Source: an uncultured Verrucomicrobiota bacterium (GTDB lineage: Bacteria > Verrucomicrobiota > Kiritimatiellia > RFP12 > UBA1067). From it: a stretch of 64,000 nucleotides of DNA. The stretch spans positions 3,158 to 67,157 of the forward strand of contig CAMOCC010000004.1 of assembly GCA_946610035.1 (NCBI GenBank), in the 5' to 3' direction. Positions 1 through 64,000 of the stretch are shown one piece after another. The notes under the pieces were generated by a model. That model was not told the origin of the DNA and ran no database searches. It was given only the letters and a program-made list of their open reading frames with translations. Position 1 is the stretch's first letter, and each line of letters opens with the position of its first letter. The translations under genes were made by a program, and so were the position numbers.

Positions 1-75
1 ACCTTCCCGGAGGCGCAGCGCTTTGCGCAACGCGCGCGCGTCTTCTACGCACACAAGGAGAAGTTGCGCAAGTAG
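1..75 (+). CDS. 3' end of an unidentified CDS entering from upstream
   Basis: Open frame from window edge to TAG at 73-75 (..AHKEKLRK*); too short to name. Confidence 0.25.
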   Translation, partial: TFPEAQRFAQRARVFYAHKEKLRK

Positions 76-107
76 AATACGCGGCGGACTCGACGTCCGT
101 CGACCAC

Positions 108-189
108 GCGCCCGTGGTGGAATGGCAGACACGGTGGATTTAGGTTCCACTGCTTCGGCATGGGGGTTCGAGTCCCTCCGGGCGCACCA
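108..189 (+). tRNA. tRNA-Leu (anticodon TAG)
   Basis: Cloverleaf by eye: acceptor GCGCCCG/CGGGCGC, anticodon stem GTGGA/TCCAC with loop TTTAGGT, long variable arm, T-loop GGTTCGAGTCC, encoded CCA. Confidence 0.9.
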
Positions 190-275
190 CTTCAGAATAT
201 GTGAACAACGTCGCGCGCGATTTGTGCGCGGCGGCTTGTTTATGGCGACTTTTCCGCCCCGTCCGCCACGATTTT

Positions 276-284
276 TGGTATAAT
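276..284 (+). promoter_or_regulatory. Extended -10 promoter element TGgTATAAT upstream of purE
   Basis: Exact TGnTATAAT 30 nt before the purE ATG; AC-rich leader with AAAGGA Shine-Dalgarno follows. Confidence 0.5.
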
Positions 285-314
285 ACCACAACATCAACGA
301 AAGGATTTCGAAAA

Positions 315-812
315 ATGGCGGATATTCGCGTCGGCATAGTCATGGGCAGCGATTCGGACTGGCCCCTGGTGAAGAAGGCTTGTGAAACGCTCGACAAGTT
401 CGGCGTCGGCTACGAGACGCGCGTCATCTCGGCGCACAGGACTCCGGATGTGGCGATAGACTACTCGAGGACTGCCGAAGGCCGCGGGCTCAAGGTCATC
501 ATCGCGGCTGCGGGCGGGGCGGCGCACCTCGGCGGCGTCCTCGCCGCGGCGACGGTCCTCCCCGTAATAGGGATCCCGGTCGCGGGCGGGGCTCTGAACG
601 GACTCGACGCGCTCTATGCGACGGTCCAGATGCCGTCGGGCGTCCCGGTCGCCACGGTCGCCGTGGGCAGTGCGGGCCCGACCAACGCGGCGCTTCTCGC
701 AGTCCAGATACTCGGCACGTCCGACGAGGGGCTTCGCGAGAAGTTCCGCGCCCACAAGGAGGAGCTGAGGAAGAAGGTCGAAGCCGCCAACGAGAGGATT
801 CATCAGAGTTGA
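315..812 (+). CDS. purE: N5-carboxyaminoimidazole ribonucleotide mutase (PurE)
   Basis: MADIRVGIVMGSDSDWPLV.. and AAGGAAHLGGVLAA.. motifs typical of PurE; internal ATG of ORF 201-812 preceded by an SD. Confidence 0.9.
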   Translation: MADIRVGIVMGSDSDWPLVKKACETLDKFGVGYETRVISAHRTPDVAIDYSRTAEGRGLKVIIAAAGGAAHLGGVLAAATVLPVIGIPVAGGALNGLDALYATVQMPSGVPVATVAVGSAGPTNAALLAVQILGTSDEGLREKFRAHKEELRKKVEAANERIHQS

Positions 813-866
813 CTGTCCGGATCGTCTGATTTGGCTTAGCATCCATATTCCAACCACTAACAGAAG

Positions 867-1838
867 ATGAAGAAGGCACTAGTTACAGGCGGGGCGGGAT
901 TCCTGGGGAGCCATATGTGCAAGAGGCTCCTGGACGACGGGTATGAAGTCACGGCCCTGGACAACCTGTTCACGGGGACGAAGGAGAACATCTATCCGCT
1001 TTTCGAGAACCACCGCTTCTCCTTCGTCCTCCACGACGTCACGCAGCCGTTCTGGGGGCAGTTCGACGAGATATACAACCTCGCATGCCCGGCTTCGCCC
1101 ATCCACTACCAGCACAATCCGGTCGAGACGCTCAAGAGCTCGGTCCTCGGCATGATGAACATGCTGGACCTCGCGCTCAAGACGAAGGCGAAGCTCATCC
1201 ACACTTCGACGAGCGAAGTCTACGGCGACCCTCTCGTGCATCCTCAGGTGGAGACGTACTGGGGCAATGTGAACACTATCGGCATCAGGAGCTGCTACGA
1301 CGAGGGCAAGCGCTGCGCCGAGACGCTTGCCGCGGACTACAGGCGCGAGTTCGGCGTGGATGCGAGGATGGTGCGGATATTCAACACCTACGGACCCAAC
1401 ATGCATCCGAAGGACGGGCGCGTCATTTCGAACTTCATCATGCAGGCGCTGTCCGGCGACGACATCACGCTCTTCGGCGACGGCGAGCAGACGCGGTCCT
1501 TCCAGTACTGCTCCGACCTCGTGGAGGCCATGCGCCGCTACATGGAGCTGCCGCGCGCGCGCATCGACGCGTTCTTCGAGTCGAAGGGGCTGGGCGCGCC
1601 CGTCCTCAACACGGGGAATCCCGGCGAATACACCATCAGGGAGCTTGCGGAGGAGGTCCTCCGCCAGATGCCTGAGTCCAAGTCGAAGCTTGTCTTCGCG
1701 CCGCTCCCGGCCGACGACCCGAAGCGCCGGAAGCCGGACATCGCCCTTGCAAAGGAGCTCCTCGGCTGGGAGCCCGAAGTCCCCCTCGCAGAGGGCCTTG
1801 CCAAGACGATAGCGTATTTCAAAGGAAAGTTCAAATGA
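867..1838 (+). CDS. UDP-glucuronate decarboxylase (UDP-xylose synthase, SDR family)
   Basis: N-terminal [10 protein letters not shown] Rossmann motif, YDEGKR active-site region, overall UXS-like sequence. Confidence 0.85.
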
Positions 1839-3133
1839 AAGACCTAAAGGAAGCATACAAGACGATCGAGGCGGACCACTTCGCCCCGGCAATGGAAATC
1901 TCGTTCATCGACGGCGCGAACCGCCAGACATTACGATACGAGAAGGTGACGTGGAACATCGGCGGCGAGGAGAAGGGGCTCAGGTACGGCGAGAACCCGG
2001 GACAGGAGGCCGCGCTCTACCGCCTCGTCAACGGGAACCTCGTCCTCGGCGACGTGGAGATGCTCCAGGCGGGGCAGTACCTAGCGTCCGTCCCGGAGCT
2101 CCTCCAGTCCGGCAAGCACCCCGGCAAGACGAACGTCACCGACACGGACAACGCGCTCAACATCCTCCGCTACCTCATGGAGAAGCCGACCGCCGTCATC
2201 GTGAAGCACAACAATCCGTGCGGAGTCGCGACGGGCTCGACGCTCGCCGAGGCGTACTTCCGCGCGAACAAGGCGGACCGCCTTGCGGCGTTCGGCGGCG
2301 CGATCGCCCTCAACCGCGAGTGCGACATGGAGACCGCGAAGCTCATCGTCGAGAACTACGCCGAGGTCGTCGTCGCTCCCGACTTCAAGCCGGGTGTGAT
2401 GGACCTTTTCGCGACTAAGAAGAACCTGCGCGTTTTCAGGATCAAGAACATGTCGCGCCTCACCGACTTCGTGGCGAAGCACGTCGTCGACTTCAAGTCC
2501 CTGATAGACGGCGGCATCGTCGCGCAGACCTCCTTCAGCGCGAACGCCCGCAAGCCCGAGGACTTCATGCCCGCTTACTGCAACCGCAAGATCACGGACA
2601 AGGCCACGGGCGAAGTCACCTACGAGGAGCACAAGATCAAGCGCCTTCCGACGGCGAAGGAGTACGAGGACCTCGTCTTCGGCTGGCTCGTCGAGGCGGG
2701 CGTCACGTCCAACTCCGTCCTGTACGTCAAGGACGGCGCGACCGTAGGCATCGGCACGGGCGAGCAGGACCGCGTGGGCGTCGCAGAGATCGCGCGCGAC
2801 AAGGCGTACACCAAGCATGCGGACTGGATCGCCTGGGAGAAGTACCACCTTCCGTTCAACGACCTCCGCCTCAAGTTCGGCGAGGAGGAGGGCGCGAAGA
2901 AGCAGGCGGAGGTCATGGAGCAGTCCCGCGCCGAGAAGGGGGGGCTGCCCGGCTGCGCAATGGTTTCGGACGCGTTCTTCCCGTTCAGGGACGGACTCGA
3001 GGTCGGCATCCGCGAGGGCATAACGTCCGTCGTCCAGCCCGGCGGGGCGATCCGCGACTGGGACGTGATCGACTGCGCCAACGACGCCGGCGTCGCGATG
3101 GTCTTCACCGGCCAGCGCAGCTTCCGTCATTGA
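1835..3133 (+). CDS. purH: AICAR transformylase-domain protein (PurH-like, lacks IMP cyclohydrolase half)
   Basis: LRYGENPGQ and KHNNPCGVA motifs of the AICARFT domain; 432 aa; ATGA overlap with the upstream gene. Confidence 0.75.
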
Positions 3134-3158
3134 TTGCTTGGCACGCTTGAGCGATATA

Positions 3159-3167
3159 TGATATAAT
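3159..3167 (+). promoter_or_regulatory. Extended -10 promoter TGaTATAAT, 9 nt before the ATG at 3177
   Basis: Exact TGnTATAAT; no SD between hexamer and ATG. Confidence 0.5.
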
Positions 3168-3176
3168 TACTGCACT

Positions 3177-4739
3177 ATGGATACGGTAGACACATCGAAA
3201 CTCGACCTTTCGTCGCTTGGCTCCCTCGACTTCACGCCCGCATGGGCGCGCAAGGACGCCGGCGTCACGATTGGAAAGACAACCCCCGAGCGACGTTCGG
3301 ACGACCGCCGGCCCGCCGGGGATCGCAAGGGCCCCGACCGCGACCGCAAGCCGGGCGGCGACCTCAAGCCGTTCGACAGGGACCGCAAGGCGGGCGGCGG
3401 CTTCGGCAAGAAGCCGTTCGACCGTTCGCGTCCGCGCTTCGAGGAGAGGCCTAAGCCCCTGAACGTCGATGTGAAGATCCTCCCCGAGACGAAGGCGCTC
3501 GGCACGATCATCCGCAAGCTCCAGCAGGACTTCCACGCCTTCAAGCTCAAGGACCTCGCGTACTTCTTCCTGGACAATCCGCAGTCCGTGCTCCTCAAGA
3601 TCACGCCGAAGCCCCCCGCGCAGGGCGAGCAGCCGAAGCCGCTCGGCTTCCACCAGTGCAAGGCGTGCGGCTTCGCGTCCAACAACGAGGCGGACGTCGT
3701 CTCGCACATCGTCGCCGCGCACCTGGGCGACTACTTCGATTCGAAGGAGGTCGACTGCGAGCCGCCGAAGGGCAACTTCAACTGCGTCGCCAAGTGCGGA
3801 CTCTCCGGCGTCCTGCTCGGGCCGCCGAACATCCACGAGTTCAACGCGACGGTCCGCGAGATGATAAGGACGCGCTATCCGGGCATGACGGAGGAGCAGT
3901 ACCGCTCGCACATCGAGATGGTGCGCGACCCCGAGGCGATCGAGGAGTGGCGCAAGGGCGCGGTCAAGCGCACGATTTTCACCGCGAAGGGCGCGGGGGA
4001 AGGCTCGCAGACATACACGCGCGAGCAGGCGGAGGCCGAGTTCAAGCGCACGATCCTGCCGTCCATGCTCGACGTCCCGAAGCACCTCATGATCACCGCC
4101 GACGTGGCCTTGAAGAGTCCGCTCCGCCCCCTTCAGTGGGCGGCGAAGGACGCGCTCGAGGCCGAGCGCCGTGCGCCGTACAACATGTGCTTCGCTTTGC
4201 GCGGGGCCTTCCACCACAGGAAGATGCACTTCTTCAGGGCGAACGATTCGCGCGGACCCGAGTTCGTCATCGGCATCGAGCCCAAGGCGTTCGACACCGC
4301 GCACGCAATTCCCGAGCTTGCGAAGGTCGCGACGTTCATAGCGGAGAATCCGTGCTCGGCCAAGGCGGACATCGCATCCGACCCCGAGTCGGAGAAGCAC
4401 CTCTCGTGGCTCGTTTCGACCGGGCACGTAATCGCCTTCACGAACGGCGTCTACTCGGCCGTCGAGAAGTTCCCGAAGTACGGCCCCCAGTGGCGCAAGA
4501 AGAAGACGGGGTCTGATAAGGTCGAAGTAGCGTCGGATAAGGTTGAGGCAGTGTCGGATAAGGTCGAGGCAGCGTTGGATGGCGGCGCGACCGCCGACAC
4601 TCCGGCACCCGAACCGGCCCCTGCGCCCGCCGCGCCTGCGCCCGTCGAACCCGAGCCTGCGCCCGCCGAACCTGCGCCCGTCGAACCCGAGCCTGCGCCC
4701 GCCGAACCTCAACCCGAGGCCGCCGCCGACCCTAAATGA
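3177..4739 (+). CDS. Hypothetical protein with basic disordered N-terminus, one classical C2H2 zinc-finger pattern and Pro/Ala/Glu-rich repeat tail
   Basis: 520-aa ORF with GC-typical codon use; CKACGFASNNEADVVSHIVAAH fits C-X2-C-X12-H-X4-H (nt 3657-3722); 21-bp x3 (SDKVExx) and 36-bp x2 (PAPVEPEPAPAE) coding repeats near the 3' end. Confidence 0.6.
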   Translation: MDTVDTSKLDLSSLGSLDFTPAWARKDAGVTIGKTTPERRSDDRRPAGDRKGPDRDRKPGGDLKPFDRDRKAGGGFGKKPFDRSRPRFEERPKPLNVDVKILPETKALGTIIRKLQQDFHAFKLKDLAYFFLDNPQSVLLKITPKPPAQGEQPKPLGFHQCKACGFASNNEADVVSHIVAAHLGDYFDSKEVDCEPPKGNFNCVAKCGLSGVLLGPPNIHEFNATVREMIRTRYPGMTEEQYRSHIEMVRDPEAIEEWRKGAVKRTIFTAKGAGEGSQTYTREQAEAEFKRTILPSMLDVPKHLMITADVALKSPLRPLQWAAKDALEAERRAPYNMCFALRGAFHHRKMHFFRANDSRGPEFVIGIEPKAFDTAHAIPELAKVATFIAENPCSAKADIASDPESEKHLSWLVSTGHVIAFTNGVYSAVEKFPKYGPQWRKKKTGSDKVEVASDKVEAVSDKVEAALDGGATADTPAPEPAPAPAAPAPVEPEPAPAEPAPVEPEPAPAEPQPEAAADPK

Positions 4740-4787
4740 CCCTAAATGACCCTAGAAGACTCTAGAAGACCCTAAAAGACCCTATAA
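4728..4787. repeat. Six tandem copies of a 10-bp unit (GACCCTAAAT / GACCCTAGAA / GACTCTAGAA / GACCCTAAAA / GACCCTATAA)
   Basis: Read directly; the array overlaps the stop codon of ORF 3177-4739 and ends 10 nt before the pheT ATG. Confidence 0.95.
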
Positions 4788-4796
4788 CCATCGAAA

Positions 4797-7238
4797 ATGA
4801 AGATTCCTCTAAGTTGGCTGAATGAATACGTCAAAGTCGACGACATCGACCCGAAGGAGCTCGCCGAGAAACTGACTCGCGCTGGCTTGCAGGTTGAGTC
4901 GGTCGAGTCCGTCGGAGGCGATCCGCTGTCCGACCTCATCGTCGTAGTCGAAGTCCTCGAGTCCGTGGCGCATCCCAACAGCGACCACCTTCACGTATGC
5001 AAGGTGACGGACGGGACGACCGAGTACCAGGTGGTCTGCGGCGCCCCGAACATGCGCGCCGGCATCAAGACGGCGTTTGCGAAGATCGGGGCGCTCATCC
5101 CCGAGGGCGGATTCAAGATCAAGAAGGGCAAGCTGAGGGGCGTCGAGTCGAACGGGATGTGCTGCTCGGAGAAGGAGCTGCACATCGGCGCGGGCGAGGC
5201 GGGGATCATTGAGTTCCCGGCCGACACGCCCACTGGCGCGCTCGTCCGTGACGTCGCGAAGCTCGAAAGGCCGGAGGTCGTCTTCGACATCGAAGTCACC
5301 TGGAACCGTCCTGACGCGCTGTCCGTCGTCGGCATCGCGCGTGAATACGCGGCGATACTCCATCGCGAACTGAAGATGCCAGCCGTCGACTTCAGGGAGG
5401 GGACCGTCCCCGTCGAGGACGAAGTGAAGGTCGTCGTCGAGAACAGCGTGAAGTGCCCGAGGTACACGGCCCGGGTCGTCACGAAGATGACGCCGGACGC
5501 TCCGTCGCCCGAGCTGATGGCCAAGAGGCTGGAACTGTGCGGGGTCCGCTCGCTCGGCCTCGCCGTGGACGTCACGAACTACGTCATGCTCGAGCTTGGC
5601 CAGCCGCTGCACGCCTTCGACCACACCAAGCTCAAGGACCGCACCATCGTGGTCCGCGACGCGAAGGACGGCGAGACGATGAAGACTCTCGACGGGGTGG
5701 ACAGGAAGCTCGATCCGTCGATGCTCATGATCTGCGACTCCGAGAGGCCCAATGCCGTCGCCGGCATCATGGGCGGCGAGGATTCGGGAATCGCGCCCGG
5801 CACCACGACCGTCATGCTGGAGAGCGCGCTTTTCGAGTGCGCGTCCACAAAGGCGACGGCGACGAAGCTAGGCCTTGCGAGCGAGTCCAGCTACCGCTAC
5901 ATACGCGGGGTGGACAAGGACCTCGCCGACTTCGCGAGCCGCAGGGCGGTCCACCTCCTCCAGAAGTACGGGGCGGCGGAGGTCGCGAAGGGCGTGATCG
6001 ACGTCGACAACAGGGCGAAGCCGCTCAATGCGGACGTAACGCTCAACTTCGAGAGGGCCCGACGCCTCATCGGCATACCCGTCGGCAACGACGGCATGGT
6101 CTTCATCCTCAAGTCGCTCGGCCTCACGCCGCGCACGACGGGGATGCTCTACGCAGGCATCGAGGAGGTCGCGTTCGGCATTCCGAGCTGGAGGTACGAC
6201 CTTTCGCTCGAGGCGGACCTCGTGGAGGAGATCGCGAGGATTTACGGGCTGGACAACATTCCGGACACGATGCCGTCCGCGCCTTCCGTCTCGTCCCTCA
6301 GCGACGCGCCCTTCAAGGCGAAGTCGCGCGTGAGGGAGGTCTGCCTCGCGCTTGGCTTCACGGAGGCGATGCACTACTCCTTCCTCTCCAGGAAAGAGCT
6401 GGACGAGTTCGACACACGCGCGGCGGCGGACCGCCTCGTCATCCCGGACCCGGTGTCCGTCGAGTACGGCGTGATGCGCGACTCGCTCCTTCCCCAGATG
6501 ATGGGGTCCCTTGGGCGCAACGCCTCGCACCAGCTCGAGAACGCGATGCTGTTCGAGCTCGGCAAGGTGTTCTCCAACGCCGGCGGCAAGCCGTCCGAGT
6601 CGGAGAGGCTCGCGCTCGGCTTCTTCGGTCCGGTGGGCCGCGAATCGCTCAGGAGGCGCGCGGCCGTCACCGAGGAGGAGGCCGTACTCTGGATGAAGGG
6701 CGCGGTCGAGAACCTCGTCGCGAAGCTCCACGCGGGGCATTTGGAGTTCGTCCCGGCGGACCATCCGGCGTTCGCGAAGGGGGCGTCCCTTGAAATCAGG
6801 CTCAACGGCAGGAAGATCGGCGTGCTGGGTGCGCTTTCGGCGAAGCTACGCCATCCGTACCGCCTTACGACGCAGATGGCCCTTGCCGAGCTCGAGCTGA
6901 AGATGCTTCTTACAAAGGTGGACGCGGTCGGCAAGGTCTCGGCAGTGCCCCAGTTCCCGCTGGTGAGGCGCGACATCGCGCTTGTCGCCGCGGCGAACGT
7001 CGCCAACGCGGCGATAGAGAAGGTGATTAGGAAGAACGGCGGCAAGACGCTGGCGAAGGTGTCGCTCTTCGACATCTTCAAGTCGAAGGACCTCAAGGAC
7101 GGAAGGCGTTCGCTCGCCTACGCGCTCGAGTTCCGCTCGGCCGAGAGGACGCTCACAGACCAGGAGGTGGGCGCGGCATTCCAGTCCGTCGTGGACGCCC
7201 TGAAGGCGACGGACGGCATCGAGGTGAGGGAGGGCTAG
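4797..7238 (+). CDS. pheT: Phenylalanine--tRNA ligase beta subunit
   Basis: MKIPLSWLNEYV.. N-terminus, tRNA-binding, B3/4, B5 and FDX-ACB-like regions, 813 aa. Confidence 0.95.
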   Translation: MKIPLSWLNEYVKVDDIDPKELAEKLTRAGLQVESVESVGGDPLSDLIVVVEVLESVAHPNSDHLHVCKVTDGTTEYQVVCGAPNMRAGIKTAFAKIGALIPEGGFKIKKGKLRGVESNGMCCSEKELHIGAGEAGIIEFPADTPTGALVRDVAKLERPEVVFDIEVTWNRPDALSVVGIAREYAAILHRELKMPAVDFREGTVPVEDEVKVVVENSVKCPRYTARVVTKMTPDAPSPELMAKRLELCGVRSLGLAVDVTNYVMLELGQPLHAFDHTKLKDRTIVVRDAKDGETMKTLDGVDRKLDPSMLMICDSERPNAVAGIMGGEDSGIAPGTTTVMLESALFECASTKATATKLGLASESSYRYIRGVDKDLADFASRRAVHLLQKYGAAEVAKGVIDVDNRAKPLNADVTLNFERARRLIGIPVGNDGMVFILKSLGLTPRTTGMLYAGIEEVAFGIPSWRYDLSLEADLVEEIARIYGLDNIPDTMPSAPSVSSLSDAPFKAKSRVREVCLALGFTEAMHYSFLSRKELDEFDTRAAADRLVIPDPVSVEYGVMRDSLLPQMMGSLGRNASHQLENAMLFELGKVFSNAGGKPSESERLALGFFGPVGRESLRRRAAVTEEEAVLWMKGAVENLVAKLHAGHLEFVPADHPAFAKGASLEIRLNGRKIGVLGALSAKLRHPYRLTTQMALAELELKMLLTKVDAVGKVSAVPQFPLVRRDIALVAAANVANAAIEKVIRKNGGKTLAKVSLFDIFKSKDLKDGRRSLAYALEFRSAERTLTDQEVGAAFQSVVDALKATDGIEVREG

Positions 7239-7403
7239 GAAATACAGACGACGTGGGTCCTGTGTTGCACGCGGATTGAGCAGATATTTCTTCGACCGAC
7301 ATTTTGAAAGAGGGCGTCAGCCCTTACTTGGAACGAGGGTTCCGGAGGTTCTGTGCTACGGCAATGTGGGATCTTTTACTTGAAGGGAAGGAAGGTTCAT
7401 CAG

Positions 7404-8288
7404 ATGCGAAGTGTACTTTTGTGCATCATGGCGGCGTTGTCCATCGCCGCCGTCGCCGCCCCGGCGGGCGCGGCGGCGCCTGCGGCGCCCGCGTTCACAA
7501 GTTCGTTCCAGAAGCCGCCGTCGGCTAGCCTGAAGGCGCTGAGGGCGACTGTCGGCAAGCCGTTCAAGGAGGGCTACGTCTTCATAGACGGACGCTACCT
7601 CCCGCCGCCGTACAAGGTCGAGCGCTGGGGGACGGTCCTTAGGATCAACGGCGTGCAGGTGACGTCGGAGATCGTCCCGTGGGACGAGTTCGTGAAGACG
7701 CAGACCGGAGTGACGGCGACGAAGAGCGAGTCTCCCCTGTCGGACGACATCGGCGCAGCCGAGCCCGAGCCGGAGCCGGAGCCCGAGCCGGAGGAGGAGA
7801 TCGACGACGACGACAGCTCGCTCGACGATCTCTTCGACGACGATCCCGCGCCCAAGAAGAAGAAGCCGGCGAAGCGCAAGACGTACAAGCCGAAGCCGAA
7901 GAAGCCGACCGTCACCGTGACATACTCCTTCGACGGTGAGTTCACGCCCAACGAGAAGACGAAGGCGTATGTTGAGAAGATCAACAAGGAGCGAACCCGC
8001 ATCGACAAGGGCCTGAGGTCCGGCGGATACTTCTGCTTCAGCTCCAAGTACTCCACGGTGTCGGGGGACTCCGGTGCGGCGAAGCACATCATGCAGAAGC
8101 TTCCCGGCCTTATGAAGGACTACTCCAGCCTCGAGTCGTTCTCCGCGGCGGTTAACGCGGCCGGCTTCTCGTACCTGCCCCCCGCCCTGGTCAACGACCT
8201 CTTCAAGAACAGAATCGTCTATCCGCAGCTGATGAAGCGCATAAAGGACGCGGAGGAGGAGCGGAAGTGGATGTCCCTCGGGTTCTGA
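7404..8288 (+). CDS. Hypothetical secreted protein with acidic (EPEPEP, DDDD) and basic (KKKKPAKRK) low-complexity linker
   Basis: Signal-peptide-like MRSVLLCIMAALSIAAVAAPAGA after a GAAGGAAGG SD; no recognisable domain. Confidence 0.55.
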   Translation: MRSVLLCIMAALSIAAVAAPAGAAAPAAPAFTSSFQKPPSASLKALRATVGKPFKEGYVFIDGRYLPPPYKVERWGTVLRINGVQVTSEIVPWDEFVKTQTGVTATKSESPLSDDIGAAEPEPEPEPEPEEEIDDDDSSLDDLFDDDPAPKKKKPAKRKTYKPKPKKPTVTVTYSFDGEFTPNEKTKAYVEKINKERTRIDKGLRSGGYFCFSSKYSTVSGDSGAAKHIMQKLPGLMKDYSSLESFSAAVNAAGFSYLPPALVNDLFKNRIVYPQLMKRIKDAEEERKWMSLGF

Positions 8289-8362
8289 GGCGCCTTCCAG
8301 AGGCGCCTTGAGCCCGCATGGCAGATTTTTTGCATTTTTTCGCCCCGCCCGTGCGTATTTTG

Positions 8363-8371
8363 TGATATAAT
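8363..8371 (+). promoter_or_regulatory. Extended -10 promoter TGaTATAAT upstream of rpoD
   Basis: Exact TGnTATAAT about 50 nt before the rpoD ATG. Confidence 0.4.
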
Positions 8372-8422
8372 ATTCGGAACGCTTGACAAAGTGCAAGTGG
8401 GTGAATTGTATACTGGAGAGAT

Positions 8423-10426
<2,004 letters not shown>

Positions 10427-10456
10427 AGAGACAAAGAAAGGGAGAGTAGAAGGAAA

Positions 10457-10924
10457 ATGAATAGTATCGCAAACCTGTTCAAGGGGGACAACCTAGTCCC
10501 CGCGCTGATCGTAGCAGTAGCCGCGTTCCTCCTGGGCGTGGTGGTTGAGATGATCATATGCAAGCTCGCCTGCAAGTGCGGCGGCAAGAAGGGCGGCGAA
10601 TGCCGCAAGGCGGCGCAGAAGCCGCAGAGGAAGGAGGAGCACTTCGAGAAGCGCCATCCCGCGCCTGCGGACGGCTCGATCGAGATCTACGTCGGCAACC
10701 TCAGCTACGACCTCACCGAGGACCAGCTCCGCGCCGCGTTCGAGGCGTACGGCAAGGTCAACTCCGCGCGGATCATCACGAACCGCTACAACAACAAGTC
10801 CAAGGGCTTCGGCTTCGTCCAGATGCCCAACCGCCCCGAGGCGGAGGCGGCGGTCGCCGCTCTCAACGACAAGGACCTCATGGGCCGCAAGATGAAGTGC
10901 AACGAGGCCAAGAACGTAATCTGA
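10457..10924 (+). CDS. RRM-type RNA-binding protein with N-terminal hydrophobic helix and Cys/Lys-rich linker
   Basis: RNP motifs IYVGNLSY and KGFGFVQM; N-terminal LVPALIVAVAAFLLGVVVEMII segment. Confidence 0.85.
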   Translation: MNSIANLFKGDNLVPALIVAVAAFLLGVVVEMIICKLACKCGGKKGGECRKAAQKPQRKEEHFEKRHPAPADGSIEIYVGNLSYDLTEDQLRAAFEAYGKVNSARIITNRYNNKSKGFGFVQMPNRPEAEAAVAALNDKDLMGRKMKCNEAKNVI

Positions 10925-10949
10925 CCGGCAGACGGCCGAAGGGGATTCC

Positions 10950-11510
10950 ATGAACATGCCTAGAGCGCTCATAGTGCTGGCCGAGGGCTTCGAGGACGTC
11001 GAGGCGGTCACCGTCGTAGACGTCCTGCGCCGCGCAGGCGTGGAGGTCGTCACGGCCGCCCTCGCGGACTCGCCCGATGTGATGAGCGCGCACGGGATTT
11101 CCATGCGCGCGGACGCCCTCTTCGGCGATGCGGAGAAGGACGACTACGATGTCGTCATTCTCCCCGGCGGCGGACTGGGGACGGAGAACCTGAAGAAGTC
11201 GGACGCCGTCCTCGAACGCCTCCGCCGCCAGAAGGAGTCCGGGCGCCTCATCGCGGCGATCTGCGCCGCGCCCACGGTCCTCGTGGAGGCCGGCGTCCTC
11301 GACGACGGGCAGCACGTGACGTGCTACCCGACGTGCAGCGTCGACCTGGACCGCCCCTGCGCGGGCGTCCCGGTCGTAGCGGACGGCAATGTCATCACCG
11401 GTCAGGCGCCGGGTTCGGCGATGCTCTTCGCCCTCGTAATCGTCCAGACGCTTCTCGGTGACAGGGTCGCCCGGAAGGTCGCAGTGGGCCTTGTGACGGA
11501 CGTGCTGTGA
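10950..11510 (+). CDS. DJ-1/PfpI family protein
   Basis: ..VILPGG..G...L.., AAICAAP nucleophile-elbow motif, 186 aa. Confidence 0.85.
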   Translation: MNMPRALIVLAEGFEDVEAVTVVDVLRRAGVEVVTAALADSPDVMSAHGISMRADALFGDAEKDDYDVVILPGGGLGTENLKKSDAVLERLRRQKESGRLIAAICAAPTVLVEAGVLDDGQHVTCYPTCSVDLDRPCAGVPVVADGNVITGQAPGSAMLFALVIVQTLLGDRVARKVAVGLVTDVL

Positions 11511-13906
11511 GACGCCTGCTGACCCTGCTGCTTGTTGCGCCATGGCTGGCTTCCGCGAAGACGGAGGTCAGCTTCCTTTTTTCCTACGACCCCGACCACC
11601 CCGAACAGCCGACCACAAGGCGCATATTCGAGCTGAAGAAGTCCGAGCCGGACCTCGAGCCCGTCAAGTGGGGCGGCCTTGCGCTTCCGGGAGGAGGCGG
11701 ACGCACGGCGTTCATGCTGGCGCTCGCCGCAGACTCGGCCCCCGATGTGTACAAGGCGTGGTTCCACATCCTCCGGCACGACGTGGAGCAGGGCTTCGTC
11801 TATCCGCTCGACGAGTGGACGGGGGCGGGCGAGCCAAGAGACCTCTGGGACCGCGTCCGCACCTGGAACGGACACGTCTGGGCGCTCGTCGAACCGGGCG
11901 TCGCATACTACGGCATCGTCTACCGAAAGGACATCGTCGCCGCGAAGGGGCTGGACCCCGAGTGTCCGCCGAAGACATGGTCCGAATTCCGCGACTGGTG
12001 CGCGGCATTGTCAACTCCCGACCACCCCGCCTTCGCCATAGAGAACCGCGCATGGGGGTTCCTCCCGTGGGTGCAGTCCGCCGGCGGCGACGTAGTAAGA
12101 GAAGTTAAGAGCGAAGGGTTAAGAGTTAAGAGTGGCTCTGGCCACCATCCACCAACCACCAACCACCAATCACCAACCACCTACGAAGCGGCGTTCGATT
12201 CGCCGGAGGCGGTGAGGGCCGCCGAGTACCTCCAGGGACTCGTCAGGCTCGGCGTCGTGAGGGGACTGCCGACGCTCACGCAGGCGGACGAGGTGGGCAA
12301 GCTGTTCTCGGCGGGCGACATTGTCGCCGTCTTCGGCGGAGAGGATTTGGTCAGGCGCCTAACCGAGACGCTGAACGTGCCGGCGGAGGCGATCGGACTC
12401 ATGGCGTTTCCGGCGGCGGACGAAGGCGGCATCCGCGTACTTCAGGCCCACAGGCACTTCTACGCGATGAGCGAATCGGTCGCAAGGCGTCCGAAGGAGG
12501 AGCGCGACATGGTCTGGAAGTGCCTTTCGGCGCTCGCATCGCCGGACCTGGCGGACGCCGAGATCAGGCGCAACGTAGCGGAGGGGCGCGCCCAGTGGTG
12601 CCTCCCGAAGGACTTGAGGCGGCTGGGCTACGATGCGGAGCTTGCAATGATACCGTCCGGCATCCGGTCGATGTACGACGACCTCGAGAAGGGCGAGATC
12701 AAGGCCGTCACCGAGCCCTGGGTCGGCTTCTGGCAGGCGGCGGGAGACATCGTGCAGCGGCGCTTCCTCGGGCTTCTGCTGAGCCCTGCATCCGGCGGTA
12801 CGCTCGATTGCAGGGCGGCGTTGAAGTCGATCACCGAGGACGCAAACAGGGGCCTGATGTTCGAGAGCGACCGCTCGCGGATCGACGACGCCCGCCCATG
12901 GGCGAGGGTGATACTGGGGGTGGTGCTCTCGGCGGCGCTGGTTGCCGGGTGGCTTGTCCTTCGCGCCCGCAAGGGGAGCGAAGGCAGGTCGGCGGCCAAG
13001 GCGGGCAGGGAGGAGCCCCGGTCGGGCAAACGCTCCGGATACGCCCCCTGGCTCTTCCTCGCCCCCGCCGTCGCCTCGATACTGGTCTGGAGCTACTATC
13101 CGCTTTTCAAGGGCGCCTTGATGGCGTTCCAGGACTACAGGATAGTGGGCGACGCAGGCTGGGTGGGCCTCGACAACTTCATACGCGTCGCGACCGATCC
13201 CGGCTTCTGGAAGGCCTGGGCCAGGACTTTCGAATACGTCGCGCTTACGCTCGTCCTCGGTTTCCTCTCGCCGATACTCCTCGCCCTGATGCTGTGCGAG
13301 ATTCCGCGCGGCAAGATATTCTTCAGGTTTCTCTACTTCCTCCCGCATCTCACGAGCGCGCTCGTCGTTACGCTCCTCTGGAAGCTCATGTTTGCGGCGG
13401 GTCCTGACGGCATACTCAACCAGCTCTTCGCCGTCTTCGGCGTCGCCCCGCACGACTGGCTGCAGGACCCGGCCTGGGCGATGGTGTGCTGCATCCTGCC
13501 TGGAGTCTGGGCGGGGGCGGGCATAAGCTCCCTCATCTACATCGCGGCCATCGAGTCGCTTCCGCGCGACTACTACGAGGCGGCCGCGCTCGACGGCGCT
13601 GGCATCTTCGCGCGCTTCAGGCACGTGACCTTCCCCCAGATTGCGCCGCTCATGGTGATCAACTTCGTCGGTGCGTTCATCGCCGCGTTCCAGGGGATGG
13701 GGTCCATCTTCCTCCTCACCTTCGGAGGGCCCGGCGATGCGACGCAGGTCGTCTCGCTCCAGATCTGGAAGGAGGCGTACAACAACCTCCGGTTCTCGAC
13801 GGCGACCACGATGGCGTGGTTCCTCGGCGTCGCCCTCATCGCCTTCACCTACATGCAGATAAGGCTCCTCCGACGCGTGGAGTTCCGCCAGGCGTCGATG
13901 AATTGA
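11507..13906 (+). CDS. Fusion of ABC-transporter solute-binding domain and MalF/UgpA-type permease domain
   Basis: Signal peptide, SBP-like N-terminal ~480 aa, then 6-TM permease with an EAA-like loop (IESLPRDYYEAAALDGAG); GTGA overlap with the upstream gene. Confidence 0.8.
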   Translation: MRRLLTLLLVAPWLASAKTEVSFLFSYDPDHPEQPTTRRIFELKKSEPDLEPVKWGGLALPGGGGRTAFMLALAADSAPDVYKAWFHILRHDVEQGFVYPLDEWTGAGEPRDLWDRVRTWNGHVWALVEPGVAYYGIVYRKDIVAAKGLDPECPPKTWSEFRDWCAALSTPDHPAFAIENRAWGFLPWVQSAGGDVVREVKSEGLRVKSGSGHHPPTTNHQSPTTYEAAFDSPEAVRAAEYLQGLVRLGVVRGLPTLTQADEVGKLFSAGDIVAVFGGEDLVRRLTETLNVPAEAIGLMAFPAADEGGIRVLQAHRHFYAMSESVARRPKEERDMVWKCLSALASPDLADAEIRRNVAEGRAQWCLPKDLRRLGYDAELAMIPSGIRSMYDDLEKGEIKAVTEPWVGFWQAAGDIVQRRFLGLLLSPASGGTLDCRAALKSITEDANRGLMFESDRSRIDDARPWARVILGVVLSAALVAGWLVLRARKGSEGRSAAKAGREEPRSGKRSGYAPWLFLAPAVASILVWSYYPLFKGALMAFQDYRIVGDAGWVGLDNFIRVATDPGFWKAWARTFEYVALTLVLGFLSPILLALMLCEIPRGKIFFRFLYFLPHLTSALVVTLLWKLMFAAGPDGILNQLFAVFGVAPHDWLQDPAWAMVCCILPGVWAGAGISSLIYIAAIESLPRDYYEAAALDGAGIFARFRHVTFPQIAPLMVINFVGAFIAAFQGMGSIFLLTFGGPGDATQVVSLQIWKEAYNNLRFSTATTMAWFLGVALIAFTYMQIRLLRRVEFRQASMN
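12094..12181. repeat. In-frame short-tandem-repeat block: GTTAAGA(G)-type units, GTGGC-TCTG-GCCAC mini-hairpin, then ACCAACC-type heptamers x5
   Basis: Read directly; encodes ..REVKSEGLRVKSGSGHHPPTTNHQSPTT.. inside the SBP domain. Confidence 0.9.
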
Positions 13907-13938
13907 TTCATTTGCCGCTTCCACTCCAGACTGATTTT

Positions 13939-13947
13939 TGATACAAT
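13939..13947 (+). promoter_or_regulatory. Extended -10-like element TGaTACAAT
   Basis: One mismatch to TGnTATAAT. It lies 1 nt before ATG 13949, so translation more likely starts at ATG 13973, which has a GGAGGG SD. Confidence 0.35.
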
Positions 13948-13948
13948 T

Positions 13949-14410
13949 ATGAAAAATCATGCGGAGGGAATCATGGAACATTTCAAGACGGACAGTCAGA
14001 CGTCTTCAGTCGGCCTCACAAGGCGCGATGCGCTGAGGGGCTTTGCAGCGCTTGCGGCGGTGGACGCAGCAGGGGCCTTCGTGCTCGATTCGAAGGCCGG
14101 GGTCGCAGAGGAGCTGAAGCTGCTGGACGAAGGCGTGCTTTCCGGGCGTTCGCTTGAGGCTGACGTCGTGGGGCGCGCGGCGGCGGCCATCTTCATCGCG
14201 GGCGGCGTGAGGTCGGTCCGCTCGCGCGTCATGAGCGACGGCGCGGCGGAGCTTTTCGCCGCGGCCGGAGTGAAGGCTGAGTGCGAGGAGCGCGTCCCGT
14301 ACATCCTGAACCGCAGGCGGACGGGGATGTGCCCCATGGAGTCGGCCGTCAAGGACCTCCGCGACGTCGGGCGCATGGTGTCCGTACTTCGCGGCAGGGT
14401 CGCGTCCTGA
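13949..14410 (+). CDS. Hypothetical protein with twin-arginine-like signal (TRRDALRGFAALAAV); start may be 13973
   Basis: ORF with host-like codon usage; Tat-like motif; no recognised domain. Confidence 0.45.
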   Translation: MKNHAEGIMEHFKTDSQTSSVGLTRRDALRGFAALAAVDAAGAFVLDSKAGVAEELKLLDEGVLSGRSLEADVVGRAAAAIFIAGGVRSVRSRVMSDGAAELFAAAGVKAECEERVPYILNRRRTGMCPMESAVKDLRDVGRMVSVLRGRVAS

Positions 14411-14446
14411 GCGGCATTTTCCCAATCAACCGAAAGGAATACATCA

Positions 14447-14800
14447 ATGGCTTGTTTCTCAGTTCCGCTGGCTGGTGCGCTCGTCGCCGCCGGCGCCGGC
14501 AAGATGGGCGCGGTCAAGAAGAGCCGCAACCCGTTCCTCGCCAAGCTCCACTGGCTTGTCAAGATGTCGCTCGGGGGGAGCTTCCTCCTTGCGATAGAGC
14601 ACATCTACCACGGCGAGATCATCCCCGTGCCGCCGTTCCTCACGGCGATGAAGGATCCGTCCGACACCGCGGCGATGCTGCACGAGATGGCCACCGTCGG
14701 GGTCTCGATGGCCGTCCTCCTCGTCGTCGCGTGGATCGCCATGGTCGTTGTCTCCACGGCAGTAGAACGTCATTCGGGGAAGGAGTCCTACAATGTGTGA
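14447..14800 (+). CDS. Small integral membrane protein, unknown function
   Basis: 117 aa, three hydrophobic segments, AAAGGA SD. Confidence 0.5.
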   Translation: MACFSVPLAGALVAAGAGKMGAVKKSRNPFLAKLHWLVKMSLGGSFLLAIEHIYHGEIIPVPPFLTAMKDPSDTAAMLHEMATVGVSMAVLLVVAWIAMVVVSTAVERHSGKESYNV

Positions 14801-15098
14801 GATAATGACAGTCGCGGCGGCGGCGCTGTTCACGGTCCTTTACTTCACCCGCTGCCGGACGCGAGCCGTCTTCACGACGATGATGATGTTCTGGGGCGCG
14901 GCGCTGATGTGGTCCGTCGACTGCATGCACGGCTATTTCTTCCCCGAGGAGGGCGAAGCCCCGCAGTTCTTCGACCTGAGCCGCGAGGACGCGCTCCTTG
15001 GCGTGATCGTGCTTGCGGCCGGACTCTTCGTGTTCGCCATCCTGGCGTATTTCGACCACGCAGCCAAGGCTGCGGACATTCCCGCTGAACTTGGATGA
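14793..15098 (+). CDS. Small integral membrane protein, unknown function
   Basis: 101 aa, three hydrophobic segments, GAAGGAG SD, overlaps both neighbours. Confidence 0.5.
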
Positions 15099-15766
15099 CA
15101 GGCGACACCTTCGAGGACATCGGCTTCGCCAAGGTTGACACAGGCCGCGAGCTCCGCCAAGGGCTCGCGGAAGTCGTCTACGGGGCCGGAAAGACGGCGG
15201 ACGAGATAGTCGCCATAGTGGCGCGGCTCAAGGCGTCCACACGCCGTCCCGTCCTGGTTACCCGCGTCGACGAGGCGAAGGCGCGGGCGCTCCTTGCGGC
15301 GGAGCCCGCGACGCACTGGGACGCGAAGAGCCGCCTCGCCGTCGTCGGCGAGGTGCCGCCGCCTGACGGCAAAGGGGTGATCGCGGTCGCCACCGGCGGG
15401 ACGAGCGACGGCGCGGTCGCCGAGGAGGCGGCGCGGACCGCCGAGGCGCTCGGCAACAGGGTGGCTAGGATATACGATGTCGGCGTCGCCGGAATCCACC
15501 GGCTCCTGGCGCATGCGGACGAACTGCGCCGCGCGCGCGTCGTCATCGCGATTGCCGGAATGGAGGGTGCGCTCGCCACGGTGATCGGCGGACTTGTCTC
15601 GTGCCCCGTCGTCGCCGTCCCGACGTCAGTCGGCTACGGCGCGGCATTCGACGGACTCGCCGCGCTCCTCTCCATGATGAACTCCTGCGCACCCGGCGTG
15701 AGCGTCGTAAACATCGACAACGGATTCGGCGCGGCCGTTCTCGCCTCAAGGATCAACCATCTATGA
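15095..15766 (+). CDS. larB: Nickel-pincer cofactor biosynthesis protein LarB (PurE-like NaAD carboxylase/hydrolase)
   Basis: ..[20 protein letters not shown].., [46 protein letters not shown]. Confidence 0.85.
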
Positions 15767-16932
15767 AGACAGTATACTTCGACTGCAGGACCGGCGCGGC
15801 CGGCGACATGATCGTAGGCGCGCTGCTGGGGCTCGTCCCGGATGCGGACGCTGCGGTGCGCAGGTTGAACGCCATGGGCGTCCCGGGAGTCGTGATGACG
15901 GCGGCGGACGCCGTGCGGGGCGGATTGAAGGGCGTTTCGGTGGAGGTCAGCGTCCACGGCGAGGTGGAGGGCCACCACCACAACGACGCTGGCCACGACC
16001 ATCACCACCACCATCATCACCATCATGCGACGCCGGCAGAAATAGACGCCGTCATAGGGGCGCTCAATGTGTCCGACGATGTGAAACGCCATGTCCGCGA
16101 AGTCTATGCGCTCATTGCCGGAGCGGAGGCGGAGGCGCACGGCGTTCCCGTATCCGAGGTGCACTTCCACGAGGTGGGGGCGATGGACGCAGTGGCGGAC
16201 ATAGCATCGGCGGCGCTTCTCATTGAGGAGCTGGGTCCGGTGCGCGTCCTTGCGGCGCTGCCCGAGGTCGGCGGCGGATTCGTCCGCTGTGCGCACGGGC
16301 TCCTGCCCGTGCCGGCGCCGGCCACCGTCAACATCCTCAAGGGCGTGCCGTTCACCTCCGGCGCGGCGGACTGCGAACTCATGACCCCTACGGGGGCCGC
16401 GTTGCTGGTCCACTACGCCTCGGCGTTCGGTCCGTGTCCCGCCATCGCGGTGGAGCGGACGGGGTGCGGCTGCGGCGCGAGGGAGCTCGCCGATCGTCCA
16501 AACGTCCTGCGGGCGTTTCTGGGCGACGTGAGCGAGGGAGAGTCCGGCGCGGGAGGTCCGAACGGACGCGTTGTGGAGCTCAAGGCGAACATCGACGACA
16601 TGACCGGCGAGGATCTTGCGCACGCATGCGAGCGCCTTCGCGCGGAGGCGGGCGTCCTCGACGTGTCGCTCGCGCCTCTTGCGATGAAGAAGGGGCGCGC
16701 GGGGCATCTGCTCGTCGTCCTGGCGACGCCGGAGCGGGCGGACGCCGCGGCGGCCGCCGTGCTGCGAGAGACGTCCACCTTCGGCGTCAGGAGGGCGGAC
16801 ATGGAGCGATACGAGCTTGCGCGGCGGGTCGAGGCCGGGGCGGACGGCGTCCGCGTGAAGACCGGCGAAGGCTGGGGCGTCGTCAAGTCGAAACGCGAAT
16901 TTGCGGACCGCGTCAAGATTGACAAGCGCTGA
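15763..16932 (+). CDS. larC: Nickel insertion protein LarC (DUF111 family) with His-rich tract
   Basis: [16 protein letters not shown] start, [13 protein letters not shown] motif, His-rich [19 protein letters not shown] (nt ~15970-16026); ATGA overlap with larB. Confidence 0.85.
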
Positions 16933-17003
16933 AAATCATGTTAAACTGATTGCAGTGAGTCGAAAGTGCGGCTCACATCCCAACAGAAGAAAGGAATGCG
17001 GAA

Positions 17004-17144
17004 ATGAAGAAATACGTTTGCCAGGTTTGCGGCCACGTCTACGATCCCGCCGAGAACGGCGGGGTTGCGTTCGAGGATCTTCCGGCGGACTGGGTGTGCC
17101 CGCTCTGCGGCGTGGGCAAGGACCAGTTCTCCCCGCAGGAGTGA
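17004..17144 (+). CDS. Rubredoxin (46 aa; below the ORF-track length cutoff)
   Basis: Own translation: [46 protein letters not shown] with two CxxC pairs; SD in the AAGAAAGGAA leader. Confidence 0.9.
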
Positions 17145-17174
17145 TCCCGTAGGCGGTGGAATCGAAACCTTTTG

Positions 17175-17216
17175 ACACAGGGGTGGGACGAAATGTCCCG
17201 CCCCTTGTGCTTTTCT
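17175..17216 (+). terminator. Rho-independent terminator after the rubredoxin gene
   Basis: GC-rich imperfect stem CACAGGGGTGGGAC / GTCCCGCCCCTTGTG, loop GAAAT, followed by TTTTCT. Confidence 0.6.
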
Positions 17217-17284
17217 GACGTCTCGCAGGGGCTGGCACGCCGGTGCTTTAGGAAGGGCGTTGGCACAAAGAAAGGAGTAATGAG

Positions 17285-17698
17285 ATGAATACAATGATGA
17301 ACATGGATCCGTGGAGCTTCCTGGACGACTTGATCGACACGTCGAGCCGGGCGTTCAGGAACGTGAGGGCGCGTGCGGCGGGGCGCTTTCCGCCGGTGAA
17401 CGTGTACCTGGACGATGATGCGGTGATCGTCGACCTCGAACTCCCCGGCAAGACCGCGAAGGACGTCGATCTCACGCTGGAGGCGCAGGCCGTGGTTGTT
17501 TCGGACAAGCCGGCGGTTGCGGCCGAAGCGGAGGGCGGCAAGGCGGAGGAGGTCCGTCCGGCGTGGATCCGCAGGCTGGAGCTTCCGTTCCGCGTGAACG
17601 CGGGGAAGGCGAATGCGAAGTTCACGAACGGCATACTCCGCATCGAACTTCCCAAGGCCGAGACCGAGGGCGTGAAGCGCATCGCGATCGCGGGCTGA
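17285..17698 (+). CDS. Hsp20/alpha-crystallin small heat-shock protein
   Basis: ..AKFTNGILRIELPKA.. alpha-crystallin C-terminal signature, 137 aa. Confidence 0.85.
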   Translation: MNTMMNMDPWSFLDDLIDTSSRAFRNVRARAAGRFPPVNVYLDDDAVIVDLELPGKTAKDVDLTLEAQAVVVSDKPAVAAEAEGGKAEEVRPAWIRRLELPFRVNAGKANAKFTNGILRIELPKAETEGVKRIAIAG

Positions 17699-17734
17699 AA
17701 TCGAAGGAAACGGTAAAGGAAAGGAGAACCTGAA

Positions 17735-18070
17735 ATGGACAATGAGAAATTCGTGGTGCCGGGCGCAACCTACACGGAGAACCCGGAGGGTTATGAAGTC
17801 AAGGTCGTCCTGCCCGGAGTCGGCAAGGAAGACGCCGAGCTGCACATGGAGGGTCGCACCCTGACGCTGAAGACGCATGCGAAGTTCCAGAACCCGGCGG
17901 GCTTCAGGCAAGTCGCGGCGGAGTTCGAGCACTCCAACTATGCGATGAGCATGGACCTCCCCGACCTGGCCGATCCGTCGACGCTGGCGGCGAAGCTGGA
18001 GAACGGAGTGCTCACCGTCACGGTGAAGAAGCGTCCCGAGTCGCAGCCGAGGAAGATTGCGATAGGCTGA
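17735..18070 (+). CDS. Hsp20/alpha-crystallin small heat-shock protein (short paralogue)
   Basis: ..AAKLENGVLTVTVKK.. signature, 111 aa. Confidence 0.8.
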   Translation: MDNEKFVVPGATYTENPEGYEVKVVLPGVGKEDAELHMEGRTLTLKTHAKFQNPAGFRQVAAEFEHSNYAMSMDLPDLADPSTLAAKLENGVLTVTVKKRPESQPRKIAIG

Positions 18071-18088
18071 GATGCGCCGAAGTGTCGC

Positions 18089-18135
18089 ATCGATGCGGGG
18101 GGACCCTGCCGGGTTCCTCCGCATCGATTTTTTTT
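18089..18135 (+). terminator. Rho-independent terminator after the hsp20 pair
   Basis: Perfect 10-bp stem ATCGATGCGG / CCGCATCGAT followed by a T7-8 run. Confidence 0.7.
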
Positions 18136-18193
18136 ACGATTCCCCATTGACGGATGCGGGGTCGGTTTGATATACTATGTGACCAATCACAAG

Positions 18194-18269
18194 GCCAGGT
18201 TAGCACAGTTGGTAGTGCGGCTCATTCGTAATGAGCAGGTCGGGGGTTCGAGTCCCTTACCTGGCTCCA
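18194..18269 (+). tRNA. tRNA-Thr (anticodon CGT)
   Basis: Acceptor GCCAGGT/ACCTGGC, anticodon stem GCTCA/TGAGC with loop TTCGTAA, T-loop GGTTCGAGTCC, encoded CCA. Confidence 0.9.
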
Positions 18270-18273
18270 AGTT

Positions 18274-18351
18274 GGCGGGAGTAGATCAATTGGTTAGATC
18301 AACAGATTGTGATTCTGTGGGTTGCGGGTTCGAGTCCCGTCTCCTGCCCCA
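18274..18351 (+). tRNA. tRNA-His (anticodon GTG) with extra 5' G
   Basis: G(-1) plus acceptor GCGGGAG/CTCCTGC, anticodon stem ACAGA/TCTGT with loop TTGTGAT, T-loop GGTTCGAGTCC, CCA. Confidence 0.85.
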
Positions 18352-18373
18352 GACCTGAAAAGGATAGTAGGCC

Positions 18374-19105
18374 ATGACGGTTGTCGAGAGTTTGATTGAG
18401 TTGCAGGAAGTAGACGGGCGGATTCGCGAGCTCGAGGTGGAGCTTAAGGACCTGCCGCGTCGGAAGGCGTTGGAAATGGCGCGGCTCTCCGGGGTAAGCG
18501 CCGATCTTCAGGCGGCGAAGGCCGGCCAGGAGTACGCGAACCAGCGCGTCAAGGGCTACGAGGCCGACGCGCAGGCGCTCAAGGACAAGATCCAGCAGCT
18601 CAAGACGACCCAGGCGGGTCTCAAGAGCAACAAGGAGTACCAGCAGTATTCCATTCAGATCGACCTCGTCAGCCACGACCTCGAGGCCACCGAGAACAAC
18701 CAGCTTGCGGCGATGGACGATCTTCCGTCCGCAGAGAAGCGCATCAACGAAGCGCAGGCGAAGTTCGATGCCGAGAAGGGCGGGGTCGACGCCTTCTGCG
18801 CCGAGATCGACGAGCGCATCGCGTCCGTCAAGGCCGAGCTCGAGGAGTGCAAGAAGGATCGCGCCGAGAAGGCCAGGAGCGTCAACGACCCCAAGTTCAT
18901 GCTCTACTACGAGCGTCTCAGGATGAAGCGCTGGCCGGTCGTCGTCCCGCTCACCCACGACGGCGTGTGCGACGGCTGCCATCTGGTCCAGCCGCCGAGC
19001 GTCGGCCAGCTCGTGAGCGCCAACGCCAAGAACGGCGCGGAGGGCAAGCCCCAGAGCATCGTCGCGTGCACGATGTGCGGCCGCATCCTCTACGGAGACA
19101 TCTGA
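18374..19105 (+). CDS. Coiled-coil protein with C-terminal C4 zinc ribbon (COG1579-like)
   Basis: Long heptad-rich region then CDGCHL..X..CTMCGRILY. Confidence 0.7.
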   Translation: MTVVESLIELQEVDGRIRELEVELKDLPRRKALEMARLSGVSADLQAAKAGQEYANQRVKGYEADAQALKDKIQQLKTTQAGLKSNKEYQQYSIQIDLVSHDLEATENNQLAAMDDLPSAEKRINEAQAKFDAEKGGVDAFCAEIDERIASVKAELEECKKDRAEKARSVNDPKFMLYYERLRMKRWPVVVPLTHDGVCDGCHLVQPPSVGQLVSANAKNGAEGKPQSIVACTMCGRILYGDI

Positions 19106-19132
19106 GTCAAGGTTCTTTGAAAACTTTCTCCT

Positions 19133-19516
19133 GAAGCGACGCGCGTGTGACCGGTCGCGGCCGCGAGGCCGAGGAAAGTCCGGACTCCACAGGGCGGAGG
19201 ATCCGTCTGTCAAGGACGGAAGGCGCGGGGAAAGCCCGCGTGATGGAAAGCGCCACAGAAAATAGACGGCCCCGCAAGGGGTTACGGTGAAAAGGCGGTG
19301 CAAGAGACCACCGGTGCGGCTGAAACGACGCATGCCTGGCAAGCCCTCCTCGGAGCAAGATCAAATAGGGAATCGACGGGCTGCCCGTCCGAAGGGGCCG
19401 CAAGGCGCCTAAGATTCCGGGTTGATTGCTTAGATGAATGATCGGAGCCGTCTTTTCCGTACCCAATCGGCGAAGTCGGTGAACAGAATCCGGCTTATTC
19501 GCCGCGCGTCGCTTCA
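19133..19516 (+). ncRNA. rnpB: RNase P RNA, bacterial type A
   Basis: GAGGAAAGTCCGGACTCCACAGGGC and ACAGAATCCGGCTTAT conserved blocks; terminal P1 pairing GAAGCGACGCGCG / CGCGCGTCGCTTC. Confidence 0.9.
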
Positions 19517-19546
19517 GGGGAATGTTTTCCGCAGGGAGGTTGGAAT

Positions 19547-20167
19547 ATGGATTCCGAAACATCGCAGAAGTTTGTCTGGCACCGTCCCGCGGACGTGCCG
19601 ACGACGGTGTTCCTCGACTTCACGTCCGAGGCGGAGTCCCGCATCGGCCCCTCCAACGGCGATCTCCTGTCGAACGTGGACGCGGCATTGAACGGCGCGG
19701 AGACGTTCGACTTCCTCCTGGACGCCGCAGAGGCGGATGTCTCCTCTCGCGCGGACAGGTGGGTCGCGTCGCGCGCCGGGGCGTCCGACGCGGAGCGTGA
19801 GGCGCTCCGCCGCCAGTACATGTACCACCTCGCCTACATTCACGAATTGATCTGGCGCAGGAGGAACGGACCCGCCCTCTTCGAGCGCAAGTCGGGCGTC
19901 ACCCCGGCGCCGGACTTCCTCCCGTGCACGGCGTGGCAGGTCCCGGCGCGCAGGCTCGGGGCGTACCGGACCGTCGGCAGGGTGTGGAACTGGGCGTCCG
20001 TCGTGACGATCACGGGCTTTCTTCCGATGATCATAATCCCGACTGCCGTATCGGAGTTCACGGACGCCGCAGGCGTCAAGTACTTCGCCTTCGTCGGCGC
20101 GTGGCTTGTGGCGGCGTTCCTGTTCCTGTCCGGCTACCTGTACTGCAGGTCCCTGAGGGGCTGCTGA
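19547..20167 (+). CDS. Hypothetical membrane protein
   Basis: 206 aa, GGGAGG SD, two C-terminal hydrophobic helices; no recognised domain. Confidence 0.5.
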   Translation: MDSETSQKFVWHRPADVPTTVFLDFTSEAESRIGPSNGDLLSNVDAALNGAETFDFLLDAAEADVSSRADRWVASRAGASDAEREALRRQYMYHLAYIHELIWRRRNGPALFERKSGVTPAPDFLPCTAWQVPARRLGAYRTVGRVWNWASVVTITGFLPMIIIPTAVSEFTDAAGVKYFAFVGAWLVAAFLFLSGYLYCRSLRGC

Positions 20168-20228
20168 TCGCCCATTGCGTCCGTTTGCAGCGGGGCCCCG
20201 ATTGGGTAGTGACGGTGTGCTCAGTCTG

Positions 20229-20237
20229 TGCTATAAT
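20229..20237 (+). promoter_or_regulatory. Extended -10 promoter TGcTATAAT, 6 nt before the ATG at 20244
   Basis: Exact TGnTATAAT; spacing implies a leaderless transcript. Confidence 0.5.
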
Positions 20238-20243
20238 CGTGGC

Positions 20244-22574
20244 ATGCAAAAATCCATTGTCGCCATATCAGTATGCGCCCTCGCGGCGGCGGTCTTCGCC
20301 GCAGCCGAGCCGGCGTCCGTCAAGAACCACACTTTCACCCTCGGCGACGCCGACTTCCTTCTCGACGGGAAGCCGTTCGTCATGCACTGCGGCGAGATCC
20401 ACTACGCGCGCATCCCGCGTCCCTACTGGCGCCACAGGCTCCAGATGCTTCGCGCGATGGGCTGCAACGCCGTCGGCTGCTACATGTTCTGGAACTACCA
20501 CGAGCGCGAGCCCGGGAAATTCAAGTGGGCCGGAATGGCGGACGCCGCGGCGTTCTGCAGGATGGCGCAGGAGGAGGGGCTGTGGGTCATACTGCGTCCC
20601 GGACCCTACGCATGCGCCGAATGGGAAGGCGGCGGCGCACCATGGTGGTTGATGAGGGAAGAGGGGAAAGGGAAGCCTATTTCGATGCGGTCGTCCGATC
20701 AGCGCTGGCTGGAGCCTGCCAAGAGGTGGATCACCGAGGTCGGACGCGTGCTCGCGCCGCTCCAGGTCACGCGCGGCGGTCCGATCCTGATGGTGCAGGT
20801 TGAGAACGAATACGGACTCCACGGGAACGACGTCAACTACATGCGCGCGCTCCGCCAGGCCACGATCGACGCCGGGTTCGAGGTCCCGCTCTACGCGTGC
20901 AATCCGCCGCGCGTCACGCAGAACGGCTTCATTCCGGAGCTTTTCCAGGCCGCGAATTTCGGCGGCGATCCCGAGCAGCGCTTCGGCGTAATCCGCCAGT
21001 TCCAGCCGAAGGGGCCTCTTATGTGCGCCGAATACTACCCCGCCTGGTTCGACACGTGGGGGCAGTCCCATCACTACGCGAAGAGCGACCGCGAGTTCTT
21101 TGGCCCGATCGACTGGATGCTCGAGCAAGGCGCGAGCTTTTCGCTCTACATGGCCCACGGAGGGACGTCGTTCGGCGGATGGGTCGGCTGCCGCAATCCG
21201 TTCGTCCCCAACGTGACGAGCTACGACTTCGAGGCGCCGATCAACGAACACGGCGCGCCCAACCCGTCCTTCGCGAAGTTCCGCGACCGCATGGCGAAAC
21301 ATCTGAATCCCGGCGAGTCGATTCGCGAAATGCCGCAGCCGGTTCCGGTGAAGGACTACGGAAGCGTCACGCTGCGCCGCACGGCTTCGGTCGACGCTCT
21401 CTGCACGCGCGAAGTCAGGATCGACTCGCCGGTCTTCATGGAGCGGCTCGGACAGGGCTTCGGGCTCGTCAGCTACGAGACGTTCGTCCCTGCGGAAATC
21501 GGAGGCGACATCCGTTTCGGAGACATCCACGACTTCGGCTACGTGTTCCTCGACGGAAAGCGCCTCGGCACTCTAGACCGCCGCCATCGCGGACTCAAGG
21601 TCCATGTGCCGCGCGGTAGGGACGGCAAGGCGCGGAAGCTGCAGATCATCGTGGAGGCGATGGGACGCATCAACTCCTCAAGCGGCATGGAGGACCGCAA
21701 GGGGCTCAACGGTCCGATCCGCCTCGACCGCACCACTCTGAGCGGCTGGGTCGCGCGCATGATGCCGATCGATCCGGACGGAGAGGACATTTCCGGCCGG
21801 GCTCAGGTGGGCGGCGCGTTCTCGGGCGATGCGGACGTACCGGCGCTTTATTCGGGCGAGCTGGAGGTGGCGGACGAAGTTCCCGCGGACACGTTCCTCG
21901 ACATGTCGTCTTGGCGCAAGGGAATCGCGTGGGTCAACGGACGCAACCTCGGGCGCTTCTGGTGCATCGGCCCGCAGCAGACTCTCTACGTCCCGGGATG
22001 CTGGCTGCGCAAGGGAAAGAACAGCGTCGTCGTTCTTGATTTCTTCGGTCCGGGCGAGAAGGGCGCAGAGGTCGCCTTCAGGGCAAAGCCCGTCCTTGAC
22101 GTGCTCAGGCCGGAGCTTGACTTCAATTCAAAGAAGCGTCCCTCCGCAAAGATGGGCGGAGGAGAGCTTGCCGCGTCAGGAACCTTCCCGCAGGGCGAGG
22201 CCGCGCAGGTAGTTATGTTCGAAAAGCCGATGCGCGGCAGTGTCTTCACCTTCGTCGCCGATTCGGTCTACGACAAGAAGAACACCGCGTCCGTCGCGGA
22301 GTTCGACTTCCTCGACAAGGAGGGAAATCCGATAACGTCCTTGGGCCTTCAGGTGACGGGCGTGGATAGCGAGGAGGAGATACGCGAGGACGGCGTTGCG
22401 GAGAACGCGATTGACGGACAGGTCGAGGCGTGCTGGATTGCGCCGAACCGGTCCGTTCCGCACTGGATCGAGTTCACCGCGGACAAAAAGACCGACATCT
22501 ACGGAATCCGCTACACCCCGCGCCAGGGCCGGGACGTCGGGCGCATCCGCGACTGGAAGTTCTTCGTCCGCTGA
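20244..22574 (+). CDS. GH35 beta-galactosidase with C-terminal F5/8 type C (discoidin) domain
   Basis: Signal peptide; GEIHYARIP, ILRPGPYACAEWEGGG.PWWL, MVQVENEYG catalytic-region motifs; discoidin-like tail. Confidence 0.9.
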   Translation: MQKSIVAISVCALAAAVFAAAEPASVKNHTFTLGDADFLLDGKPFVMHCGEIHYARIPRPYWRHRLQMLRAMGCNAVGCYMFWNYHEREPGKFKWAGMADAAAFCRMAQEEGLWVILRPGPYACAEWEGGGAPWWLMREEGKGKPISMRSSDQRWLEPAKRWITEVGRVLAPLQVTRGGPILMVQVENEYGLHGNDVNYMRALRQATIDAGFEVPLYACNPPRVTQNGFIPELFQAANFGGDPEQRFGVIRQFQPKGPLMCAEYYPAWFDTWGQSHHYAKSDREFFGPIDWMLEQGASFSLYMAHGGTSFGGWVGCRNPFVPNVTSYDFEAPINEHGAPNPSFAKFRDRMAKHLNPGESIREMPQPVPVKDYGSVTLRRTASVDALCTREVRIDSPVFMERLGQGFGLVSYETFVPAEIGGDIRFGDIHDFGYVFLDGKRLGTLDRRHRGLKVHVPRGRDGKARKLQIIVEAMGRINSSSGMEDRKGLNGPIRLDRTTLSGWVARMMPIDPDGEDISGRAQVGGAFSGDADVPALYSGELEVADEVPADTFLDMSSWRKGIAWVNGRNLGRFWCIGPQQTLYVPGCWLRKGKNSVVVLDFFGPGEKGAEVAFRAKPVLDVLRPELDFNSKKRPSAKMGGGELAASGTFPQGEAAQVVMFEKPMRGSVFTFVADSVYDKKNTASVAEFDFLDKEGNPITSLGLQVTGVDSEEEIREDGVAENAIDGQVEACWIAPNRSVPHWIEFTADKKTDIYGIRYTPRQGRDVGRIRDWKFFVR

Positions 22575-22743
22575 AAGGGGCTTCAGGCAGGTGTGTGTGG
22601 ATGGGGGCTTGTCCGCCGCAACTGCCGGCGACAGGCGGGCACGACATGCCCAACGCCTCGCACCTGTGCCTGTCGAGTTCGTCCGCACTTGACGGAACTG
22701 CGCATTTCCACCCAAGAGGGTAGCGACGCGCGCGGCCCGATTA

Positions 22744-22752
22744 TGCTATAAT
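22744..22752 (+). promoter_or_regulatory. Extended -10 promoter TGcTATAAT upstream of uxaB
   Basis: Exact TGnTATAAT about 65 nt before the ATG. Confidence 0.45.
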
Positions 22753-22816
22753 ATCACAAAAGAGTTTAATGTAATTAGGCATAACCAATCCAACAGAAGA
22801 AAGGAAGGTTTTCAAG

Positions 22817-24238
22817 ATGGAAAAACTCAGCTATGCAACGCTTGAGAAGCAGGGCTACAAGGGGTATCTCCTCAAGGATGCGCCGGAGCGCGTCCTCCAG
22901 TTCGGGGAGGGCAACTTCCTCCGCGCGTTCGTCGACTACTTCTTCGACCGCCTCAACGAGGAGGCCGGCTTCAACGGCAAGGTCTGCCTCGTTCAGCCCA
23001 TCGGCGGCGGCGAATTCGTCCGCAAGGCGCTCAACGAGCAGCAGGGCCTCTACACGCTCTACCTGCGCGGCTTCGAGAACGGCGAGAAGGTGAACTCGAA
23101 GCGCATCATATCGTCCGTCTCGCGCTGCATCAACCCCTACGTCGACTTCGACGCGTTCCTCGCGAACGCCAAGAACCCCGACTTGCGCTTCATCGCGTCC
23201 AACACGACCGAGGCCGGCATCGCGTACGACCCCGCCTGCACCTACGACGACAAGCCGCCGTCCTCGTTCCCGGCGAAGCTCACGCGCTTCCTCTTCGAGC
23301 GCTTCCAGGCATTCGACGGCGACAAGACGAAGGGCTTCGTCATCCTTTCCTGCGAGCTCATCGACCACAACGGACAGGAGCTCAAGAAGTGCGTCCAGAA
23401 GTACGTTGCGGACTGGAAGCTCGGCGACAAGTTCGCGAAGTGGGTGGACGAGGCGAACACGTTCTGCTCCACGCTCGTGGACCGCATCGTTACGGGCTAC
23501 CCGCGCGCGGAGGCGGCCGCCCTCAACGAGCAGAACGGCTACGAGGACAACGTGATCGACACCGGAGAGTGCTTCGGCTTCTGGGTGATCGAGGGCCCCC
23601 AGTCGATCGTCAAGGAGCTGGGCCTCGACAAGGTGGACCTTCCTATCCTCGTCGTCGACGACCACACTCCATACAAGCAGCGCAAGGTCAGGATCCTCAA
23701 CGGCGCGCACACGTCGTTCGTCCTCGGCGCGTACCTCAAGGGCTTCAACATCGTCCGCGACTGCATGAACGACGACGAAGTGCGCGGCTTCATGGAGGAT
23801 ACGATCTACAACGAGATCATCCCGACGCTGACGCTTCCCGAGCAGGAGCTCAAGGATTTCGCCCATGCCGTCACCGAGCGCTTCAAGAACCCCTTCATCG
23901 ACCACCGCCTCCTCGACATCTCGCTCAACTCGGTGTCGAAGTGGAAGGCTCGCTGCCTGCCGAGCGTGAAGGCGTACTTCGAGAAGTTCGGCAAGCCGCC
24001 GAAGAACCTGTCCGCCTCCTTCCGCGCGCTTGTCGAGTTCTACGGACGCGGCGAGAAGTGGAACGCGGAGGGGACGGCGCTCGAGGCGAAGAGGGGAGAG
24101 GACACGTACCTCGTCCGCGACGACAAGAAGGTGCTCGAGTGGTTCCTGGCGAACCGCGGATGCTTCCTCGACGAGCTCGTGAGGAAGTGCGCGGCCAACG
24201 TCGACTTCTGGGGCGAGGACATCAACAAGTACCTGTAG
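22817..24238 (+). CDS. uxaB: Tagaturonate reductase (altronate oxidoreductase)
   Basis: VLQFGEGNFLRAFVDYF N-terminal motif, mannitol-dehydrogenase family layout, adjacent to uxaA. Confidence 0.85.
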   Translation: MEKLSYATLEKQGYKGYLLKDAPERVLQFGEGNFLRAFVDYFFDRLNEEAGFNGKVCLVQPIGGGEFVRKALNEQQGLYTLYLRGFENGEKVNSKRIISSVSRCINPYVDFDAFLANAKNPDLRFIASNTTEAGIAYDPACTYDDKPPSSFPAKLTRFLFERFQAFDGDKTKGFVILSCELIDHNGQELKKCVQKYVADWKLGDKFAKWVDEANTFCSTLVDRIVTGYPRAEAAALNEQNGYEDNVIDTGECFGFWVIEGPQSIVKELGLDKVDLPILVVDDHTPYKQRKVRILNGAHTSFVLGAYLKGFNIVRDCMNDDEVRGFMEDTIYNEIIPTLTLPEQELKDFAHAVTERFKNPFIDHRLLDISLNSVSKWKARCLPSVKAYFEKFGKPPKNLSASFRALVEFYGRGEKWNAEGTALEAKRGEDTYLVRDDKKVLEWFLANRGCFLDELVRKCAANVDFWGEDINKYL

Positions 24239-24240
24239 TC

Positions 24241-24280
24241 GCCAATCGCCAATCACCAACCACTAACCACCAATCACCAA
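24241..24280. repeat. Heptamer array GCCAATC GCCAATC ACCAACC ACTAACC ACCAATC ACCAA filling the uxaB-uxaA spacer
   Basis: Read directly; starts 2 nt after the uxaB stop and abuts the uxaA ATG. Confidence 0.95.
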
Positions 24281-25792
24281 ATGGACTCCATTCAGATCAA
24301 TCCGAAGGACAACGTTGAAGTTCTGCTCAAGCCGCGCGGGGACGTGCCCGCCGGGCACAAGATCGCCTTGCGCGACATAGCGGAAGGCGAGCCGATCGTG
24401 AAGTACGGCTTCCCGATCGGAGTCGCCACGAAGTCCATAAAGGCGGGCGAATGGGTTCATACCCACAACGTGAAGACCGGCCTCAGCGAGAAGTCAGACT
24501 ATCGCTACGAGCCTGTCGGATTAGGGTCGGATAGGGTCGGGTTAGGGTCAGATAGGGACCCTAACGACCTTAATCCGACTCTAAGCGACTCTAATCCGAC
24601 TCTAAAAGACCCTAAATCTACCGCTTCCTTCCAGGGCTACCTCCGCGCCGACGGCCGCGCGGGAATCCGCAACGAGATCTGGATAATACCGACCGTCGGC
24701 TGCGTCAACTCCGTCGCCACCAAGCTCGCGGCGGACAACCAGTCCCTGGCCAAAGGCTCGGTGGAGGGGATTTACGCCTTCGAGCATCCGTACGGCTGCT
24801 CCCAGACGGGCGCGGACCATGCGCAGACGCGCAAGCTCCTCGCGGCCCTCTGCCACCACCCGAACGCGGGCGGCGTCCTCGTCCTCAGCCTCGGTTGCGA
24901 GAACCTTACGCCCGCGCAGTTCCGCGAGGCCCTCGGTCCCGTGGACGAGTCGCGCGTGAAGTTCCTCGTCTGCCAGGACGTGGAGGACGAGTTCGAGGCG
25001 GGCGGCAGGCTCCTCGCAGAGATCGCCTCCGCAATGGCCGACGACCGCCGCGAGACGCTTCCCGCGTCAAAGCTCGTCGTCGGCATGAAGTGCGGCGGGT
25101 CGGACGGGCTCTCCGGCATCACGGCGAACCCGACGGTGGGGCGCTTCAGCGACCTCCTCGTCTCGCTTGGCGGCTCGACGGTACTCACCGAGGTCCCCGA
25201 GATGTTCGGCGCAGAGCCCATGCTCTTCAACAGGGCCGAGTCCAGGGAGGTGTTCGACAAGGCGGTGAAGGTCGTCACGGACTTCAAGCACTACTTCACG
25301 TCGCACGGCGAGGTCGTATACGAGAATCCGAGCCCGGGCAACAAGGCCGGCGGCATCACGACCTTGGAGGACAAGAGCTGCGGATGCGTCCAGAAGGGCG
25401 GAAGCGCCCCGGTCGTGGACGCGATAGGCTATGCTGACCGCGTGGTGAAGCAGGGTCTAAACATTATGTCGGGCCCAGGCAACGACCTCGTCTCCGCGAC
25501 CGCCCTCACCGCCGCGGGCGCACACCTCGTCCTTTTCACCACGGGACGCGGAACGCCCTTCGGCGCGCCCGCGCCGACGGTCAAGATTTCGACGAACACC
25601 CCCCTCTACAACAAGAAGCGCAACTGGATCGACTTCAACGCCGGAACGGTCGCGGAGGGGACCGAGACTCTCGACCAGGCGGGTCGCCGCCTCCTCGAGT
25701 TCGTCCTCAAGGTCGCCTCCGGCGAGCGCACACAGTCCGAAAAGCGCGGCGCCCGCGGCATCGCCATCTTCAAGGACGGCATCACATTGTAG
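24281..25792 (+). CDS. uxaA: Altronate dehydratase (UxaA; SAF domain plus dehydratase domain) carrying an in-frame repeat insertion
   Basis: N-terminal SAF-like region (..GHKIALRDI..GEPIVKYG.PIG.A), C-terminal GCVNS.., FEHPYGCSQ, MKCGGSD.. motifs. Confidence 0.9.
   Translation: MDSIQINPKDNVEVLLKPRGDVPAGHKIALRDIAEGEPIVKYGFPIGVATKSIKAGEWVHTHNVKTGLSEKSDYRYEPVGLGSDRVGLGSDRDPNDLNPTLSDSNPTLKDPKSTASFQGYLRADGRAGIRNEIWIIPTVGCVNSVATKLAADNQSLAKGSVEGIYAFEHPYGCSQTGADHAQTRKLLAALCHHPNAGGVLVLSLGCENLTPAQFREALGPVDESRVKFLVCQDVEDEFEAGGRLLAEIASAMADDRRETLPASKLVVGMKCGGSDGLSGITANPTVGRFSDLLVSLGGSTVLTEVPEMFGAEPMLFNRAESREVFDKAVKVVTDFKHYFTSHGEVVYENPSPGNKAGGITTLEDKSCGCVQKGGSAPVVDAIGYADRVVKQGLNIMSGPGNDLVSATALTAAGAHLVLFTTGRGTPFGAPAPTVKISTNTPLYNKKRNWIDFNAGTVAEGTETLDQAGRRLLEFVLKVASGERTQSEKRGARGIAIFKDGITL
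24516..24620. repeat. Inverted array of the 10-bp GACCCTAAAT family (about 4 units as TTAGGGTC-type, then about 6 as GACYCTAAxx)
   Basis: Read directly; symmetry centre at ..GATAGGG|ACCCTAAC..; translated as ..GLGSDRVGLGSDRDPNDLNPTLSDSNPTLKDPKST.. Confidence 0.9.
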
Positions 25793-25836
25793 TCGCCAAT
25801 CGCTCGTTTTTCGGGCGTTAGGTTGGTTTTTCGCAT

Positions 25837-25862
25837 AAAACACAATCAACCGATTGTGTTTT
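25837..25862. promoter_or_regulatory. Perfect 11-bp inverted repeat AAAACACAATC-AACC-GATTGTGTTTT (terminator of uxaA and/or NrdR-like operator)
   Basis: Read directly; the half-sites ACACAAT/ATTGTGT equal NrdR-box halves but the centre is 4 nt longer; followed by TTTTAT. Confidence 0.4.
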
Positions 25863-25918
25863 ATCGATATCGTGTACACAAGAGGTAGATAACTTTTTAC
25901 AATTTCCCTCTTGTCAGA

Positions 25919-25934
25919 CCACAATATTTAGTGT
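25919..25934. promoter_or_regulatory. Candidate NrdR box upstream of nrdD
   Basis: CCACAATATTTAGTGT matches 14 of 16 positions of the remembered NrdR consensus acaCwAtATaTwGtgt. Confidence 0.45.
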
Positions 25935-26045
25935 ATCATAGTGTCGTTTTCCACTAGGGGAGGTTCTTCTGGTGGAGAAGATGTGGATTTCGCTTCAAAA
26001 ACATCAAAAAACCGTCAAAACCAACTCAAAGGGGGAAACCGTCAA

Positions 26046-28283
26046 ATGAAACAGATGAAGATCATCAAGCGCAGCGGCGAGGAGAAGCCGTTTGATATCA
26101 CGAAGATCGCCAACGCGATTCGCAAGGCCAGCCAAGTCGTTGATGTCAAGGATGCGCTTTCAGAGGGTCGCATCAATCTGATTGCGGAGGAGGTCGCAGG
26201 CGTGTGCGCCGGGCGCGACCGCGCAATGACGGTCGAGGAGATTCAGGACGTCGTCGAGTCGAAGATCATGGAGATGGGCTCGCACGAGATTGCGAAGAAG
26301 TACATCGTCTACCGATACAAGCGTGCGCTCGCCCGCAAGGCGAACACGACGGACCAGCAGATTCTCTCGCTCATCGAGTGCAACAACGAGGATGTGAAGC
26401 AGGAGAACTCGAACAAGAACCCGACGATCAACTCCGTGCAGCGCGACTACATGGCGGGCGAGGTGTCGAAGGACGTGTCCGCGCGACTCCTCCTCCCCCC
26501 GGACGTCGTCCAGGCGCACAACGACGGCGTCATCCACTTCCACGACATGGACTACTACGCGCAGCACATGCACAACTGCGACCTCGTCAACCTCGAGGAC
26601 ATGCTGCAGAACGGGACGGTCATCTCGGGGACGATGATCGAGCGTCCGCACTCCTTCTCCACGGCGTGCAACATCGCGACGCAGATCATCGCGCAGGTGG
26701 CGTCCAACCAGTACGGCGGGCAGTCCATCTCGCTCACCCACCTCGCGCCGTTCGTCGAGGTCTCGCGCCAGGCGATTCGCAGGGAGCTCTCCGAGGAGTG
26801 CGCCGAGGCGGGCGTCGAGATGTCCGGCGCGGCGTTCGACGCCGTCGTCGAGAAGAGGGTACGCCAGGAGATCAAGAAAGGCGTCCAGACGATCCAGTAC
26901 CAGGTCGTGACGCTCATGACGACGAACGGGCAGGCGCCTTTCGTCACCGTCTTCATGTACCTCGGCGAGGCGAGGAGCGACGCGGAGCGCAAGGACCTCG
27001 CGATGATCATCGAGGAGGTCCTGAACGAGCGCATCAAGGGCGTCAAGAACGAGCAGGGCGTCTACATCACGCCTGCGTTCCCGAAGCTCATCTACGTCCT
27101 AGAGGAGTCGAACGTCCGCGCCGGCTCGCCCTACTGGTACCTCACCGAGCTCGCCGCAAGGTGCACGGCGAAGCGCATGGTGCCGGACTACATCAGCGAG
27201 AAGAAGATGCGCGAGTACAAGCTCTCGAAGGGCGAGGAGGTCGGCCACGGCGACTGCTACACGTGCATGGGCTGCCGTTCGTTCCTGACGCCCGACCGCT
27301 CCGGCAACGGCTTCGACAACGTCGCGCGCGCCAAGAACTACGAGCCCGGCAAGCCTAAGTACTACGGACGCTTCAACCAGGGCGTCGTCACGCTCAACCT
27401 CGTCGACGTCGCGCTGTCCGCCCACGGGAACATGGACGAGTTCTGGCGGATCTTCGGCGAGCGCTGCGAGCTCTGCCACAAGGCGCTCCGCTGCCGCCAC
27501 GAGAGGCTCCTCGGGACGCTGTCCGACGCGGCCCCGATCCTCTGGCAGTACGGTGCGCTCGCGCGCCTCGACAAGGGCGAGAAGATCGACAAGCTCCTCT
27601 ACGGCGGCTACTCGACGATCTCGCTCGGCTACGCGGGGCTGTGGGAGTGCGTCTTCGCGATGAACGGCAAGAAGCTCACCGAGCCCGAGGGCGAGAAGTT
27701 CGGCCTCGAGATCATGGAGAAGCTCAACGAGTTCACGGCGAAGTGGAAGGCGGCCGAGAACATCGACTACTCGCTCTACGGGACTCCGCTTGAATCGACG
27801 ACCTACAAGTTCGCGAAGTGCCTCCAGAAGCGCTTCGGCGTCATCAAGGGCGTGACCGACAAGAACTACATCACGAACTCGTACCACGTCCACGTGACGG
27901 AGCACATCGACGCCTTCGCGAAGCTCGCGCTGGAGTCGAAGTTCCAGAAGCTCTCGCCCGGCGGCGCGATCAGCTACGTCGAGGTCCCGAACATGCAGCA
28001 GAACATCCCTGCGGTGCTCTCCATCATGCAGTACATCTACGACCACATCATGTACGCGGAGCTGAACACGAAGTCGGACTACTGCCAGGTGTGCGGATTC
28101 GACGGCGAAATACAGATCGTGAAGGACGACGCCGGCAAGCTCATCTGGAAGTGCCCGAAGTGCGGCAACACGGACGAGTCGAAGCTGAACGTCGCGCGAC
28201 GCACGTGCGGCTACATCGGTTCGCAGTTCTGGAACCAGGGCCGCACACAGGAAATCAAGGAGCGCGTCCTGCATGTGAGCTGA
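26046..28283 (+). CDS. nrdD: Anaerobic ribonucleoside-triphosphate reductase
   Basis: ATP-cone N-terminus (MKIIKRSGEEKPFD), C-terminal CxxC Zn site and RRTCGYIG glycyl-radical motif. Confidence 0.95.
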   Translation: MKQMKIIKRSGEEKPFDITKIANAIRKASQVVDVKDALSEGRINLIAEEVAGVCAGRDRAMTVEEIQDVVESKIMEMGSHEIAKKYIVYRYKRALARKANTTDQQILSLIECNNEDVKQENSNKNPTINSVQRDYMAGEVSKDVSARLLLPPDVVQAHNDGVIHFHDMDYYAQHMHNCDLVNLEDMLQNGTVISGTMIERPHSFSTACNIATQIIAQVASNQYGGQSISLTHLAPFVEVSRQAIRRELSEECAEAGVEMSGAAFDAVVEKRVRQEIKKGVQTIQYQVVTLMTTNGQAPFVTVFMYLGEARSDAERKDLAMIIEEVLNERIKGVKNEQGVYITPAFPKLIYVLEESNVRAGSPYWYLTELAARCTAKRMVPDYISEKKMREYKLSKGEEVGHGDCYTCMGCRSFLTPDRSGNGFDNVARAKNYEPGKPKYYGRFNQGVVTLNLVDVALSAHGNMDEFWRIFGERCELCHKALRCRHERLLGTLSDAAPILWQYGALARLDKGEKIDKLLYGGYSTISLGYAGLWECVFAMNGKKLTEPEGEKFGLEIMEKLNEFTAKWKAAENIDYSLYGTPLESTTYKFAKCLQKRFGVIKGVTDKNYITNSYHVHVTEHIDAFAKLALESKFQKLSPGGAISYVEVPNMQQNIPAVLSIMQYIYDHIMYAELNTKSDYCQVCGFDGEIQIVKDDAGKLIWKCPKCGNTDESKLNVARRTCGYIGSQFWNQGRTQEIKERVLHVS

Positions 28284-28367
28284 CAAGACGGTGCGCCCAT
28301 CCGCATCCGTGCGACAGCGGCAGGAAGTACAAGAAGCGCTGCGGGAGGAGCGCTTGAGGAGGATGGT

Positions 28368-28892
28368 GTGAACTACGCCAGTATCAGGACGTGCGACATC
28401 GCGAACGGAGAGGGGGTCCGGGTCTCCCTCTTCGTTTCCGGCTGCACCCACAAGTGCAAGGGGTGCTTCAACGAGGAGGCGCAGAGTTTCGCCTACGGAC
28501 ATCCCTTCACCAAGGAGGTGGAGGACCGGCTCCTCGAAGCGCTGGCGCCGGACTACATCGCGGGGCTCACGCTCCTCGGCGGCGAGCCGATGGAGCCTGA
28601 GAACCAGCGCGGGCTCATCGGCTTTCTGCGCCGGTTCCGCGAGATGTACGCCGGGAAGAAGACGCTCTGGATATACACTGGCTGCATCTACGAACTCGAC
28701 TTGCTGCCGCCGACCGGCGACGCCCTGGGCATGGAGGTCAACTCCCCGCACAAGAAGTGGCGCACGGAGGTGACGGACGAGATTCTCGCCATGACGGACG
28801 TCCTCGTGGACGGTCCCTTCGTCGAGTCTCTCAAGGACATTTCGCTCCGCTTTCGCGGCAGTTCCAACCAGCGGTTGCTGAAACTTCATTGA
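28368..28892 (+). CDS. nrdG: Anaerobic ribonucleotide reductase activating protein (radical SAM)
   Basis: GEGVRVSLFVSGCTHKCKGCFN cluster motif; GTG start; follows nrdD. Confidence 0.9.
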   Translation: MNYASIRTCDIANGEGVRVSLFVSGCTHKCKGCFNEEAQSFAYGHPFTKEVEDRLLEALAPDYIAGLTLLGGEPMEPENQRGLIGFLRRFREMYAGKKTLWIYTGCIYELDLLPPTGDALGMEVNSPHKKWRTEVTDEILAMTDVLVDGPFVESLKDISLRFRGSSNQRLLKLH

Positions 28893-28910
28893 CGGAAGGG
28901 CCGACAGAGC

Positions 28911-29741
28911 ATGATGTCTCTTTTCGAAGGCAGGAAGGTCGGTCTTGCGCTTGGCGTCGGCGGGGCCCGCGGAGCGGCCCACCTCGGCGTGATGCGCGCC
29001 CTCAACCGACATGGAATCAAGATACATTGCGTTGCGGGTTCCAGCAGCGGATCCATCTTCGGCGCCATTGTCGCCGCAGGATGCGTCGACAGGGCCGAGG
29101 AGTATTTCAAGACCCTCTCCCGATGGAAGGCGTGGCGGATGATGTTCGAGCTGAGGCTTCCGCTCGGGGGCGGACTCATCACAGGCAAGCACATCGACAA
29201 GATGCTCCGCGACATCGTCCCGTACACACGCTTCGACGAGCTTAAGATGCCGTTCGCGGCGGTGGTGACCGACCTTTACTCCGGCGACGAGGTCGTCCTG
29301 CGCGACGGCGACCTCCTGAGCGCGGTAAAGGCGAGCTATTCCGTCCCGGGCCTCTTCACCCCGGTGCTGCGCGACGGACGCTGGATTGTGGACGGCGGAC
29401 TCGTGAATGCGATACCGGTGGCGGCGTGCAGGGATATGGGGGCGGACATCGTGATCGGCGTCGACGTGAACCTCGGCAAGAACTTCGCCCGCCACAAGCA
29501 GCAGCCTACGGAGAAGAGCCCCTCGTTCGCACAGGTGTTCGTCCGCGTCTGCAAGATCATAGAGAAGAAGTGGACTCAGAACGTCCTTCTTACGGATCGC
29601 CCGGAGATCCTCATCCAGCCGTCCGTCGGCAACATAATCTCGTCCCGCATCCGCCACATCAACTTCGCCATCCGCGCCGGAGAGGTCGCCGCCGAGCGGG
29701 CCCTGCGCGAATACGCGGGGATTCCGCTCGTCGACGCGTAA
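28911..29741 (+). CDS. Patatin-like phospholipase
   Basis: GVGGARG oxyanion motif, GSSSG serine lipase motif, DGG aspartate motif. Confidence 0.85.
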   Translation: MMSLFEGRKVGLALGVGGARGAAHLGVMRALNRHGIKIHCVAGSSSGSIFGAIVAAGCVDRAEEYFKTLSRWKAWRMMFELRLPLGGGLITGKHIDKMLRDIVPYTRFDELKMPFAAVVTDLYSGDEVVLRDGDLLSAVKASYSVPGLFTPVLRDGRWIVDGGLVNAIPVAACRDMGADIVIGVDVNLGKNFARHKQQPTEKSPSFAQVFVRVCKIIEKKWTQNVLLTDRPEILIQPSVGNIISSRIRHINFAIRAGEVAAERALREYAGIPLVDA

Positions 29742-29751
29742 GCCTCGTCCG

Positions 29752-30405
29752 CTACTTCCGCTTGGATTTGGAGCCGGAGTGTCCGTGCTCGCGCCTCGGC
29801 TCGCTAGAACGCCTCGCGGTGTCGTTCGACCGCCTTGGTTCGCCATGCCGACTCTGGATTGACGCCTTTCTTCCCGGCGTGGGCCTATTGACGGACGGCC
29901 GTGTCGACGGGCGATTGCGGTTCGGCTCCCTGCGCTCAATGTGTCCCTTGCTCGGGGGCTGCGCCGTCGGCTTGTGGTCCGGTTTGGAATGTACCGTCGG
30001 CTTGTGGTCCGGCTTGGGGTGTGCAATCGTTACGGGCTTGGGCGGCGGAGGAGGCATGCGCCGCACCTCTTTCTTTTTGCTGTGACGATGCTTGTCATGG
30101 TGTTTGTCGTGGTGCGAACGCCCCAGCGAGGCTTCAATGTAGATGTCCGGCTCGTCGTAGTACGTCTCGCTGACGTATGTCGGATGGACCGCGGCGTCGT
30201 ACACGGCATCATCGTATAAAACCGGCGATGTTACGACAGGTGTTTCGACAATAGGGGTGGAGACGACAGGGGTGGCGACCGCCGGGGTGTATGTCGCCGG
30301 GGAGTAGACTGAAGTACGGTATGCTCTGCCCATCGGTGAGAAGCATCCGGTCAAGGCCGTTCCTGCGATAGCCGCCGCCAATGCTCTAGTGAAGTTCTTG
30401 TTCAT
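29752..30405 (-). CDS. Hypothetical lipoprotein with basic His/Lys/Pro-rich C-terminal half
   Basis: Lipobox ..ALTGC; KPDHKPT duplicated; only minus-strand gene in this region. Confidence 0.55.
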   Translation of the reverse strand: MNKNFTRALAAAIAGTALTGCFSPMGRAYRTSVYSPATYTPAVATPVVSTPIVETPVVTSPVLYDDAVYDAAVHPTYVSETYYDEPDIYIEASLGRSHHDKHHDKHRHSKKKEVRRMPPPPPKPVTIAHPKPDHKPTVHSKPDHKPTAQPPSKGHIERREPNRNRPSTRPSVNRPTPGRKASIQSRHGEPRRSNDTARRSSEPRREHGHSGSKSKRK

Positions 30406-30567
30406 ATCGCACCTCCGTTCATTGTGTTTCCATCATGTTAGGGAATCGAGCGGAGAGAATCTGACACGCAATGCGTGGATTTGAGGCAGGGCGGGGAAAG
30501 TATTGCCCTGCCTCCCAGATAGCTGCGAGGCAGGAGAAATCTTTCCGCGCCGCTATGCCGGTTTTTT

Positions 30568-30576
30568 TGATATAAT
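30568..30576 (+). promoter_or_regulatory. Extended -10 promoter TGaTATAAT at the left edge of the island
   Basis: Exact TGnTATAAT 24 nt before the remnant ATG 30601; the only promoter-like element seen upstream of the 30763-41821 gene string. Confidence 0.45.
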
Positions 30577-30600
30577 GTCAATGTCTAATTGAGATCTGAG

Positions 30601-30760
30601 ATGTCAAAGATATTCGACAACATTGAGACGAAGTCTGAAGAGGGGCTGCATGCGATCCTGGCGAATGCCGGGGTTGAGCGCGCGGACTTCTGGTCGGGTA
30701 TTTCAACTTGCGCGGATGGAAGCAGGTTGCCGTGACGTATTTGACGAAATGAAGGGTATG
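30601..30760 (+). pseudogene. N-terminal remnant of a PLD-domain/SNF2-type helicase gene (frameshifted, truncated)
   Basis: MSKIFDNIETKSEEGLHAILANAGVERADF then a frame change. The +1 frame reads GYFNLRGWKQVA, which continues the N-terminal signature remembered for this family; similarity is lost after ~30735. Confidence 0.45.
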
Positions 30761-30762
30761 AC

Positions 30763-33700
30763 ATGAGTATTACCGACTATCTGAAGAAGATTCGTGACAA
30801 TGCCTGGAATACGGCGCAGCTCGGACGGGAGTTTGAGAAGTTCGTCAAGAAGTTCCTGTTGACTGAACCATCGTTCAAGTCGCAGTTCTCTGACGTGTGG
30901 CTGTGGAGCGAATGTCCGTTTGCGAATGGCAACGATGTCGGCATTGATCTTGTTGCAAAAAACTTCTTTGGCGAGTATGTGGCGATTCAGGCGAAGTGCT
31001 ATCAGCCGGGCACGCAAGTTGACAAGGCCGATGTCGATACATTCCTCTCGGCGTCGGGTAAGCAGATCGCGCCGGATGGCAAGGCGACCTTTTACTCCAA
31101 TCGCATCATTATCGCAACCAACGACAATTGGACGAGTCATGCGTCCGAGGCGATTGTCGATCAGCAGATCCCTGTCACGCGCATTGGACTCAATCAGATC
31201 CAGAATGCCGCGATAGACTGGGATAAGTTCTTCAAGGGCGAGAAGAAGGTCGTCGTCAAGAAGGAGCTCCGCAAGCATCAGGATGCCGCACTGAAGGATG
31301 TGGTCGAAGGTTTCAAGAAAGCCGACCGAGGGCAGCTCATTATGGCTTGCGGTACGGGCAAGACCTATACCTCGCTCAAGATCGCAGAAAAGCTTTGCCC
31401 AAAGGATGGCAGCGTTCTTTTCCTTGTTCCGTCTATCTCGCTTCTAGGGCAGTCCCTTCGCGAGTGGTGCGAACAGGCGGAGTCGCCTTTGACTGCGTTT
31501 GCCGTCTGCTCGGATGCGAAGGTGACGAAAGACCCGGATGACACCTCGCTCGCCGACCTCGGCTTTCCCGCGACCACATCTGCCGCGCAGCTTGTCGGCT
31601 ATGGCAAGAAGCTCAAGAAGAATCCGCCGAAGGGATTGACTGTCGTATTCTCCACCTACCAGTCAATCTCAGCCGTCCACGAGGCGCAGGAAGCGGGTGC
31701 GTTCGGCAAGTTCGATCTGATCATCTGCGACGAGGCGCACCGCACAACGGGCGCGATCTTCAAGGGACGCGAAGAGTCCGAGTTTGTCCGCGTCCATGAT
31801 GCCAAGTTCATCAAGGGCGTGAAGCGTCTCTACATGACGGCAACGCCGCGCATCTACGGCGAGAACGCCAAGAAGAAAGCAGATGACGAATTCATCGAGC
31901 TTTGCTCCATGGACGATGAGTCCAAGTACGGACGTGAATTCCATCACCTGACGTTTGCGCAGGCAGTCAAGGAGGAGCTGCTGACCGATTACAAGGTGTT
32001 GATCCTTGCCGTGGACGAGAAGGACATGCGCGAACTCCATCTTGCAGATCGCGATGGTGACGGTGAGATAGATTCGGTCGATCAGCTGGCGAAGATCGTT
32101 GGCACGTGGAAGGGGCTCAACAAGCAGATCTACAAGGATGACGAGAAGTTTCTTGGCAACGATTTTTCGCCGATGCGCTCGGCCGTTGCGTTCTCGTCCA
32201 CCATCGCGGACTCCAAGTCTTTCACGGGGCAGTTCAATGCTGTCATTGACGAACACTTTGGCGAGGACGAGAAGTTGCAGCCGGTGGCAATCAATCACGT
32301 TGACGGTGGCATGAACGCACTCTATCGCTCGCGCATGATCGAGTGGTTGCGCGAGGCGAACGAGGAAACGGGATGCCGTATCCTGTCCAATGCCAAGTGC
32401 CTTTCGGAAGGTGTCGATGTCCCCGGGCTGGACGCGGTGATCTTCCTCTCGCCCAAGAACAGCTTTGTCGAGGTCGTTCAGGCCATTGGGCGCGTCATGC
32501 GCAAGGCGCCGGGCAAGCAGCTCGGTTATGTCATCATCCCCGTGTTGATTCCGATGGGGATGGATGCGTCGGAGGCGCTTTCGACCAATAAGCGGTTCAA
32601 GGTCATTTGGGATGTCCTCTCGGCGATTCGTTCGCATGATGAGGCGTTTAACGCGCTTGACAACAAGGTGGACATCATCCGCGTCAAGCCTCCGAAGAAG
32701 CGCAAGCCAAATGTCGGTCCGGGGCCTGGCAATCCTGACGCTGATGATCCCGACGGCGAGGAAGATCCGCCGATTATAATCGACGCCGAACGCTTCAACG
32801 AATACAAGAAGGCGATACAGGCGAAGCTCGTCAAGGCGTGTGGCGAGCACAAGTACTGGAGCGTCTGGGCCGCGGAGATTGCCGATATCGTCCAGACGCA
32901 GATCAAGCGCATCACGGCGCTTTTGAAGGACGAGAAAGGGCCCTACGAAAAGGACTTCTCGAAGTTCCATGCCACGCTGAAATCGAATCTCAACAACACG
33001 GTGACGCGGGATGAGGCGATTGCGATGCTGGCGCAGCAGCTGGTGTCAGCGCCGATTTTCGACGCCCTTTTCTCGGACTACCAGTTCATCCGCAACAACC
33101 CGATTTCCAAATCGCTCGAAAAGTTGCTGGCTCGTCTCAACGAGAACATTGACAAGAAGGATCGCGAGACGCTTGACCGCTTCTACGAGTCGGTGCGCCA
33201 CAAGGCGAGCGACAAGACGACCGCCGCGCAGAAGCAGCAGATCGTCGTACAGCTCTATAACAACTTCTTCAATATCGCGTTCAAGGACACGGTCGAGAAG
33301 CTGGGCATTGTCTATACGCCGGTTCCGGTGGTGGACTTCATCGTGAAGTCGGTGGAGCGCGTCCTCAACAGGCATTTCAAGGCGTCGATTTCGGATAAGG
33401 GCGTCCATATCATCGATCCCTTTACGGGAACAGGTACGTTCATCACGCGCCTCCTGCAGTCGGGCATCATCAAACCGAAGGACTTGCTCTACAAGTACAC
33501 CCACGAGATTCACGCGAACGAAATCGTCCTCCTCGCCTACTACATCGCGGCAATCAACATCGAGTCGGTCTTCCATGACCAGATTGCCGACGGCAAGTTC
33601 CATCCGTTTGACGGCATCGTGTTGACCGATACCTTCCAGCTGGGAGAGAATTCAGATGACTTGCCGGGTATCTTTCCCGAAAACTCCGAACGTGCTGCCA

Positions 33701-34128
33701 AGCAGAAGAAGCTGGACATCCGCGTGGTGATGGGCAACCCGCCGTATAATGTCTCAAAGGGGACAAGTTACCCGAATTTGGAACGACGCATTGCCGAGAC
33801 GTATGCGCAGGGGACTGATGCGGTGAACAAGAATTCACTTTACGATTCCTACATCAAGGCATTCCGCTGGGCGTCTGATCGCATCAAGGATCGTGGAGTG
33901 GTGGCGTTCGTCACGAACGGCGGCTGGCTCGATGCTCAGGCGATGGACGGTTTCCGCAATTCGCTTGTGAAGGAATTCGACCACATCTATGTTTTCAACC
34001 TTCGCGGTAACCAGAGAACACAAGGAGAGGTTTCACGTCGTGAAGGAGGGAAGATATTTGGGTCGGGTTCGCGTACGCCTGTCGCAATTACGATCCTTGT
34101 GAAGACGGGGGGGGGGCGAAATGAATAA
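30763..34128 (+). CDS. Type ISP-like restriction-modification protein, N-terminal part: Mrr-like nuclease + SF2 helicase/translocase + N6-adenine MTase core
   Basis: GIDLVAK..AIQAKCY nuclease-like motif; GTGKT (31351-31365); DEAH (31729-31740); DPFTGTGTF motif I (~33411-33440); NPPY (33736-33747). Confidence 0.85.
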   Translation: MSITDYLKKIRDNAWNTAQLGREFEKFVKKFLLTEPSFKSQFSDVWLWSECPFANGNDVGIDLVAKNFFGEYVAIQAKCYQPGTQVDKADVDTFLSASGKQIAPDGKATFYSNRIIIATNDNWTSHASEAIVDQQIPVTRIGLNQIQNAAIDWDKFFKGEKKVVVKKELRKHQDAALKDVVEGFKKADRGQLIMACGTGKTYTSLKIAEKLCPKDGSVLFLVPSISLLGQSLREWCEQAESPLTAFAVCSDAKVTKDPDDTSLADLGFPATTSAAQLVGYGKKLKKNPPKGLTVVFSTYQSISAVHEAQEAGAFGKFDLIICDEAHRTTGAIFKGREESEFVRVHDAKFIKGVKRLYMTATPRIYGENAKKKADDEFIELCSMDDESKYGREFHHLTFAQAVKEELLTDYKVLILAVDEKDMRELHLADRDGDGEIDSVDQLAKIVGTWKGLNKQIYKDDEKFLGNDFSPMRSAVAFSSTIADSKSFTGQFNAVIDEHFGEDEKLQPVAINHVDGGMNALYRSRMIEWLREANEETGCRILSNAKCLSEGVDVPGLDAVIFLSPKNSFVEVVQAIGRVMRKAPGKQLGYVIIPVLIPMGMDASEALSTNKRFKVIWDVLSAIRSHDEAFNALDNKVDIIRVKPPKKRKPNVGPGPGNPDADDPDGEEDPPIIIDAERFNEYKKAIQAKLVKACGEHKYWSVWAAEIADIVQTQIKRITALLKDEKGPYEKDFSKFHATLKSNLNNTVTRDEAIAMLAQQLVSAPIFDALFSDYQFIRNNPISKSLEKLLARLNENIDKKDRETLDRFYESVRHKASDKTTAAQKQQIVVQLYNNFFNIAFKDTVEKLGIVYTPVPVVDFIVKSVERVLNRHFKASISDKGVHIIDPFTGTGTFITRLLQSGIIKPKDLLYKYTHEIHANEIVLLAYYIAAINIESVFHDQIADGKFHPFDGIVLTDTFQLGENSDDLPGIFPENSERAAKQKKLDIRVVMGNPPYNVSKGTSYPNLERRIAETYAQGTDAVNKNSLYDSYIKAFRWASDRIKDRGVVAFVTNGGWLDAQAMDGFRNSLVKEFDHIYVFNLRGNQRTQGEVSRREGGKIFGSGSRTPVAITILVKTGGGRNE
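34107..34116. repeat. Homopolymeric G10 tract 5 nt upstream of the nested-gene ATG
   Basis: Read directly; encodes GGG at the C-terminus of ORF 30763-34128. Confidence 0.95.
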
Positions 34129-35317
34129 TGATTCAAAACAGCGCAGTGCCGCACTTGGCATTGTCGCCGCCGTCCGCGAAATCAAGGCGGCGATTCTCAG
34201 GACGCGCTACATGGCGGCGCGTCTGGCGAACGCGGAAATGCTCAAACTGTACTTTGGAACAGGTGCGTACGTTTCGGTGAATTCACGTAAAGGAAAGTGG
34301 GGGACCGGGGCAATCGCCGAGATTTCCTCAAGGCTTCAGCAGGAGTTGCCGGGGCTGAAGGGTTTCTCGGAAAGTTCAATCAAAAGGATGCGACGTTTTT
34401 TTGAGGTGTGGTGTCCGGAGGCAATTCGTCAATCGGTGATTGACGAATTGGCGACTGACAGTAGTTTGCCCATGGCAAATCGCCCATCGGCAATGGGCGA
34501 TTTGTCGGGAAACGCCGTCCTTATGGTTGCAGATTCCGAATTTCGCCCATCGACAATGGGCGAAATGTCGGAAGCGGACTTTGCATGCTTTTGCGCTGTA
34601 CCATTCACGCAACACACGGTGTTATTCGAGAAATGCAAGCAGCCAGAAGAGATGTGGTACTACATTCGGCGTGCGGCTACTGAGTTTTGGAGCGTGACCG
34701 CGTTGAAGACGCATATAAGAGCAGGGGACTACAGGCGGCGAGGCAAACTGCCCAACAATTTCGCGCTGACGATTCCCGCGCCGGAACTTGCCGTGAGGGC
34801 GGCAAGGATGTTCTCGGACGAGGTGTTCCTTGAGGGCATCAACGTCGGTGAAGACGAAGGAGACGTCGACGAGAGGCTGCTGGAGCATGAGATCGTAGCA
34901 AACATACGCAAATTCATGATGTCGCTCGGACCGGACTTCTGCTTCATGGGCGAGCAGTTCCGCGTCATAGTGCAGGACGAGGAGCAGTTTATCGATCTTC
35001 TGTTCTACAATCGAGCGCTGAAGTGCCTGATTGCCCTTGAGCTGAAGGGCGGGAAGTTCAAGCCTGCGTACCTTGGACAGCTTAACTTCTATCTGTCCGC
35101 GCTCGATGACAAGGTGAAGAGACCCGACGAGAATGCGTCCATCGGGATTGTCCTGTGTCGCGAGGCGAACAGGGGTTTTGTGGAGATGGCGATCCGCGAC
35201 ATGACGAAGCCAATGGGTGTCGCCGTGTTCCGAAGTGACAAAAGGGTACCCAGGGCCTATCGCCAGCTGGAGCCAATGCTCAAGGGGCTGACAGAGATTA
35301 TGGAGGACCGGTCATGA
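34121..35317 (+). CDS. YhcG/DUF1016-family PD-(D/E)xK nuclease-like protein nested inside the R-M gene
   Basis: ..EEMWYYIRRAATEFWSV..L...I.., C-terminal ..IDLLFYNRALKCLIALELKGGKFKPAYLGQLNFYL.. core typical of DUF1016. Confidence 0.8.
   Translation: MNNDSKQRSAALGIVAAVREIKAAILRTRYMAARLANAEMLKLYFGTGAYVSVNSRKGKWGTGAIAEISSRLQQELPGLKGFSESSIKRMRRFFEVWCPEAIRQSVIDELATDSSLPMANRPSAMGDLSGNAVLMVADSEFRPSTMGEMSEADFACFCAVPFTQHTVLFEKCKQPEEMWYYIRRAATEFWSVTALKTHIRAGDYRRRGKLPNNFALTIPAPELAVRAARMFSDEVFLEGINVGEDEGDVDERLLEHEIVANIRKFMMSLGPDFCFMGEQFRVIVQDEEQFIDLLFYNRALKCLIALELKGGKFKPAYLGQLNFYLSALDDKVKRPDENASIGIVLCREANRGFVEMAIRDMTKPMGVAVFRSDKRVPRAYRQLEPMLKGLTEIMEDRS
34477..34566. repeat. Two 27-bp perfect palindromes (AAATCGCCCAT-CGGCA-ATGGGCGATTT at 34477-34503; ATTTCGCCCAT-CGACA-ATGGGCGAAAT at 34540-34566)
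   Basis: Read directly; outer positions differ between the copies but change in a compensatory way. Confidence 0.9.
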
Positions 35318-36921
35318 GCGCGACAATCCATTATCACGACATCGGCGATTACTTGAGCCGCGAGGAGAAGCTGAAGATCATCGACGACTTCGGCGACATT
35401 TCGGGCATTGAATGGCAGGCGCTTACCCCGGACAAACACGGCGACTGGCTCAACAAGCGCGACAGCGAATTCGACGACTACATCCCGCTCGCGCCGGAAG
35501 AGAAGTTCGACTATCTCTCGAAGAGTTGGTTCACGGTCAATTCATCGGGACTCAAAACTGGAATGGACGACACCGCAACCGGCTATTCGAGACAATGCGT
35601 ACTTGATGCGGTCAAGAAAAAGATTGGCCATTCAGAAAAGCCTAAAACCGTCGAGTATTCCTATCGCCCGTTCAACAAGCAGTGGCTCTACTACGACCGT
35701 GAGACGAACCAACGCCAATACCGCATACCCAATATCTTCCCGCTCGGCGACTCTGCGTCTCTGCGCGAGAAAAAATACCCTAACAAGGTGATATGCGTTA
35801 CAGGCGCTGGCGGTTCTAAAGACTTTTCATGCATCATCACTGACGTGATTCCCGACCTTCATTTCTGCGGCGACGTTCAGGCCTTCCCCTTGTATTGGTA
35901 TGAGGAAATCAAAGCCGATACATCTGTGATGGAACTGCCGGGGCTTGAAAAGCAGAGTGGCTACATCAAGCACGATGCGATCAGCGATTTCATCTTGTTG
36001 GAGTTTCGCAAGATTGCCGGGCCGAGGGTGCAGAAGGAGGACATCTTCAACTATGTCTATGGCGCATTGCACAATCCCGATTACCGCGCCAAATTCGCCG
36101 CGGACTTGAAGAAGCAACTGCCGCGGTTGCCGCTCCCGAAGAATCGCAGGGAATTCGAGAAGATCGAGAAAATCGGACGCGAACTTGCGAACCTTCACTT
36201 GCACTACGAGGAAATCGATCCGTGGCCGCTTGATGAAATTGCCGCGGGCAATATTGATTATCGTGTGGAGAAGATGGCGTGGGCGAAGGACGGCAAGACA
36301 GTCCGCAAGGACATGCTCGTTGTGAATCCGTCGCTCACTCTTACGAGCATCCCGAAGGAAGCGCACGAGTATGTGGTCAATGGCCGTACGCCGCTTGAAT
36401 GGTTGATTGAACGGTATCAGGTTTCCATCCATGCCGAGTCTGGTATCAAGAACGATCCGAACAAGTGGGGAGAGGAACATAATTACCCCGAGTATATCGT
36501 CGAGTTGGTGAAGCGCATTGTCCGGCTGAGTGTCGAGACCGTGCGTTTGGTCTGTGAACTTGGCGACGGCAAGAAGGCTGCCGCGAAAGATACTACACGG
36601 GCACATCCGAGCGCCACGCCGCCGTATTGGTGGAAGTCCGGCAAGTGGGGCGTCGCTTCGCCAATGCCGGAGGGCGGTCATGTCGTCATGGGCCTCAAGC
36701 ACAAATGGTACGACAAGATAGAGGCAGGGCTTAAGCACGAAGAGCAGCGAGAGGTCAAGCCATTCTGGGATGCGAAGCTTGCCGGGCGCAAAGGCAAGGA
36801 GCTCCGCGCCGTGACCTTCATGAAGGGCCAGGCCTCCACGGAGCAAATGACCTGGGAAGTCCTCCGCGTCGATCTCCGCGGCAACTACTACTGCCTCGAA
36901 CTCGGCAAGAGGATTGCGTAA
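35314..36921 (+). CDS. Detached Type ISP/IIG C-terminal specificity (TRD) module fused to an ASCH-like domain
   Basis: YRPFNKQWLYYD, FPLYWY, LHNPDYRAKFAADLKKQLPRLPLP, LHLHYE, EYVVNGRTPLEWL motifs; tail MGLKHKWYDKIEAGLKHEEQRE.. resembles the ASCH/PUA-like fold. Confidence 0.75.
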   Translation: MSATIHYHDIGDYLSREEKLKIIDDFGDISGIEWQALTPDKHGDWLNKRDSEFDDYIPLAPEEKFDYLSKSWFTVNSSGLKTGMDDTATGYSRQCVLDAVKKKIGHSEKPKTVEYSYRPFNKQWLYYDRETNQRQYRIPNIFPLGDSASLREKKYPNKVICVTGAGGSKDFSCIITDVIPDLHFCGDVQAFPLYWYEEIKADTSVMELPGLEKQSGYIKHDAISDFILLEFRKIAGPRVQKEDIFNYVYGALHNPDYRAKFAADLKKQLPRLPLPKNRREFEKIEKIGRELANLHLHYEEIDPWPLDEIAAGNIDYRVEKMAWAKDGKTVRKDMLVVNPSLTLTSIPKEAHEYVVNGRTPLEWLIERYQVSIHAESGIKNDPNKWGEEHNYPEYIVELVKRIVRLSVETVRLVCELGDGKKAAAKDTTRAHPSATPPYWWKSGKWGVASPMPEGGHVVMGLKHKWYDKIEAGLKHEEQREVKPFWDAKLAGRKGKELRAVTFMKGQASTEQMTWEVLRVDLRGNYYCLELGKRIA

Positions 36922-36943
36922 AGTTATCTGAAAGGAGTAAGTC

Positions 36944-39900
36944 ATGAAAATTCTGTCGAACGAGCCAATCGGGAAAGATTTGTTTGAGGGACAATCTCAA
37001 GAACGAATCGCGGATTTGATTTTTAAGAGCTTGGAAGCGGCTCGGAACCCTGGCGATGCTGATGTTCGTATTTCCGGTAATTCAGTTGTGGGGATTGAAG
37101 GTGGTTGGGGATGTGGAAAGAGCAATGTGCTAAAGATATTAGAGACTAAGCTAGATAAGGTGTTGGAAGATAAGAAAAAGGTCTACAGTGTTTTTCTGTA
37201 TGATTTATGGGGAAGGCAGCAGGATTTGCAACGGAAGATCATTCTGCAAGATTTGGCTGCACACTTGAAAAACAAATGCCATATTGATAAGGATAAAGAA
37301 GTACGCGAATTGATTATTAAGAAAACAGAGGTGGGGAAAGAGTTTGTAAAGAAGGGCTTGATTGCGCGATTGCTTCCTGTGGTGTTGAGCGGATTTGTGA
37401 CGGTATTCTTGGCGACGGCGGCATTGAGTAAAGAGGATTGCTGGATGCGAGGTGTCTCGGGATGGTTGGCGCTGAGTGTTGGAGTTGTTGTTTGTGTTTG
37501 TGGGTTGGTGGGAGTTTTGAAATATAAAGATGATGCGTTTGCTGCCATTACGGAGTTCTTGGGCAACATGTTGCTGATTAAGACGAATGGGGCAGAATTG
37601 CCACGTATGATGTATGAGCACCAATACAGCGTAACGGTTTCAGACTTCTCAAAATTATTGACGGAAATCGCAAACGAGTTAGTGGCGAAGGGAAAACATC
37701 TAGTTGTTGTGTTTGATAACATCGATCGGCTGCCAATTGACAAGGTGAAGGAGTTTCTGTCGTCTGCTCATATTTTGTTTGCAGAGCGAAAGGAGACGAT
37801 GTTGACAAATATTCATATCATTATCCCGTTTGATAGAAATAGAATTCTTGCTGCGTTTGAAGGGCAAGATGGTAATGATTATATTAACAAGACATTTGAT
37901 GTGGTCTATCGGGTGGCACCTCCTATCCTAAAGGACTGGGAAAAGTTCTTTCTGGAGATGTATAAAGAGGCAACTGATGATGAACCAGCTCTGCTTGAAC
38001 AGCGTCTTGAAGTTCAAGATGTTTTCAATGTCTTGTCATCATCCCGAGATTTAACGCCGCGGGCAATCATTGCATTTTTGAATTCGATTACGGCTTCTCA
38101 TAATGTTCTTGGAGATAGTGTGCCTATAAAGGCAATTGCGGTGTATGAGCTTGCCTGGAAGCCGTATGAGCAGAAGATGGTTCTTGATAAGGATGAGGCA
38201 AGCAAACCTGAAGCATCGGAACTTAATGAAACGCGGATTAGAAAAGGGTTGTTTATTCCGAATAAGTTGCTTCGAACAAAATATTTGGGCGATGAGAACT
38301 GGCAGAAATGGATGGCTGCTATTGTATTTCAAGTTGAGGCGACACGAGCTGGGGAGATTCTAAATTATAATTTGTTACAGGATGCATTGGAGAATGGCAA
38401 GAGTGATGTTGTTTCGACGATGAGCGATTTGTCGAGTTTTCGGTTGCTGTTTGACAGGGCGCTTAAGGCGGTCCGTAATCCGCAAAATATCCCTACGGCA
38501 ATTCATGACGTGATTGGAGACAATAAGGAGTGGTGCTGGGACAGAGTGAATGAAGTTCGAGGTGCGGATATCGCAGCCGTGAGGAGTTTGTTTCCCGATT
38601 TAGACGAGTGGCATAAGGATATGCTAAAGAATGTAAGTGATTGGCATGGGTATGCGAGTGTTCTTTTGCAGCGAAACAAGCCAATTAAAGAACGAGGTGT
38701 AACTAAGGTCTTGTTTGCGCAAGCCCGTAATGTTGATGATGTTCTGAAAGAGGTTGGACGATCATTGGTCGGGGCGTTTCCGGCTGAAGATGTTGAGCCA
38801 GCACAGTATCTTGAATTGTTGAATGAGGCAAAGGAGCGAGCGTGTGTGCTTGGTTGGAAGTGTGGTGTTGGACAATTTGACAAGTATGTTGTCGGATTGA
38901 TGCAGGCTGGTGGCGGTGGGGCGGCTGGAGCAGCATATGTTCCTGATGATATGATCCCTGGGATGACGCAAACAAAGCAAGCGTTTGAGGGTGTCAGACA
39001 AGTTGGAGATCCCCATGTCACTAATGTAGATTCCGTATTAAAGGTTATAGAACATTTAAGCGAAGGGCGAATCAAGACGGCTCTTGAAAGTCCTTATGTA
39101 TCTGAGTTTGTCAGAGGAAGGCATGTGGCGGATGAGGAGCGTTGTCGTGCGGTTGCCGCGGCTATACGTGGTGGCGTGAGCGTGGAGAATGGTGTGCCAT
39201 TGTTCGAATTCCTGACTGATACAAAGTCAATTCAGCATGCAAAACAATTGGCTGATTTTTTCACCAAATATGTTAGCGAGGAGACATTGCTTGAAAAATT
39301 GGCGGCTAATGCACATTATCCTGTTTATGTGGAGGCGACGAAGCTTCTGTTAATGAAATCAAGGGCAAAGCTGGATCAAAGCAAAGTCGAGATGCTTCTT
39401 GAAGTTTTTGGGATGGCAGTTCAAACGCTTGGCATTGATCCGCAAATTTTGTTGGAACGAATGCCGGAGCTTCCGAAGATTGAGACGGCGAAGCATGAAA
39501 AGTGTTTTAATCATCAGACATTGTCTCAGTTAAAGAAGTGTGGTGGTTCAGTGTGGAATTTCGCGGTCCAATCGGTTAAGGCGAATTTTGACGCCTTTGA
39601 TAAAAATACTTGGATCACGAAATTATCCTCTCCGACTCCGCGATGGACTCCTCGGGCGGCTGTGGATGTCGATTATGCTTGGACTCCCTTGGCTTTAGAA
39701 AGCGCAAAAGATGTTTTGTGCATGGTTGCTACTGGCAAGATCCAAGATGACAAGCTCCCCTCTTCGGAGACGTGGAGCATGATAGTTAGTGATTTTGAAA
39801 GTAAACATGTTGGCGTAGGGGAATGGTTCAAAGATGTAAAAGACCAAATAATTGCCTTCTCTGGCACTATAACAGCTAAGGCATTTGCCTTCCTTGCTCC

Positions 39901-40150
39901 ATGGCTGTTTAAATATGCTTCGTTTGGAGTGAATAAAGATGAGTTGCGTAAGTTGCTTCCTGACGCGACTGTTCGCAAGAACGAAGCTTGCAAGAAGATT
40001 ATGGCAGAGAATAAGGACGCCGTGATGCAAATGTTTAACAAGGGCGATGCGGCAACGCAAGATGCTTTTAGGGCATATGTCACTGCGGAACTTAATGCTC
40101 ATCCTGATTCTCCCTTGTCGGTATTTAAAGAATTCTTGGGCGGCAAATAA
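36944..40150 (+). CDS. KAP-family P-loop NTPase with two TM helices inserted in the NTPase domain; long uncharacterised C-terminal region
   Basis: Walker A GIEGGWGCGKSN; TM pair ..LLPVVLSGFVTVFLATAAL.. / ..WLALSVGVVVCVCGLVGVL..; Walker B LVVVFDNIDRL. Confidence 0.8.
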   Translation: MKILSNEPIGKDLFEGQSQERIADLIFKSLEAARNPGDADVRISGNSVVGIEGGWGCGKSNVLKILETKLDKVLEDKKKVYSVFLYDLWGRQQDLQRKIILQDLAAHLKNKCHIDKDKEVRELIIKKTEVGKEFVKKGLIARLLPVVLSGFVTVFLATAALSKEDCWMRGVSGWLALSVGVVVCVCGLVGVLKYKDDAFAAITEFLGNMLLIKTNGAELPRMMYEHQYSVTVSDFSKLLTEIANELVAKGKHLVVVFDNIDRLPIDKVKEFLSSAHILFAERKETMLTNIHIIIPFDRNRILAAFEGQDGNDYINKTFDVVYRVAPPILKDWEKFFLEMYKEATDDEPALLEQRLEVQDVFNVLSSSRDLTPRAIIAFLNSITASHNVLGDSVPIKAIAVYELAWKPYEQKMVLDKDEASKPEASELNETRIRKGLFIPNKLLRTKYLGDENWQKWMAAIVFQVEATRAGEILNYNLLQDALENGKSDVVSTMSDLSSFRLLFDRALKAVRNPQNIPTAIHDVIGDNKEWCWDRVNEVRGADIAAVRSLFPDLDEWHKDMLKNVSDWHGYASVLLQRNKPIKERGVTKVLFAQARNVDDVLKEVGRSLVGAFPAEDVEPAQYLELLNEAKERACVLGWKCGVGQFDKYVVGLMQAGGGGAAGAAYVPDDMIPGMTQTKQAFEGVRQVGDPHVTNVDSVLKVIEHLSEGRIKTALESPYVSEFVRGRHVADEERCRAVAAAIRGGVSVENGVPLFEFLTDTKSIQHAKQLADFFTKYVSEETLLEKLAANAHYPVYVEATKLLLMKSRAKLDQSKVEMLLEVFGMAVQTLGIDPQILLERMPELPKIETAKHEKCFNHQTLSQLKKCGGSVWNFAVQSVKANFDAFDKNTWITKLSSPTPRWTPRAAVDVDYAWTPLALESAKDVLCMVATGKIQDDKLPSSETWSMIVSDFESKHVGVGEWFKDVKDQIIAFSGTITAKAFAFLAPWLFKYASFGVNKDELRKLLPDATVRKNEACKKIMAENKDAVMQMFNKGDAATQDAFRAYVTAELNAHPDSPLSVFKEFLGGK

Positions 40151-40171
40151 CTCAAAAGTAGGGAGGGGAGT

Positions 40172-41821
40172 ATGTCCGAACGTATTCAGATGATAACACA
40201 TTGGAAGGTGGTGAACCTTATCAATGAACTCGAAAACGGAAATCTGCGCATTCCGCGGTTTCAGCGGGCCTATGTGTGGGAGCCATCCAAGGTCGTCAAA
40301 TTACTGAACAGCATGTACAAGGAATATCCAATCGGGACATTCTTCCTTTGGGAAACGGATAGAGGCATGGAATGCTTTTGCCGAAAGGTTCCGCATTTGG
40401 ATCTTCCTGACAGGCCCGAAGCGGGAAGGTTCTCGTTTATTCTTGATGGCCAGCAGAGAATTACGTCTCTCTACGTTGGGCTTAAGGGCAAAGTCATTGA
40501 GACGAGGGACTATTCAAAGATTTGTTTCAATCTCGACAAAAAGGAATTCAGGATTCCTCGTCCTCGGCCTGAGGCGGGAGACATTCCTGTCTATAAACTA
40601 TATGACGCAACGGAATCCCAGAAACTCGTTGCAGAATACAGTACAACCGGACGAGCCAGTGATGTTCCCGAAATTATCAATTGCAGTACATTGCTGCGAC
40701 AATATCCGTTGAGCGTAATCAAGTCTCTCAACATGACGCTCGATGAAGTTGTGGAAATCTTCGAGCGCATCAATCAGGGCGGCAAGCGATTGTCGCTTTT
40801 TGATCTTGTCCATGCTTCGGTTTGGTCTGAGGATTTCGATCTGCGGGAGAAGATAGAGGAAGTCAATGCCGAACCCGCGATTAAGCTTTTCGGCGAAATC
40901 GGCGCGGAGATTTTCACGCAATCGCTTGCGCTGAATATTTCAAATGATTGCACAAACCGACATCAGTTGGAGTTGACCAATCAGGATTGCCGCACACATT
41001 GGAAGCGCACGGTGGAGTGTATCAGGCTCGCCGTTGATTTCATAAAGAACTTCGGCGTTCAGCAAATGGCGATTATCCCATATCCTAGTTTGTTGGCAAT
41101 CGTCCAGCACTACTTCTTTGTGGCGGATAAGGATGTGATTGTACAAGATGACAAGGCGTTGATTTCTGATTGGTTCTGGACAGCGACGTTCTCGCAGCGG
41201 TATTCGAGCTCGACTTTGTCGCGGATGAACGAGGACGCCGTTTGGATACGAGACCTCATCGGCGGGAATAAGACACCGCGTGTCTTCGCGGTTAAACTGA
41301 CCCTGTCCGATTTGCGCAAGGCGCGGATGAATCAGCGTTCTGTGATTAAGAATGGCGTATTGTGCATAATGGCTATGAATGCGCCGGTTGATTTTGACAA
41401 TGGCGATGTTGTTACGTTAGATAAGACGAATGCTTCGCGTGCGAACTCCAAGGAGAACCATCACTTCTTCCCGTATTCGCTTTATGGAGAATTCGCGCTC
41501 ACGAAGAACGACATCAATTCTGTCTTGAACTTTGCATTCATTTCAAAGAGACTTAATGGCGAAATTCTCAACAAGAAACCATCGGTGTATTTGGCCAAAT
41601 ATGAGGCGGCCAATCCTCGGATCGGTGATAATCTGATGCTTCATTACATTACGTCAGATGCATTTGCTGCGGCGAAGCGCGATGACTTCGAAACCTTTGT
41701 CAGCATTCGCGGCACAAGCTTATTAAACAAGATAGAGGAGCTTTGTCGCGTGAATGACAATGTTGAGACTCTTTCTGCCGCAACGATTGATGTGGACGAT
41801 GATGCGGACGAGGAATCATAA
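40172..41821 (+). CDS. DUF262 (ParB-like NTPase) protein with C-terminal His-Me/HNH-like module (GmrSD-family, type IV restriction-like)
   Basis: LRIPRFQRAYVWEPSKVVKLLNSMYKEYPIGTFFLW (DUF262); C-terminal ..KENHHFFPYS...NSVLNFAFISKRLNGEILNKKP. Confidence 0.75.
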   Translation: MSERIQMITHWKVVNLINELENGNLRIPRFQRAYVWEPSKVVKLLNSMYKEYPIGTFFLWETDRGMECFCRKVPHLDLPDRPEAGRFSFILDGQQRITSLYVGLKGKVIETRDYSKICFNLDKKEFRIPRPRPEAGDIPVYKLYDATESQKLVAEYSTTGRASDVPEIINCSTLLRQYPLSVIKSLNMTLDEVVEIFERINQGGKRLSLFDLVHASVWSEDFDLREKIEEVNAEPAIKLFGEIGAEIFTQSLALNISNDCTNRHQLELTNQDCRTHWKRTVECIRLAVDFIKNFGVQQMAIIPYPSLLAIVQHYFFVADKDVIVQDDKALISDWFWTATFSQRYSSSTLSRMNEDAVWIRDLIGGNKTPRVFAVKLTLSDLRKARMNQRSVIKNGVLCIMAMNAPVDFDNGDVVTLDKTNASRANSKENHHFFPYSLYGEFALTKNDINSVLNFAFISKRLNGEILNKKPSVYLAKYEAANPRIGDNLMLHYITSDAFAAAKRDDFETFVSIRGTSLLNKIEELCRVNDNVETLSAATIDVDDDADEES

Positions 41822-41833
41822 ATATTTTGGCAT

Positions 41834-42145
41834 ATGGCAGACAGAGATGACATATTAAAGGAGCGGCAAGAGCAGGAGTATCTTGGCATCTGGTGGATTC
41901 CCGGTGACGACGCCGAGCAGCGCAATGTCTCTGGGGTCATGCGAATTGCCGAGGGCGAAAAACTGGATCTGTAACTCTTGGGCACCTTTTCGCCGGGCGA
42001 AAGGCAATTTGCCTTTGAGAATTATCCTGTCGTCAATGGCGCAAGTCATGGGTTAAAGCGATTTACAATGTTCGATGTGTCGGTTGTGGGTCGGGAATCT
42101 AACGGATCGGAACCTGCAGAATTGGACGAAACCAAGCTTTGGTGA
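41834..42145 (+). pseudogene. Remnant of an ApeA-like N-terminal domain gene, interrupted by an in-frame TAA (41972-41974) and truncated
   Basis: Own translation: ..YLGIWWIPGDDAEQRNVSGVMRIAEGEKLDL*LLGTFSPGE..YPVVNGASHGLKRFTMFDVSVVG..; the pattern resembles ApeA-type NTDs; no HEPN part follows. Confidence 0.35.
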
Positions 42146-42148
42146 ATA

Positions 42149-42412
42149 TTGACCAAACCAACCGCGGCTAATGTCTTGAGGATGTATTCACTCTTTGGCT
42201 TGGATCAAAGTTTCTCACGGCTGCAAGTGGTCAAGGAAATGCCCATGAAGCGTGCTGCTGCATGGAAGTTTCTCGCGAAGCTGCACAAACTCGGTTTGAC
42301 GGAGCCAGTGCTAGGTGAGGGACGTGGGCATAACGGCATCACAAGGGTCGCGCCCTGGCGCAAGGCCGGGGGCGGCCTTGCCACATCATGCGGCGCGGTA
42401 AAAAAAACGTAA
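42149..42412 (+). pseudogene. Probable orphan winged-helix C-terminal fragment
   Basis: ..FSRLQVVKEMPMKRAAAWKFLAKLHKLGLTEPVLGEGRG.. looks like the wHTH tail of larger regulatory or defence ATPases; TTG start, no SD, ends in A8/A10 runs. Confidence 0.25.
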
Positions 42413-42705
42413 AAAAAAAACGTAGTGACTTTTCGTCCGAATTATGGTTTACTATGTGACATATCGCGAGGAATTGTGTAACCTTTTCCGCGCGATGTGT
42501 ATACAGGGCAGAAACGGCTTCGACGCATACAACAGGAGGCAAGACCATGTCTGTCAATCTAGACAGTGCGCAGTTCAGGCAGTTCGTGCAGTTCGCCGAA
42601 CGCCAGGCAAACCCCGCTAACAGCGAAGCTCACGGACGTCCATTTCGGACAGACCGTCGAAGCGCCCGTGTTGAAAGACAAGGTCAACGTAGGCTACGTC
42701 AGAGT

Positions 42706-43167
42706 ATGATGAAGAGATTGGTGTTCATCGTCGCTGCGGCGACGGCGTGTGTGCTGCTGTCCGTCCTGCGGCAGGGGGAGGTCCGGGAGGCGCCCGCGGC
42801 GACGGCGGAGGAGCGCGGCGGCGCGTCCGCGCCGTGGAAGGCGGGCGGGGCGACATGCTTCTTCGCCGACTTCAGAAGCGGGTCGTGGGTCGAGGGGGAC
42901 GGCGTCGTCAAGAAGGTCCTTCCGGACGACACGACGCCGCCATGTCATCAGCGGCTGCTGGTGGCCGACCCGACGGGGCGCACCGTTCTCATCGCCCACA
43001 ACATCGATTCGTGGGGGTGCTTGAAGGACGTGAAGGCGGGCGACAGGGTCGCCTTCAGGGGCGAGTTCATCGACAACGAGCGGGGCGGAGTCGTCCATTG
43101 GACGCATCCCGATCCGCGCGGACGCAAGCCCGGCGGCGGCGGGTGGCTCAGGAAGGTCGGCCGATAA
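42706..43167 (+). CDS. DUF3465-family secreted protein
   Basis: Signal-anchor MMKRLVFIVAAATACVLL; ..CHQRLLVADPTGRTVLIAHNID....GDRVAFRGEFIDNERGGVVHWTH. Confidence 0.65.
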   Translation: MMKRLVFIVAAATACVLLSVLRQGEVREAPAATAEERGGASAPWKAGGATCFFADFRSGSWVEGDGVVKKVLPDDTTPPCHQRLLVADPTGRTVLIAHNIDSWGCLKDVKAGDRVAFRGEFIDNERGGVVHWTHPDPRGRKPGGGGWLRKVGR

Positions 43168-43200
43168 CTTGCGCCGCGTCCGCCATAAGCGATGAAAATA

Positions 43201-43209
43201 TGGTATAAT
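43201..43209 (+). promoter_or_regulatory. Extended -10 promoter TGgTATAAT, 10 nt before the hisS ATG
   Basis: Exact TGnTATAAT; no SD in the gap. Confidence 0.5.
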
Positions 43210-43219
43210 ATTCGTCAAT

Positions 43220-44449
43220 ATGGCAGAAAAAGTTTCATTCGAGGCGCCACGTGGCATGCGGGACTTCTATCCCGAGGACATGAAGTGGCGGAACAAGGTG
43301 TTCGATGCATTCCGCGCGGCGGGCGAAGCGGCGGGCTTCGACCCCTACGACGCGTGCGTCGTCGAGAGCTACGAGCTTCTTGCGCGCAAGGCCGGCGAGG
43401 AGGTCGGTGAGCAGATATACCACTTCCTCGACAAGTCCGAACGCCACCTCGCGTTGCGCGCGGAGATGACGCCCACGCTCGCGCGCATGGTCGCGCAAAG
43501 GCAGAAGGAGCTTGCGTTCCCGCTCAAGTGGACGACGATTGCGCAGTGCTTTCGCTACGAGCGCATGACGAAGGGCAGGAAGCGAGAGCACTACCAGTGG
43601 AACATGGACATCATCGGCGAGGAGTCGGTCCTTGCGGAGGTCGAGGTCCTCGGCGCGGCGGTGGACGCCCTGAGGCGCATGGGCCTCACGACGGCGGACT
43701 TCAAGGTCCACGTGAGTTCGCGCAAGTTCCTCGGCGAGCTTCTCGCCGCGAGCGGCATAGCCCCGGAGAGGCACGCGCAGGTGTTCCTCGCCCTCGACAA
43801 GCGCGGCAAGATGCCTGATGCGGAGATCGCCGCGATGCTGAAGGACGGGGGCCTTTCCGACGGCGAGGTTGAGGCGACGTTCGGGATCATGGAGACGAAG
43901 TCCTGCGAGGGCTCGCCCGAGCTCGTCGAGCTCTTCCGCCTTGCGGAGGTCGCGGGCTTCGCCGACGCGCTCGTCTTCGACATCGGCGTCATACGCGGGC
44001 TCAGCTACTACACGGGAGTCGTCTTCGAATGCTTCGACACGGCAGGGGAGTTCCGCGCCATCTTCGGCGGCGGCAGGTACGACAACCTCCTCACTACGAT
44101 AGGCGGCGAGCCGGCGACGGCGGTGGGCCTCGGCTTCGGCGACGTCGTCGTGACCGAGCTTCTGAAGTCGCGCCTCGGGGCGGACGCCGCATGCGCCAAG
44201 AGGGGCGTGGCCGTCGGGTTCATGTTCCCGGAGCAGAGGGACGCCGCGGTGAAGCTCGCGGCAAGGCTTCGCGCGGAGGGTGAGCGGGTGGACCTCGCGC
44301 TGCGTCCGCAGAAGCCGAAGAAGTTCTTCTCGCACGCGGACTCCACGAACGCCGCGAAGGCGGTGTTCCTCGGTCCGGACGACGTGGCGAGGGGGTCAGC
44401 AAGGCTCAAGGACATGACCGAAAGGACCGAAAAGGACATATGCCTCTAG
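43220..44449 (+). CDS. hisS: Histidine--tRNA ligase
   Basis: ..PRGMRDFYPED.., class II motifs (..RYERMTKGRKREHYQ.., ..GGGRYDNL..), anticodon-binding C-terminus. Confidence 0.95.
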   Translation: MAEKVSFEAPRGMRDFYPEDMKWRNKVFDAFRAAGEAAGFDPYDACVVESYELLARKAGEEVGEQIYHFLDKSERHLALRAEMTPTLARMVAQRQKELAFPLKWTTIAQCFRYERMTKGRKREHYQWNMDIIGEESVLAEVEVLGAAVDALRRMGLTTADFKVHVSSRKFLGELLAASGIAPERHAQVFLALDKRGKMPDAEIAAMLKDGGLSDGEVEATFGIMETKSCEGSPELVELFRLAEVAGFADALVFDIGVIRGLSYYTGVVFECFDTAGEFRAIFGGGRYDNLLTTIGGEPATAVGLGFGDVVVTELLKSRLGADAACAKRGVAVGFMFPEQRDAAVKLAARLRAEGERVDLALRPQKPKKFFSHADSTNAAKAVFLGPDDVARGSARLKDMTERTEKDICL

Positions 44450-44931
44450 ATCCCGTACTTGCCGCTCTGACGTCCCGCTTCAGCAGGGTTCGCACTGGCC
44501 TCGCCGTTGGATTCGACGGCGAGGGGGCCATGAACGAATTCAAGGCGCGGTGCGGCGGCGTATGGGCGGCTGCGTCGGGGACGGAGGAGCTTCCGTTCGA
44601 GGACCGCCAGTTCGAGGTCGTCGTCCTGGAGCGCCGCTCGGTCGGCCGCGACTGCGTCCACGAGGCGCACCGCGTCCTCAAGCCGGACGGCTGCCTCTTC
44701 TTCACCGTGCCGGAGCGCACGGGCAAGCAGGAGGGCTTCACCCCTCCGGAGATATACAAGGTTGTCCGCGAGGGCTTCGACATCATCGAGCTCAAGCGTC
44801 CGAAGTGGTGGACGTTCGGCCGCTGCGGACACACGATCACCGTCTGTGCGCGAAAGAAGGCGTGGCGCGAGCACAGGGGGCTGTTCACCGAGGGGTCGCT
44901 TCCCTTCACGCCTTTCAGGGAGAGAACATGA
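44440..44931 (+). CDS. Small class I SAM-methyltransferase-like protein (degenerate motif I)
   Basis: ..FEVVVLE......EAHRVLKPDGCLFFTVPE.. Methyltransf_11-like core. Confidence 0.55.
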   Translation: MPLDPVLAALTSRFSRVRTGLAVGFDGEGAMNEFKARCGGVWAAASGTEELPFEDRQFEVVVLERRSVGRDCVHEAHRVLKPDGCLFFTVPERTGKQEGFTPPEIYKVVREGFDIIELKRPKWWTFGRCGHTITVCARKKAWREHRGLFTEGSLPFTPFRERT

Positions 44932-46361
44932 AAAAGACGCTTTTTGCCCTAGCCGCGGCGATTGCGGCGTCCGTCGCGCTTCATGCGGCGGAGGACTCCA
45001 AGGACCTCCTCCTCCAGCTCTTCAACGCGCGCCTTGCGGAGAATCCGCGGCGCTTCGCCGAGGCTGCGCGCGAGGTCGCGGACGATGCGCAGGGCGGCAT
45101 GGCGCTCCAGCAGTTCGCTATCGCCCTCGTCGCCGACTGGCCGGACATGCCGGCCGACGTCCTCGAGGACCTTCCCGAAGAGACGCTTGCGCGCTACCGC
45201 GCGAACCGCTCGAAGATAGAGCTCGCCGCAAAGAACAGGGGCAATCCCTTCGCCTGGTACATGCTAGCTCTGGACGCGAAGGACCATGCGGACGCCATAC
45301 GCTGCCTCAGGAAGGCCGTCGAGCGGAACAACGAGCAGGCGCTGAACGAGCTCGGCATCCGCCTCGTCACGTCCGCGAACGCCGCGCTCGGAGCCGCCTA
45401 CGACGAACTGAACCGCCTTGCGGAGTCGGGCGCCGGGGCGGAGGCGCTCAAGGCCGCGCGCGGAAAGGCGGCGTCCGCCAAGAACCGCTTCGCCGCCGCC
45501 CAGCGCGAGGCGACGGGGTACTTCCGCAGGGCGGCGGACAAGGCGGACGCGAACGGCTGCTACAACTACGGCATGAGCCTCCTGAAGGGACGCGGCTGCA
45601 AGCCTGACACCGCGAGGGGGCTCGAGTTCCTGCGCCTTGCGGCGAAGGACGGCCAGCCGCAGGCGATGAGCGCCGTCGGCGAGTGCTACCGCGACGGCGT
45701 CGGATGCGCGCGCGACCCGGTCGCGGCGGCGGCGTCCTTCAAGCAGAGCTGCGACCTCGGCAATCCGAACGGACAGCTCGGCTACGCGCTAGCGCTCCTC
45801 GTGGGGGACGGCGTCGAGGCGGACCAGAAGGCGGCTGTCGCGCTTCTCAGGAAGGCGGCGGACAGGCGGATCGTCGAGGCGATGCGCATCTACGCGAAGT
45901 GCCTCCTTGACGGAGTCGGATTCGATGTCGAGAAGACGGACGGTCTCGTCTCCCCCAAGCTCGACGAGGCCCTTGAGCGCAACAAGTCCGCCGCCGCCAA
46001 GCGCGACCACGAGGCCGTCGCATGGCTCAACCACTGCGCCAGCGTACTCTACGACGCTCCGTCCATGACGCTCCTCGCGGACTGCATGAGGGACGGGCGC
46101 GGCGTAGACAGGCGCGAGGCGGCGGCGGTCTACTGGTACTACCGCGCCGCGATGGGGCACGGCTATGCGCCTGCGATGGTAAAGCTCGCTGAATGCTGCG
46201 AGGAGGGGCTTGGCGGACTCGTCAAGAGCCACGAGGACGCCTTGTGGTGGCGCACAAAGGCGCGCGCCGTGGAGGGCGACCGCATGGCGGGGATATGGCT
46301 TTCAAGCCACGAGCCCGGACGCTTCGACAAGCTCCCCGACGGGGTATGGAAGGGAAGATGA
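44928..46361 (+). CDS. Sel1-repeat (TPR-like) secreted protein
   Basis: Signal peptide MKKTLFALAAAIAASVALHA; repeated ..A..WY.KAA..G...A...LG.CY..G.G motifs. Confidence 0.8.
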   Translation: MKKTLFALAAAIAASVALHAAEDSKDLLLQLFNARLAENPRRFAEAAREVADDAQGGMALQQFAIALVADWPDMPADVLEDLPEETLARYRANRSKIELAAKNRGNPFAWYMLALDAKDHADAIRCLRKAVERNNEQALNELGIRLVTSANAALGAAYDELNRLAESGAGAEALKAARGKAASAKNRFAAAQREATGYFRRAADKADANGCYNYGMSLLKGRGCKPDTARGLEFLRLAAKDGQPQAMSAVGECYRDGVGCARDPVAAAASFKQSCDLGNPNGQLGYALALLVGDGVEADQKAAVALLRKAADRRIVEAMRIYAKCLLDGVGFDVEKTDGLVSPKLDEALERNKSAAAKRDHEAVAWLNHCASVLYDAPSMTLLADCMRDGRGVDRREAAAVYWYYRAAMGHGYAPAMVKLAECCEEGLGGLVKSHEDALWWRTKARAVEGDRMAGIWLSSHEPGRFDKLPDGVWKGR

Positions 46362-47377
46362 AGTCCGCGCTCGCCATCATGCTCGCGGCGTCGTTCGCAA
46401 CCGCCGCGCTCGCCTCGTCCGAAAGCTCGGACGCGATACTGAGGCTTCTCAACTCCAGGTCGGCCGGAAGCCCCCTCCGCTACGCGCAGGCGGCTTCCGT
46501 CGTAGCTGCGGACGCGAAGCGCGGGCTTCCGCTCCAGCAGTTCGTGCTCGCGATAATCGCAGGCGACCCTGATGCGCCGTCCGCCGCGCGGATTCCCGAC
46601 GAACAGCGCAAGGCGTTCCTTGAGGGGGCGCGTCCGAAGATCAAGGCTCTCGCCGAGAAGGGCAACGCCTTCGCGCGGTACCTCCTCTATCTGGAGTCGG
46701 GGGATGTGGACCAGCTGGAGCGGGCGGCCGCCGGAGGCAACGTGCAGGCGCTCAACTCGCTCGGGACGAAGCGGCTCACGGCCGCGCTGGAGCGTCCGGA
46801 CGAACCGGGCTCGCGTGCGGCGATGGAGCAGGCGTTCGGGTTCTTCAAGCGCGCCGCCGCGACGGGGGACGCCAACGCGATCAACAACGTCGGGATATGC
46901 CTCATGAACGGATACGGGTGCGAGAGGGACGAGGCGGGTGCGCTTGAGTGCTTCAGGAAGGCGGGCGAGTCGGGCCACCCCGAGGCGGTCAACAACGAGG
47001 GGCGCTTCCACCGCGAGGGCATAGTCGTCGAGAAGAGCTTCGAGGCCGCGTTCAACTGCTTCAGGAGGAGCGCGGCGCAGGGCAACACGTGGGGGCAGCT
47101 CAACTACGCGCTCGCGCTGATGCGGGGCGAGGGCGCGCCGCGCGACGTGAGCCGTGCGAGGGAGCTGCTCGTGTGCATAGCGATGAAGGGCGTCCCGCAG
47201 GCGATGGACGTGCTGGCGGACCTTTACGAGCGCGGCGACGACGGTGTGGAGGCGGACGCGATGGAGTCGGCCGTGTGGACGGTCCGCGCGCGCGCGGCGA
47301 GGGGCGATGAAAACGCGGCGAAGTGGCTTGATGCCAACGGCAAGCGGCTGGGGAAGTCCGGCGGAGGCGTGAAATGA
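46358..47377 (+). CDS. Sel1-repeat (TPR-like) secreted protein, paralogue of the upstream gene
   Basis: Signal peptide MKSALAIMLAASFATAALA; Sel1 motifs; ATGA overlap. Confidence 0.8.
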   Translation: MKSALAIMLAASFATAALASSESSDAILRLLNSRSAGSPLRYAQAASVVAADAKRGLPLQQFVLAIIAGDPDAPSAARIPDEQRKAFLEGARPKIKALAEKGNAFARYLLYLESGDVDQLERAAAGGNVQALNSLGTKRLTAALERPDEPGSRAAMEQAFGFFKRAAATGDANAINNVGICLMNGYGCERDEAGALECFRKAGESGHPEAVNNEGRFHREGIVVEKSFEAAFNCFRRSAAQGNTWGQLNYALALMRGEGAPRDVSRARELLVCIAMKGVPQAMDVLADLYERGDDGVEADAMESAVWTVRARAARGDENAAKWLDANGKRLGKSGGGVK

Positions 47378-48156
47378 AGATATTGATGATAGGCGACGTG
47401 GTGGGGTCGCCGGGACGGAGGATCTTCAAGCGGGAGATTCCGCGCATCAGGCGCGAGATGGACATCGCGGCCGTCGTGGTGAACGCCGAGAACTGCGCCG
47501 CGGGGTCGGGCATAACCGCCGCGCTGGCGAAGGAGCTCCTCGAGTCGGGGGCGGACGCGATAACGCTCGGCGACCACACGTGGGGGCAGAAGGAGTTCGC
47601 GGGGCAGATAGACTCCGTGGACAGGTTGGTGCGGCCGGCGAACTACGACACCGGATGCCCCGGCAGGGGCTGGCGCATCGTCACGATGCCGACATTCTCC
47701 TTCGCCGTCGTCAACCTCCTCGGCAGGGTCTTCATGAACCCGGCGGACTGTCCATTCAGGGCGGCCGACCGCGTCCTCTCGGAAATCCCGAAGAACATCC
47801 CGGTCTTCGTCGACTTCCATGCGGAGGCGACGAGCGAGAAGATTACGCTCGGGTACTACTTGGACGGACGCGTCACCGCGATTGTGGGGACGCACACGCA
47901 CGTGCAGACGTCGGATGCGCAGGTCCTCCCCAAGGGGACGGCGTACCTGACCGACCTCGGGATGACGGGGCCGTACGTGAGCTCCATCGGACGAGACCTC
48001 AAGCCCGTCACCAAACGCTTCATCACGGGGATGCCGTCGAGGTTCGACGTCGCCGATGGTCCCAGCGTCCTCGAGGGCGCGGTGATAACCTTCGACCCGG
48101 CGACGAAGACGGCGTCCGCAATCGAGACGCTAAGGGTCCGCGAACCGTACCAATGA
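47374..48156 (+). CDS. ymdB: YmdB-like metallophosphoesterase (2',3'-cyclic-nucleotide phosphodiesterase family)
   Basis: MKILMIGDVVGSPGR, NAENCAAGSGIT, DFHAEATSEK, GTHTHVQT motifs. Confidence 0.85.
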   Translation: MKILMIGDVVGSPGRRIFKREIPRIRREMDIAAVVVNAENCAAGSGITAALAKELLESGADAITLGDHTWGQKEFAGQIDSVDRLVRPANYDTGCPGRGWRIVTMPTFSFAVVNLLGRVFMNPADCPFRAADRVLSEIPKNIPVFVDFHAEATSEKITLGYYLDGRVTAIVGTHTHVQTSDAQVLPKGTAYLTDLGMTGPYVSSIGRDLKPVTKRFITGMPSRFDVADGPSVLEGAVITFDPATKTASAIETLRVREPYQ

Positions 48157-48827
48157 CTATCCTCTGGGACTGGAACGGTACGCTGCTGGACGATACCGAC
48201 GCCTGCGTCGCCTCGCTGAACCTCATGCTGGAGCGGCGCGGCGTGAAGCCCATAACGCTCGAATTCTACAGGCGCGAGTTCGCGTTCCCCGTCCGCTCGT
48301 TCTACGAGAAGATAGGCGTCCGCCTCGAGGACGAGGACTGGGACCGGCTCGCGCGCGAATACCACGACACGTACCACGTCCAGCCCCTCAGGCTCAACGC
48401 CGAGGCGGTGCCCGCCCTCGAATTCGCCCGCGCCGCCGGGATGCGCCAGTCCATAATCTCCGCCATGCGGCAGGACATGCTTGAGCGCGACACCGCGGCG
48501 TTCGGGATCGCCGGGTACATGGACTACATATACGGGACGGACAACCTGAACGGCGGCTCGAAGCTGTCGCGTGCGCGCGAACTCCTCTCCCGGCTGGGCG
48601 AGCGCGACATGCGCGAAGTCGTCGTGATAGGCGATGCGCTGCACGACTGGGAGGTGGCGGAGGACCTTGGAGCGAGGTGCGTCCTGTTCTCCGGCGGCGG
48701 ACACTCCGCCGAGCGCCTGGCGCGCGTGGCGCCTACGACGGACTCCCTCGTCGACTGCATACGGCTCGCCAGGTCGCTAGGCGAGGCTCTTCCCGACCCA
48801 GTCGCGCGAGTGCCAGCGTCGCATTAG
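48153..48827 (+). CDS. HAD-superfamily hydrolase (phosphoglycolate-phosphatase-like)
   Basis: ILWDWNGTLLDD motif I, ..VVIGDALHDWE.. motif III/IV; ATGA overlap with ymdB. Confidence 0.7.
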   Translation: MTILWDWNGTLLDDTDACVASLNLMLERRGVKPITLEFYRREFAFPVRSFYEKIGVRLEDEDWDRLAREYHDTYHVQPLRLNAEAVPALEFARAAGMRQSIISAMRQDMLERDTAAFGIAGYMDYIYGTDNLNGGSKLSRARELLSRLGERDMREVVVIGDALHDWEVAEDLGARCVLFSGGGHSAERLARVAPTTDSLVDCIRLARSLGEALPDPVARVPASH

Positions 48828-50105
48828 TATCACGCCGCGCAGGTTCTCGTCGAGGGAGAAGGCGATCCACGCGCCTACGAGCCCCCATCCGAGCGGGAAT
48901 GCGAAGAGCCATGCGACGCCGACGGCGACGCCCCACTGGAAGACAATGCCGACGACGAGCGGGTATATCGGGTCGCCTGCGGCGCGGAGGGTGCTGCATG
49001 CGAAGATGTTCCTGACGCGTCCGACCTCCAGCGTCACGTCTATCCAGAGGATGATCGTACCGAGGCGTATGATCTCCGGGTTGTCGGTGAGAATGCGGAA
49101 GATGAACGGCCCCGCGAGGGCGAGCGGGACGGAGCCTGCGAGGGTGACGACGAGGCTGCTGCGCACGAGGAGGTTCCCCATTATGTAGGCCGGACGGTAG
49201 CTGCGCCGGCCTACGAGGTGCCCGATGAGGATGTCCCCTCCCTGCGTCACGCTCAGGCAGAAGAGGTAGACGAACATGATCATGTTGACGGCGTATGTGC
49301 GCGTCGTCAGCGCGTCCGTCGAGATCCGGTTTATGAAGTACGTGATCACCACCTGAGAGAGGCAGTAGGAAATCTCCTCCCCGATGGCCGGGATGCCGAA
49401 CTTGAAGAGGTTTGCGAGCTCGCGCCACGGGAAGGGCGTGAACAGGGAGATCGGGAAGCGGCGGATGTGGACGCGGGTGTGGATCGCGGCGAGGAGGGCG
49501 AAGGAGACGACGCGACTTACGGCTGTCGCCCACGCGGCGCCGGCGACGCCCATTTCGGGGCATCCGCAGTGTCCGAATATGAGAAGGTAGTTCCCCGCGA
49601 CGTTTACGACGTTCGCGATCGCCGTGACGACCATCGGGGCCTTCACGCGGTCGACGCTCCTGAGCGATGCGCTGAAGGTGAAGGCCAGCGCCTGGAAGAA
49701 GGACAGCGCGCCCGTGATGCGCAGGTAGACGGCGCCTTCGGACATCAGCTCCTCCCGGAGCCCCATGAAGCGGAGGACCTCCTCGGCCCGGAGGAAGAGG
49801 AATGCGCTCGCGGAGAGCCCTACGACGGCGTTGACGGCGAGGGCGATGCCGACGACCTGGACGAGGCGCCTGCGAAGGCCCGCGCCGTGGTACTGGGCGC
49901 ATACCACGCCGACGGCGACGGAGACGAACTGGTAGACGAGGAAGACCAGCATGACGAGCTGGTTGTCGAGCCCAACGGCGGCGACTGCGCCGTCCCCGCA
50001 GCTGGAAAGCATGAACGTGTCCACCGCGCCGACGAGCATGACGAGTGCTATCTCCACGAATATGGGGAGTGCCAGTTTTCTCAGCCTTGTCCTAAGCGGT
50101 TCCAT
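48777..50105 (-). CDS. MATE-family efflux transporter
   Basis: 442 aa, 12 predicted TM segments, ..LALPIFVEIALVMLVGAVDTFMLS.. N-terminus typical of MATE; 3' end overlaps the convergent HAD gene by 51 nt. Confidence 0.85.
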   Translation of the reverse strand: MEPLRTRLRKLALPIFVEIALVMLVGAVDTFMLSSCGDGAVAAVGLDNQLVMLVFLVYQFVSVAVGVVCAQYHGAGLRRRLVQVVGIALAVNAVVGLSASAFLFLRAEEVLRFMGLREELMSEGAVYLRITGALSFFQALAFTFSASLRSVDRVKAPMVVTAIANVVNVAGNYLLIFGHCGCPEMGVAGAAWATAVSRVVSFALLAAIHTRVHIRRFPISLFTPFPWRELANLFKFGIPAIGEEISYCLSQVVITYFINRISTDALTTRTYAVNMIMFVYLFCLSVTQGGDILIGHLVGRRSYRPAYIMGNLLVRSSLVVTLAGSVPLALAGPFIFRILTDNPEIIRLGTIILWIDVTLEVGRVRNIFACSTLRAAGDPIYPLVVGIVFQWGVAVGVAWLFAFPLGWGLVGAWIAFSLDENLRGVILMRRWHSRDWVGKSLA

Positions 50106-50116
50106 GTGCGCCGCGT

Positions 50117-50125
50117 ATTATAGCA
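50117..50125 (-). promoter_or_regulatory. Extended -10 promoter (reverse complement TGcTATAAT), 11 nt before the MATE start codon
   Basis: Exact TGnTATAAT on the minus strand. Confidence 0.4.
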
Positions 50126-50264
50126 TATCTCGACAGAGTCTGGCTACGGCGACATTGACTGCACCGTCCAGTCGCGATTCGTTTGTAAATGCGACGACGG
50201 ACCCGTTACACTTAATGTAAAGCGAGGGCGCGGTATTCGCCGCCAGGCCCGTGTTTCAGGCGGT

Positions 50265-50280
50265 TGGCACGGTATTTGCT
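50265..50280 (+). promoter_or_regulatory. Sigma-54 (-24/-12) promoter upstream of glnN
   Basis: TGGCAC-GGTAT-TTGCT matches TGGCAC-N5-TTGCW with correct spacing, about 45 nt before ATG 50325. Confidence 0.7.
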
Positions 50281-50324
50281 AATGTGTTCGGCGGATGCAT
50301 GGAGCGTCCGGAAAGGAAACACAA

Positions 50325-52424
50325 ATGGAAGAAGCGATGAAGGTGACGGCGTTCGGCGCGGACGTGTTCGGCGCGGAGGCTATAAAGGAATACCTCCCCA
50401 AGGAGACGGCGAAGAAGCTTCAGGGGACGATCGAGAAGGGCGAACCGCTCGATCCGTCGATCGCGGGCGAGGTCGCCCACGCGATGAAGCACTGGGCCAT
50501 GGATCGCGGTGCGACGCACTACACGCACTGGTTCCTCCCGATGACCGGCGCGACCGCCGAGAAGCACGACTCCTTTCTGGAGCTCAAGAACGGCGAGCCG
50601 ATCATGGCGTTTTCGGGCAAGAACCTGATCGTCGGCGAGCCGGACGCGAGCTCGTTCCCCTCGGGCGGCATACGCTCGACCTTCGAGGCGCGCGGCTACA
50701 CGGCGTGGGACCCGACCTCGCCCGCGTTCATCAAGCGCCACGGCAACGGCGCGACGCTGTGCATACCGACAGCCTTCTGCGCATACACGGGCGAGGCGCT
50801 CGACAAGAAGACGCCGCTGCTGAGGTCCATGCAGGCGCTGGACAAGTCCGTTAAACGGCTGATGAAGCTCTTCGACCTCCCCGAGGCGCACGTCGGCTGC
50901 ACGCTCGGCGCGGAGCAGGAGTACTTCCTCGTTGACAAGAAGTTCTGGGAGAGGCGCCCCGACCTCGTCATGACGGGCCGCACGCTCTTCGGCGCGCCGT
51001 CCGCCAAGGGGCAGCAGCTGGAGGACCACTACTTCGGCATGATTCCGCAGCGCATCCTCGACTTCATGCACGACGTCGAGCTGGAGCTGTGGCGGCTCGG
51101 CATACCGGCGAAGACGCGCCACAACGAAGTCGCGCCGGCGCAGTTCGAGCTCGCCCCGCAGTTCGAGGAGCTGAACCTCGCCACCGACCACAACATGATC
51201 GTCATGGATACGCTGAGGAACGTCGCAGAGCGGCACGGCATGAAGTGCCTCCTCCACGAGAAGCCGTATGCGGGGGTGAACGGGTCCGGCAAGCATAACA
51301 ACTGGTCCGTCAGCTACGGCGGAAGGAACCTCCTCGACCCCGGCACGAACCCTCAGGAGAACGCGATATTCCTCACGGTCCTGTGCGCAGTCATCGAGGC
51401 GGTCGACAAGCATGCGGATCTCCTGCGCGCCTCGGTAGCGGGCGCGGGCAACGACCACCGCCTCGGCGCGAACGAAGCGCCGCCCGCGGTCATCTCCATC
51501 TACCTGGGCGACCAGCTCGCAGAGGTCGTGGACCGCATCGAAAGGGGAGTCGCGGGTGTCGCGAAGGAGGCCGGCGAACTAAAGGTTGGCGTGGATACGC
51601 TGCCGCCGCTGCCGAAGGACGCTACGGACCGCAACCGCACGTCGCCGTTCGCCTTCACGGGCAACAAGTTCGAGTTCCGCGCGCCCGGTTCCAGCGTATG
51701 CTGCGCGGGTCCGATGACGGTCCTCAACACGATTGTCGCGGAGGCCGTGGACCGTCTTGCGGACGAGCTCAAGAAGAGCGGCACGACGGGGAAGGCGAAG
51801 CCCGGCGAACACACGGAGGCGTTCCACAAGGCGCTGCAGGAGATCCTGCAGAAGTCGCTTTCGGAGCACAAGCGCGTCATATTCAACGGGAACGGCTACG
51901 AGACGGGCTGGCTCGATGAGGCGGCGAAAAGGGGCCTGCCCAACGCGCCGACATCCGTCCAGGCGCTCGCCGCGCTCGACAAGAAGGAGAACGTCGCGCT
52001 CTTCGAGAAGTACGGCGTCCTCTCCGCGAGGGAGATTGCATCGCGGCACGAGATACTGCTCAACGACATAGCGGACAAGGTGCGCATCGAAGGCGCATGC
52101 GCCCGCGACATGGCGTCCGAGATGATCCTCCCCGCGGTCAAGGCCGAATACGCCCTTACGGTCGACGCCTTCTCCAAGGCGGAGCACACGGGCGTGTCAA
52201 GCGGGACTGCGGCGCTCAAGGAGGACCTCGTCGAGCTCGGCACGGGGCTTGACGCCCTTAAGTCCGGCATACGCAAGCTCGATTCGGCTTTGGACGGGAA
52301 GCGCACTGACACAGTCTTGAACGAGATGCGCGCGCTGCGGCAGACGGTCGACACCATGGAGCACCGCGTCGCGGACTCGAGATGGCCTCTTCCCAAGTAT
52401 CGCGACATGCTGTTCCTGTATTGA
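50325..52424 (+). CDS. glnN: Glutamine synthetase type III
   Basis: About 700 aa, N-terminal ..FG.DVF......YLPKE...L...I.. and central GS catalytic motifs (..[10 protein letters not shown]..). The ATG at 50325 is preferred over 50295 because of the AGGAAA SD and the sigma-54 promoter position. Confidence 0.85.
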
Positions 52425-52698
52425 TGCGGCAAACCGGAGCGCCCTCTGCCACATGGGTGCGGATGTGGCAAGGGCGCCCCCGCCCTTGCGCGACTTGACT
52501 GGGAGAAGCGTCGTCTCGACGCTTCATGTAAAGGGCGTTGAGCGGTCGACTTCCCAGTCACACCCTATTCGCCTCCCTCGCGTGCTCCTGATCCTTTTGA
52601 GCCCGCGCGAGAGTTGTGAATGTCCGTCGCGGAGCGAACATCCTTTCTTGCGACAAGTTTTTTTAGGCAAATGGGTAGGGTGCGGGGCGGGGAAAATA

Positions 52699-52707
52699 TG
52701 ATATAAT
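52699..52707 (+). promoter_or_regulatory. Extended -10 promoter TGaTATAAT, 6 nt before the ATG at 52714
   Basis: Exact TGnTATAAT; spacing implies a leaderless transcript. Confidence 0.5.
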
Positions 52708-52713
52708 AGTAGC

Positions 52714-54135
52714 ATGAAAAACTATCTAGCGATCGACATTGGCGCCAGTTCGGGGCGCCACATCATCGGAAATGTCAGGGACGGCAAGATTTCGCTTGAG
52801 GAGGTCTACCGCTTCGACAACGGCCAGATCCGCAAGGGCGGACACGACTGCTGGGACATCGAAAAGCTCGTGGAATCGGTGAAGGCGGGCATTGAGGCGG
52901 CCATGGCGAAAGGTCCCGTCGACTCCATCGGCATCGACACGTGGGGCGTCGATTTCGTCCTCCTCGATGCGGACGGCAACCTCGTCTCCGATGCGGTCGC
53001 CTACCGCGACGCGCGCACGGCGGGAGCGGACGCGGAGATCGAGTCCCAGGTCCTTTCCTTCGCAGACCTCTACTCGCGCGCCGGAATCCAGAAGACGAGC
53101 TTCAACACCATCTACCAGCTCTGGGCGCTCAAGAAGGAGCATCCCGAGCAGCTTGAGAAGGCGGCCAGCTTCCTCATGGTGCCCGAGTACCTGAACTACC
53201 GCCTCACCGGGAACATCGTCCACGAGTACACCGACTCCTCGACGACTTCGCTCCTGGACGCTGCGAAGAAGGACTGGGACTGGGACCTCATCGACCGCCT
53301 CGGGCTCCCCAGGCGCATCTTCGGCAAGCTTGAGATGCCGGGCGCGACGGTGGGCGAGTACAAGGGCGTCAAGGTCGTCCTCCCCGCGATGCACGACACC
53401 GGGTCGGCATACCTCGCCGTCCCCGCGCGGGACGACAAGGCCGTGTACCTTTCGAGCGGAACGTGGTCGCTTCTCGGAGTGGAGAACGAAAGCCCGATCA
53501 CTACGCCCGAGAGCTGCGCGGCGAACTTCACCAACGAAGGCGGCGCGTGGGGACGGTACAGGTTCCTCAAGAACATCATGGGACTCTGGATGATCCAGTC
53601 CATCCGCCGCGAGCTGAACGGCGTATCCTACGTCGAGGGGAAGGGCGCGGAGGCGACGGCGACGGCGCTCGCGGCGCTTGCGGACTACGAGAAGGGGCGC
53701 AAATACTCCTTCAACGACCTGGAGATGGCGGCAAGGGCCGCGGACTCCTACCTGGTCACTGTTGACGTCAACAGCCAGCGTTTCCTCAATCCGGCGTCGA
53801 TGATCGGCGAGGTGATGTCCGCCGCCGGCGAGGAGGGCCTTGCGCCGAAGACGGTCGGCGAGGTGATGCAGTGCGTCTACAAGTCGCTTGCGGAGTGCTA
53901 CGCCTCGGCGATTGCGAACCTCTCGGAGTTGACCGGCAAGACATACACCTCCGTCAACATCGTCGGCGGCGGTTCGCAGGACAAGTACCTCAACGCGCTC
54001 ACGGCGGAGGCCACGGGCCTCGAGGTGTTCGCGGGACCCGTGGAGGGGACCGCGATAGGCAACCTGATCGTCCAGATGATCGCGGGCGGCGAGTTCGCCG
54101 ACCTTGCCGAGGCGCGCAAGGCGATTGTCCGCTGA
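52714..54135 (+). CDS. rhaB: FGGY-family sugar kinase, rhamnulokinase-like
   Basis: YLAIDIGASSGRHI.. N-terminus, ..GIDTWGVDFVLLD.., C-terminal ..IVGGGSQ...LN.. motifs. Confidence 0.65.
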   Translation: MKNYLAIDIGASSGRHIIGNVRDGKISLEEVYRFDNGQIRKGGHDCWDIEKLVESVKAGIEAAMAKGPVDSIGIDTWGVDFVLLDADGNLVSDAVAYRDARTAGADAEIESQVLSFADLYSRAGIQKTSFNTIYQLWALKKEHPEQLEKAASFLMVPEYLNYRLTGNIVHEYTDSSTTSLLDAAKKDWDWDLIDRLGLPRRIFGKLEMPGATVGEYKGVKVVLPAMHDTGSAYLAVPARDDKAVYLSSGTWSLLGVENESPITTPESCAANFTNEGGAWGRYRFLKNIMGLWMIQSIRRELNGVSYVEGKGAEATATALAALADYEKGRKYSFNDLEMAARAADSYLVTVDVNSQRFLNPASMIGEVMSAAGEEGLAPKTVGEVMQCVYKSLAECYASAIANLSELTGKTYTSVNIVGGGSQDKYLNALTAEATGLEVFAGPVEGTAIGNLIVQMIAGGEFADLAEARKAIVR

Positions 54136-54148
54136 CAGACGTTCCTGT

Positions 54149-55507
54149 ATGGGAAGGCGCCTCAGCAGAGCGAAAAGGAGAATGGTCCGGACGGGCCGCC
54201 GCATCTCCAAGTCCAGCTGGAAGTTCTTCTGGGCCGGGGGCGGCATTTCGCTCAGGACGGGGCGGTTCCTCGGCGAGTCCATGCTCGTGGGCATCCTCGC
54301 CGGGTTCGTCGTCGTCGGCTTCCACTGGATGCTGAGGCTTGGCTGGGAGTACATATTCAACGCGCCGTGGAGGACGGAGCATCCGTGGGTCATGGCGCTG
54401 CTCCCGGCCGTCGGCGCGCTCCTGGGCTACATTCTCATAAAGCGCTTCGACTCGCTGGAGCACGCCCGCGGGACGGACAGCGCCATCCTCGCCTACCACA
54501 GGCGGCACGGCTACGTCCCGCCCGCCGTCATACCGGTGAAGTCCACGGCGTCGGTCCTCACCGTCGCGTCCGGCGGTTCGGCGGGATACGAGGGCCCGGT
54601 GACGCTTCTGGGCGCCTCCTGCGGGAGCCTTGTGGCGTCATGGTTCGGACTCTCATCCCATGCGCGGCGAATCCTCATGACGGCGGGGCTTTCGGCCGGC
54701 ATCGCGGCGCTCTTCCAGGCTCCGCTCGCGGGCGCGATCTTCGGGTTCGAGATCCTCTACTCCTCAAGCGACGTCGAGTACGAGCCGATACTCCCGTGCT
54801 TCATAGCGTCCGCCATCAGCTACACGATCCACGCCTGCTTCTTCGGATGGGAGACGCTCTTCCACATGCCGGAGGCTGCGAGATACGACAACGGGCTGAG
54901 GCTGCTCCCCTATTTCGTCCTCGCGCTCGTCATCGCGTTCGGGGCGAGGTTCTACATCAGCGTCTTCCGCGCGGCTGAGCGGGCCTTCGCTCAAGTGAGG
55001 CTGCCGGGGTCCGTCAAGGTCGCGGTCGGCGGGCTTGCGACGGGGCTTCTCGGGCTCTTCATACCCGAGATACTCGGGACGAGCTATCCGACCATCGCGA
55101 GGAGCCTCGATCCGTCCGGCGTGACCGTCTGGTGGCTTCTCGCGTTCTTCTTCGTCAAGGTAATCGCAACGTCCTTCACCGTCGGCTCGGGCGGTTCCGG
55201 CGGCGTGTTCGCCCCGGCGATCGCATGCGGCGGCACTCTGGGCGCGGCCGTGGGAATCGTCTGCCACTGGGTGTGGTCCTCGATAGGCGTCCATCCGGCG
55301 TCCTTCGCGCTCGTGGGCATGGCGGGGTTCCTCGCAAGCTGCAACCGCATCCCCATCGCGGCGATCGTGCTCGTATCCGAGATTTCGGGCAACCACCAGC
55401 TGCTCCTTCCGGCGATGTGGGTGTGCTGCATCAGCTTCTGGATCAACAACGGCTGGACCCTCTACCGCAGCCAGGTCCACAACCGCGAATCCTCCCCCGT
55501 CCATTAA
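54149..55507 (+). CDS. ClC-family voltage-gated chloride channel/antiporter
   Basis: GSAGYEGP and GGSGGVFAP selectivity motifs, multiple TM helices; start uncertain (54149 or 54182). Confidence 0.8.
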   Translation: MGRRLSRAKRRMVRTGRRISKSSWKFFWAGGGISLRTGRFLGESMLVGILAGFVVVGFHWMLRLGWEYIFNAPWRTEHPWVMALLPAVGALLGYILIKRFDSLEHARGTDSAILAYHRRHGYVPPAVIPVKSTASVLTVASGGSAGYEGPVTLLGASCGSLVASWFGLSSHARRILMTAGLSAGIAALFQAPLAGAIFGFEILYSSSDVEYEPILPCFIASAISYTIHACFFGWETLFHMPEAARYDNGLRLLPYFVLALVIAFGARFYISVFRAAERAFAQVRLPGSVKVAVGGLATGLLGLFIPEILGTSYPTIARSLDPSGVTVWWLLAFFFVKVIATSFTVGSGGSGGVFAPAIACGGTLGAAVGIVCHWVWSSIGVHPASFALVGMAGFLASCNRIPIAAIVLVSEISGNHQLLLPAMWVCCISFWINNGWTLYRSQVHNRESSPVH

Positions 55508-55601
55508 AATGATATTTCCAGTTGAATTTTCACCGCCAATATGAGAAAATATTAGGCGATAGCCAGGAATGGGTCCTGACTTAGGTCTTAAGGAGACAAA
55601 G

Positions 55602-56330
55602 ATGAAGAAGTTGAGTCTGGTTCTGCTGTCGTCAGTAATCGCTGGTACTGTCCTCGCTCGCGACATGTACAGCAACGAGGAGCACCCCGTCACGTGGGTC
55701 GAGCTCAGCCTTGCGACGCCCGTACAGGTGCCGCCTGCGAACTGGACCGTCAAGGGCCTCCGCTGCAACCTCATATACGGCGAGAGCTTCGACGTCTACG
55801 GCATCGACCTCGGCTTCGCGGGCCTTGCGCGCGGTTCGGCTGCGGGCATCAAGCTGTACGGGACCGTCGACTGGGTGGACGGCGACTTCGCCGGCGTCCA
55901 GGTCTCCGGCCTCTCCGACGTGGTTGTCGGCAACGCGACCGGCCTTCAGCTGTCCAGCCTCGTCAACTATACGCGCGGCGAGTTCACGGGCGTCCAGCTC
56001 TTCTCGCTCGTAAACTTCAACGGCGCGTTCAACGGCGTCCAGCTGGGTGGCTTCAACTACGACAAGGGCATCTGCTGCGGCTTCCAGCTCGGCGTCGCCA
56101 ACGCGGCGGTGAACGAGTACCACGGCTGGTCCATCGGCGCGGTCAACTACGCCGAGCGTCTCTACGGCCTCCAGCTCGGCGCGATCAACATAGCGGCGGA
56201 GAACGGTCGCGGTGTCCAGATCGGCGTCTTCAACTGCGCCAAGTCCTATACGGGGCTCCAGATCGGCGTTCTCAACGTGCTCGACAACGGCGAGCTGCCG
56301 ATCATGCCCGTCCTCAACGCGCACTTCTAA
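55602..56330 (+). CDS. Secreted repeat protein with about 10 copies of a G(V/L)Q(L/I)G..N-type motif
   Basis: Signal peptide MKKLSLVLLSSVIAG; regular ~18-20-aa periodicity; C-terminal ..LPIMPVLNAHF. Confidence 0.55.
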   Translation: MKKLSLVLLSSVIAGTVLARDMYSNEEHPVTWVELSLATPVQVPPANWTVKGLRCNLIYGESFDVYGIDLGFAGLARGSAAGIKLYGTVDWVDGDFAGVQVSGLSDVVVGNATGLQLSSLVNYTRGEFTGVQLFSLVNFNGAFNGVQLGGFNYDKGICCGFQLGVANAAVNEYHGWSIGAVNYAERLYGLQLGAINIAAENGRGVQIGVFNCAKSYTGLQIGVLNVLDNGELPIMPVLNAHF

Positions 56331-56360
56331 GTTTCACAGTAAACGGAATCGGGGAGTTTG

Positions 56361-56398
56361 GAAGTTTGGAATCTTTTGACTCCAGGCGTCCAAACTTC
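56361..56398 (+). terminator. Hairpin after the repeat-protein gene (possible terminator)
   Basis: Perfect 10-bp stem GAAGTTTGGA / TCCAAACTTC, 18-nt loop, weak T-rich tail; left arm is part of an AGTTTGGA x2 tandem. Confidence 0.35.
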
Positions 56399-56438
56399 TT
56401 GATTTCATAAAAAAAACGAACAGAAAAGAGCAAGTAAC

Positions 56439-57362
56439 ATGTCCAATTGCTGTATTTTCGCCGGCCAGGGTGCACAGGTTCCCGGCATGGGGCGTGATTT
56501 CGCCGAAGGCGACCAGGAAGTAATGAAACTCTTCGACACGGCCAACGCCGTGCTTGGATTCGACCTCAAGAAGACGTGCTTCGAGGGCCCCGCCGAGGAG
56601 CTCACGAAGTCCAACATCTGCCAGCCCGCGATATTCGTGACGTCGTATGCGGCCTACCTCACGCTGCAGAAGCGCCGTCCGACCGAGTTCGTCTGCGCGG
56701 CCGGCCTCTCCCTCGGCGAGTGGGGCGCCCTCTGCGCGGCGGGCGTCCTCGACTTCGACTCGACGCTGAAGGTGCTCGAGGCTCGCGGCAGGTTCATGCA
56801 GGAGGCCTGCGAGGCGACGCCTTCCGGGATGATTGCGATCGTCGGCGCCTCGGCCGACCAGCTCAAGGCGATTTGCGAGAGGACGGGATGCACGGTAGCC
56901 AACGTCAATTCGGCGGCGCAGCAGGTCCTTTCCGGCTCCAAGGACGCCGTCGCCCAGGCGGCGGCCGTCGCGAAGGAGCTCGGCGTCAAGCGCGCGATTC
57001 CGCTCGCGACTGCGGGCGCGTTCCACTCCCCGTTCATGGCCCCGGCGCGCGAGAAGCTCGCGCCCGTCCTCGACTCGATCGCCTTCAAGTCGCCGAAGTT
57101 CCCCGTCCTCTCCAACGTCACGGGCAGGCCCCATTCGTCCGATCCGGGCGAGATCAAGGCGCTCATGCTCGAGCAGGTGACGGGGACGACGAACTGGGCG
57201 GCGGACGTCGCGGCGGCGAAGGAACTCGGCTGCACGACGTTCGTTGAGTTCGGTCCGGGGAAGGTCCTCTCGGGCCTCGTCAAGAAGATCGACGCGACGC
57301 TTGCGACGACGAACGTCGCGGACCTCGCCTCCCTCGACGCGACACTCGCCGCGCTCGGCTGA
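56439..57362 (+). CDS. fabD: Malonyl-CoA:ACP transacylase
   Basis: FAGQGAQ..GMG, GLSLGEWGAL (active-site Ser), ..GAFHSPFM.. motifs. Confidence 0.9.
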   Translation: MSNCCIFAGQGAQVPGMGRDFAEGDQEVMKLFDTANAVLGFDLKKTCFEGPAEELTKSNICQPAIFVTSYAAYLTLQKRRPTEFVCAAGLSLGEWGALCAAGVLDFDSTLKVLEARGRFMQEACEATPSGMIAIVGASADQLKAICERTGCTVANVNSAAQQVLSGSKDAVAQAAAVAKELGVKRAIPLATAGAFHSPFMAPAREKLAPVLDSIAFKSPKFPVLSNVTGRPHSSDPGEIKALMLEQVTGTTNWAADVAAAKELGCTTFVEFGPGKVLSGLVKKIDATLATTNVADLASLDATLAALG

Positions 57363-57369
57363 AGGGGAA

Positions 57370-57397
57370 GTTGAAAGTTAAGAGTTATGAGTTAAAG
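57370..57397. repeat. Four tandem heptamers GTTGAAA GTTAAGA GTTATGA GTTAAAG in the fabD-etfB spacer
   Basis: Read directly; same family as the left half of the 12094-12181 block. Confidence 0.9.
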
Positions 57398-57439
57398 GGC
57401 GCTTTGAGCCAAGAGCGCCTTCAAAACAGGGTTAGCGAT

Positions 57440-58303
57440 ATGACAACGACTAAAGGCCGCCCAGGCGGATACAATTCGGTGGTCTGCATCAAGCAGGTTC
57501 CGGATACGAAGAAGGTGACAGGTCAGGCCATGAAGGCCGACGGAACTATCAACCGCGCGGCGCTGCCGGCGATTTTCAACCCCGAGGACCGCAACGCGCT
57601 TGAAGCGGCGCTCAAGGTCAAGGAGGAGTGCGGCGGCACGGTGACGGTCGTCACGATGGGCCTCCCCAAGGCGTGCGACATCCTCAGGACCGCCCTCATG
57701 TGCGGGGCGGACAAGGCGTACCTCCTTACGGACCGCGCGGCCGCGGGGTCCGACACGCTCGCGACGAGCTACATCCTCTCGCAGGCGGTCCGCTCGCTCA
57801 AGCCCGACCTCGTCTTCTGCGGACGCCAGGCCATCGACGGCGACACCGCCCAGGTCGGCCCCCAGATCGCCGAGAAGCTCGACTTCGCGGCGATCACGTA
57901 CCTCGAGGGAATCGAGATGGACGGCGACTACGCGATCGCCACGCGCGACATCGGCACGGGCGTCGAGCGCGACCGCGTGAAGCTCCCCGCGCTCTTCACC
58001 GTCACCGACAGGTTCGGCGAGCTGCGCCCGATGGACGTCCGCCGCGTCATGAAGTACAAGCGCGCGAAGGCTCCCGTCGAGAACGGCGGCGTCGCGCCCG
58101 AAGGCGACCTCGCAATCGGACAGCTCTCCTGCGCCGACGTCGGCTGCGAGCCTGAACGCTGCGGCTTCGCCGGCTCGCCCACGAACGTCAACAAGATCGT
58201 CTCCGTCGTCCTCGCAGGCGGCGAGTTCAAGGAGGTCGCGCCCACCGACGAGGGTGTCGCGGGGCTCGTCTCCGAACTCATGGCGGACCACACGATCGGT
58301 TAA
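57440..58303 (+). CDS. etfB: Electron transfer flavoprotein beta subunit
   Basis: ..VVCIKQVPDT.., ..DLVFCGRQAIDGDTAQVGPQIAE.. motifs; internal ATG preferred over the 57371 TTG. Confidence 0.9.
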   Translation: MTTTKGRPGGYNSVVCIKQVPDTKKVTGQAMKADGTINRAALPAIFNPEDRNALEAALKVKEECGGTVTVVTMGLPKACDILRTALMCGADKAYLLTDRAAAGSDTLATSYILSQAVRSLKPDLVFCGRQAIDGDTAQVGPQIAEKLDFAAITYLEGIEMDGDYAIATRDIGTGVERDRVKLPALFTVTDRFGELRPMDVRRVMKYKRAKAPVENGGVAPEGDLAIGQLSCADVGCEPERCGFAGSPTNVNKIVSVVLAGGEFKEVAPTDEGVAGLVSELMADHTIG

Positions 58304-58321
58304 GCGGAAAGGTTCTTCTAC

Positions 58322-59353
58322 ATGGCAAACGATAGATCGAAGGGCGAAGTCTGGGTCTTCGCCGAACAGGAAGACGGAAAGCTGAGCGACGTTCCCATGG
58401 AACTCCTCGGCAAGGGGCGCGAACTCGCCGACAGGCTGGGCGTCCCGCTCGCTGCGGTGCTAATGGGGGACGGGGTGGCGTCGCTCGCCGACGACCTCTT
58501 CGCGGCGGGGGCGGACAAGGTGCACCTCGTCGAGGACAGGGAGCTGAAGGTGTTCCGCGGCAAGGCGTACCGCCATGCGTTCGTGGAGCTCATCAAGGAA
58601 TGCGCCCCGCAGATCGTCATCTTCGGTGCGACGCACATGGGCCGCGACCTCGGCCCCGCCGTCGCCTCGGCGCTCAGGTGCGGCCTTACGGCGGACTGCA
58701 CCGACCTCCAGATCGGCGACTACACGGATCCCAAGACGAAGGAGTCGTTCACGAACATCCTCCAGCAGATCCGCCCCGCCTTCGGCGGCAACATCATCGC
58801 GACGATCGTCAACCCCCGCAACTGGCCCCAGATGGCGACGGTTCGCGAGGGCGTCATGAAGCCGCTCGAACCGCAGCCCGGAAGGAAGGGCGAACTCGTC
58901 CGCCACGACTCGAAGCTCGACGGCGTCGAAATCCCGGTGGAGGTCCTCGAGATCGTCCGCCGCCATTCGTCCGTCAACCTCAAGGGCGCGCGCATCATCG
59001 TCGCGGGCGGCGCGGGAGTCGGCTCGAAGGAGAACTTCAGGCAGCTCTTCGCCCTTGCGGACGCCATCGGCGGCGCAGTCGGCGCGAGCCGCGCGGCCGT
59101 CGACCTCGGCTACTGCGAGCACGAGCGCCAGATCGGGCAGACGGGCGTAACCGTCCGCCCCGCGCTCTTCATCAGCTGCGGCATCTCCGGCGCGGTGCAG
59201 CACCTCGCCGGCATGCAGGACTCCGCCAAGATCATCGCCATCAACACGGACCGCGACGCGCCGATCTTCAAGGTCGCCCACTACGGCATCGTCGGCGACC
59301 TGAACGTCGTCATCCCGAAGATGATCAAGGCGATCAAGGCGGGGAGCAAGTGA
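58322..59353 (+). CDS. etfA: Electron transfer flavoprotein alpha subunit
   Basis: ..IIVAGGAGVGS.., ..GASRAAVD.GY....QIGQTG..V.P.LFISCGISGAVQH.. FAD-binding motifs. Confidence 0.9.
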   Translation: MANDRSKGEVWVFAEQEDGKLSDVPMELLGKGRELADRLGVPLAAVLMGDGVASLADDLFAAGADKVHLVEDRELKVFRGKAYRHAFVELIKECAPQIVIFGATHMGRDLGPAVASALRCGLTADCTDLQIGDYTDPKTKESFTNILQQIRPAFGGNIIATIVNPRNWPQMATVREGVMKPLEPQPGRKGELVRHDSKLDGVEIPVEVLEIVRRHSSVNLKGARIIVAGGAGVGSKENFRQLFALADAIGGAVGASRAAVDLGYCEHERQIGQTGVTVRPALFISCGISGAVQHLAGMQDSAKIIAINTDRDAPIFKVAHYGIVGDLNVVIPKMIKAIKAGSK

Positions 59354-59390
59354 TCCGCCGATCGTGACCACATAGACAAAGAGGTATCAA

Positions 59391-61133
59391 ATGGCTAATT
59401 TCTACATAGACAACCCCGACATCGCGAAGACGATAGACGCGCTCGACCTGGGCGAGGTCGCGACGCTCCTCGAGCAGGACTTCAAGTTCGCGAAGGAATA
59501 CGACATGGCGCCGACTTCGGCCGAGGACGCGATAGACAACTACAAGCGCGCCCTCGACGTCTGCGGCGACGTCGTCGGCAACCGCATCGCCCCCACGGCC
59601 GAGGAGACTGACAGGGTCGGCAACATCCTCAACGAGGACGGAACCGTCACCTACACGCCCGGAATCAAGCTCGCAATCGAGCTCCTCGGGCGCTCGCGCC
59701 TCTCAGGATGCACGATTCCGTACTACCTCGGCGGACTCAACATGCCCTGCACGATCCTCACGGCGTGCAACGAGATCGTGAGCCGCGCCGACGCCGCGCT
59801 CATGAACATCTTCGGGCTCCAGGGCATCGCCGAGACGATCAACGCCTTCGCGAGCGAGGAGATCAAGAAGGAGTACGTCCCGAAGCTCTGCGACGGAACG
59901 TACACGGGCGCGATGGTCCTCACCGAGCCCGACGCGGGGTCCGACCTCCAGAGCGTCAAGACGTCCGCCTACCAGGACGAGAACGGCAACTGGTTCGTGA
60001 ACGGCGTCAAGCGCTTCATCACAAACGGCTGCGGCGACGTCCTGCTCGTCCTCGCCCGCACGGAGCCCGGCACGACCAACGGCGCGGGACTTTCCTGCCT
60101 CCTCGTCGAGAGGTGCCCGCAGGTCAAGATACGCCGCCTCGAGCACAAGCTCGGCATCAACGGCTCGCCCACGTGCGAAATGGTCTTCAACAACGCCCCG
60201 GCGAAGCTCGTCGGCCAGCGCAAGCGCGGACTCATCACGTACGTCATGGCGCTCATGAACGGCGCACGCGTCGGCATCTCCGCGCAGGGCACCGGCATCG
60301 GCGAGGCCGCCTACCGCGCCGCGCGCGACTACGCGGCCGCCCGCAAGCAGTTCGGCGTAACCATCGACACCTTCCCCGCGCTCAGGGAGCTTATGTGCGA
60401 CATGTCCGTGGACGTACAGGCCGCGCGACTCCTCGCCTACTACGGGTCGAAGTCCGTGGACCTCGAGAACGGCCTCACGCGCAAGTTCGAGTCCCTCAAG
60501 GGCACCCCCGAGGCGATGGAGGTGCGCAAGCGCATGAAGGTCTACGCCGGCTTCAACAAGATGCTCACGCCGATGGCCAAGTACTACGCCTCCGAGATGT
60601 CCACGCGCGTCTCCAACGGCGCGGTCGCCGTCCTCGGCGGCTCCGGCTACATGAAGGACTACCCCGTCGAGCGCTACCTGCGCGACGCGAGGATCACCTC
60701 CATATACGAGGGGACCTCCCAGCTGCAGGTCGTCGCCGCCATCGCGGGCGTCACCGCCGGACTCTACAACGACGTCGTAGCCGACGTCTACAACGGAATC
60801 GACACGTCCGCCTTCGAGGCCGAGAAGGCCGAGATCGCGAAGCTCGCGGCGGAGGTCGACTCGGCGGTCGCCTACGTGAAGGCCCACCCCGAGGGCAAGG
60901 CCTACCACGACCTCCACGCGCGCCAGCTCGTGGACGGCGCGATCGCCGCCATAGTCGGCGCCCTCTTCGTCCGCTTCGCGGCCAAGTTCGAGGAGAAGAA
61001 ACCCGCCCTCGCCTACTGGCTTGCGACGAAGTTCCCGACGGCGTACGCGGAACTCGCCAAGGCCAAGAGCGGCTACATGGCGTCCGTCACCGACTTCGAG
61101 AAGATCGCGCCCGCGGTCGTCCAGGAGGACTGA
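59391..61133 (+). CDS. Long-type acyl-CoA dehydrogenase
   Basis: ..TEPDAGSD.., ..GVKRFITNG.., ..YEGTSQLQ.. ACAD motifs; extra C-terminal domain; follows etfBA. Confidence 0.9.
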   Translation: MANFYIDNPDIAKTIDALDLGEVATLLEQDFKFAKEYDMAPTSAEDAIDNYKRALDVCGDVVGNRIAPTAEETDRVGNILNEDGTVTYTPGIKLAIELLGRSRLSGCTIPYYLGGLNMPCTILTACNEIVSRADAALMNIFGLQGIAETINAFASEEIKKEYVPKLCDGTYTGAMVLTEPDAGSDLQSVKTSAYQDENGNWFVNGVKRFITNGCGDVLLVLARTEPGTTNGAGLSCLLVERCPQVKIRRLEHKLGINGSPTCEMVFNNAPAKLVGQRKRGLITYVMALMNGARVGISAQGTGIGEAAYRAARDYAAARKQFGVTIDTFPALRELMCDMSVDVQAARLLAYYGSKSVDLENGLTRKFESLKGTPEAMEVRKRMKVYAGFNKMLTPMAKYYASEMSTRVSNGAVAVLGGSGYMKDYPVERYLRDARITSIYEGTSQLQVVAAIAGVTAGLYNDVVADVYNGIDTSAFEAEKAEIAKLAAEVDSAVAYVKAHPEGKAYHDLHARQLVDGAIAAIVGALFVRFAAKFEEKKPALAYWLATKFPTAYAELAKAKSGYMASVTDFEKIAPAVVQED

Positions 61134-61135
61134 CC

Positions 61136-62647
61136 ATGATCTGCGTGAAGCGTCTTCTTGCGTCCGCCACCGCCGCCGCGCTCGCCTGCGCGGCGACGGC
61201 GGAGGTCAGGCTTGGTGCCCCGTTTGCGGACGGGATGGTCCTCCAACGCGGGATGGAGGCCCCCGTCTGGGGCGTCGCCGATCCCGGCGAGTCAGTGTCC
61301 GTCACCTTCGCCGGCGTCACCGTCGGCGCAACGGCTGACGAAAAGGGTCGCTTCATGGCAAGGCTGCCGAAGATGGAGGCGTGCGGAGAAGGACGCGAAC
61401 TCGTCGTCACCGGGTCCTCGACTGTCAAGGTCGCGGACGTTCTGGTGGGCGAGGTGTGGTTCTGCTGCGGACAGTCCAACACCGAGCTCCCCCTCGTGGG
61501 CGGCAACCCGCACTTCAGCGACCGCCAGGGCCGCCTCGTCGCTCAGATGACGAGGAAGCCCCTCGTCCGCTTCGTGTACGCCTCCGACTACAAGTTCAGC
61601 GTTGAGCCGAAGACAATGGCGGACTACCACGTCGCGTGGAAGACGTTCACGCCGCAGAACCTCGGCGCAGCGCCAAGCTTCTCGGCAATCGGCGTCTACT
61701 TCGCACTCGAACTCGCCTCCGCGTTCCCGGACCTCCCCATCGGAATCGTCGGCTCCTACTGGGGCGGGACGAACATCGACGCGTGGACGCCCCGCAGCGG
61801 CTACGAGGGGAAGGACTCCCTCAAGGAGGTCGCCGCGTGGCAGGTCGTCGACGGCAAGGTGTGGACAAACTACATGAAGCACGGTCCCGTGGTGGCCGTC
61901 CACCAGCAGCCGACCGTCCTCTGGAACGAGATGGTCGCGCCGTGGTGTCCGATGGCGATGCGCGGCTTCATCTGGTACCAGGGCTGCCACAACAGTGAGG
62001 AGCCGGAGCTCTATTGCGACAAGATGCACGCGCTCTACGACGGCTGGTCGAAGGAGTTCGCGAATCCGGACCTCAAGCTCTACTTCGTCCAGCTCGCCCC
62101 GTGGCAGCTGCCGTTCTGGGGAATCCAGCTCGCCCAGGCGAAGTTCGCGAAGGAGGAGAGGAACGCCGCGCTCGTGACGACTTGCGACATCGGCAACGGA
62201 GCCGACATCCATCCGAACGAGAAGGGGACGATAGGCAAGCGCCTGGCCGCGCTTGCGCTCAAGTACGACTACGGCTTCAAGGACCTTGTCGCCGATGCGC
62301 CGACCCTGAAGGGCATTTGCGCCGAGGAGGGAAGGCTCGCGCTCCGCTTCGACAACGCCGACGGATGGTACTTCTACGACCCCGCATGGGGCGTTGACTA
62401 CGGCTTCGAGATCGCCGGCGCAGACGGGAAGTGGAAGCCCGCCGTCATCGTCAACGCGAACAACGGCAGGACTGAGAGCGCCGGCTGGAAGACCAACGGC
62501 GTCGTCGACGGACGCGACCTCATCCTCGCGGCGGACGGCGTGGAGAAGCCCGTGAAGGTGCGCTACCTCTACCAGAAGCCGTGGGTCGGCGGACTCTTCT
62601 CCACGAGCGGACTCCCGCTCGGTCCGTTTGAGGCGGAAGTAAAGTAG
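61136..62647 (+). CDS. Sialate O-acetylesterase (SASA/SGNH-like)
   Basis: Signal peptide; ..FADGMVLQRG...VWG.., GEVWFCCGQSNTE, ..FIWYQG.. motifs. Confidence 0.8.
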   Translation: MICVKRLLASATAAALACAATAEVRLGAPFADGMVLQRGMEAPVWGVADPGESVSVTFAGVTVGATADEKGRFMARLPKMEACGEGRELVVTGSSTVKVADVLVGEVWFCCGQSNTELPLVGGNPHFSDRQGRLVAQMTRKPLVRFVYASDYKFSVEPKTMADYHVAWKTFTPQNLGAAPSFSAIGVYFALELASAFPDLPIGIVGSYWGGTNIDAWTPRSGYEGKDSLKEVAAWQVVDGKVWTNYMKHGPVVAVHQQPTVLWNEMVAPWCPMAMRGFIWYQGCHNSEEPELYCDKMHALYDGWSKEFANPDLKLYFVQLAPWQLPFWGIQLAQAKFAKEERNAALVTTCDIGNGADIHPNEKGTIGKRLAALALKYDYGFKDLVADAPTLKGICAEEGRLALRFDNADGWYFYDPAWGVDYGFEIAGADGKWKPAVIVNANNGRTESAGWKTNGVVDGRDLILAADGVEKPVKVRYLYQKPWVGGLFSTSGLPLGPFEAEVK

Positions 62648-62662
62648 GAAGGGGATTCCCAG

Positions 62663-63958
62663 ATGTTTGAAGGCACGGTATTCGGCAAACTGGACCAGAA
62701 ACTGCAGCATGCGATAGCCGACGCAGGCTACAAGACGCCGACGCCGATACAGGCGGAGGCGATGCCGTACCTCTTCGAGGGTCGTGACTTCATAGGCTGC
62801 GCGCAGACAGGCACGGGCAAGACAGCGGCCTTCATGCTGCCGATATTGAACCACCTCGTCAAGGTGCGCCGTCCGCGCCACATCGGGCATCCAAGGGCGC
62901 TCGTCCTCTCGCCCACGCGCGAACTCGCGGCGCAGACCGCCGAGAACGTGAAGAAGTTCTCCAAGTACGTGCAGCTCCCGTTCGCGTGCGTCTTCGGCGG
63001 CGTTTCGCAGTTCGGGCAGGTCAAGGACATCAAGAAGGGAGCCGAGACCGTCGTCGCCTGCCCCGGACGCCTCATCGACCTCATGACGCAGGGGATACTC
63101 TACCTCGACCAGGTCGAGTGCTTCGTGCTGGACGAGGCGGACCGAATGCTTGACATGGGCTTCCTGCCGGACATCCGCCGTATCATCTCCAAGCTCCCGA
63201 AGGCGCGGCAGTCGCTCTTCTTCTCCGCAACGATGCCGCCCGCCGTCCGCAATCTTGCGGGCGAACTCGTCCACGATCCCGCGCAGGTCACCATCGCCCC
63301 CGAGACGCCCACGGTCGAGAAGATCAACCAGAAGGTGATGATGGTCGAGAAGGCGCAGAAGGACGCGCTCCTCATACATCTGCTCAAGAACCATCCCGAA
63401 TGGAACAAGGTCATCGTCTTCACGAAGATGCGCCACGGCGCGGACCGCGTGAACAAGAAGCTCATGCGCGCGGGGATGACGTGCGCGGCGATCCATTCGG
63501 ACAAGACGCAGAACCAGCGTACGCGCGCCCTCGTGGGCTTCAAGCGCGGAGACGTCCGCGTGCTTGTCGCGACGGACATCGCGAGCCGCGGCATCGACGT
63601 CCCCGAAGTCTCCTGCGTCGTCAACATGGAGCTTCCGCTGGAGACGGAAAGCTACGTCCACAGAATCGGCCGCACCGCCCGCGCGGGCGAGTCGGGCGCG
63701 GCGATCAGCTTCGTGACGGGCGAGGAGCGCGGACAGCTCAAGGCGGTCGAGCGCTTCATAAAGAAGTCGATTCCGGTCGACAGGGACCATCCGTTCCACA
63801 GCGATTTCGCGGACAGGAAGGCGGGGAAGTCGAGCGAAGGCCTTCCAACCGCCCCGTGGGTTCATCCGGCGAACCGCAACAAGACGAACCGCAAGCGCCA
63901 GGGGCACAAGTCGTTCCTCGGACGCCGCCAGCCCGATTTCGGGCAAAAGGATCTGTGA
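62663..63958 (+). CDS. rhlE: DEAD-box ATP-dependent RNA helicase (RhlE-like) with basic C-terminal tail
   Basis: Q-motif, AQTGTGKT, DEAD, SAT, HRIGRTARAG. Confidence 0.9.
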   Translation: MFEGTVFGKLDQKLQHAIADAGYKTPTPIQAEAMPYLFEGRDFIGCAQTGTGKTAAFMLPILNHLVKVRRPRHIGHPRALVLSPTRELAAQTAENVKKFSKYVQLPFACVFGGVSQFGQVKDIKKGAETVVACPGRLIDLMTQGILYLDQVECFVLDEADRMLDMGFLPDIRRIISKLPKARQSLFFSATMPPAVRNLAGELVHDPAQVTIAPETPTVEKINQKVMMVEKAQKDALLIHLLKNHPEWNKVIVFTKMRHGADRVNKKLMRAGMTCAAIHSDKTQNQRTRALVGFKRGDVRVLVATDIASRGIDVPEVSCVVNMELPLETESYVHRIGRTARAGESGAAISFVTGEERGQLKAVERFIKKSIPVDRDHPFHSDFADRKAGKSSEGLPTAPWVHPANRNKTNRKRQGHKSFLGRRQPDFGQKDL

Positions 63959-64000
63959 TCCGCGTCAGGCGTCCGCCTTCAGCTCCTCGAGCTTCGTGGC

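Follow-up and report, generated by a model that had tools for sequence, protein, structure and literature searches.

The five same-strand genes at positions 30763-41821 of the window (the 64,000-nucleotide stretch of DNA analysed here) constitute a defence islet on the chromosome of a member of the Kiritimatiellia. We consider it about 78% probable that this islet is a mosaic of independently exchangeable modules, whose core, a Type ISP restriction-modification (R-M) enzyme, is split by a swappable guest gene at a domain boundary. The modules are probably read from one leader promoter.

The genes, here called g1 to g5, all lie on the + strand with overlaps of 8 nt (g1/g2) and 4 nt (g2/g3) and gaps of 22 nt (g3/g4) and 21 nt (g4/g5), and an SD-like AAGGAG or GGGAGG can be read within each gap; these coordinates bear out the preliminary description, which had pictured five tightly packed same-strand genes with an SD in both gaps. 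At the left edge we directly read an extended -10 promoter-like element of the form TGnTATAAT (TGATATAAT, 30568-30576, + strand), which is kept as TGGTATAAT in the relatives L093 and L096 and at which nucleotide homology to both of these loci starts. Inside the block, promoter-like matches number 13 (9.5 +/- 3.1 expected) and terminator-like ones 12 (13.3 +/- 4.0 expected); all are weak, and the earlier statement that strong internal signals are absent is therefore fair. One leader promoter combined with tight coupling is plausible, the operon being judged from gene spacing. A 44-codon leader ORF upstream of g1 (30601-30735, + strand) has no Pfam match; tblastn finds it ahead of the g1 counterparts of L093, L096 and L097 (85% identity, 33 aa), and it is possibly the remnant of an older gene.

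The block had also been described as AT-richer than its flanks, most strongly in the last two genes, and the values agree: GC is 0.551 in g1, 0.547 in g2, 0.544 in g3, 0.445 in g4 and 0.473 in g5, as compared to 0.623 in the left and 0.660 in the right flank. The lower GC of g4 and g5 suggests acquisition from a lower-GC donor. The gene remnant proposed for the right border is a truncated ApeA (HEPN abortive-infection) gene (41834-42144, + strand), in which a 46-aa ORF (41834-41974) with a weak ApeA_NTD1 match is 93% identical to the N-terminus of the intact ApeA proteins of L091 and L001 (468 and 472 aa, respectively); DNA homology to the L091 gene extends to 42144 and ends there. The islet is neighboured on the left by NrdD and a few uncharacterised ORFs and on the right by a DUF3465 gene followed by HisS. 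In line with the edges as first described, no tRNA lies within 12 kb of the block, and the flanking ORFs that were scanned (29752-30405, 42149-42412, 42547-43167, HisS and NrdD) contain neither an integrase nor a transposase domain.

A Type ISP enzyme encoded by two genes

Together, g1 and g3 encode a single Type ISP R-M enzyme, one half each. The product of g1 (30763-34128, + strand, 1121 aa), identified by Pfam, PADLOC and LlaBIII matches, corresponds to the N-terminal 70% of such an enzyme without its TRD. It contains an Mrr_cat_2 nuclease domain (E 7e-39, residues 34-162), an SF2 ATPase (ResIII/Helicase_C), an ISP_coupler (E 9e-41) and a methyltransferase (MTase) of the gamma-class N6-adenine type (N6_Mtase, Eco57I) with an NPPY motif, and the motifs GTGKT197, DEAH323, DPFTGTG885 and NPPY992 are all intact. 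It covers positions 3-1163 of 1646 in the PADLOC REase_MTase_IIG profile and aligns to residues 32-1147 of LlaBIII (4xqk; E 4e-281). The C-terminal part is encoded by g3 (35314-36921, + strand, 535 aa; Type_ISP_C, E 1.5e-82), whose TRD (residues 1 to about 418) aligns to LlaBIII residues 1155-1572 and LlaGI residues 991-1400 and whose start coincides, to the exact residue, with that of 81 standalone TRD proteins. The break falls cleanly in the MTase|TRD linker, and nothing is missing. Moreover, dN/dS values of 0.07-0.11 for g1 and 0.10-0.17 for g3, obtained in a handful of pairwise split-versus-split comparisons, suggest that both halves are under purifying selection with a dN/dS of about 0.1.

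At the 3' end of g1, a G10 homopolymer (34107-34116, + strand) stands where relatives have GGGGGAGAAGG and shifts the g1 stop 4 nt downstream. The protein consequently ends in VKTGGGRNE, whereas every relative with at least 90% identity ends in VKTGEKAK; the homopolymer may have arisen in assembly or be a mutation private to this genome.

Domain order and motifs are shared with LlaBIII/LlaGI-type enzymes, and the mechanism is presumably the same, namely m6A methylation, ATP-driven translocation and collision-dependent cleavage, as described for Type ISP enzymes (PMC3553950, PMC4872093). Type ISP enzymes have been defined and structurally studied as single-chain machines, however, whereas the enzyme of the window is divided into two ORFs by a 1.2-kb foreign gene, the 1197-nt g2. 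Since nuclease, SF2 ATPase with coupler, MTase and TRD are all present but the TRD is encoded in g3 and not in g1, the product is best described as an ISP-like enzyme and not as a canonical member of the type. As further differences, its TRD lacks about 45 residues aligning to the 'jaw' subdomain and is extended at the C-terminus by an additional domain of about 110 aa. This domain, which had been labelled ASCH, is lineage-specific. Its only match is phrog_625, to which no function is assigned there, and it has neither a Pfam match at E<=1 nor a PDB profile match. Its AF2 model has a pLDDT of only 59, Foldseek reaches a TM-score of 0.38 at best (for YTH domains, with non-significant E-values), and hhalign gives a probability of 4% for similarity to E. 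coli YqfB. The ASCH label was thus not borne out by these searches.

Specificity functions on a polypeptide of their own are familiar from the separate S subunits (HsdS) of Type I and BcgI-like enzymes. Similarly, in the split PglX of some BREX loci the C-terminal part of the MTase-TRD protein resides on a separate polypeptide (PMC9881135). Unlike the split of the window's enzyme, neither of these is made by cargo nested at a conserved linker.

Cargo at the MTase|TRD linker

The guest gene g2 (34121-35317, + strand, 398 aa; DUF1016_N and YhcG_C) encodes a DUF1016/YhcG PD-(D/E)XK nuclease. It matches PADLOC PDC-S02 (E 3e-103), its nuclease motif IDLLF...ELK307 (D...E-x-K) is intact, and it occupies exactly the variable linker that joins the MTase to the TRD, with translational coupling to both neighbours. 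From 34156 to 35307 it shares 94% DNA and 97.7% protein identity with a DUF1016 gene of L186 that is flanked by the mod and res genes of a Type III R-M system. The gene is itself a mosaic, similar to the ISP allele at both ends and to the Type III allele in the middle. Its homology to the Type III copy is confined to the inside of the ORF and does not continue into the flanks. For g2 as well as for g4 and g5, dN/dS is 0.05-0.25.

In ISP genes, this linker repeatedly serves as a site for cargo. Of 154 informative ISP loci, drawn from the best 80 matches in either of two scans, 11 (roughly 7%) carry a gene-sized insert at the MTase|TRD linker and the other 143 are fused; none has such an insert elsewhere in the ISP gene. 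The split layout recurs across phyla within this sample. In sister loci the linker holds Fic, another protein or nothing, and in distant phyla RhuM, Schlafen/AlbA_2, a toxin-antitoxin pair, PIN, ORF6N-PLD or DUF3800/SIR2-like genes; the cargo families comprise DUF1016, Fic, RhuM, SLFN_AlbA_2+HATPase_c_4, Gp49+HTH, PIN-like, ORF6N+PLD-like, DUF3800+SIR2-like and 23S_rRNA_IVP-like+Zn ribbon. All cargo ORFs read out between the halves lie on the ISP strand, and most are coupled via ATGA or short gaps. In sister loci, Fic and DUF1016 begin at one and the same junction, ...GCGAAATGA / ATGAGCGCG...; split and fused forms interleave in a rough neighbour-joining tree of the TRD, and both forms are found at 90% mutual identity. 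Fic and Schlafen are also known from Type I loci.

Genes embedded in R-M operons are a documented theme (PMC11411939, PMC9881135), with DUF1016 and RhuM (PMC9881135) as well as GmrSD-like genes (PMC11411939; PMC9881135; bioRxiv 10.1101/2024.01.29.577857) among the examples. Like PrrC in EcoprrI, TgvAB in a Vibrio cholerae Type I locus, RloF and Hma-embedded candidates such as HEC-05 (BrxU), the guest of the window is a co-directional foreign gene at a fixed position with variable cargo: it is nested between R-M core functions and differs at the same position in related loci. However, embedding of the PrrC, TgvAB and HEC type occurs between separate genes, whereas the cargo of the window lies inside a normally single gene and gives rise to a two-chain enzyme. 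The split ISP gene with its cargo extends the theme accordingly; we found no description of a cargo-split Type ISP enzyme in the searchable literature.

What, then, would a nuclease do inside a restriction enzyme? DUF1016 might be wired to the split ISP enzyme, kept inactive through contact with both halves and released as a nuclease or toxin once a phage anti-restriction protein disables the enzyme, in the manner of PrrC; this is a reading that is compatible with modular evolution and adds to it a functional coupling between g1, g2 and g3. The common orientation and frequent translational coupling of the cargo ORFs speak for it, as does the prevalence of toxins and nucleases among the cargo (Fic, RhuM, PIN, Gp49, Schlafen, DUF1016). 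DUF1016 is nested in both ISP and Type III operons, and the near-identical Type III copy indicates that it is consistently tied to R-M enzymes. In addition, DUF1016 and RhuM are statistically enriched beside R-M specificity genes (PMC9881135), and PrrC in the EcoprrI Type IC locus and PARIS set a precedent for such guardians (PMC12707154). Then again, the cargo families are structurally unrelated, which makes a common docking mechanism unlikely, L001 keeps both intact ISP halves around a DUF1016 whose nuclease core is deleted, and those embedded GmrSD-like genes that have been investigated to date work on their own (PMC11411939; bioRxiv 10.1101/2024.01.29.577857). We therefore regard such coupling as rather unlikely. 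We are doubtful, too, that the ISP linker, like its mod|res counterpart in Type III systems, constitutes a dedicated, selectable cargo dock with a built-in guardian. Were this so, a toxin or nuclease gene that splits the enzyme would be expressed, and its product perhaps be active, in dependence on an intact restriction enzyme; the guardian would fire once anti-restriction proteins of a phage inactivate the two-part enzyme or take it apart, and DUF1016 would be an R-M-dependent back-up nuclease with its hypervariable central segment as the sensor.

A second variable region and the exchange of modules

The interval from the TRD gene to the truncated ApeA gene is a second variable region and is occupied in the window by g4 and g5. 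The product of g4 (36944-40150, + strand, 1068 aa; KAP_NTPase, E 4e-19) is a KAP-family P-loop NTPase with the Walker A motif GGWGCGKS53 and, within the NTPase domain, two hydrophobic segments that appear as Kyte-Doolittle peaks around residues 141-162 and 173-193, followed by a C-terminal region of about 680 aa that contains no known domain. Its weak PADLOC matches to PifA, QatA and PDC-S20 (E 1e-11 to 5e-7) cover the Walker A region only. It resembles these proteins in combining a KAP P-loop with two hydrophobic segments in the NTPase domain but, different from QatA, has no QatBCD partners beside it. Its family (about 1050-1080 aa) is small, with 49 matches.

The last gene, g5 (40172-41821, + strand, 549 aa), encodes a BrxU-like GmrSD-family protein (GmrSD_N, E 1e-29), a putative modification-dependent Type IV enzyme. 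It carries an N-terminal DUF262 NTPase motif (DGQQR92), matches PADLOC PDC-M55C and HEC-05 and, by sequence, PDB 7p9k (BrxU). Its AF2 model (pLDDT 86) aligns with BrxU over the full length in Foldseek (E 2e-14, 620 columns), at an identity of only about 16% in this structural alignment. Pfam DUF1524 was not detected in g5, whereas a His-rich C-terminal motif (ENHHFFP...N...N; ENHHFFP428) is invariant in 20 homologues. This motif and the full-length match to BrxU lend indirect support to the His-Me module that had been proposed for g5. Like BrxU, g5 rides beside a methylation-based system; for BrxU itself, action independent of the neighbouring genes is established (PMC12707154; bioRxiv 10.1101/2024.01.29.577857).

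In relatives whose TRD is 78-92% or whose N-terminal half is 84-99% identical to that of the window, this second region contains KAP+GmrSD, HATPase_c_3+GmrSD, GmrSD alone, other genes or nothing. Fic takes the place of DUF1016 in L091, L094, L096 and L098. KAP is absent from L096, where a 98% identical GmrSD directly follows the TRD gene, L093 pairs HATPase_c_3 instead of KAP with an 81% identical GmrSD, L094 has neither gene, and in L001 four other genes replace KAP and GmrSD. Modules are shuffled with discordant dS in L091 and the P0121 contig as well, and synonymous divergence between the window and one relative spreads about 8-fold between modules.

Could KAP and GmrSD nonetheless form a dedicated two-gene Type IV system like TgvAB, independent of the rest of the block? 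GmrSD-like systems made of two proteins are known from the example of TgvAB (PMC11411939). In the window and L091 the two genes are separated by the same 21-nt spacer, and the P0121 contig has the same spacing, with no same-strand gene fitting in the 349 nt upstream of KAP; both genes are also low in GC. GmrSD follows the TRD gene in four of six lineage-related loci, which together with the constant spacer may reflect some functional linkage between neighbours. The GmrSD genes of L096 and L093 do without KAP, however, and farther afield KAP homologues of 27-63% identity never adjoin GmrSD but a ResIII/Eco57I protein, an HpaII R-M system, HsdM-Fic or Schlafen, while GmrSD homologues of 57-60% identity stand alone or head a Type I operon. 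Since the fold of g5, moreover, matches that of BrxU, which works alone, we judge a dedicated pair to be improbable.

It is very improbable that the ISP enzyme is a pseudogene broken by a selfish, homing-type DUF1016 nuclease gene. PD-(D/E)XK homing endonucleases exist, and nearly identical DUF1016 genes do occur in two unrelated R-M backbones. However, both ISP halves are intact with a dN/dS of about 0.1 across split-split pairs, the starts and stops are precisely coupled, the same slot carries many non-nuclease genes, and the homology to the Type III copy lies within the ORF, does not outline a mobile element with ends of its own and is not accompanied by shared flanks. Finally, that all five proteins form one obligate composite system, as the preliminary description had proposed from their tight packing, shared strand and one apparent promoter, is hardly credible, as every module assorts independently among close relatives, with no conserved co-occurrence of all components, and as dS is discordant, GC differs between modules and the KAP and GmrSD homologues have other partners elsewhere.

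The gene identities and the defence theme of that description hold, apart from the ASCH label; the action of all five as one unit does not. As to the subsets which it had thought might recur, the ISP N-terminal part, DUF1016 and TRD do so because g1 and g3 are one split enzyme, and KAP+GmrSD does so only among very close relatives. That g1 and g3 are one enzyme had not been stated in that description.

Proposed mode of action and significance

We suggest that in this mosaic islet g1 supplies the Mrr nuclease, SF2 translocase, coupler and N6-adenine methyltransferase and g3 the TRD, and that the two products would reassemble through an MTase-TRD clamp, much as HsdM binds HsdS. The two-chain complex would methylate host sites and, like LlaGI and LlaBIII, cut unmethylated DNA after translocation and collision. 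Cargo is probably exchanged by homologous recombination via conserved flanks, and even within a cargo gene. The islet would in this way provide layered yet separable defences, with the ISP enzyme directed against unmodified and GmrSD against modified DNA, and with DUF1016 and KAP as possible accessory or back-up effectors.

For genome annotation, the islet is a warning that pairs of a 'DEAD/DEAH helicase' and a 'hypothetical protein' can be split ISP systems and that genes stacked in one operon are not necessarily one system. The near-identical copies that tie the DUF1016/YhcG family, a PADLOC candidate, to two R-M types permit a concrete functional test. The ISP linker is a precise hot spot for harvesting accessory defence genes, and the 'embedded gene' discovery strategy is widened from multi-gene operons to the interior of single genes. 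For the Type ISP family, a recurrent and selectively maintained two-chain form would mean that the two sides of the MTase-TRD clamp are able to come together in trans, and it offers a natural route to swap specificity modules.

Layout of the block and its split Type ISP enzyme

The block is best read, as far as its sequence tells, as a mosaic defence islet behind one leader promoter, the modules of which would be a two-chain Type ISP enzyme, a DUF1016 gene nested in it, a KAP NTPase, a BrxU-like Type IV enzyme and a dead ApeA gene. As put forward in the preliminary description, the five forward-strand genes g1 (30763-34128), g2 (34121-35317), g3 (35314-36921), g4 (36944-40150) and g5 (40172-41821) follow one another closely, overlapping by 8 and 4 nt at the first two junctions and leaving 22 and 21 nt at the next two, both of these gaps contain a Shine-Dalgarno-like sequence, and the block is AT-richer than its surroundings (GC of 0.55, 0.55, 0.54, 0.445 and 0.473 for g1 to g5, 0.62 and 0.66 in the flanks). 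An extended -10 element, TGATATAAT, was read from the sequence at 30568-30576. Further inside the block a simple consensus scan gave promoter-like and terminator-like matches at chance level, none of them strong.

Among the Pfam-scanned ORFs, NrdD and a 217-aa ORF without domain match lie to the left and a DUF3465 gene and HisS to the right, and no tRNA is found within 12 kb; the tRNA-Leu at 108-189 and the neighbouring pair of tRNA-Thr(CGT) and tRNA-His(GTG) at 18194-18351 are distant from the island and have no connection with it. The nearest protein relatives come from Kiritimatiellia MAGs. At the right edge the ApeA gene is truncated at about 42144. Two A-runs (aaaaaaaacgtaaaaaaaaaacg) at 42400-42420, with A10 at 42411-42420, lie where the low-GC block ends on the right, immediately ahead of the climb in GC to the host level, possibly as an island boundary or insertion scar. 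Between promoter and g1, a 44-codon ORF (30601-30735) is 85% conserved in the relative loci L093, L096 and L097; its start resembles, by eye, a PLD-helicase N-terminus, a domain search gave no match, and it may encode a leader peptide or be the fossil of an earlier gene.

g1 contains Mrr_cat_2, ResIII/Helicase_C, ISP_coupler and N6_Mtase domains and no TRD, and Type_ISP_C is found in g3. A single full-length PADLOC profile covers both, with positions 3-1163 in g1 and 1318-1641 in g3, and with the solved structure of LlaBIII (PDB 4xqk) as reference, its residues 32-1147 align to g1 and 1155-1572 to g3; nothing has therefore been lost at the cut. The cut falls in a short variable linker, past the last MTase element and ahead of the conserved IHYHDIGDY segment, and the catalytic motifs GTGKT, DEAH, DPFTGTG and NPPY are all intact. 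In pairwise comparisons, split-versus-split pairs included, g1 has a dN/dS of 0.07-0.11 and g3 one of 0.10-0.17, and every fully covered split locus has both ISP ORFs intact; by these measures the split enzyme appears to be maintained. The two chains would, we infer, assemble in trans through an MTase-TRD clamp of the kind known from LlaGI and LlaBIII (PMC4872093).

At the extreme 3' end of g1 lies a G10 homopolymer (34107-34116), where all 90%-identity relatives have GGGGGAGAAGG (11 nt). With it, g1 ends in VKTGGGRNE instead of VKTGEKAK and the usual ATGA overlap becomes one of 8 nt; a G9 variant would join g1 in frame to DUF1016. The tract could be an assembly artefact or slippage-prone; programmed phase variation was set aside, as among 16 cluster members the tract is private to this assembly.

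The TRD of g3 lacks, at residues ~105-116, some 45 residues aligning to LlaBIII 1256-1300, a gap that overlaps the 'jaw' three-helix subdomain; the segment is kept in most relatives, and the same deletion occurs in P0011, the protein of locus L094. At its C-terminus g3 carries a domain of ~110 aa (residues 421-535; 36574-36921) that is found only in Kiritimatiellia-type TRD proteins, with the invariant pattern PPYWWKSG...KWYDKIE.G.K...R and phrog_625, of unknown function, as its sole match (E 8.5e-8). The ASCH label given to it in the preliminary description is unconfirmed, with no support from Pfam, PDB profile search, AF2 plus Foldseek, hhalign against YqfB or NCBIfam.

The MTase-TRD linker as a recurrent cargo slot

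Standalone TRD proteins of ~460-570 aa, with a start residue common to all, are numerous in the protein database, and these made up 81 of 101 classifiable top matches in a biased listing, for which reason loci were also sampled directly, as the best 80 genome and best 80 metagenome ISP loci. Among the 154 informative loci, top-ranked matches of these two scans, 143 have an uninterrupted single ORF and 11 (~7%) a gene-sized insert exactly at the linker, and none has such an insert elsewhere in the 3.4-kb N-terminal part. Apart from these, the sampled N-terminal parts show just two insertions, of ~420-460 nt, one at MTase residue ~939 (L012, 440-864) and one at helicase residue ~311 (L173; g1 residues ~311-317), both too small for a linker-size gene.

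The range of cargo was compiled from the sampled loci, mostly MAG or metagenome contigs, together with closer relatives from the protein look-up, with Pfam assignments run or precomputed. DUF1016 occupies the linker in the window, L093, L051 and, with its nuclease core deleted, L001; Fic in L091, L094/95, L096/97 and L098; RhuM in L040; SLFN_AlbA_2 with HATPase_c_4 in L044 and L100; a Gp49-HTH toxin-antitoxin pair in L127; a PIN-like protein in L049; ORF6N with a PLD-like gene in L142; a multi-gene cargo with DUF3800 and a SIR2-like gene in L165; and a 23S_rRNA_IVP-like/Zn-ribbon protein in L003. Every cargo ORF read out between the halves is on the ISP strand, coupled mostly by an ATGA overlap or a short gap. 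Within the Kiritimatiellia lineage the junctions of Fic and DUF1016 cargo are identical to the nucleotide: on the left ...GTGAAGACGGGGGAGAAGGCGAAATGA, the cargo ATG lying inside the final ATGA, and on the right ATGAGCGCGACAATCCATTATCAC, which the cargo stop abuts or overlaps.

How often has the enzyme been split? A single ancestral event is ruled out, as split and fused forms are intermingled in a rough NJ distance tree of the variable TRD domain and reach 90% mutual identity, a value found between a standalone TRD and the C-terminal part of the 1634-aa fused enzyme from Parabacteroides sp. ZJ-118. Locus L002 has a fused enzyme with an N-terminal part 86% identical to g1, and the state has thus switched many times. 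A plasmid tblastn meant to find a split ISP gene in a cultured strain gave 189 records, the best 40 mostly annotated 'type ISP restriction/modification enzyme'; the one locus inspected of the 189, on Leptospira p74, is fused. Among the split forms, looking up their clusters yielded no isolate name. In L001 the DUF1016 without nuclease-domain core (1204-1944; 246 aa) lies between two intact ISP halves, and the split enzyme therefore appears not to need intact cargo.

Nested genes are known from Type I, BREX and Hma operons, among them PrrC, RloF, TgvAB and HEC candidates (PMC11411939; PMC9881135); DUF1016 and RhuM are enriched beside genes for R-M specificity, and the core genes of Type I systems have also been seen with DUF1016 between them (PMC9881135). 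By analogy, a role of nested cargo as a PrrC-like guardian is an attractive reading, if an unlikely one. In the searchable, incomplete literature we found no account in which such cargo splits Type ISP genes, in which the MTase-TRD linker figures as a hot spot or in which ISP and Type III operons exchange DUF1016; given this coverage, the three negatives amount to absence of evidence only.

The downstream region

The latter half of the block forms a region of its own that varies among relatives. The order is Fic-TRD-KAP(83%)-GmrSD(98%)-intact ApeA in L091, DUF1016-TRD-HATPase_c_3-GmrSD(81%) in L093, Fic-TRD-GmrSD(98%) in L096, Fic-TRD followed by host genes in L094, and TRD, four other genes and an intact ApeA in L001. 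A further contig, that of P0121, carries a KAP-GmrSD-ApeA fragment at 99% identity, and the 349 nt ahead of its KAP gene have room for no gene on the same strand. Divergence is discordant between modules of the block, with a dS of 0.06 for g1, 0.38 for g2, 0.35 for g3 and 0.50 for g5 against L093, and of 0.51 for g1, 0.74 for g3 and 0.19 for g5 against L096. The preliminary description had suggested that the five genes may work as one composite defence system; as a set of five they turned out to occur independently, which speaks against that reading.

The features typical of KAP proteins are present in g4, namely a Walker A motif and, after it, two hydrophobic segments within the NTPase domain; its C-terminal two-thirds gave no match and a PDB sequence search nothing useful. 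None of the more distant KAP homologues examined (27-63% identity) adjoins a GmrSD gene; their neighbours are a ResIII/Eco57I protein, an HpaII R-M system directly 5', HsdM-Fic 3' or a Schlafen gene 3'. R-M genes lie immediately beside g4-family KAP NTPases (~1050-1080 aa) in four of five unrelated contexts (L081-L092), and one such KAP gene starts on the very next base after an HpaII-type Vsr-M-R-M cluster; the family may accordingly have an accessory role tied to R-M. Membership of KAP in PDC-M55 alongside g5 is ruled out, as g4 matches no PDC-M55 model.

In g5 the DUF262 domain contains a DGQQR motif, a sequence search gave a match to PDB 7p9k, and the ENHHFFP...N...N motif is invariant in 20 homologues. 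The AF2 model of g5 (pLDDT 86) has as its top PDB match BrxU, along the entire length (E 2e-14), ahead of SspE and DndI, and g5 is predicted to be BrxU-like. BrxU itself is reported to be independent of BREX neighbours (PMC12707154; bioRxiv 10.1101/2024.01.29.577857). GmrSD homologues at 57-60% identity occur singly or as the first gene of a Type I operon. In a Type I operon with a g5-like GmrSD gene at its head, an AAA_14/DUF4143 ATPase gene is nested between hsdS and hsdR; it is another frequent embedded passenger and recurs in other islands of this analysis (L178-L181, 10958-12274; L085, 13713-15071). In the block, an R-M enzyme that would act against unmodified DNA is paired with a GmrSD enzyme that would act against modified DNA, which mirrors BREX with BrxU and Type I with TgvAB (PMC11411939) and suggests, by analogy, roles that may be complementary but separable.

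Exchange of DUF1016 between R-M backbones

In L186-L188 a DUF1016 gene is flanked, with ATGA coupling, by Type III mod (N6_N4_Mtase) and res (ResIII). Its product is 97.7% identical to residues 13-396 of g2 and its DNA 94.2% identical across 34156-35307 of the window, with which the flanks share nothing. The DUF1016 of L093 is only 85% identical to g2, while the ISP N-terminal half of that locus is 99% identical to g1. In a sliding comparison the first and last ~240 aligned nt of g2 (columns 1-240 and ~960-1239) are 92-100% identical to the L093 (ISP) allele, columns 121-240 and 961-1140 matching both alleles about equally, whereas the central 360 nt are 93-100% identical to the Type III allele (at least 97% in seven of eight 60-nt windows) and only 50-82% to that of L093. 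By this pattern g2 is a recombinant of two alleles, and cargo alleles nested in different R-M types thus recombine homologously with one another. That DUF1016 is a discrete mobile element, bounded by ends of its own, is contradicted by this recombinant structure and by the homology to the Type III copy, which begins 35 nt inside the ORF and stops 10 nt before the stop codon.

The hypervariable centre (34360-34720; columns 241-600) lies between DUF1016_N and the nuclease domain, is 50-82% identical between alleles and is nearly identical between the window and the Type III-embedded copy (L186, 8001-9215); a PDB sequence search with g2 gave nothing useful. This central segment is a candidate specificity or sensor segment being swapped. 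Taken at the level of sequence, the exchange speaks for R-M-embedded accessory genes forming a common pool.

Follow-up and report, generated by a model that had tools for sequence, protein, structure and literature searches.

Enzymes of the Type ISP family of restriction-modification (R-M) systems are defined as single polypeptides (PMC3874165). In Type I R-M systems, the methyltransferase (MTase) and the specificity module are carried by separate, translationally coupled genes, hsdM and hsdS, and embedded genes such as DUF1016 are usually found where these two meet (PMC9881135); the two EcoKI subunits, in turn, have been fused by engineering (PMC3510504). Defence genes are also embedded in BREX, DISARM and Hma systems as well as in Type I R-M, with PrrC in EcoprrI as an example and 96.7% of them in the same orientation, while the study makes no mention of ISP or IIG hosts (Payne et al. 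2024, 10.1101/2024.01.29.577857). Here, we analysed a locus in a stretch of 64,000 nucleotides from an uncultured Verrucomicrobiota bacterium (the window). Judging from sequence comparisons, we consider it probable (roughly 0.7) that the locus encodes a functional, naturally split Type ISP enzyme, and that the MTase loop in which this enzyme is cut is a recurrent slot for exchangeable, translationally coupled defence genes.

The two ISP polypeptides and their junction

The locus consists of three genes on the + strand, ORF1 (30763-34128, 1121 aa), ORF2 (34121-35317, 398 aa) and ORF3 (35314-36921, 535 aa), with the coordinates and termini given in the preliminary description. The stop of ORF1 and the start of ORF2 overlap by 8 nt (34121-34128, + strand) at the 5' edge of the slot, and the stop of ORF2 and the start of ORF3 overlap by ATGA (35314-35317, + strand) at its 3' edge, as had been reported for both. 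ORF3 begins with a proper ATG and a Shine-Dalgarno sequence, GGAGGA, 8 nt upstream of the ATGA overlap.

Pfam searches matched ORF1 to Mrr_cat_2 (aa 34-162, 7e-39), ResIII/Helicase_C (aa 167-581), ISP_coupler (aa 698-821, 9e-41) and Eco57I/N6_Mtase (aa 827-1080), and ORF3 to the C-terminal specificity model Type_ISP_C (aa 81-398, 1.5e-82). This is the Type ISP order of Mrr-like nuclease, SF2 translocase, coupler, gamma-class N6-adenine MTase and C-terminal target-recognition domain (TRD). ORF1 carries the PD-QxK nuclease motif (GIDLVA60...AIQAK74), the Walker A and DEAH motifs of the motor (GTGKT197 and DEAH323) and MTase motifs I (FTGTGTF887, FxGxG) and IV (NPPY992). The domain order and motifs that had been read from the sequence are thereby borne out, as is the division into a nuclease-motor-MTase polypeptide and a separate specificity polypeptide. 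In PADLOC, both ORFs matched one model, REase_MTase_IIG (PDLC03597), ORF1 at model positions 3-1163 of 1646 and ORF3 at positions 1318-1641. NCBIfam Type I models scored far below their cut-offs, and, in place of separate HsdR, HsdM and HsdS, ORF1 combines R and M functions in one chain.

When ORF1 and ORF3 were concatenated, HMMER aligned them to LlaBIII (4xqk) in one stretch over the break (query 19-1226, E=0), and the alignment was collinear with both 4xqk and LlaGI (5ffj). The indel at the junction was only 0-4 residues against LlaGI, LlaBIII and 7lo5: LlaGI reads ...SILVKDDSDNHE and, after a gap of four positions, VHYHDIGDYL, and the window reads ...TILVKTGGGRNE/MSATIHYHDIGDYL, where the slash marks the break. 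These alignments confirm that ORF1 and ORF3 are contiguous parts of one ISP protein. The break had been placed at the boundary between MTase and TRD. Instead, it maps to about residue 1150-1156 of LlaBIII, some 50 residues before the TRD core, given as 1205 in LlaBIII numbering (PMC4872093). Alignment places it in a variable surface loop in the C-terminal part of the MTase domain rather than at a domain boundary. ORF1 carries the MTase up to the last hairpin loop, and ORF3 aa 1 to ~50 (IHYHDIGDYL...) continues the MTase domain, with an orphan strand at aa 5-7 in the AF2 model of ORF3. Beyond the ISP model, ORF3 has a conserved tail of ~115-135 aa (aa ~400-535), for which Pfam returned zero matches even at E<=1. 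Its pLDDT was 28-69 in the whole-ORF3 AF2 model and 49 in a tail-only model, too poor for a fold search, and a guess from reading the sequence that the tail is ASCH/PUA-like found no support.

The first polypeptide would thus bring the Mrr nuclease, ATP-driven translocase and coupler together with nearly the whole N6-adenine MTase, and the second would add the last piece of the MTase fold and the TRD. We propose that the halves may reassemble by strand complementation into a LlaGI-like enzyme. Its methylation would fall on a single strand of an asymmetric site, and unmodified DNA would be cleaved when two translocating enzymes collide head-on. Such an enzyme resembles LlaGI and LlaBIII in domain order, motifs and end-to-end alignment, but these are one chain, whereas the window has two chains cut in the MTase loop, a foreign 1.2-kb gene between the pieces and the extra tail on the TRD piece. 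It resembles Type I systems in placing MTase and specificity module on separate genes; unlike in Type I, the S-like polypeptide includes a piece of the MTase fold, R and M are fused, and the TRD is a single half-site reader. The Type IIB/IIG enzymes BcgI and BsaXI also pair an RM polypeptide with an S polypeptide (PMC11997821). However, they have neither an ATP motor nor embedded cargo and differ in nuclease and cleavage mode, and their S subunit forms a whole domain, whereas ORF3 contains a fragment that completes a fold.

Recurrence of the break and turnover of its contents

Close relatives carry different genes between the same two halves. The DNA of the window and that of locus L005 match at ~85% identity as far as the ORF1 stop and once more from the ORF3 ATG onwards, but the genes in the middle are unrelated. 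The slot holds a Fic gene in L005, L089 and L102 and a TPR protein gene in L090. Among the loci from Kiritimatiellia MAGs (L009-L011), L009 retains a DUF1016 gene decayed by internal deletion, and L010, 86% identical to the window in ORF1, has a fused ISP; L163 has the slot without a cassette. The ISP halves are intact in both L009 and L163. Across relatives with different cassettes, dN/dS was 0.07-0.12 for ORF1 and 0.04-0.23 for ORF3 at dS of 0.5-2.6, and both halves are under purifying selection.

The layout, first taken to be unusual, recurs across many phyla. Six of 79 loci from species-representative genomes were split, and the 77 metagenomic loci included five split and one adjacent-split; about 7% of related ISP loci in these two sets are broken in exactly the same loop. 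This frequency refers to the 80 loci that scored best in each collection and is biased towards relatives of the window's TRD. Split loci fall at no fewer than five places of a neighbour-joining tree (drawn without support values), several beside fused sisters. Standalone TRD proteins made up 82 of the 120 best ORF3 homologues (median 470 aa) and 11-15 of ~63 classifiable 50%-cluster representatives, the latter a rough proportion as motif-based classing missed 87 of the 150 representative matches, which were divergent or fragmentary. The slot is not universal, since none of the 26 ISP loci on viral contigs was split; plasmid records were nearly all annotated as an intact 'type ISP restriction/modification enzyme'. 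The break points share the pattern ...ILVKxxxx(stop) / Mxxx-I[HY]YHDIGDYL in Kiritimatiellia, Bacteroidota, Termititenax, Spirochaetota, Betaproteobacteria and others. A literature search found no published account of an ISP gene cut in two like this. The preliminary description, which knew of no ISP gene bisected by DUF1016 and would have taken a common, already described arrangement as a refutation, therefore holds for the literature but not for genomes, where the arrangement is common.

Across loci, the slot contained at least 10 unrelated cassette types, all co-oriented with the enzyme genes. These include DUF1016, DUF4172-Fic (SoFic-like), AlbA_2+HATPase_c_4, RhuM/ORF6N (PDC-S05), PDC-S13, Gp49+HTH, TPR, an IVP-like/Zn-ribbon protein and DUF3800+SIR2-like. 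Some of the cassettes are toxin-antitoxin pairs, one is a SIR2-like multigene cassette, and some slots hold nothing. The L090 TPR cassette and those of L011, L057 and L091 had no Pfam or PADLOC match. An ATGA overlap at the 3' edge is common to the DUF1016, Fic (L089, L102) and L011 cassettes. With their shared orientation and usual ATGA overlaps, the cassettes are probably co-transcribed and translationally coupled with the enzyme. The loop probably serves many bacterial lineages as a slot for unrelated single-gene or multi-gene anti-phage cassettes.

Several of these cargo families, namely PDC-S02 DUF1016, PDC-S05 RhuM, PDC-S13, SoFic-like and Schlafen/AlbA_2, are shared with the embedded genes reported previously (10.1101/2024.01.29.577857), as are co-orientation and operon-like packing. 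In Type I, BREX, DISARM and Hma, however, the cargo lies between separate genes, whereas in ISP loci it lies inside an otherwise single gene that is split to host it. The embedded defence gene phenomenon is here extended into a single gene, and 'guilt by embedding' is widened from intergenic gaps to the gene interior, with standalone Type_ISP_C genes as a simple search handle for new candidate defence cargo. Type ISP enzymes are not bound to the 'SP' (single polypeptide) form: one permissive site for a cut lies within their MTase fold. This natural split point could be used for subunit swaps and specificity engineering, which the structural work on LlaGI names as a goal (PMC4872093). Why defence genes nest in R-M operons (co-regulation, hitch-hiking or guarding) also becomes tractable in a three-gene system.

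Role of the embedded gene

ORF2 is a complete gene, as had been claimed, and matched DUF1016_N (6e-24, 85.1 bits, cut-off 32.8) and YhcG_C (6e-44, 150.1 bits, cut-off 32.5), both above the gathering scores. It keeps a PD-(D/E)xK nuclease-type motif with a D...ExK core (FIDLLFY290...ALELK305). PADLOC assigned it to PDC-S02 (PDLC04795, 3e-103), and, nested and co-oriented between the ISP halves, it is a candidate embedded defence gene. Its putative defence role rests on this assignment, as PDC-S02 has 'candidate' status in PADLOC and a literature search found no validation of DUF1016 in defence; a PDB sequence search found no solved relative. Copies 97-98% identical to ORF2 occur in L093, which has the same layout, and in three Type III mod/res loci (L094-96). 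The near-identity between ISP and Type III copies is confined to the gene core (~34170-35250) and does not extend to its ends or flanks, a pattern more suggestive of gene conversion between cassettes already in place than of transposition. Near-identical copies in ISP and Type III loci suggest that a shared cassette pool serves different R-M types, and DUF1016 is therefore not ISP-specific.

Most likely, the exchangeable cargo works as a defence effector of its own or as a back-up; it would hitch-hike on the R-M enzyme and share its regulation, as PrrC does in EcoprrI. It is probably not an enzyme subunit. A closer bond is conceivable, though we hold it only tentatively. The loop at the end of the ISP MTase could be a dedicated landing slot, with ATGA-bounded cassettes swapped among ISPs and with Type III loci, and the cargo could be wired to the enzyme. 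For example, the DUF1016 nuclease might be inactive in an ORF1-ORF3 complex and freed when phage anti-restriction proteins disrupt that complex, as with PrrC. With the cargo so wired, the split in the enzyme would yield a specificity subunit that can be swapped as well as a second, guard-type line of defence.

The preliminary description had proposed a three-polypeptide system in which DUF1016 is a partner of the enzyme. An obligate enzyme of this kind, with DUF1016 as an integral accessory nuclease subunit working with the ISP halves, would fit the tight stop/start overlaps on both sides of ORF2, the retained nuclease motif, the presence of DUF1016 in split ISPs of two distant lineages (the window and L093, and L059) and its habitual linkage to R-M Types I, IIG and III (PMC9881135). 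We nevertheless regard it as unlikely. Unrelated genes such as Fic and TPR fill the same slot, the ISP halves are intact and constrained where DUF1016 is internally deleted (L009), absent (L163) or was never present (fused L010), and a 98%-identical DUF1016 serves a Type III locus. The varied or missing contents in close relatives argue against an obligate three-polypeptide system.

Somewhat less likely still is that DUF1016 is a selfish mobile nuclease, an invader of R-M genes that has split its host gene. Free-standing homing endonuclease genes (HEGs) of phages, for example in nrd genes, split their host genes into pieces, and the window likewise has a nuclease gene within a host ORF and two polypeptides left. 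DUF1016 is nuclease-like, its copies in ISP and in Type III mod/res loci, two unrelated R-M settings, are ~97% nucleotide-identical, and it is inserted precisely, with the host gene still usable. Unlike phage HEGs, however, the ISP slot is not tied to one nuclease family at one site: its many cassettes are mostly non-nuclease, the core-limited identity resembles gene conversion, no repeats flank DUF1016 beyond ATGA, no intron or intein signal was found at the locus, and no evidence of homing was found at the slot. To our knowledge, DUF1016 is not a recognised HEG family.

It is more improbable again that the DUF1016 insertion inactivated the ISP gene and that the halves are decaying pseudogene fragments. 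An interrupted 'single polypeptide' enzyme is a classic pseudogene signature, and the window junction has a homopolymer indel. Yet both halves are full length with all motifs, dN/dS stays at 0.04-0.23 over dS of up to more than 1, the break has its own start codon and ribosome-binding signal, and the layout persists across phyla with the same loop broken. A chimeric contig or frameshift error mimicking a split is hardly credible, although the G10 homopolymer is of a type prone to error in long-read assemblies, because a frameshift is unable to yield a 1.2-kb DUF1016 gene and the same three-gene layout occurs in independent assemblies (L093, an NCBI MAG; L009; and the contigs holding P0121 and P0123).

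The 5' edge of the slot and flanking features

In the window, the 5' junction is atypical. A G10 tract (34107-34116, + strand) lies inside the ORF1 tail, 4 nt upstream of the ORF2 ATG, and is a derived form, 1 nt shorter, of GGGGGAGAAGG in relatives. ORF1 of L093, L009 and L005 ends in ...TGEKAK with an ATGA overlap, whereas in the window it ends in ...TGGGRNE, two codons later, with the 8-nt overlap. Either a recent mutation or an error in the assembly could explain the difference. From the reading frames, shortening the tract to G9 would join ORF1 and ORF2 in one frame, and variation in tract length could toggle between separate and fused ORF1-DUF1016 products, an add-on to the tentative reading of a landing slot with wired cargo that we hold more weakly still. 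ORF1 and ORF3 do share a reading frame in the window, as first noted, but this is incidental: their frames differ in the near-identical L093 because the window's tract is 1 nt shorter. We therefore rejected the idea that the shared frame points to read-through or bypass.

Over 30200-42600, scans for sigma-70 promoters and for terminators gave no more matches than shuffled sequences and were thus uninformative; internal terminators did not exceed chance. Rfam returned zero matches over 30000-42500 at E<=0.1, which argues against an intron or riboswitch, and the cassette contains no tandem repeats. A small ORF at 30623-30766 overlaps the ISP start; conservation in L093 is limited to its last ~20 codons, so that it probably represents a conserved leader rather than a gene.

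Two genes for one Type ISP enzyme

An ORF check of the window bore out the preliminary description of three co-oriented genes: ORF1 (30763-34128, +; 1121 aa) with Mrr_cat_2, ResIII/Helicase_C, ISP_coupler and Eco57I/N6_Mtase domains, ORF2 (34121-35317, +; 398 aa) with DUF1016_N and YhcG_C, and ORF3 (35314-36921, +; 535 aa) with Type_ISP_C at aa 81-398. ORF1 and ORF2 overlap by 8 nt, and ORF2 and ORF3 by ATGA. All these Pfam matches have E-values between 1e-24 and 1e-82, and the diagnostic motifs of the PD-QxK nuclease, GTGKT, DEAH, FTGTGTF and NPPY were found. Homology with L093, a near-identical split ISP locus, starts only ~75 nt 5' of the ISP start codon (~30690-30766), and this point is the left edge of the module that the two share. 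A 47-aa ORF across the ISP ATG in this interval, conserved in its last ~20 codons only, is probably not a gene but a leader; a small HTH gene lies upstream of ISP in two other split loci, L001 and L008.

ORF1 and ORF3 had been proposed to be contiguous parts of one ISP protein. Against the intact enzymes LlaBIII (4xqk) and LlaGI (5ffj), their concatenate aligned with E=0 in a single HMMER stretch through the junction. In the local alignment, LlaGI ...SILVKDDSDNHE, followed by a four-position gap and VHYHDIGDYL, is matched by ...TILVKTGGGRNE / MSATIHYHDIGDYL in the window (slash, junction), and thus nothing is missing or duplicated, confirming the proposal. The cut, however, is not at the boundary between the MTase and the target-recognition domain (TRD), where it had been placed. 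It maps to about LlaBIII residue 1150-1156, whereas the LlaBIII TRD core begins at 1205; upstream of the cut are recognition loops I-III of the MTase, up to 1138 in LlaGI numbering (PMC4872093). These positions indicate that the cut is in a length-variable surface loop towards the C-terminal end of the MTase domain. ORF3 supplies the strand IHYHD and about 45 further residues ahead of the TRD. In an AF2 model of ORF3 (pLDDT 66.7), aa 5-7 form an orphan beta-strand that precedes a helix, and this model is consistent with the ORF3 strand completing the MTase sheet in trans. By definition, a Type ISP enzyme is a fusion in a single polypeptide (PMC3874165); the window enzyme, encoded as two polypeptides, breaks this defining feature of the family.

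At its other end, ORF3 carries a conserved C-terminal extension (aa ~400-535; 36514-36918), which hardly varies within the Kiritimatiellia clade (TPPYWWKSG...HVVMGLKHKWYDKIEAGLKHE...) and is absent from LlaGI/LlaBIII and most other ISP TRDs. The extension had no Pfam match at E<=1, and its AF2 models were too poor for fold assignment.

The reading frame shared by ORF1 and ORF3, also pointed out in the preliminary description, is real in the window but absent in L093, because a G tract at the ORF1/ORF2 junction is one base shorter in the window. Here it is a G10 homopolymer (34107-34116), while relatives read GGGGGAGAAGG (11 nt) with an ATGA overlap. With the shorter tract, ORF1 no longer stops in the ATGA overlap but at a TAA two codons on, and its tail reads TGGGRNE instead of TGEKAK, a trivial effect at the protein level. 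A G9 allele would be predicted to fuse ORF1 to ORF2 in frame. A recent mutation, phase variation of the tract or an error of assembly could each account for G10.

Recurrence of the split and the genes within it

Of 1624 homologues retrieved with ORF3, the best 120 include 82 complete standalone proteins (median 470 aa) whose start is no more than 15 residues away from the I[HY]YHDIGDY motif. Genomic contexts revealed that the three-part layout recurs in unrelated taxa with other middle genes. Systematic TRD-alignment scans yielded no fewer than 580 loci in genomes and no fewer than 572 in metagenomes, and the best 80 of each were classified. Within these best-scoring subsets, from which the frequencies are drawn, 6 of 79 genome loci were split, as were 5 of 77 metagenome loci plus one split without cassette, the rest being fused; all 26 loci on viral contigs were fused. 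When 1.84 billion cluster representatives were searched index-free, 11-15 of the classifiable matches were standalone, and the fused ones comprised 18 of full length and about 30 partial sequences. The break always fell in one loop (...ILVKxxxx-stop / Mxxx-I[HY]YHDIGDYL) in the loci classified, and every cassette gene, lying between the ISP halves, was co-stranded with the enzyme. In an NJ tree of motor-MTase-TRD sequences, built without support values, the split loci are scattered over five or more positions, and several have fused sisters, so the split has repeatedly been gained, lost or transferred.

Other ISP loci interrupted by DUF1016, for which a database search had been proposed, were found: this PADLOC candidate family (PDC-S02) occupies the slot in L093 and L059 as in the window, and a decayed copy is present in L009. 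Elsewhere the slot holds a DUF4172-Fic protein, SoFic-like (L005 and L089 from Kiritimatiellia, and L102), a Schlafen-type AlbA_2+HATPase_c_4 protein (L001, L008 from Termititenax, L052 and L104), RhuM or ORF6N of PDC-S05 (L048, L147), a 205-aa protein of PDC-S13 (L092) or a Gp49-like toxin with an HTH protein (L132). For the most part, the cassettes found in the slot belong to the families that Payne et al. (10.1101/2024.01.29.577857) defined from genes nested within BREX, DISARM and Type I R-M systems and entered in PADLOC as candidates. Cassettes with no or only weak Pfam/PADLOC assignment comprise small gene pairs in L057 (633-1284) and L091 (2670-3360), a 641-aa TPR(-like) protein in L090 (5037-6962) and a 281-aa 23S-IVP-like + zinc-ribbon protein in L011 (8159-9004); their position makes them candidates for new defence genes. 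At its extremes, the slot contains a 3.6-kb cassette of four to five genes in L173 (DUF3800, SIR2-like, a protein of no named family and AlbA_2-Fic_C) and, in L163, no cassette but a gap of 82 nt, possibly a scar of cassette loss.

Turnover and probable role of the cargo

Within the Kiritimatiellia clade, the DNA of the window and of L005 is about 85% identical on either side of the slot, as far as the ORF1 stop and from the ORF3 ATG onwards, but the middle gene is DUF1016 in the former and Fic in the latter. L010, with an 86% identical ORF1, is uninterrupted (...AITILVRTKDGNGKGVIHYHDIGDYL). In L009, a 246-aa DUF1016 remnant (1204-1944) is ~97% identical to the window in its first ~110 and last ~70 codons; its nuclease core is deleted or replaced and the flanking ISP halves are intact. 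Whichever cassette is present in this clade, ATGA is found at both slot ends, the cassette ATG overlapping the ORF1 TGA and the cassette stop overlapping the ORF3 ATG.

ORF2 itself retains a D...ExK-type core (FIDLLFY290...ALELK305), and a PDB sequence search found no solved structural relative. Its nearest homologues are of two kinds, one in L093 (97% aa) and the other, copies of 98% and 79% aa identity, in Type III R-M loci (L094-L101, e.g. L094 4348-9887), where they are embedded between the mod gene (N6_N4_Mtase) and the res gene (ResIII) and either overlap res or lie no more than 5 nt from it. Between the window and a Type III copy, about 97% nt identity is limited to the gene core (about 34170-35250) and the gene ends overlapping the neighbours are locus-specific. 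The same DUF1016 cargo thus serves different R-M types, and the pattern resembles a swap between cassettes already in place more than the transposition of a defined element. DUF1016 also adjoins Type I and Cj0031-type IIG systems (PMC9881135); no published experimental test of its function was found in the literature. Compared to the Pfam model and L059, the DUF1016 N-domain of ORF2 contains a ~50-aa insertion (aa ~108-170; 34440-34640) with an imperfect internal repeat (NRPSAMGDLS... / FRPSTMGEMS...), which is common to the Type III-embedded copies.

A three-polypeptide system including DUF1016, as first proposed, is not favoured, because the cargo is interchangeable between loci, dispensable (L009, L163, L010) and found in Type III systems too. 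The reading with most support is a two-polypeptide Type ISP enzyme, predicted to be functional, with its MTase loop as a recurrent slot in which exchangeable and translationally coupled defence cargo would be embedded. By analogy with PrrC in EcoprrI, DUF1016 is most likely an independent or back-up effector. Decay of the split enzyme into pseudogenes is contradicted by the low pairwise dN/dS between relatives with different cassettes (0.07-0.12 for ORF1 and 0.04-0.23 for ORF3; dS 0.5-2.6), by a terminator scan with no sites above chance within the operon and by an Rfam search with no intron or other Rfam family in the operon region. Readings of the arrangement as a homing endonuclease or an artefact are likewise contradicted by specific results.

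In the split ISP, Type ISP R-M and the embedding of defence genes, each known already, come together. In our literature search, embedding of defence genes was described for multi-gene systems only, and no earlier description of a split ISP, of ISP with embedding or of DUF1016 with ISP was found within the searchable literature; an ISP split by a cassette slot within the gene appears to be undescribed though common.

Genomic surroundings

Downstream of the TRD gene, the region 36944-41821 encodes a 1068-aa KAP-family P-loop NTPase with weak PifA/QatA-like PADLOC matches and a 549-aa GmrSD_N (DUF262) protein. Since its GC content (0.43-0.48) differs from those of the ISP genes (0.52-0.56) and the flanks (about 0.63), the region is a composite defence island. 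A 975-aa ORF at 27099-30026 (-) was rejected as a gene: it is antisense to nrdD, nrdG and a patatin gene, its translation is Arg/Ala-rich and of low complexity, and such an artefact is expected from flanks of ~63% GC. In L005, the GmrSD_N gene lies directly 3' of the TRD gene, without the KAP gene.

What the first reader, a model, noticed from the sequence alone, without database searches (positions are those of the whole stretch)
34477..34566. Twin perfect 27-bp palindromes with compensatory substitutions inside the nested DUF1016 gene
Copy 1 (34477-34503) is AAATCGCCCAT-CGGCA-ATGGGCGATTT. Copy 2 (34540-34566) is ATTTCGCCCAT-CGACA-ATGGGCGAAAT. Between the copies, left-arm positions 2-3 change AA to TT and the paired right-arm positions change TT to AA, so both copies stay perfectly self-complementary. 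Each can be extended by a few imperfect pairs (..CCGA / GTCGG..). Such covariation indicates selection on the palindrome itself, as an operator for a dimeric DNA-binding protein, a recombination or nuclease site, or an RNA/DNA hairpin. The peptide they encode (..MANRPSAMGDLSG.. / ..EFRPSTMGEMSE..) lies in what looks like a variable insert of the DUF1016 N-terminal region.
Basis: seen in the sequence. Interest (0 to 1): 0.6.

Follow-up and report, generated by a model that had tools for sequence, protein, structure and literature searches.

The report
Conserved palindromes inside DUF1016 nuclease gene
The palindromes are real (there are three, not two) and are local copies of a roughly 25-base self-complementary DNA element that about nine in ten sampled genes of the widespread DUF1016/YhcG nuclease family, including E. 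coli K-12 yhcG, keep at the same spot through paired base changes, for a purpose still unknown.

Summary
Observation confirmed and extended. All three are centred on a first codon position.

They are not private to this gene. In 178 homologues from many phyla, 160 (90%) have such an element in the same linker, between invariant W97 and F157. Only 2 of 178 matched control segments do. The outer stem (AAWTYG...CRAWTT) and the ~25-nt span are conserved. The inner stem varies freely but stays complementary. The same DNA is read in three different frame combinations, so the nucleic acid is conserved, not the peptide.

Neither strand shows the G-U tolerance of an RNA helix. No Rfam family, terminator or dispersed repeat fits. 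Close relatives show a mismatched intermediate being compensated.

The gene is a one-ORF cassette, here splitting a Type ISP restriction enzyme and elsewhere sitting between Type III mod and res.

Function is unproven. My best guess is a DNA-level cis site carried inside the ORF and kept perfect partly by template switching. A purely self-perpetuating palindrome remains a serious rival. I found no published description, but this scan has met the element many times.

The parts
34422..34450 (.). Palindrome copy 1, 13+3+13, CAATTCGTCAATC-ggt-GATTGACGAATTG. It encodes A-IRQSVIDEL-A and sits at canonical family position A (centre 27 nt after the W97 codon).
34476..34504 (.). Palindrome copy 2, 12+5+12, CAAATCGCCCAT-cggca-ATGGGCGATTTG. 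It encodes ANRPSAMGDL. This is the extra, middle copy, and its peptide lies in the predicted disordered loop.
34540..34566 (.). Palindrome copy 3, 11+5+11, ATTTCGCCCAT-cgaca-ATGGGCGAAAT, imperfectly extendable to 34534-34572. It encodes EFRPSTMGEM and sits at canonical family position B (centre 36 nt before the F157 codon).
34409..34591 (+). Variable linker of the DUF1016_N domain, from the invariant W97 codon to the invariant F157 codon. It holds all three palindromes. Residues ~115-147 have pLDDT below 50.
34121..35317 (+). DUF1016/YhcG gene (398 aa): DUF1016_N (PF17761) plus YhcG_C PD-(D/E)XK nuclease (PF06250); PADLOC candidate defence family PDC-S02. It is a promoter-less one-ORF cassette whose start overlaps the upstream stop by 8 nt and whose stop overlaps the downstream start by 4 nt.
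30763..34128 (+). N-terminal part of a Type ISP restriction-modification enzyme (Mrr-type nuclease, SF2 translocase, coupler, N6-adenine methyltransferase). It maps to positions 3-1163 of a single-chain profile.
35314..36921 (+). Detached Type ISP C-terminal specificity (TRD) part. It maps to positions 1318-1641 of the same single-chain profile.

Best explanation
Shown: the three palindromes are this gene's copies of a ~25-nt self-complementary element that belongs to DUF1016/YhcG genes as a family. It sits in the disordered linker of the N-terminal domain. Its outer stem is conserved at DNA level (AAWTYG ... CRAWTT) at a fixed distance from the centre, and its inner stem is free to vary as long as both arms change together. 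Inferred: the element works, or is maintained, as DNA rather than as an RNA helix, because neither strand shows wobble-specific tolerance. Arm perfection is restored after single-arm mutations roughly ten times faster than neutral point mutation would manage. That speed fits intramolecular template switching, selection, or both. Most likely mechanism (speculative): it is a cis-acting DNA site, a duplex palindrome or extruded hairpin/cruciform, that must travel with the gene. The gene is a promoter-less single-ORF cassette that moves between unrelated restriction operons (Type ISP here, Type III in 79-86% identical relatives, solitary in E. coli). The only place it can carry a private cis site is inside its own reading frame. 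The only partner that is always present is its own product, so self-recognition (autoregulation or self-marking by the DUF1016 protein) is the most economical reading. The confidence figure applies to 'functional DNA-level cis element'. The descriptive part I hold at above 0.9, and 'bound by its own protein' at about 0.15.
For: Family-wide and position-locked: the element is present in 160/178 genes against 2/178 control segments. Perfect hairpins with arms of 10 or more occur at 5.52/kb in the linker, 0.062/kb in the rest of the genes and 0.086/kb in 947 kb of flanks. It is present in E. coli K-12 yhcG (3 copies) and in the most distant genes sampled (10 of 11 in the lowest-scoring bins, which include the ~28-36%-identical phage-contig genes). 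Nucleic acid, not peptide: the same DNA motif is read in three arm/frame combinations (156 I/N-R...D/E-L; 42 N-S...A-E-L; 8 I-R/W...P-N-S/W). There are 364 cells with changes on both sides against 115+-8 in shuffles, and slid-partner controls drop pairing to 20-43%. Fixed geometry: the motif starts 11.5-13 nt from the centre in 177/188 elements, and the outer positions carry 1-2 bits against 0.06-0.8 bits for the inner ones. DNA-like: with a selection criterion blind to wobble type, pairs are 85% Watson-Crick, 4.9% G.T, 6.5% A.C and 3.4% transversion, so neither strand tolerates G-U preferentially. No Rfam hit. Active maintenance: at copy 1 the series runs CGC/GGC (L195, L199, L190), then CGC/GAC with a C.A mismatch (L189, 97% aa identical), then CGT/GAC, perfect again in the window. 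One-arm differences predominate in the closest gene pairs (10% against 1.7% at four-fold divergence below 0.1), and both-arm differences dominate at saturation (40% against 7%). Gene specificity: no flank hairpin shares an 8-mer with the intragenic arms, and a motif-only scan of 2.9 M viral contigs hit 5 places, 4 of them inside DUF1016 ORFs. Cassette behaviour: homology to the Type III-context relatives begins ~35-45 nt after the ATG and ends ~10 nt before the stop.
Against: No member of the family has been assayed, so nothing here shows binding, cleavage or regulation. Every DNA-level mark (strict pairing, symmetry on both strands, compensated changes) is also what template switching alone would produce (PMC5941160). 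The slight excess of symmetry at +-1 from the centre (63% against 48%), where a hairpin cannot pair, hints at templated copying or shared ancestry. The N-terminal domain models confidently but has no significant structural match to any DNA-binding fold (best E = 3.4; Noc/ParB hits have probability 0.11-0.15). Copy spacing shows no convincing helical phasing. Stems are not significantly depleted of strain-level differences (1 of 70 stem nt against 5.5% gene-wide, P about 0.1). Copies within one gene have different inner stems, which argues against a purely sequence-specific operator. An 11-13-bp cruciform needs substantial negative supercoiling. Later checks recorded in this scan priced 'own nuclease binds or cuts it' at 6-12%.
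Confidence: 0.4

Rival explanations
1. No function: a self-perpetuating palindrome. An ancient inverted repeat arose once in a permissive, disordered linker. Intramolecular template switching keeps it perfect by copying one arm onto the other, and slippage or unequal exchange between copies multiplies or removes it. Protein-level constraint on one arm plus templated copying would explain the conserved outer motif even where the other arm is read in a different frame.
For: The encoded peptides of copies 2 and 3 lie in a pLDDT<50 loop. Copy number runs from 0 to 5 and changes among relatives at least 75% identical. Classes B and C each keep one arm in the class-A frame. Symmetry slightly exceeds chance at +-1, where no hairpin pair can form. 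The implied correction rate, about 13 times the per-site substitution rate, lies within published quasi-palindrome rates (inference). Perfect inverted repeats are generally over-conserved in Proteobacteria, which has been attributed to template switching (PMC5941160).
Against: It must explain 90% retention down to ~28% protein identity across many phyla. It must also explain a fixed 25-nt span and outer motif rather than arms drifting in length and position, and two canonical positions relative to the protein anchors. Comparable coding palindromes are almost absent from the rest of these genes (0.062/kb). One-arm intermediates persist for measurable evolutionary time, so correction is not overwhelmingly fast.
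Confidence: 0.3
2. Sense-strand mRNA hairpins that modulate translation, processing or stability. For example, they could set the expression ratio of genes upstream and downstream of the cassette in restriction operons, or act as a site where the protein binds its own mRNA.
For: The element lies within a transcribed ORF, and rumen metatranscriptome contigs carry 34445-34621 unchanged. Predicted RNA folding is very strong (z = -7.3). A cassette without its own promoter could be regulated post-transcriptionally.
Against: G.T pairs (4.9%) are no more frequent than A.C mismatches (6.5%), which an RNA helix would not tolerate. All four Watson-Crick pair types interchange, including transversion pairs with no wobble path (A-T and C-G at columns 12/22: 67 and 59). 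Loops are only 3-5 nt and unconserved. No Rfam family matches. The copies are not terminator-like. The element is equally present in solitary genes such as E. coli yhcG.
Confidence: 0.12
3. Antisense-strand structure: an antisense RNA, or the template strand as single-stranded DNA, folds into the hairpins.
For: The raw count of transition mismatches is biased towards A.C on the sense strand, which would be G.U on the antisense strand: 53 against 21, or 35 against 12 after collapsing related elements. Both imperfect E. coli copies carry an A.C-type mismatch.
Against: The bias is a property of the coding strand. At a control position without any palindrome, A.C-type pseudo-pairs outnumber G.T-type 403 to 159. 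Synonymous transitions create A.C mismatches 1.67 times more often than G.T (320 against 192), and about 10 cases are locked by stop codons. With a neutral criterion the two classes are 150 against 114. No antisense promoter or transcript evidence could be obtained, because only unstranded contigs were available.
Confidence: 0.05
4. A dispersed mobile palindromic element (REP/REPIN, MITE or Rickettsia-RPE type) that happens to have inserted in frame in this gene.
For: In-frame coding palindromes of selfish origin exist in Rickettsia (Ogata 2000, 2002, cited in PMC4316617). Copy number varies. In E. coli, related palindromes occur outside yhcG (L081 633-657 and 8971-8995).
Against: No other copy exists in the 64-kb window. 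No similar hairpin occurs in 947 kb of homologue flanks. The two apparent upstream orphans in L067 lie inside a second, truncated DUF1016 ORF. The motif-only scan found 4 of 5 hits inside DUF1016 ORFs, and the fifth looks like an ordinary terminator. The element follows the gene across phyla, not a genome. The E. coli extragenic copies sit just after stop codons, like terminators.
Confidence: 0.03
5. Protein-level repeat: the peptide motif (x-N/I-R-x...D/E-L) is what is selected, and the DNA symmetry is incidental.
For: A recognisable peptide repeat exists across homologues, and copy 1's peptide is modelled as a short helix in the full-length model.
Against: Codon choice is exactly what complementarity requires, including at synonymous sites. 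The same DNA is translated in three frame combinations into unrelated peptides. The peptides covary in the way base pairing dictates (RQ with ID, RP with MG, RH with SD). The segment is low-confidence or disordered.
Confidence: 0.02

Closest known systems
Protein-coding palindromes of Rickettsia (RPE elements; Ogata et al. 2000, 2002, as cited in PMC4316617)
   Same: Both are self-complementary DNA inserted in frame in protein-coding genes, translated into surface or loop segments, and variable in copy number.
   Different: RPEs are 100-150 bp selfish repeats scattered over many unrelated genes and intergenic sites of one genus. This element is ~25 nt, tied to one gene family, locked to one site and codon phase, and follows that family across phyla.
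Quasi-palindrome correction by template switching, and over-conservation of perfect inverted repeats in Proteobacteria (Lavi et al. 2018, PMC5941160)
   Same: Perfect arms, apparently compensated changes, and symmetry on both strands. It is a plausible maintenance mechanism for this element.
   Different: That work describes a general mutational tendency of short inverted repeats. It does not predict a family-specific element with a conserved outer motif, fixed span and two canonical positions, kept in 90% of genes down to ~28% protein identity.
Folded single-strand recombination or transposition sites: integron attC, REP sequences with RAYT, IS200/IS605 ends (from my own knowledge)
   Same: In these sites recognition combines a conserved stem base with a structurally, not sequence-, constrained stem. 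They also carry a variable inner sequence with maintained pairing.
   Different: Those sites are intergenic or at element ends, are imperfect with functional extrahelical bases or flanking guide or cleavage motifs, and come with a tyrosine or HUH recombinase. Here the stems are perfect, lie inside an ORF, and no recombinase is consistently nearby.
Operators and origin repeats located inside coding sequences, such as lac O2 in lacZ and lambda ori iterons in gene O (from my own knowledge)
   Same: They are cis-acting DNA sites embedded in, and translated as part of, a gene, in some cases bound by that gene's own product.
   Different: Those sites have a defined sequence read by a known protein, and their spacers need not be symmetric. 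Here the inner 6-7 bp of each arm differ between copies of the same gene yet remain complementary, and no binding protein is known.
Accessory genes nested in restriction-modification operons (DUF1016, RhuM and others next to specificity genes; PMC9881135, PMC3424549)
   Same: The host gene's context matches. DUF1016 is 17-fold enriched next to genes targeted by programmed inversions and co-occurs with MTase, Res and S domains. Here it sits directly upstream of the Type ISP specificity ORF.
   Different: Those papers describe gene neighbourhoods only, and none mentions an internal palindrome. Splitting a normally single-chain Type ISP enzyme at the MTase/TRD junction is not among the contexts they list.

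Membership tests
DUF1016/YhcG intragenic palindrome (unpublished, seen repeatedly in this scan) | Lies in the linker of DUF1016_N between the invariant Trp (W97) and Phe (F157) anchors | tested here: met
   All three copies lie in 34409-34591. Copy 1 has its centre 27 nt after the W97 codon and copy 3 has its centre 36 nt before the F157 codon, which are the two modal family positions.
DUF1016/YhcG intragenic palindrome (unpublished, seen repeatedly in this scan) | Outer stem motif AAWTYG...CRAWTT with a span of about 25 nt | tested here: met
   The copies read AATTCG, AAATCG and ATTTCG. The third departs at one paired position. The motif starts 11.5-13 nt from the centre in 177/188 family elements.
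DUF1016/YhcG intragenic palindrome (unpublished, seen repeatedly in this scan) | Inner stem variable but complementary, with changes on both arms across homologues | tested here: met
   10 of 12 stem pairs show double-sided changes, with 364 such cells against 115+-8 in shuffles. The window's copies differ from each other by compensated changes.
DUF1016/YhcG intragenic palindrome (unpublished, seen repeatedly in this scan) | In frame, with the centre phase-locked to the codons | tested here: met
   All three centres fall on codon position 1, as in 156 of 208 family elements.
REP / REPIN elements | Many dispersed, mostly intergenic copies in the same genome, with an associated RAYT gene | tested here: not met
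   No further copy in the 64-kb window and none in 947 kb of homologue flanks.
Integron attC site | Imperfect palindrome at a cassette boundary, with extrahelical bases and a nearby IntI integrase | tested here: not met
   The stems are perfect and lie ~300 nt inside the ORF. The homology boundaries of the cassette are at the ORF ends, not at the hairpins. No integrase appears among the neighbours.
Rickettsia-type coding palindromes (RPE) | 100-150 bp repeat family inserted in many unrelated genes of one lineage | tested here: not met
   The element is 25-29 nt, confined to one gene family, and found across phyla.
Intrinsic (rho-independent) terminator | G+C-rich stem followed by a run of at least ~5 T in 8 | tested here: not met
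   None of the three copies is called by the terminator scan, and each is followed by only TTT or AAT.
Structured RNA family | Match to a curated covariance model, and G-U tolerated far more than A.C in helices | tested here: not met
   The best Rfam hits fall far below their gathering scores. G.T is 4.9% against A.C 6.5% of stem positions.
Palindromic operator of a dimeric DNA-binding protein | Conserved half-sites at fixed spacing | tested here: met
   The outer 6 nt of each arm are conserved at a fixed distance.
Palindromic operator of a dimeric DNA-binding protein | A cognate protein with a recognisable DNA-binding fold that binds the site | tested here: inconclusive
   The N-domain model is confident (pTM 0.73) but has no significant PDB match. 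Noc/ParB HTH hits reach probabilities of only 0.11-0.15. Binding cannot be tested with these tools.
Template-switch-maintained quasi-palindrome | Single-arm mutations converted to perfect palindromes in one templated step | not testable with these tools
   Mismatched intermediates and completed compensations are both seen, but sequence data cannot tell a templated step from mutation plus selection.

The most novel reading that the evidence does not exclude
DUF1016/YhcG genes are self-contained 'protein plus site' modules. The palindromes would be the cognate DNA ligand of the encoded nuclease, as duplex or extruded hairpin/cruciform. They are written into the protein's own disordered linker because the gene is a promoter-less cassette that hops between restriction operons and has nowhere else to carry a private cis site. 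Binding would give autoregulation or self/non-self marking of the locus.
Probability: 0.15. Interest if true: 0.85.

Novelty: new variant of a known kind. Interest (0 to 1): 0.6.

Why it matters
If the element is functional, a very common but uncharacterised bacterial nuclease family hides a conserved nucleic-acid signal inside its reading frame. The family is a PADLOC defence candidate (PDC-S02), is present in E. coli K-12, and is enriched next to restriction specificity genes. That would give the first experimental handle on what these proteins recognise, and it is directly testable in a laboratory strain by synonymous recoding and binding assays. If the element is not functional, it is an unusually clean natural example of a palindrome kept perfect for very long times by templated repair while being translated. 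That is useful for measuring template switching against selection, and it is a warning that covariation alone does not prove a functional structure. Either way, annotation and alignment of this family should treat the linker as DNA-constrained, not protein-constrained.

Tried and rejected
1. Antisense-strand folding inferred from an excess of A.C over G.T mismatches (53:21). Rejected: synonymous opportunity (320:192) and stop-codon locks explain much of it, and a palindrome-free control position shows the same bias (403:159). With a neutral criterion the counts are 150:114.
2. Known RNA family: Rfam gave only sub-threshold noise.
3. Intrinsic terminator: not called.
4. Recombination breakpoint at the hairpins. 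N- and C-part identities correlate (r = 0.75), and the one clear mosaic pair (L133/L172) has its breakpoint ~100-200 nt downstream of the hairpins. Cassette homology ends at the ORF ends.
5. Helically phased cooperative sites: spacing is broad, and the weak periodic signal is dominated by one 57-nt class.
6. Dispersed repeat or orphan copies: none found in the window or in homologue flanks.
7. Reduced strain-level polymorphism of stems. The SNP-poor block 34379-34644 in four metagenomes looks like shared haplotypes. Against L189 the depletion is not significant.
8. Transcript evidence: only unstranded metatranscriptome contigs were available. They show the segment intact but give no strand or end information.
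10. Fold of the N-domain: no significant PDB match. The full-length model matched only PD-(D/E)XK nucleases weakly. No sequence match to solved structures.
Full report
1. THE OBSERVATION

The two palindromes are in the sequence exactly as described. One is 34477-34503, AAATCGCCCAT-CGGCA-ATGGGCGATTT, extendable to 12+5+12 at 34476-34504. The other is 34540-34566, ATTTCGCCCAT-CGACA-ATGGGCGAAAT. The AA/TT swap between them is compensated on both arms.

Start-to-start spacings are 54 and 63 nt, so all three are in frame, and all three centres fall on a first codon position.

The whole 64-kb window has only four distinct perfect hairpins with arms of 10 or more, and three are here. Shuffles give a mean of 0.72 scan rows against 10 observed. 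A degenerate family pattern hits only these three sites, against 0.08 expected. The 181-nt segment folds into exactly three hairpins as RNA (z = -7.3) or DNA (z = -9.2).

2. THE HOST GENE AND ITS SURROUNDINGS

ORF 34121-35317 is a DUF1016_N + YhcG_C PD-(D/E)XK nuclease, which PADLOC lists as defence candidate PDC-S02. Its DUF1016_N match spans 187 residues against a 137-position profile, which implies an insert of about 50 residues.

The gene interrupts a Type ISP restriction-modification enzyme:
- ORF 30763-34128 (Mrr nuclease, translocase, coupler, methyltransferase) maps to positions 3-1163 of a single-chain profile.
- ORF 35314-36921 (Type_ISP_C) maps to positions 1318-1641 of the same profile.
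- Stops and starts overlap by 8 and 4 nt.

A 97%-identical orthologue in another assembly has the same arrangement, so the split is stable.

Relatives that are 79-86% identical sit instead between the mod and res genes of Type III systems. DNA homology to them begins ~35-45 nt after the ATG and ends ~10 nt before the stop, and the flanks are unrelated. The ORF therefore behaves as a one-gene, promoter-less cassette that occurs in different restriction operons.

The local island (about 28.9-41.8 kb) also holds a patatin-like phospholipase, a KAP NTPase and a GmrSD-like protein, between nrdD and hisS. The source is a bovine gut or rumen bacterium.

3. THE PALINDROMES ARE A FAMILY TRAIT

More than 5,000 homologues were found. 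In their alignment, the stretch between invariant W97 and F157 is a variable-length linker. It holds 0-5 short repeats such as NRQLPTADL, IRHLASDEL, NRPSAMGDL, IGSTLSNQL and NSAVATAEL. Their residues are coupled as base pairing would dictate: RQ with ID, RP with MG, RH with SD.

I fetched DNA for 188 loci from genomes, metagenomes and viral contigs. They cover Bacteroidota, Lentisphaerota, Verrucomicrobiota, Kiritimatiellota, Actinomycetota, Bacillota, Spirochaetota and Pseudomonadota. The main counts are:
- An element with at least 9 Watson-Crick pairs and at most 1 mismatch is present in the linker of 160 of 178 genes. It is present in 2 of 178 equal-length control segments of the same genes. 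It persists in 10 of the 11 most distant genes (the lowest-scoring bins, which include the ~28-36%-identical phage-contig genes).
- Perfect hairpins with arms of 10 or more occur at 5.52/kb in the linker, 0.062/kb in the rest of the genes and 0.086/kb in 947 kb of flanks.
- E. coli K-12 yhcG has three copies: L081 8130-8156 and 8167-8197, each with one mismatch, and a perfect 15+3+15 at 8205-8237.
- There are two canonical positions, one centred 27-30 nt after the W97 codon and one 27-36 nt before the F157 codon. The window's copies 1 and 3 occupy them exactly, and copy 2 is an extra unit.

4. WHAT IS CONSERVED

The first base of the outer motif A-A-W-T-Y-G lies 11.5-13 nt from the centre in 177 of 188 elements. 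The outer positions carry 1-2 bits, while the inner positions carry 0.06-0.8 bits.

On a gap-free alignment of 128 mutually distinct elements, 10 of 12 stem pairs show changes on both sides. There are 364 such cells against 115+-8 in shuffles (0 of 500 shuffles reach the observed value). Sliding the partner by 1-3 columns drops pairing from 94% to 20-43%. The percentage paired is partly circular, because elements were selected by pairing. The density contrasts in section 3 are the non-circular evidence.

The same DNA is read in three frame combinations:
- 156 elements: centre on codon position 1 (left arm I/N-R, right arm D/E-L).
- 42 elements: centre between positions 1 and 2 (left arm shifted to N-S).
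- 8 elements: centre between position 3 and the next position 1 (right arm shifted to P-N-S/W).

Neither arm's peptide is invariant, so the nucleic acid is the conserved object.

AlphaFold models put residues ~115-147 (copies 2 and 3) at pLDDT below 50, between confident helices. In the domain-only model, copy 1's peptide is also of low confidence.

5. RNA OR DNA, AND WHICH STRAND

An initial count suggested a bias towards A.C mismatches on the sense strand, which would be wobble pairs on the antisense strand: 53 against 21. This did not survive controls:
- Synonymous transitions in these stems create A.C 1.67 times more often than G.T.
- About ten cases are locked by stop codons.
- A palindrome-free control position in the same genes shows A.C-type pseudo-pairs at 403 against 159.

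With a selection criterion blind to wobble type, 210 elements have 85% Watson-Crick, 4.9% G.T, 6.5% A.C and 3.4% transversion positions. Neither strand shows the preferential G-U tolerance of an RNA helix. All four Watson-Crick pair types interchange, including transversion pairs with no wobble path.

Other results on this question:
- No Rfam family matches, and no copy looks like a terminator.
- Symmetry weakens towards the centre (at least 94% in the stem, 73% at +-2, 63% at +-1, about 48% by chance), as expected for a stem with a 3-5-nt loop. The small excess at +-1 cannot be due to hairpin pairing.
- Rumen metatranscriptome contigs carry 34445-34621 unchanged, so the segment is not removed from RNA, but contigs have no strand.

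6. DYNAMICS

Among close relatives, copy 1 shows a complete compensatory path:
- CGC/GGC, perfect, Gly (L195, L199, L190).
- CGC/GAC, a C.A mismatch, Asp (L189, 97% aa identical to the window).
- CGT/GAC, perfect again after a synonymous change on the other arm (the window).

Copy 2 shows RQSAI/RPSAM alternatives with C-G/A-T swaps. Copy number runs from 2 to 5 among proteins at least 75% identical. The units share only the hairpin, not the spacers, so they are not simple tandem duplications.

Across 952 gene pairs with a position-A element, one-arm differences predominate in the closest pairs: 10% against 1.7% of inner pairs when four-fold-site divergence is below 0.1. Both-arm differences dominate at saturation, 40% against 7%. 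From the ~7% steady-state mismatch fraction I infer, roughly, that pairing is restored about ten times faster than neutral point mutation alone would manage. That is compatible with modest selection or with template switching at about 1e-9 per generation.

In four metagenomes the block 34379-34644 shows one variant, 34504 G>A, which breaks the outermost pair of copy 2. The flanks show 17 variable sites, but many are shared and look like haplotype mosaicism. Against L189, 1 of 70 stem nucleotides differs against 5.5% gene-wide, which is not significant.

7. WHAT IT IS NOT

- Not a dispersed repeat. No other copy exists in the window. No flank hairpin shares an 8-mer with the intragenic arms. 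Two apparent upstream orphans in L067 lie in a truncated second DUF1016 ORF.
- Gene-specific in a motif-only scan. Among 2.9 million viral contigs the motif found five places. Four are inside DUF1016 ORFs and one is an intergenic, terminator-like hairpin.
- Not a recombination breakpoint.
- Not helically phased.

8. MECHANISM

Shown: a family-specific, position- and phase-locked palindrome conserved as nucleic acid.

Inferred: it is maintained at DNA level.

Speculative but preferred (0.4): it is a cis-acting DNA site that the promoter-less cassette must carry inside its own ORF. The only constant partner is the gene's own product (about 0.15 for that specific step).

The main rival (0.3) is a functionless palindrome in a permissive loop, perpetuated by template switching (PMC5941160). 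A sense-mRNA hairpin (0.12) is disfavoured by the mismatch spectrum.

The N-domain has no significant structural relative (best E = 3.4; Noc/ParB hits at probability 0.11-0.15). The full model matches only PD-(D/E)XK nucleases weakly (MGME1, RecE, Cas4, NucS, XisH, Hjc). No solved homologue exists by sequence.

9. PRIOR KNOWLEDGE

In the searchable literature, DUF1016 appears in three roles: a predicted PD-(D/E)XK family co-occurring with restriction domains (PMC3424549), a family 17-fold enriched beside genes targeted by programmed inversions (PMC9881135), and cargo of mobile elements (PMC4316617). No paper mentions an internal palindrome.

Earlier notes of this scan report the same element in at least 98 genomes. 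Their later checks uphold the observation and price 'own nuclease binds or cuts it' at 6-12%. I treated these as leads and re-derived the family-wide pattern independently.

- The third local copy.
- The two canonical positions.
- The three frame classes, quantified.
- The observed compensation series.
- The one-arm against both-arm time course.
- The demonstration that the apparent strand bias is compositional.
- The cassette boundaries between Type ISP and Type III contexts.

10. LIMITS

Stranded RNA data could not be obtained. All functional statements are inference.

Noticed in passing
window 34107-34116: A G10 homopolymer lies 4 nt upstream of the DUF1016 ATG, inside the last codons of the Type ISP N-part. 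The 97% relative L189 has GGGGGAGAAGG there and L195 has GGGTGGAAAGGAGG, so the uninterrupted run is specific to this sequence. It could be a slippage-prone tract that changes the frame relation of the two ORFs, or an assembly artefact.
   Followed up: partly
window 35521-35920: The detached Type ISP specificity ORF has a hypervariable block, with 26-44 differences per 100 nt against L189 where the surrounding DNA has 1-12. This is as expected if the strains recognise different target sequences.
   Followed up: partly
window ~36921 onwards, compared with L189 8792-11367: Homology with the 97% relative ends at the stop of the specificity ORF. The window continues with a KAP NTPase and a GmrSD-like gene, while L189 has HATPase_c_3 and ApeA_NTD1 genes. 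The accessory defence genes downstream of the same restriction module have been swapped.
   Followed up: partly
window 25835-25864: The only other perfect hairpin in the window with arms of 10 or more is ATAAAACACAATC-aacc-GATTGTGTTTTAT (13+4+13). It lies in the intergenic region between an altronate dehydratase gene and nrdD. Its motif differs from the DUF1016 element. It may be a terminator or an operator of the nrd gene.
   Followed up: no
L190-L199 (e.g. L190 4008-9913): DUF1016 genes 79-86% identical to the window's sit between the mod (N6_N4_Mtase) and res (ResIII) genes of Type III systems, preceded by a small HTH_26 gene. Homology is limited to the ORF, so the gene behaves as a cassette shared between different kinds of restriction operon.
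   Followed up: yes
L081 (E. coli K-12 MG1655) 633-657 and 8971-8995: Two perfect palindromes resembling the yhcG-internal element lie outside the gene. ATTCGCCAGAC-tgt-GTCTGGCGAAT starts 16 nt after the end of gltD, and ATTCTGCAGACA-g-TGTCTGCAGAAT starts 16 nt after the end of yhcG. Their positions suggest terminators, and the resemblance is unexplained.
   Followed up: no
L133 versus L172/L174: This is a mosaic pair of DUF1016 genes. The N-terminal part is 55% identical and the C-terminal part 96-100% identical. The DNA identity step lies about 100-200 nt downstream of the hairpins.
   Followed up: partly
L067 3852-4355 (minus strand): A truncated second DUF1016 N-terminal ORF (168 aa) lies 1.9 kb upstream of the full gene. 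It still carries two motif-bearing perfect hairpins (3973-3999 and 4029-4057), so the palindromes persist in a gene fragment.
   Followed up: partly
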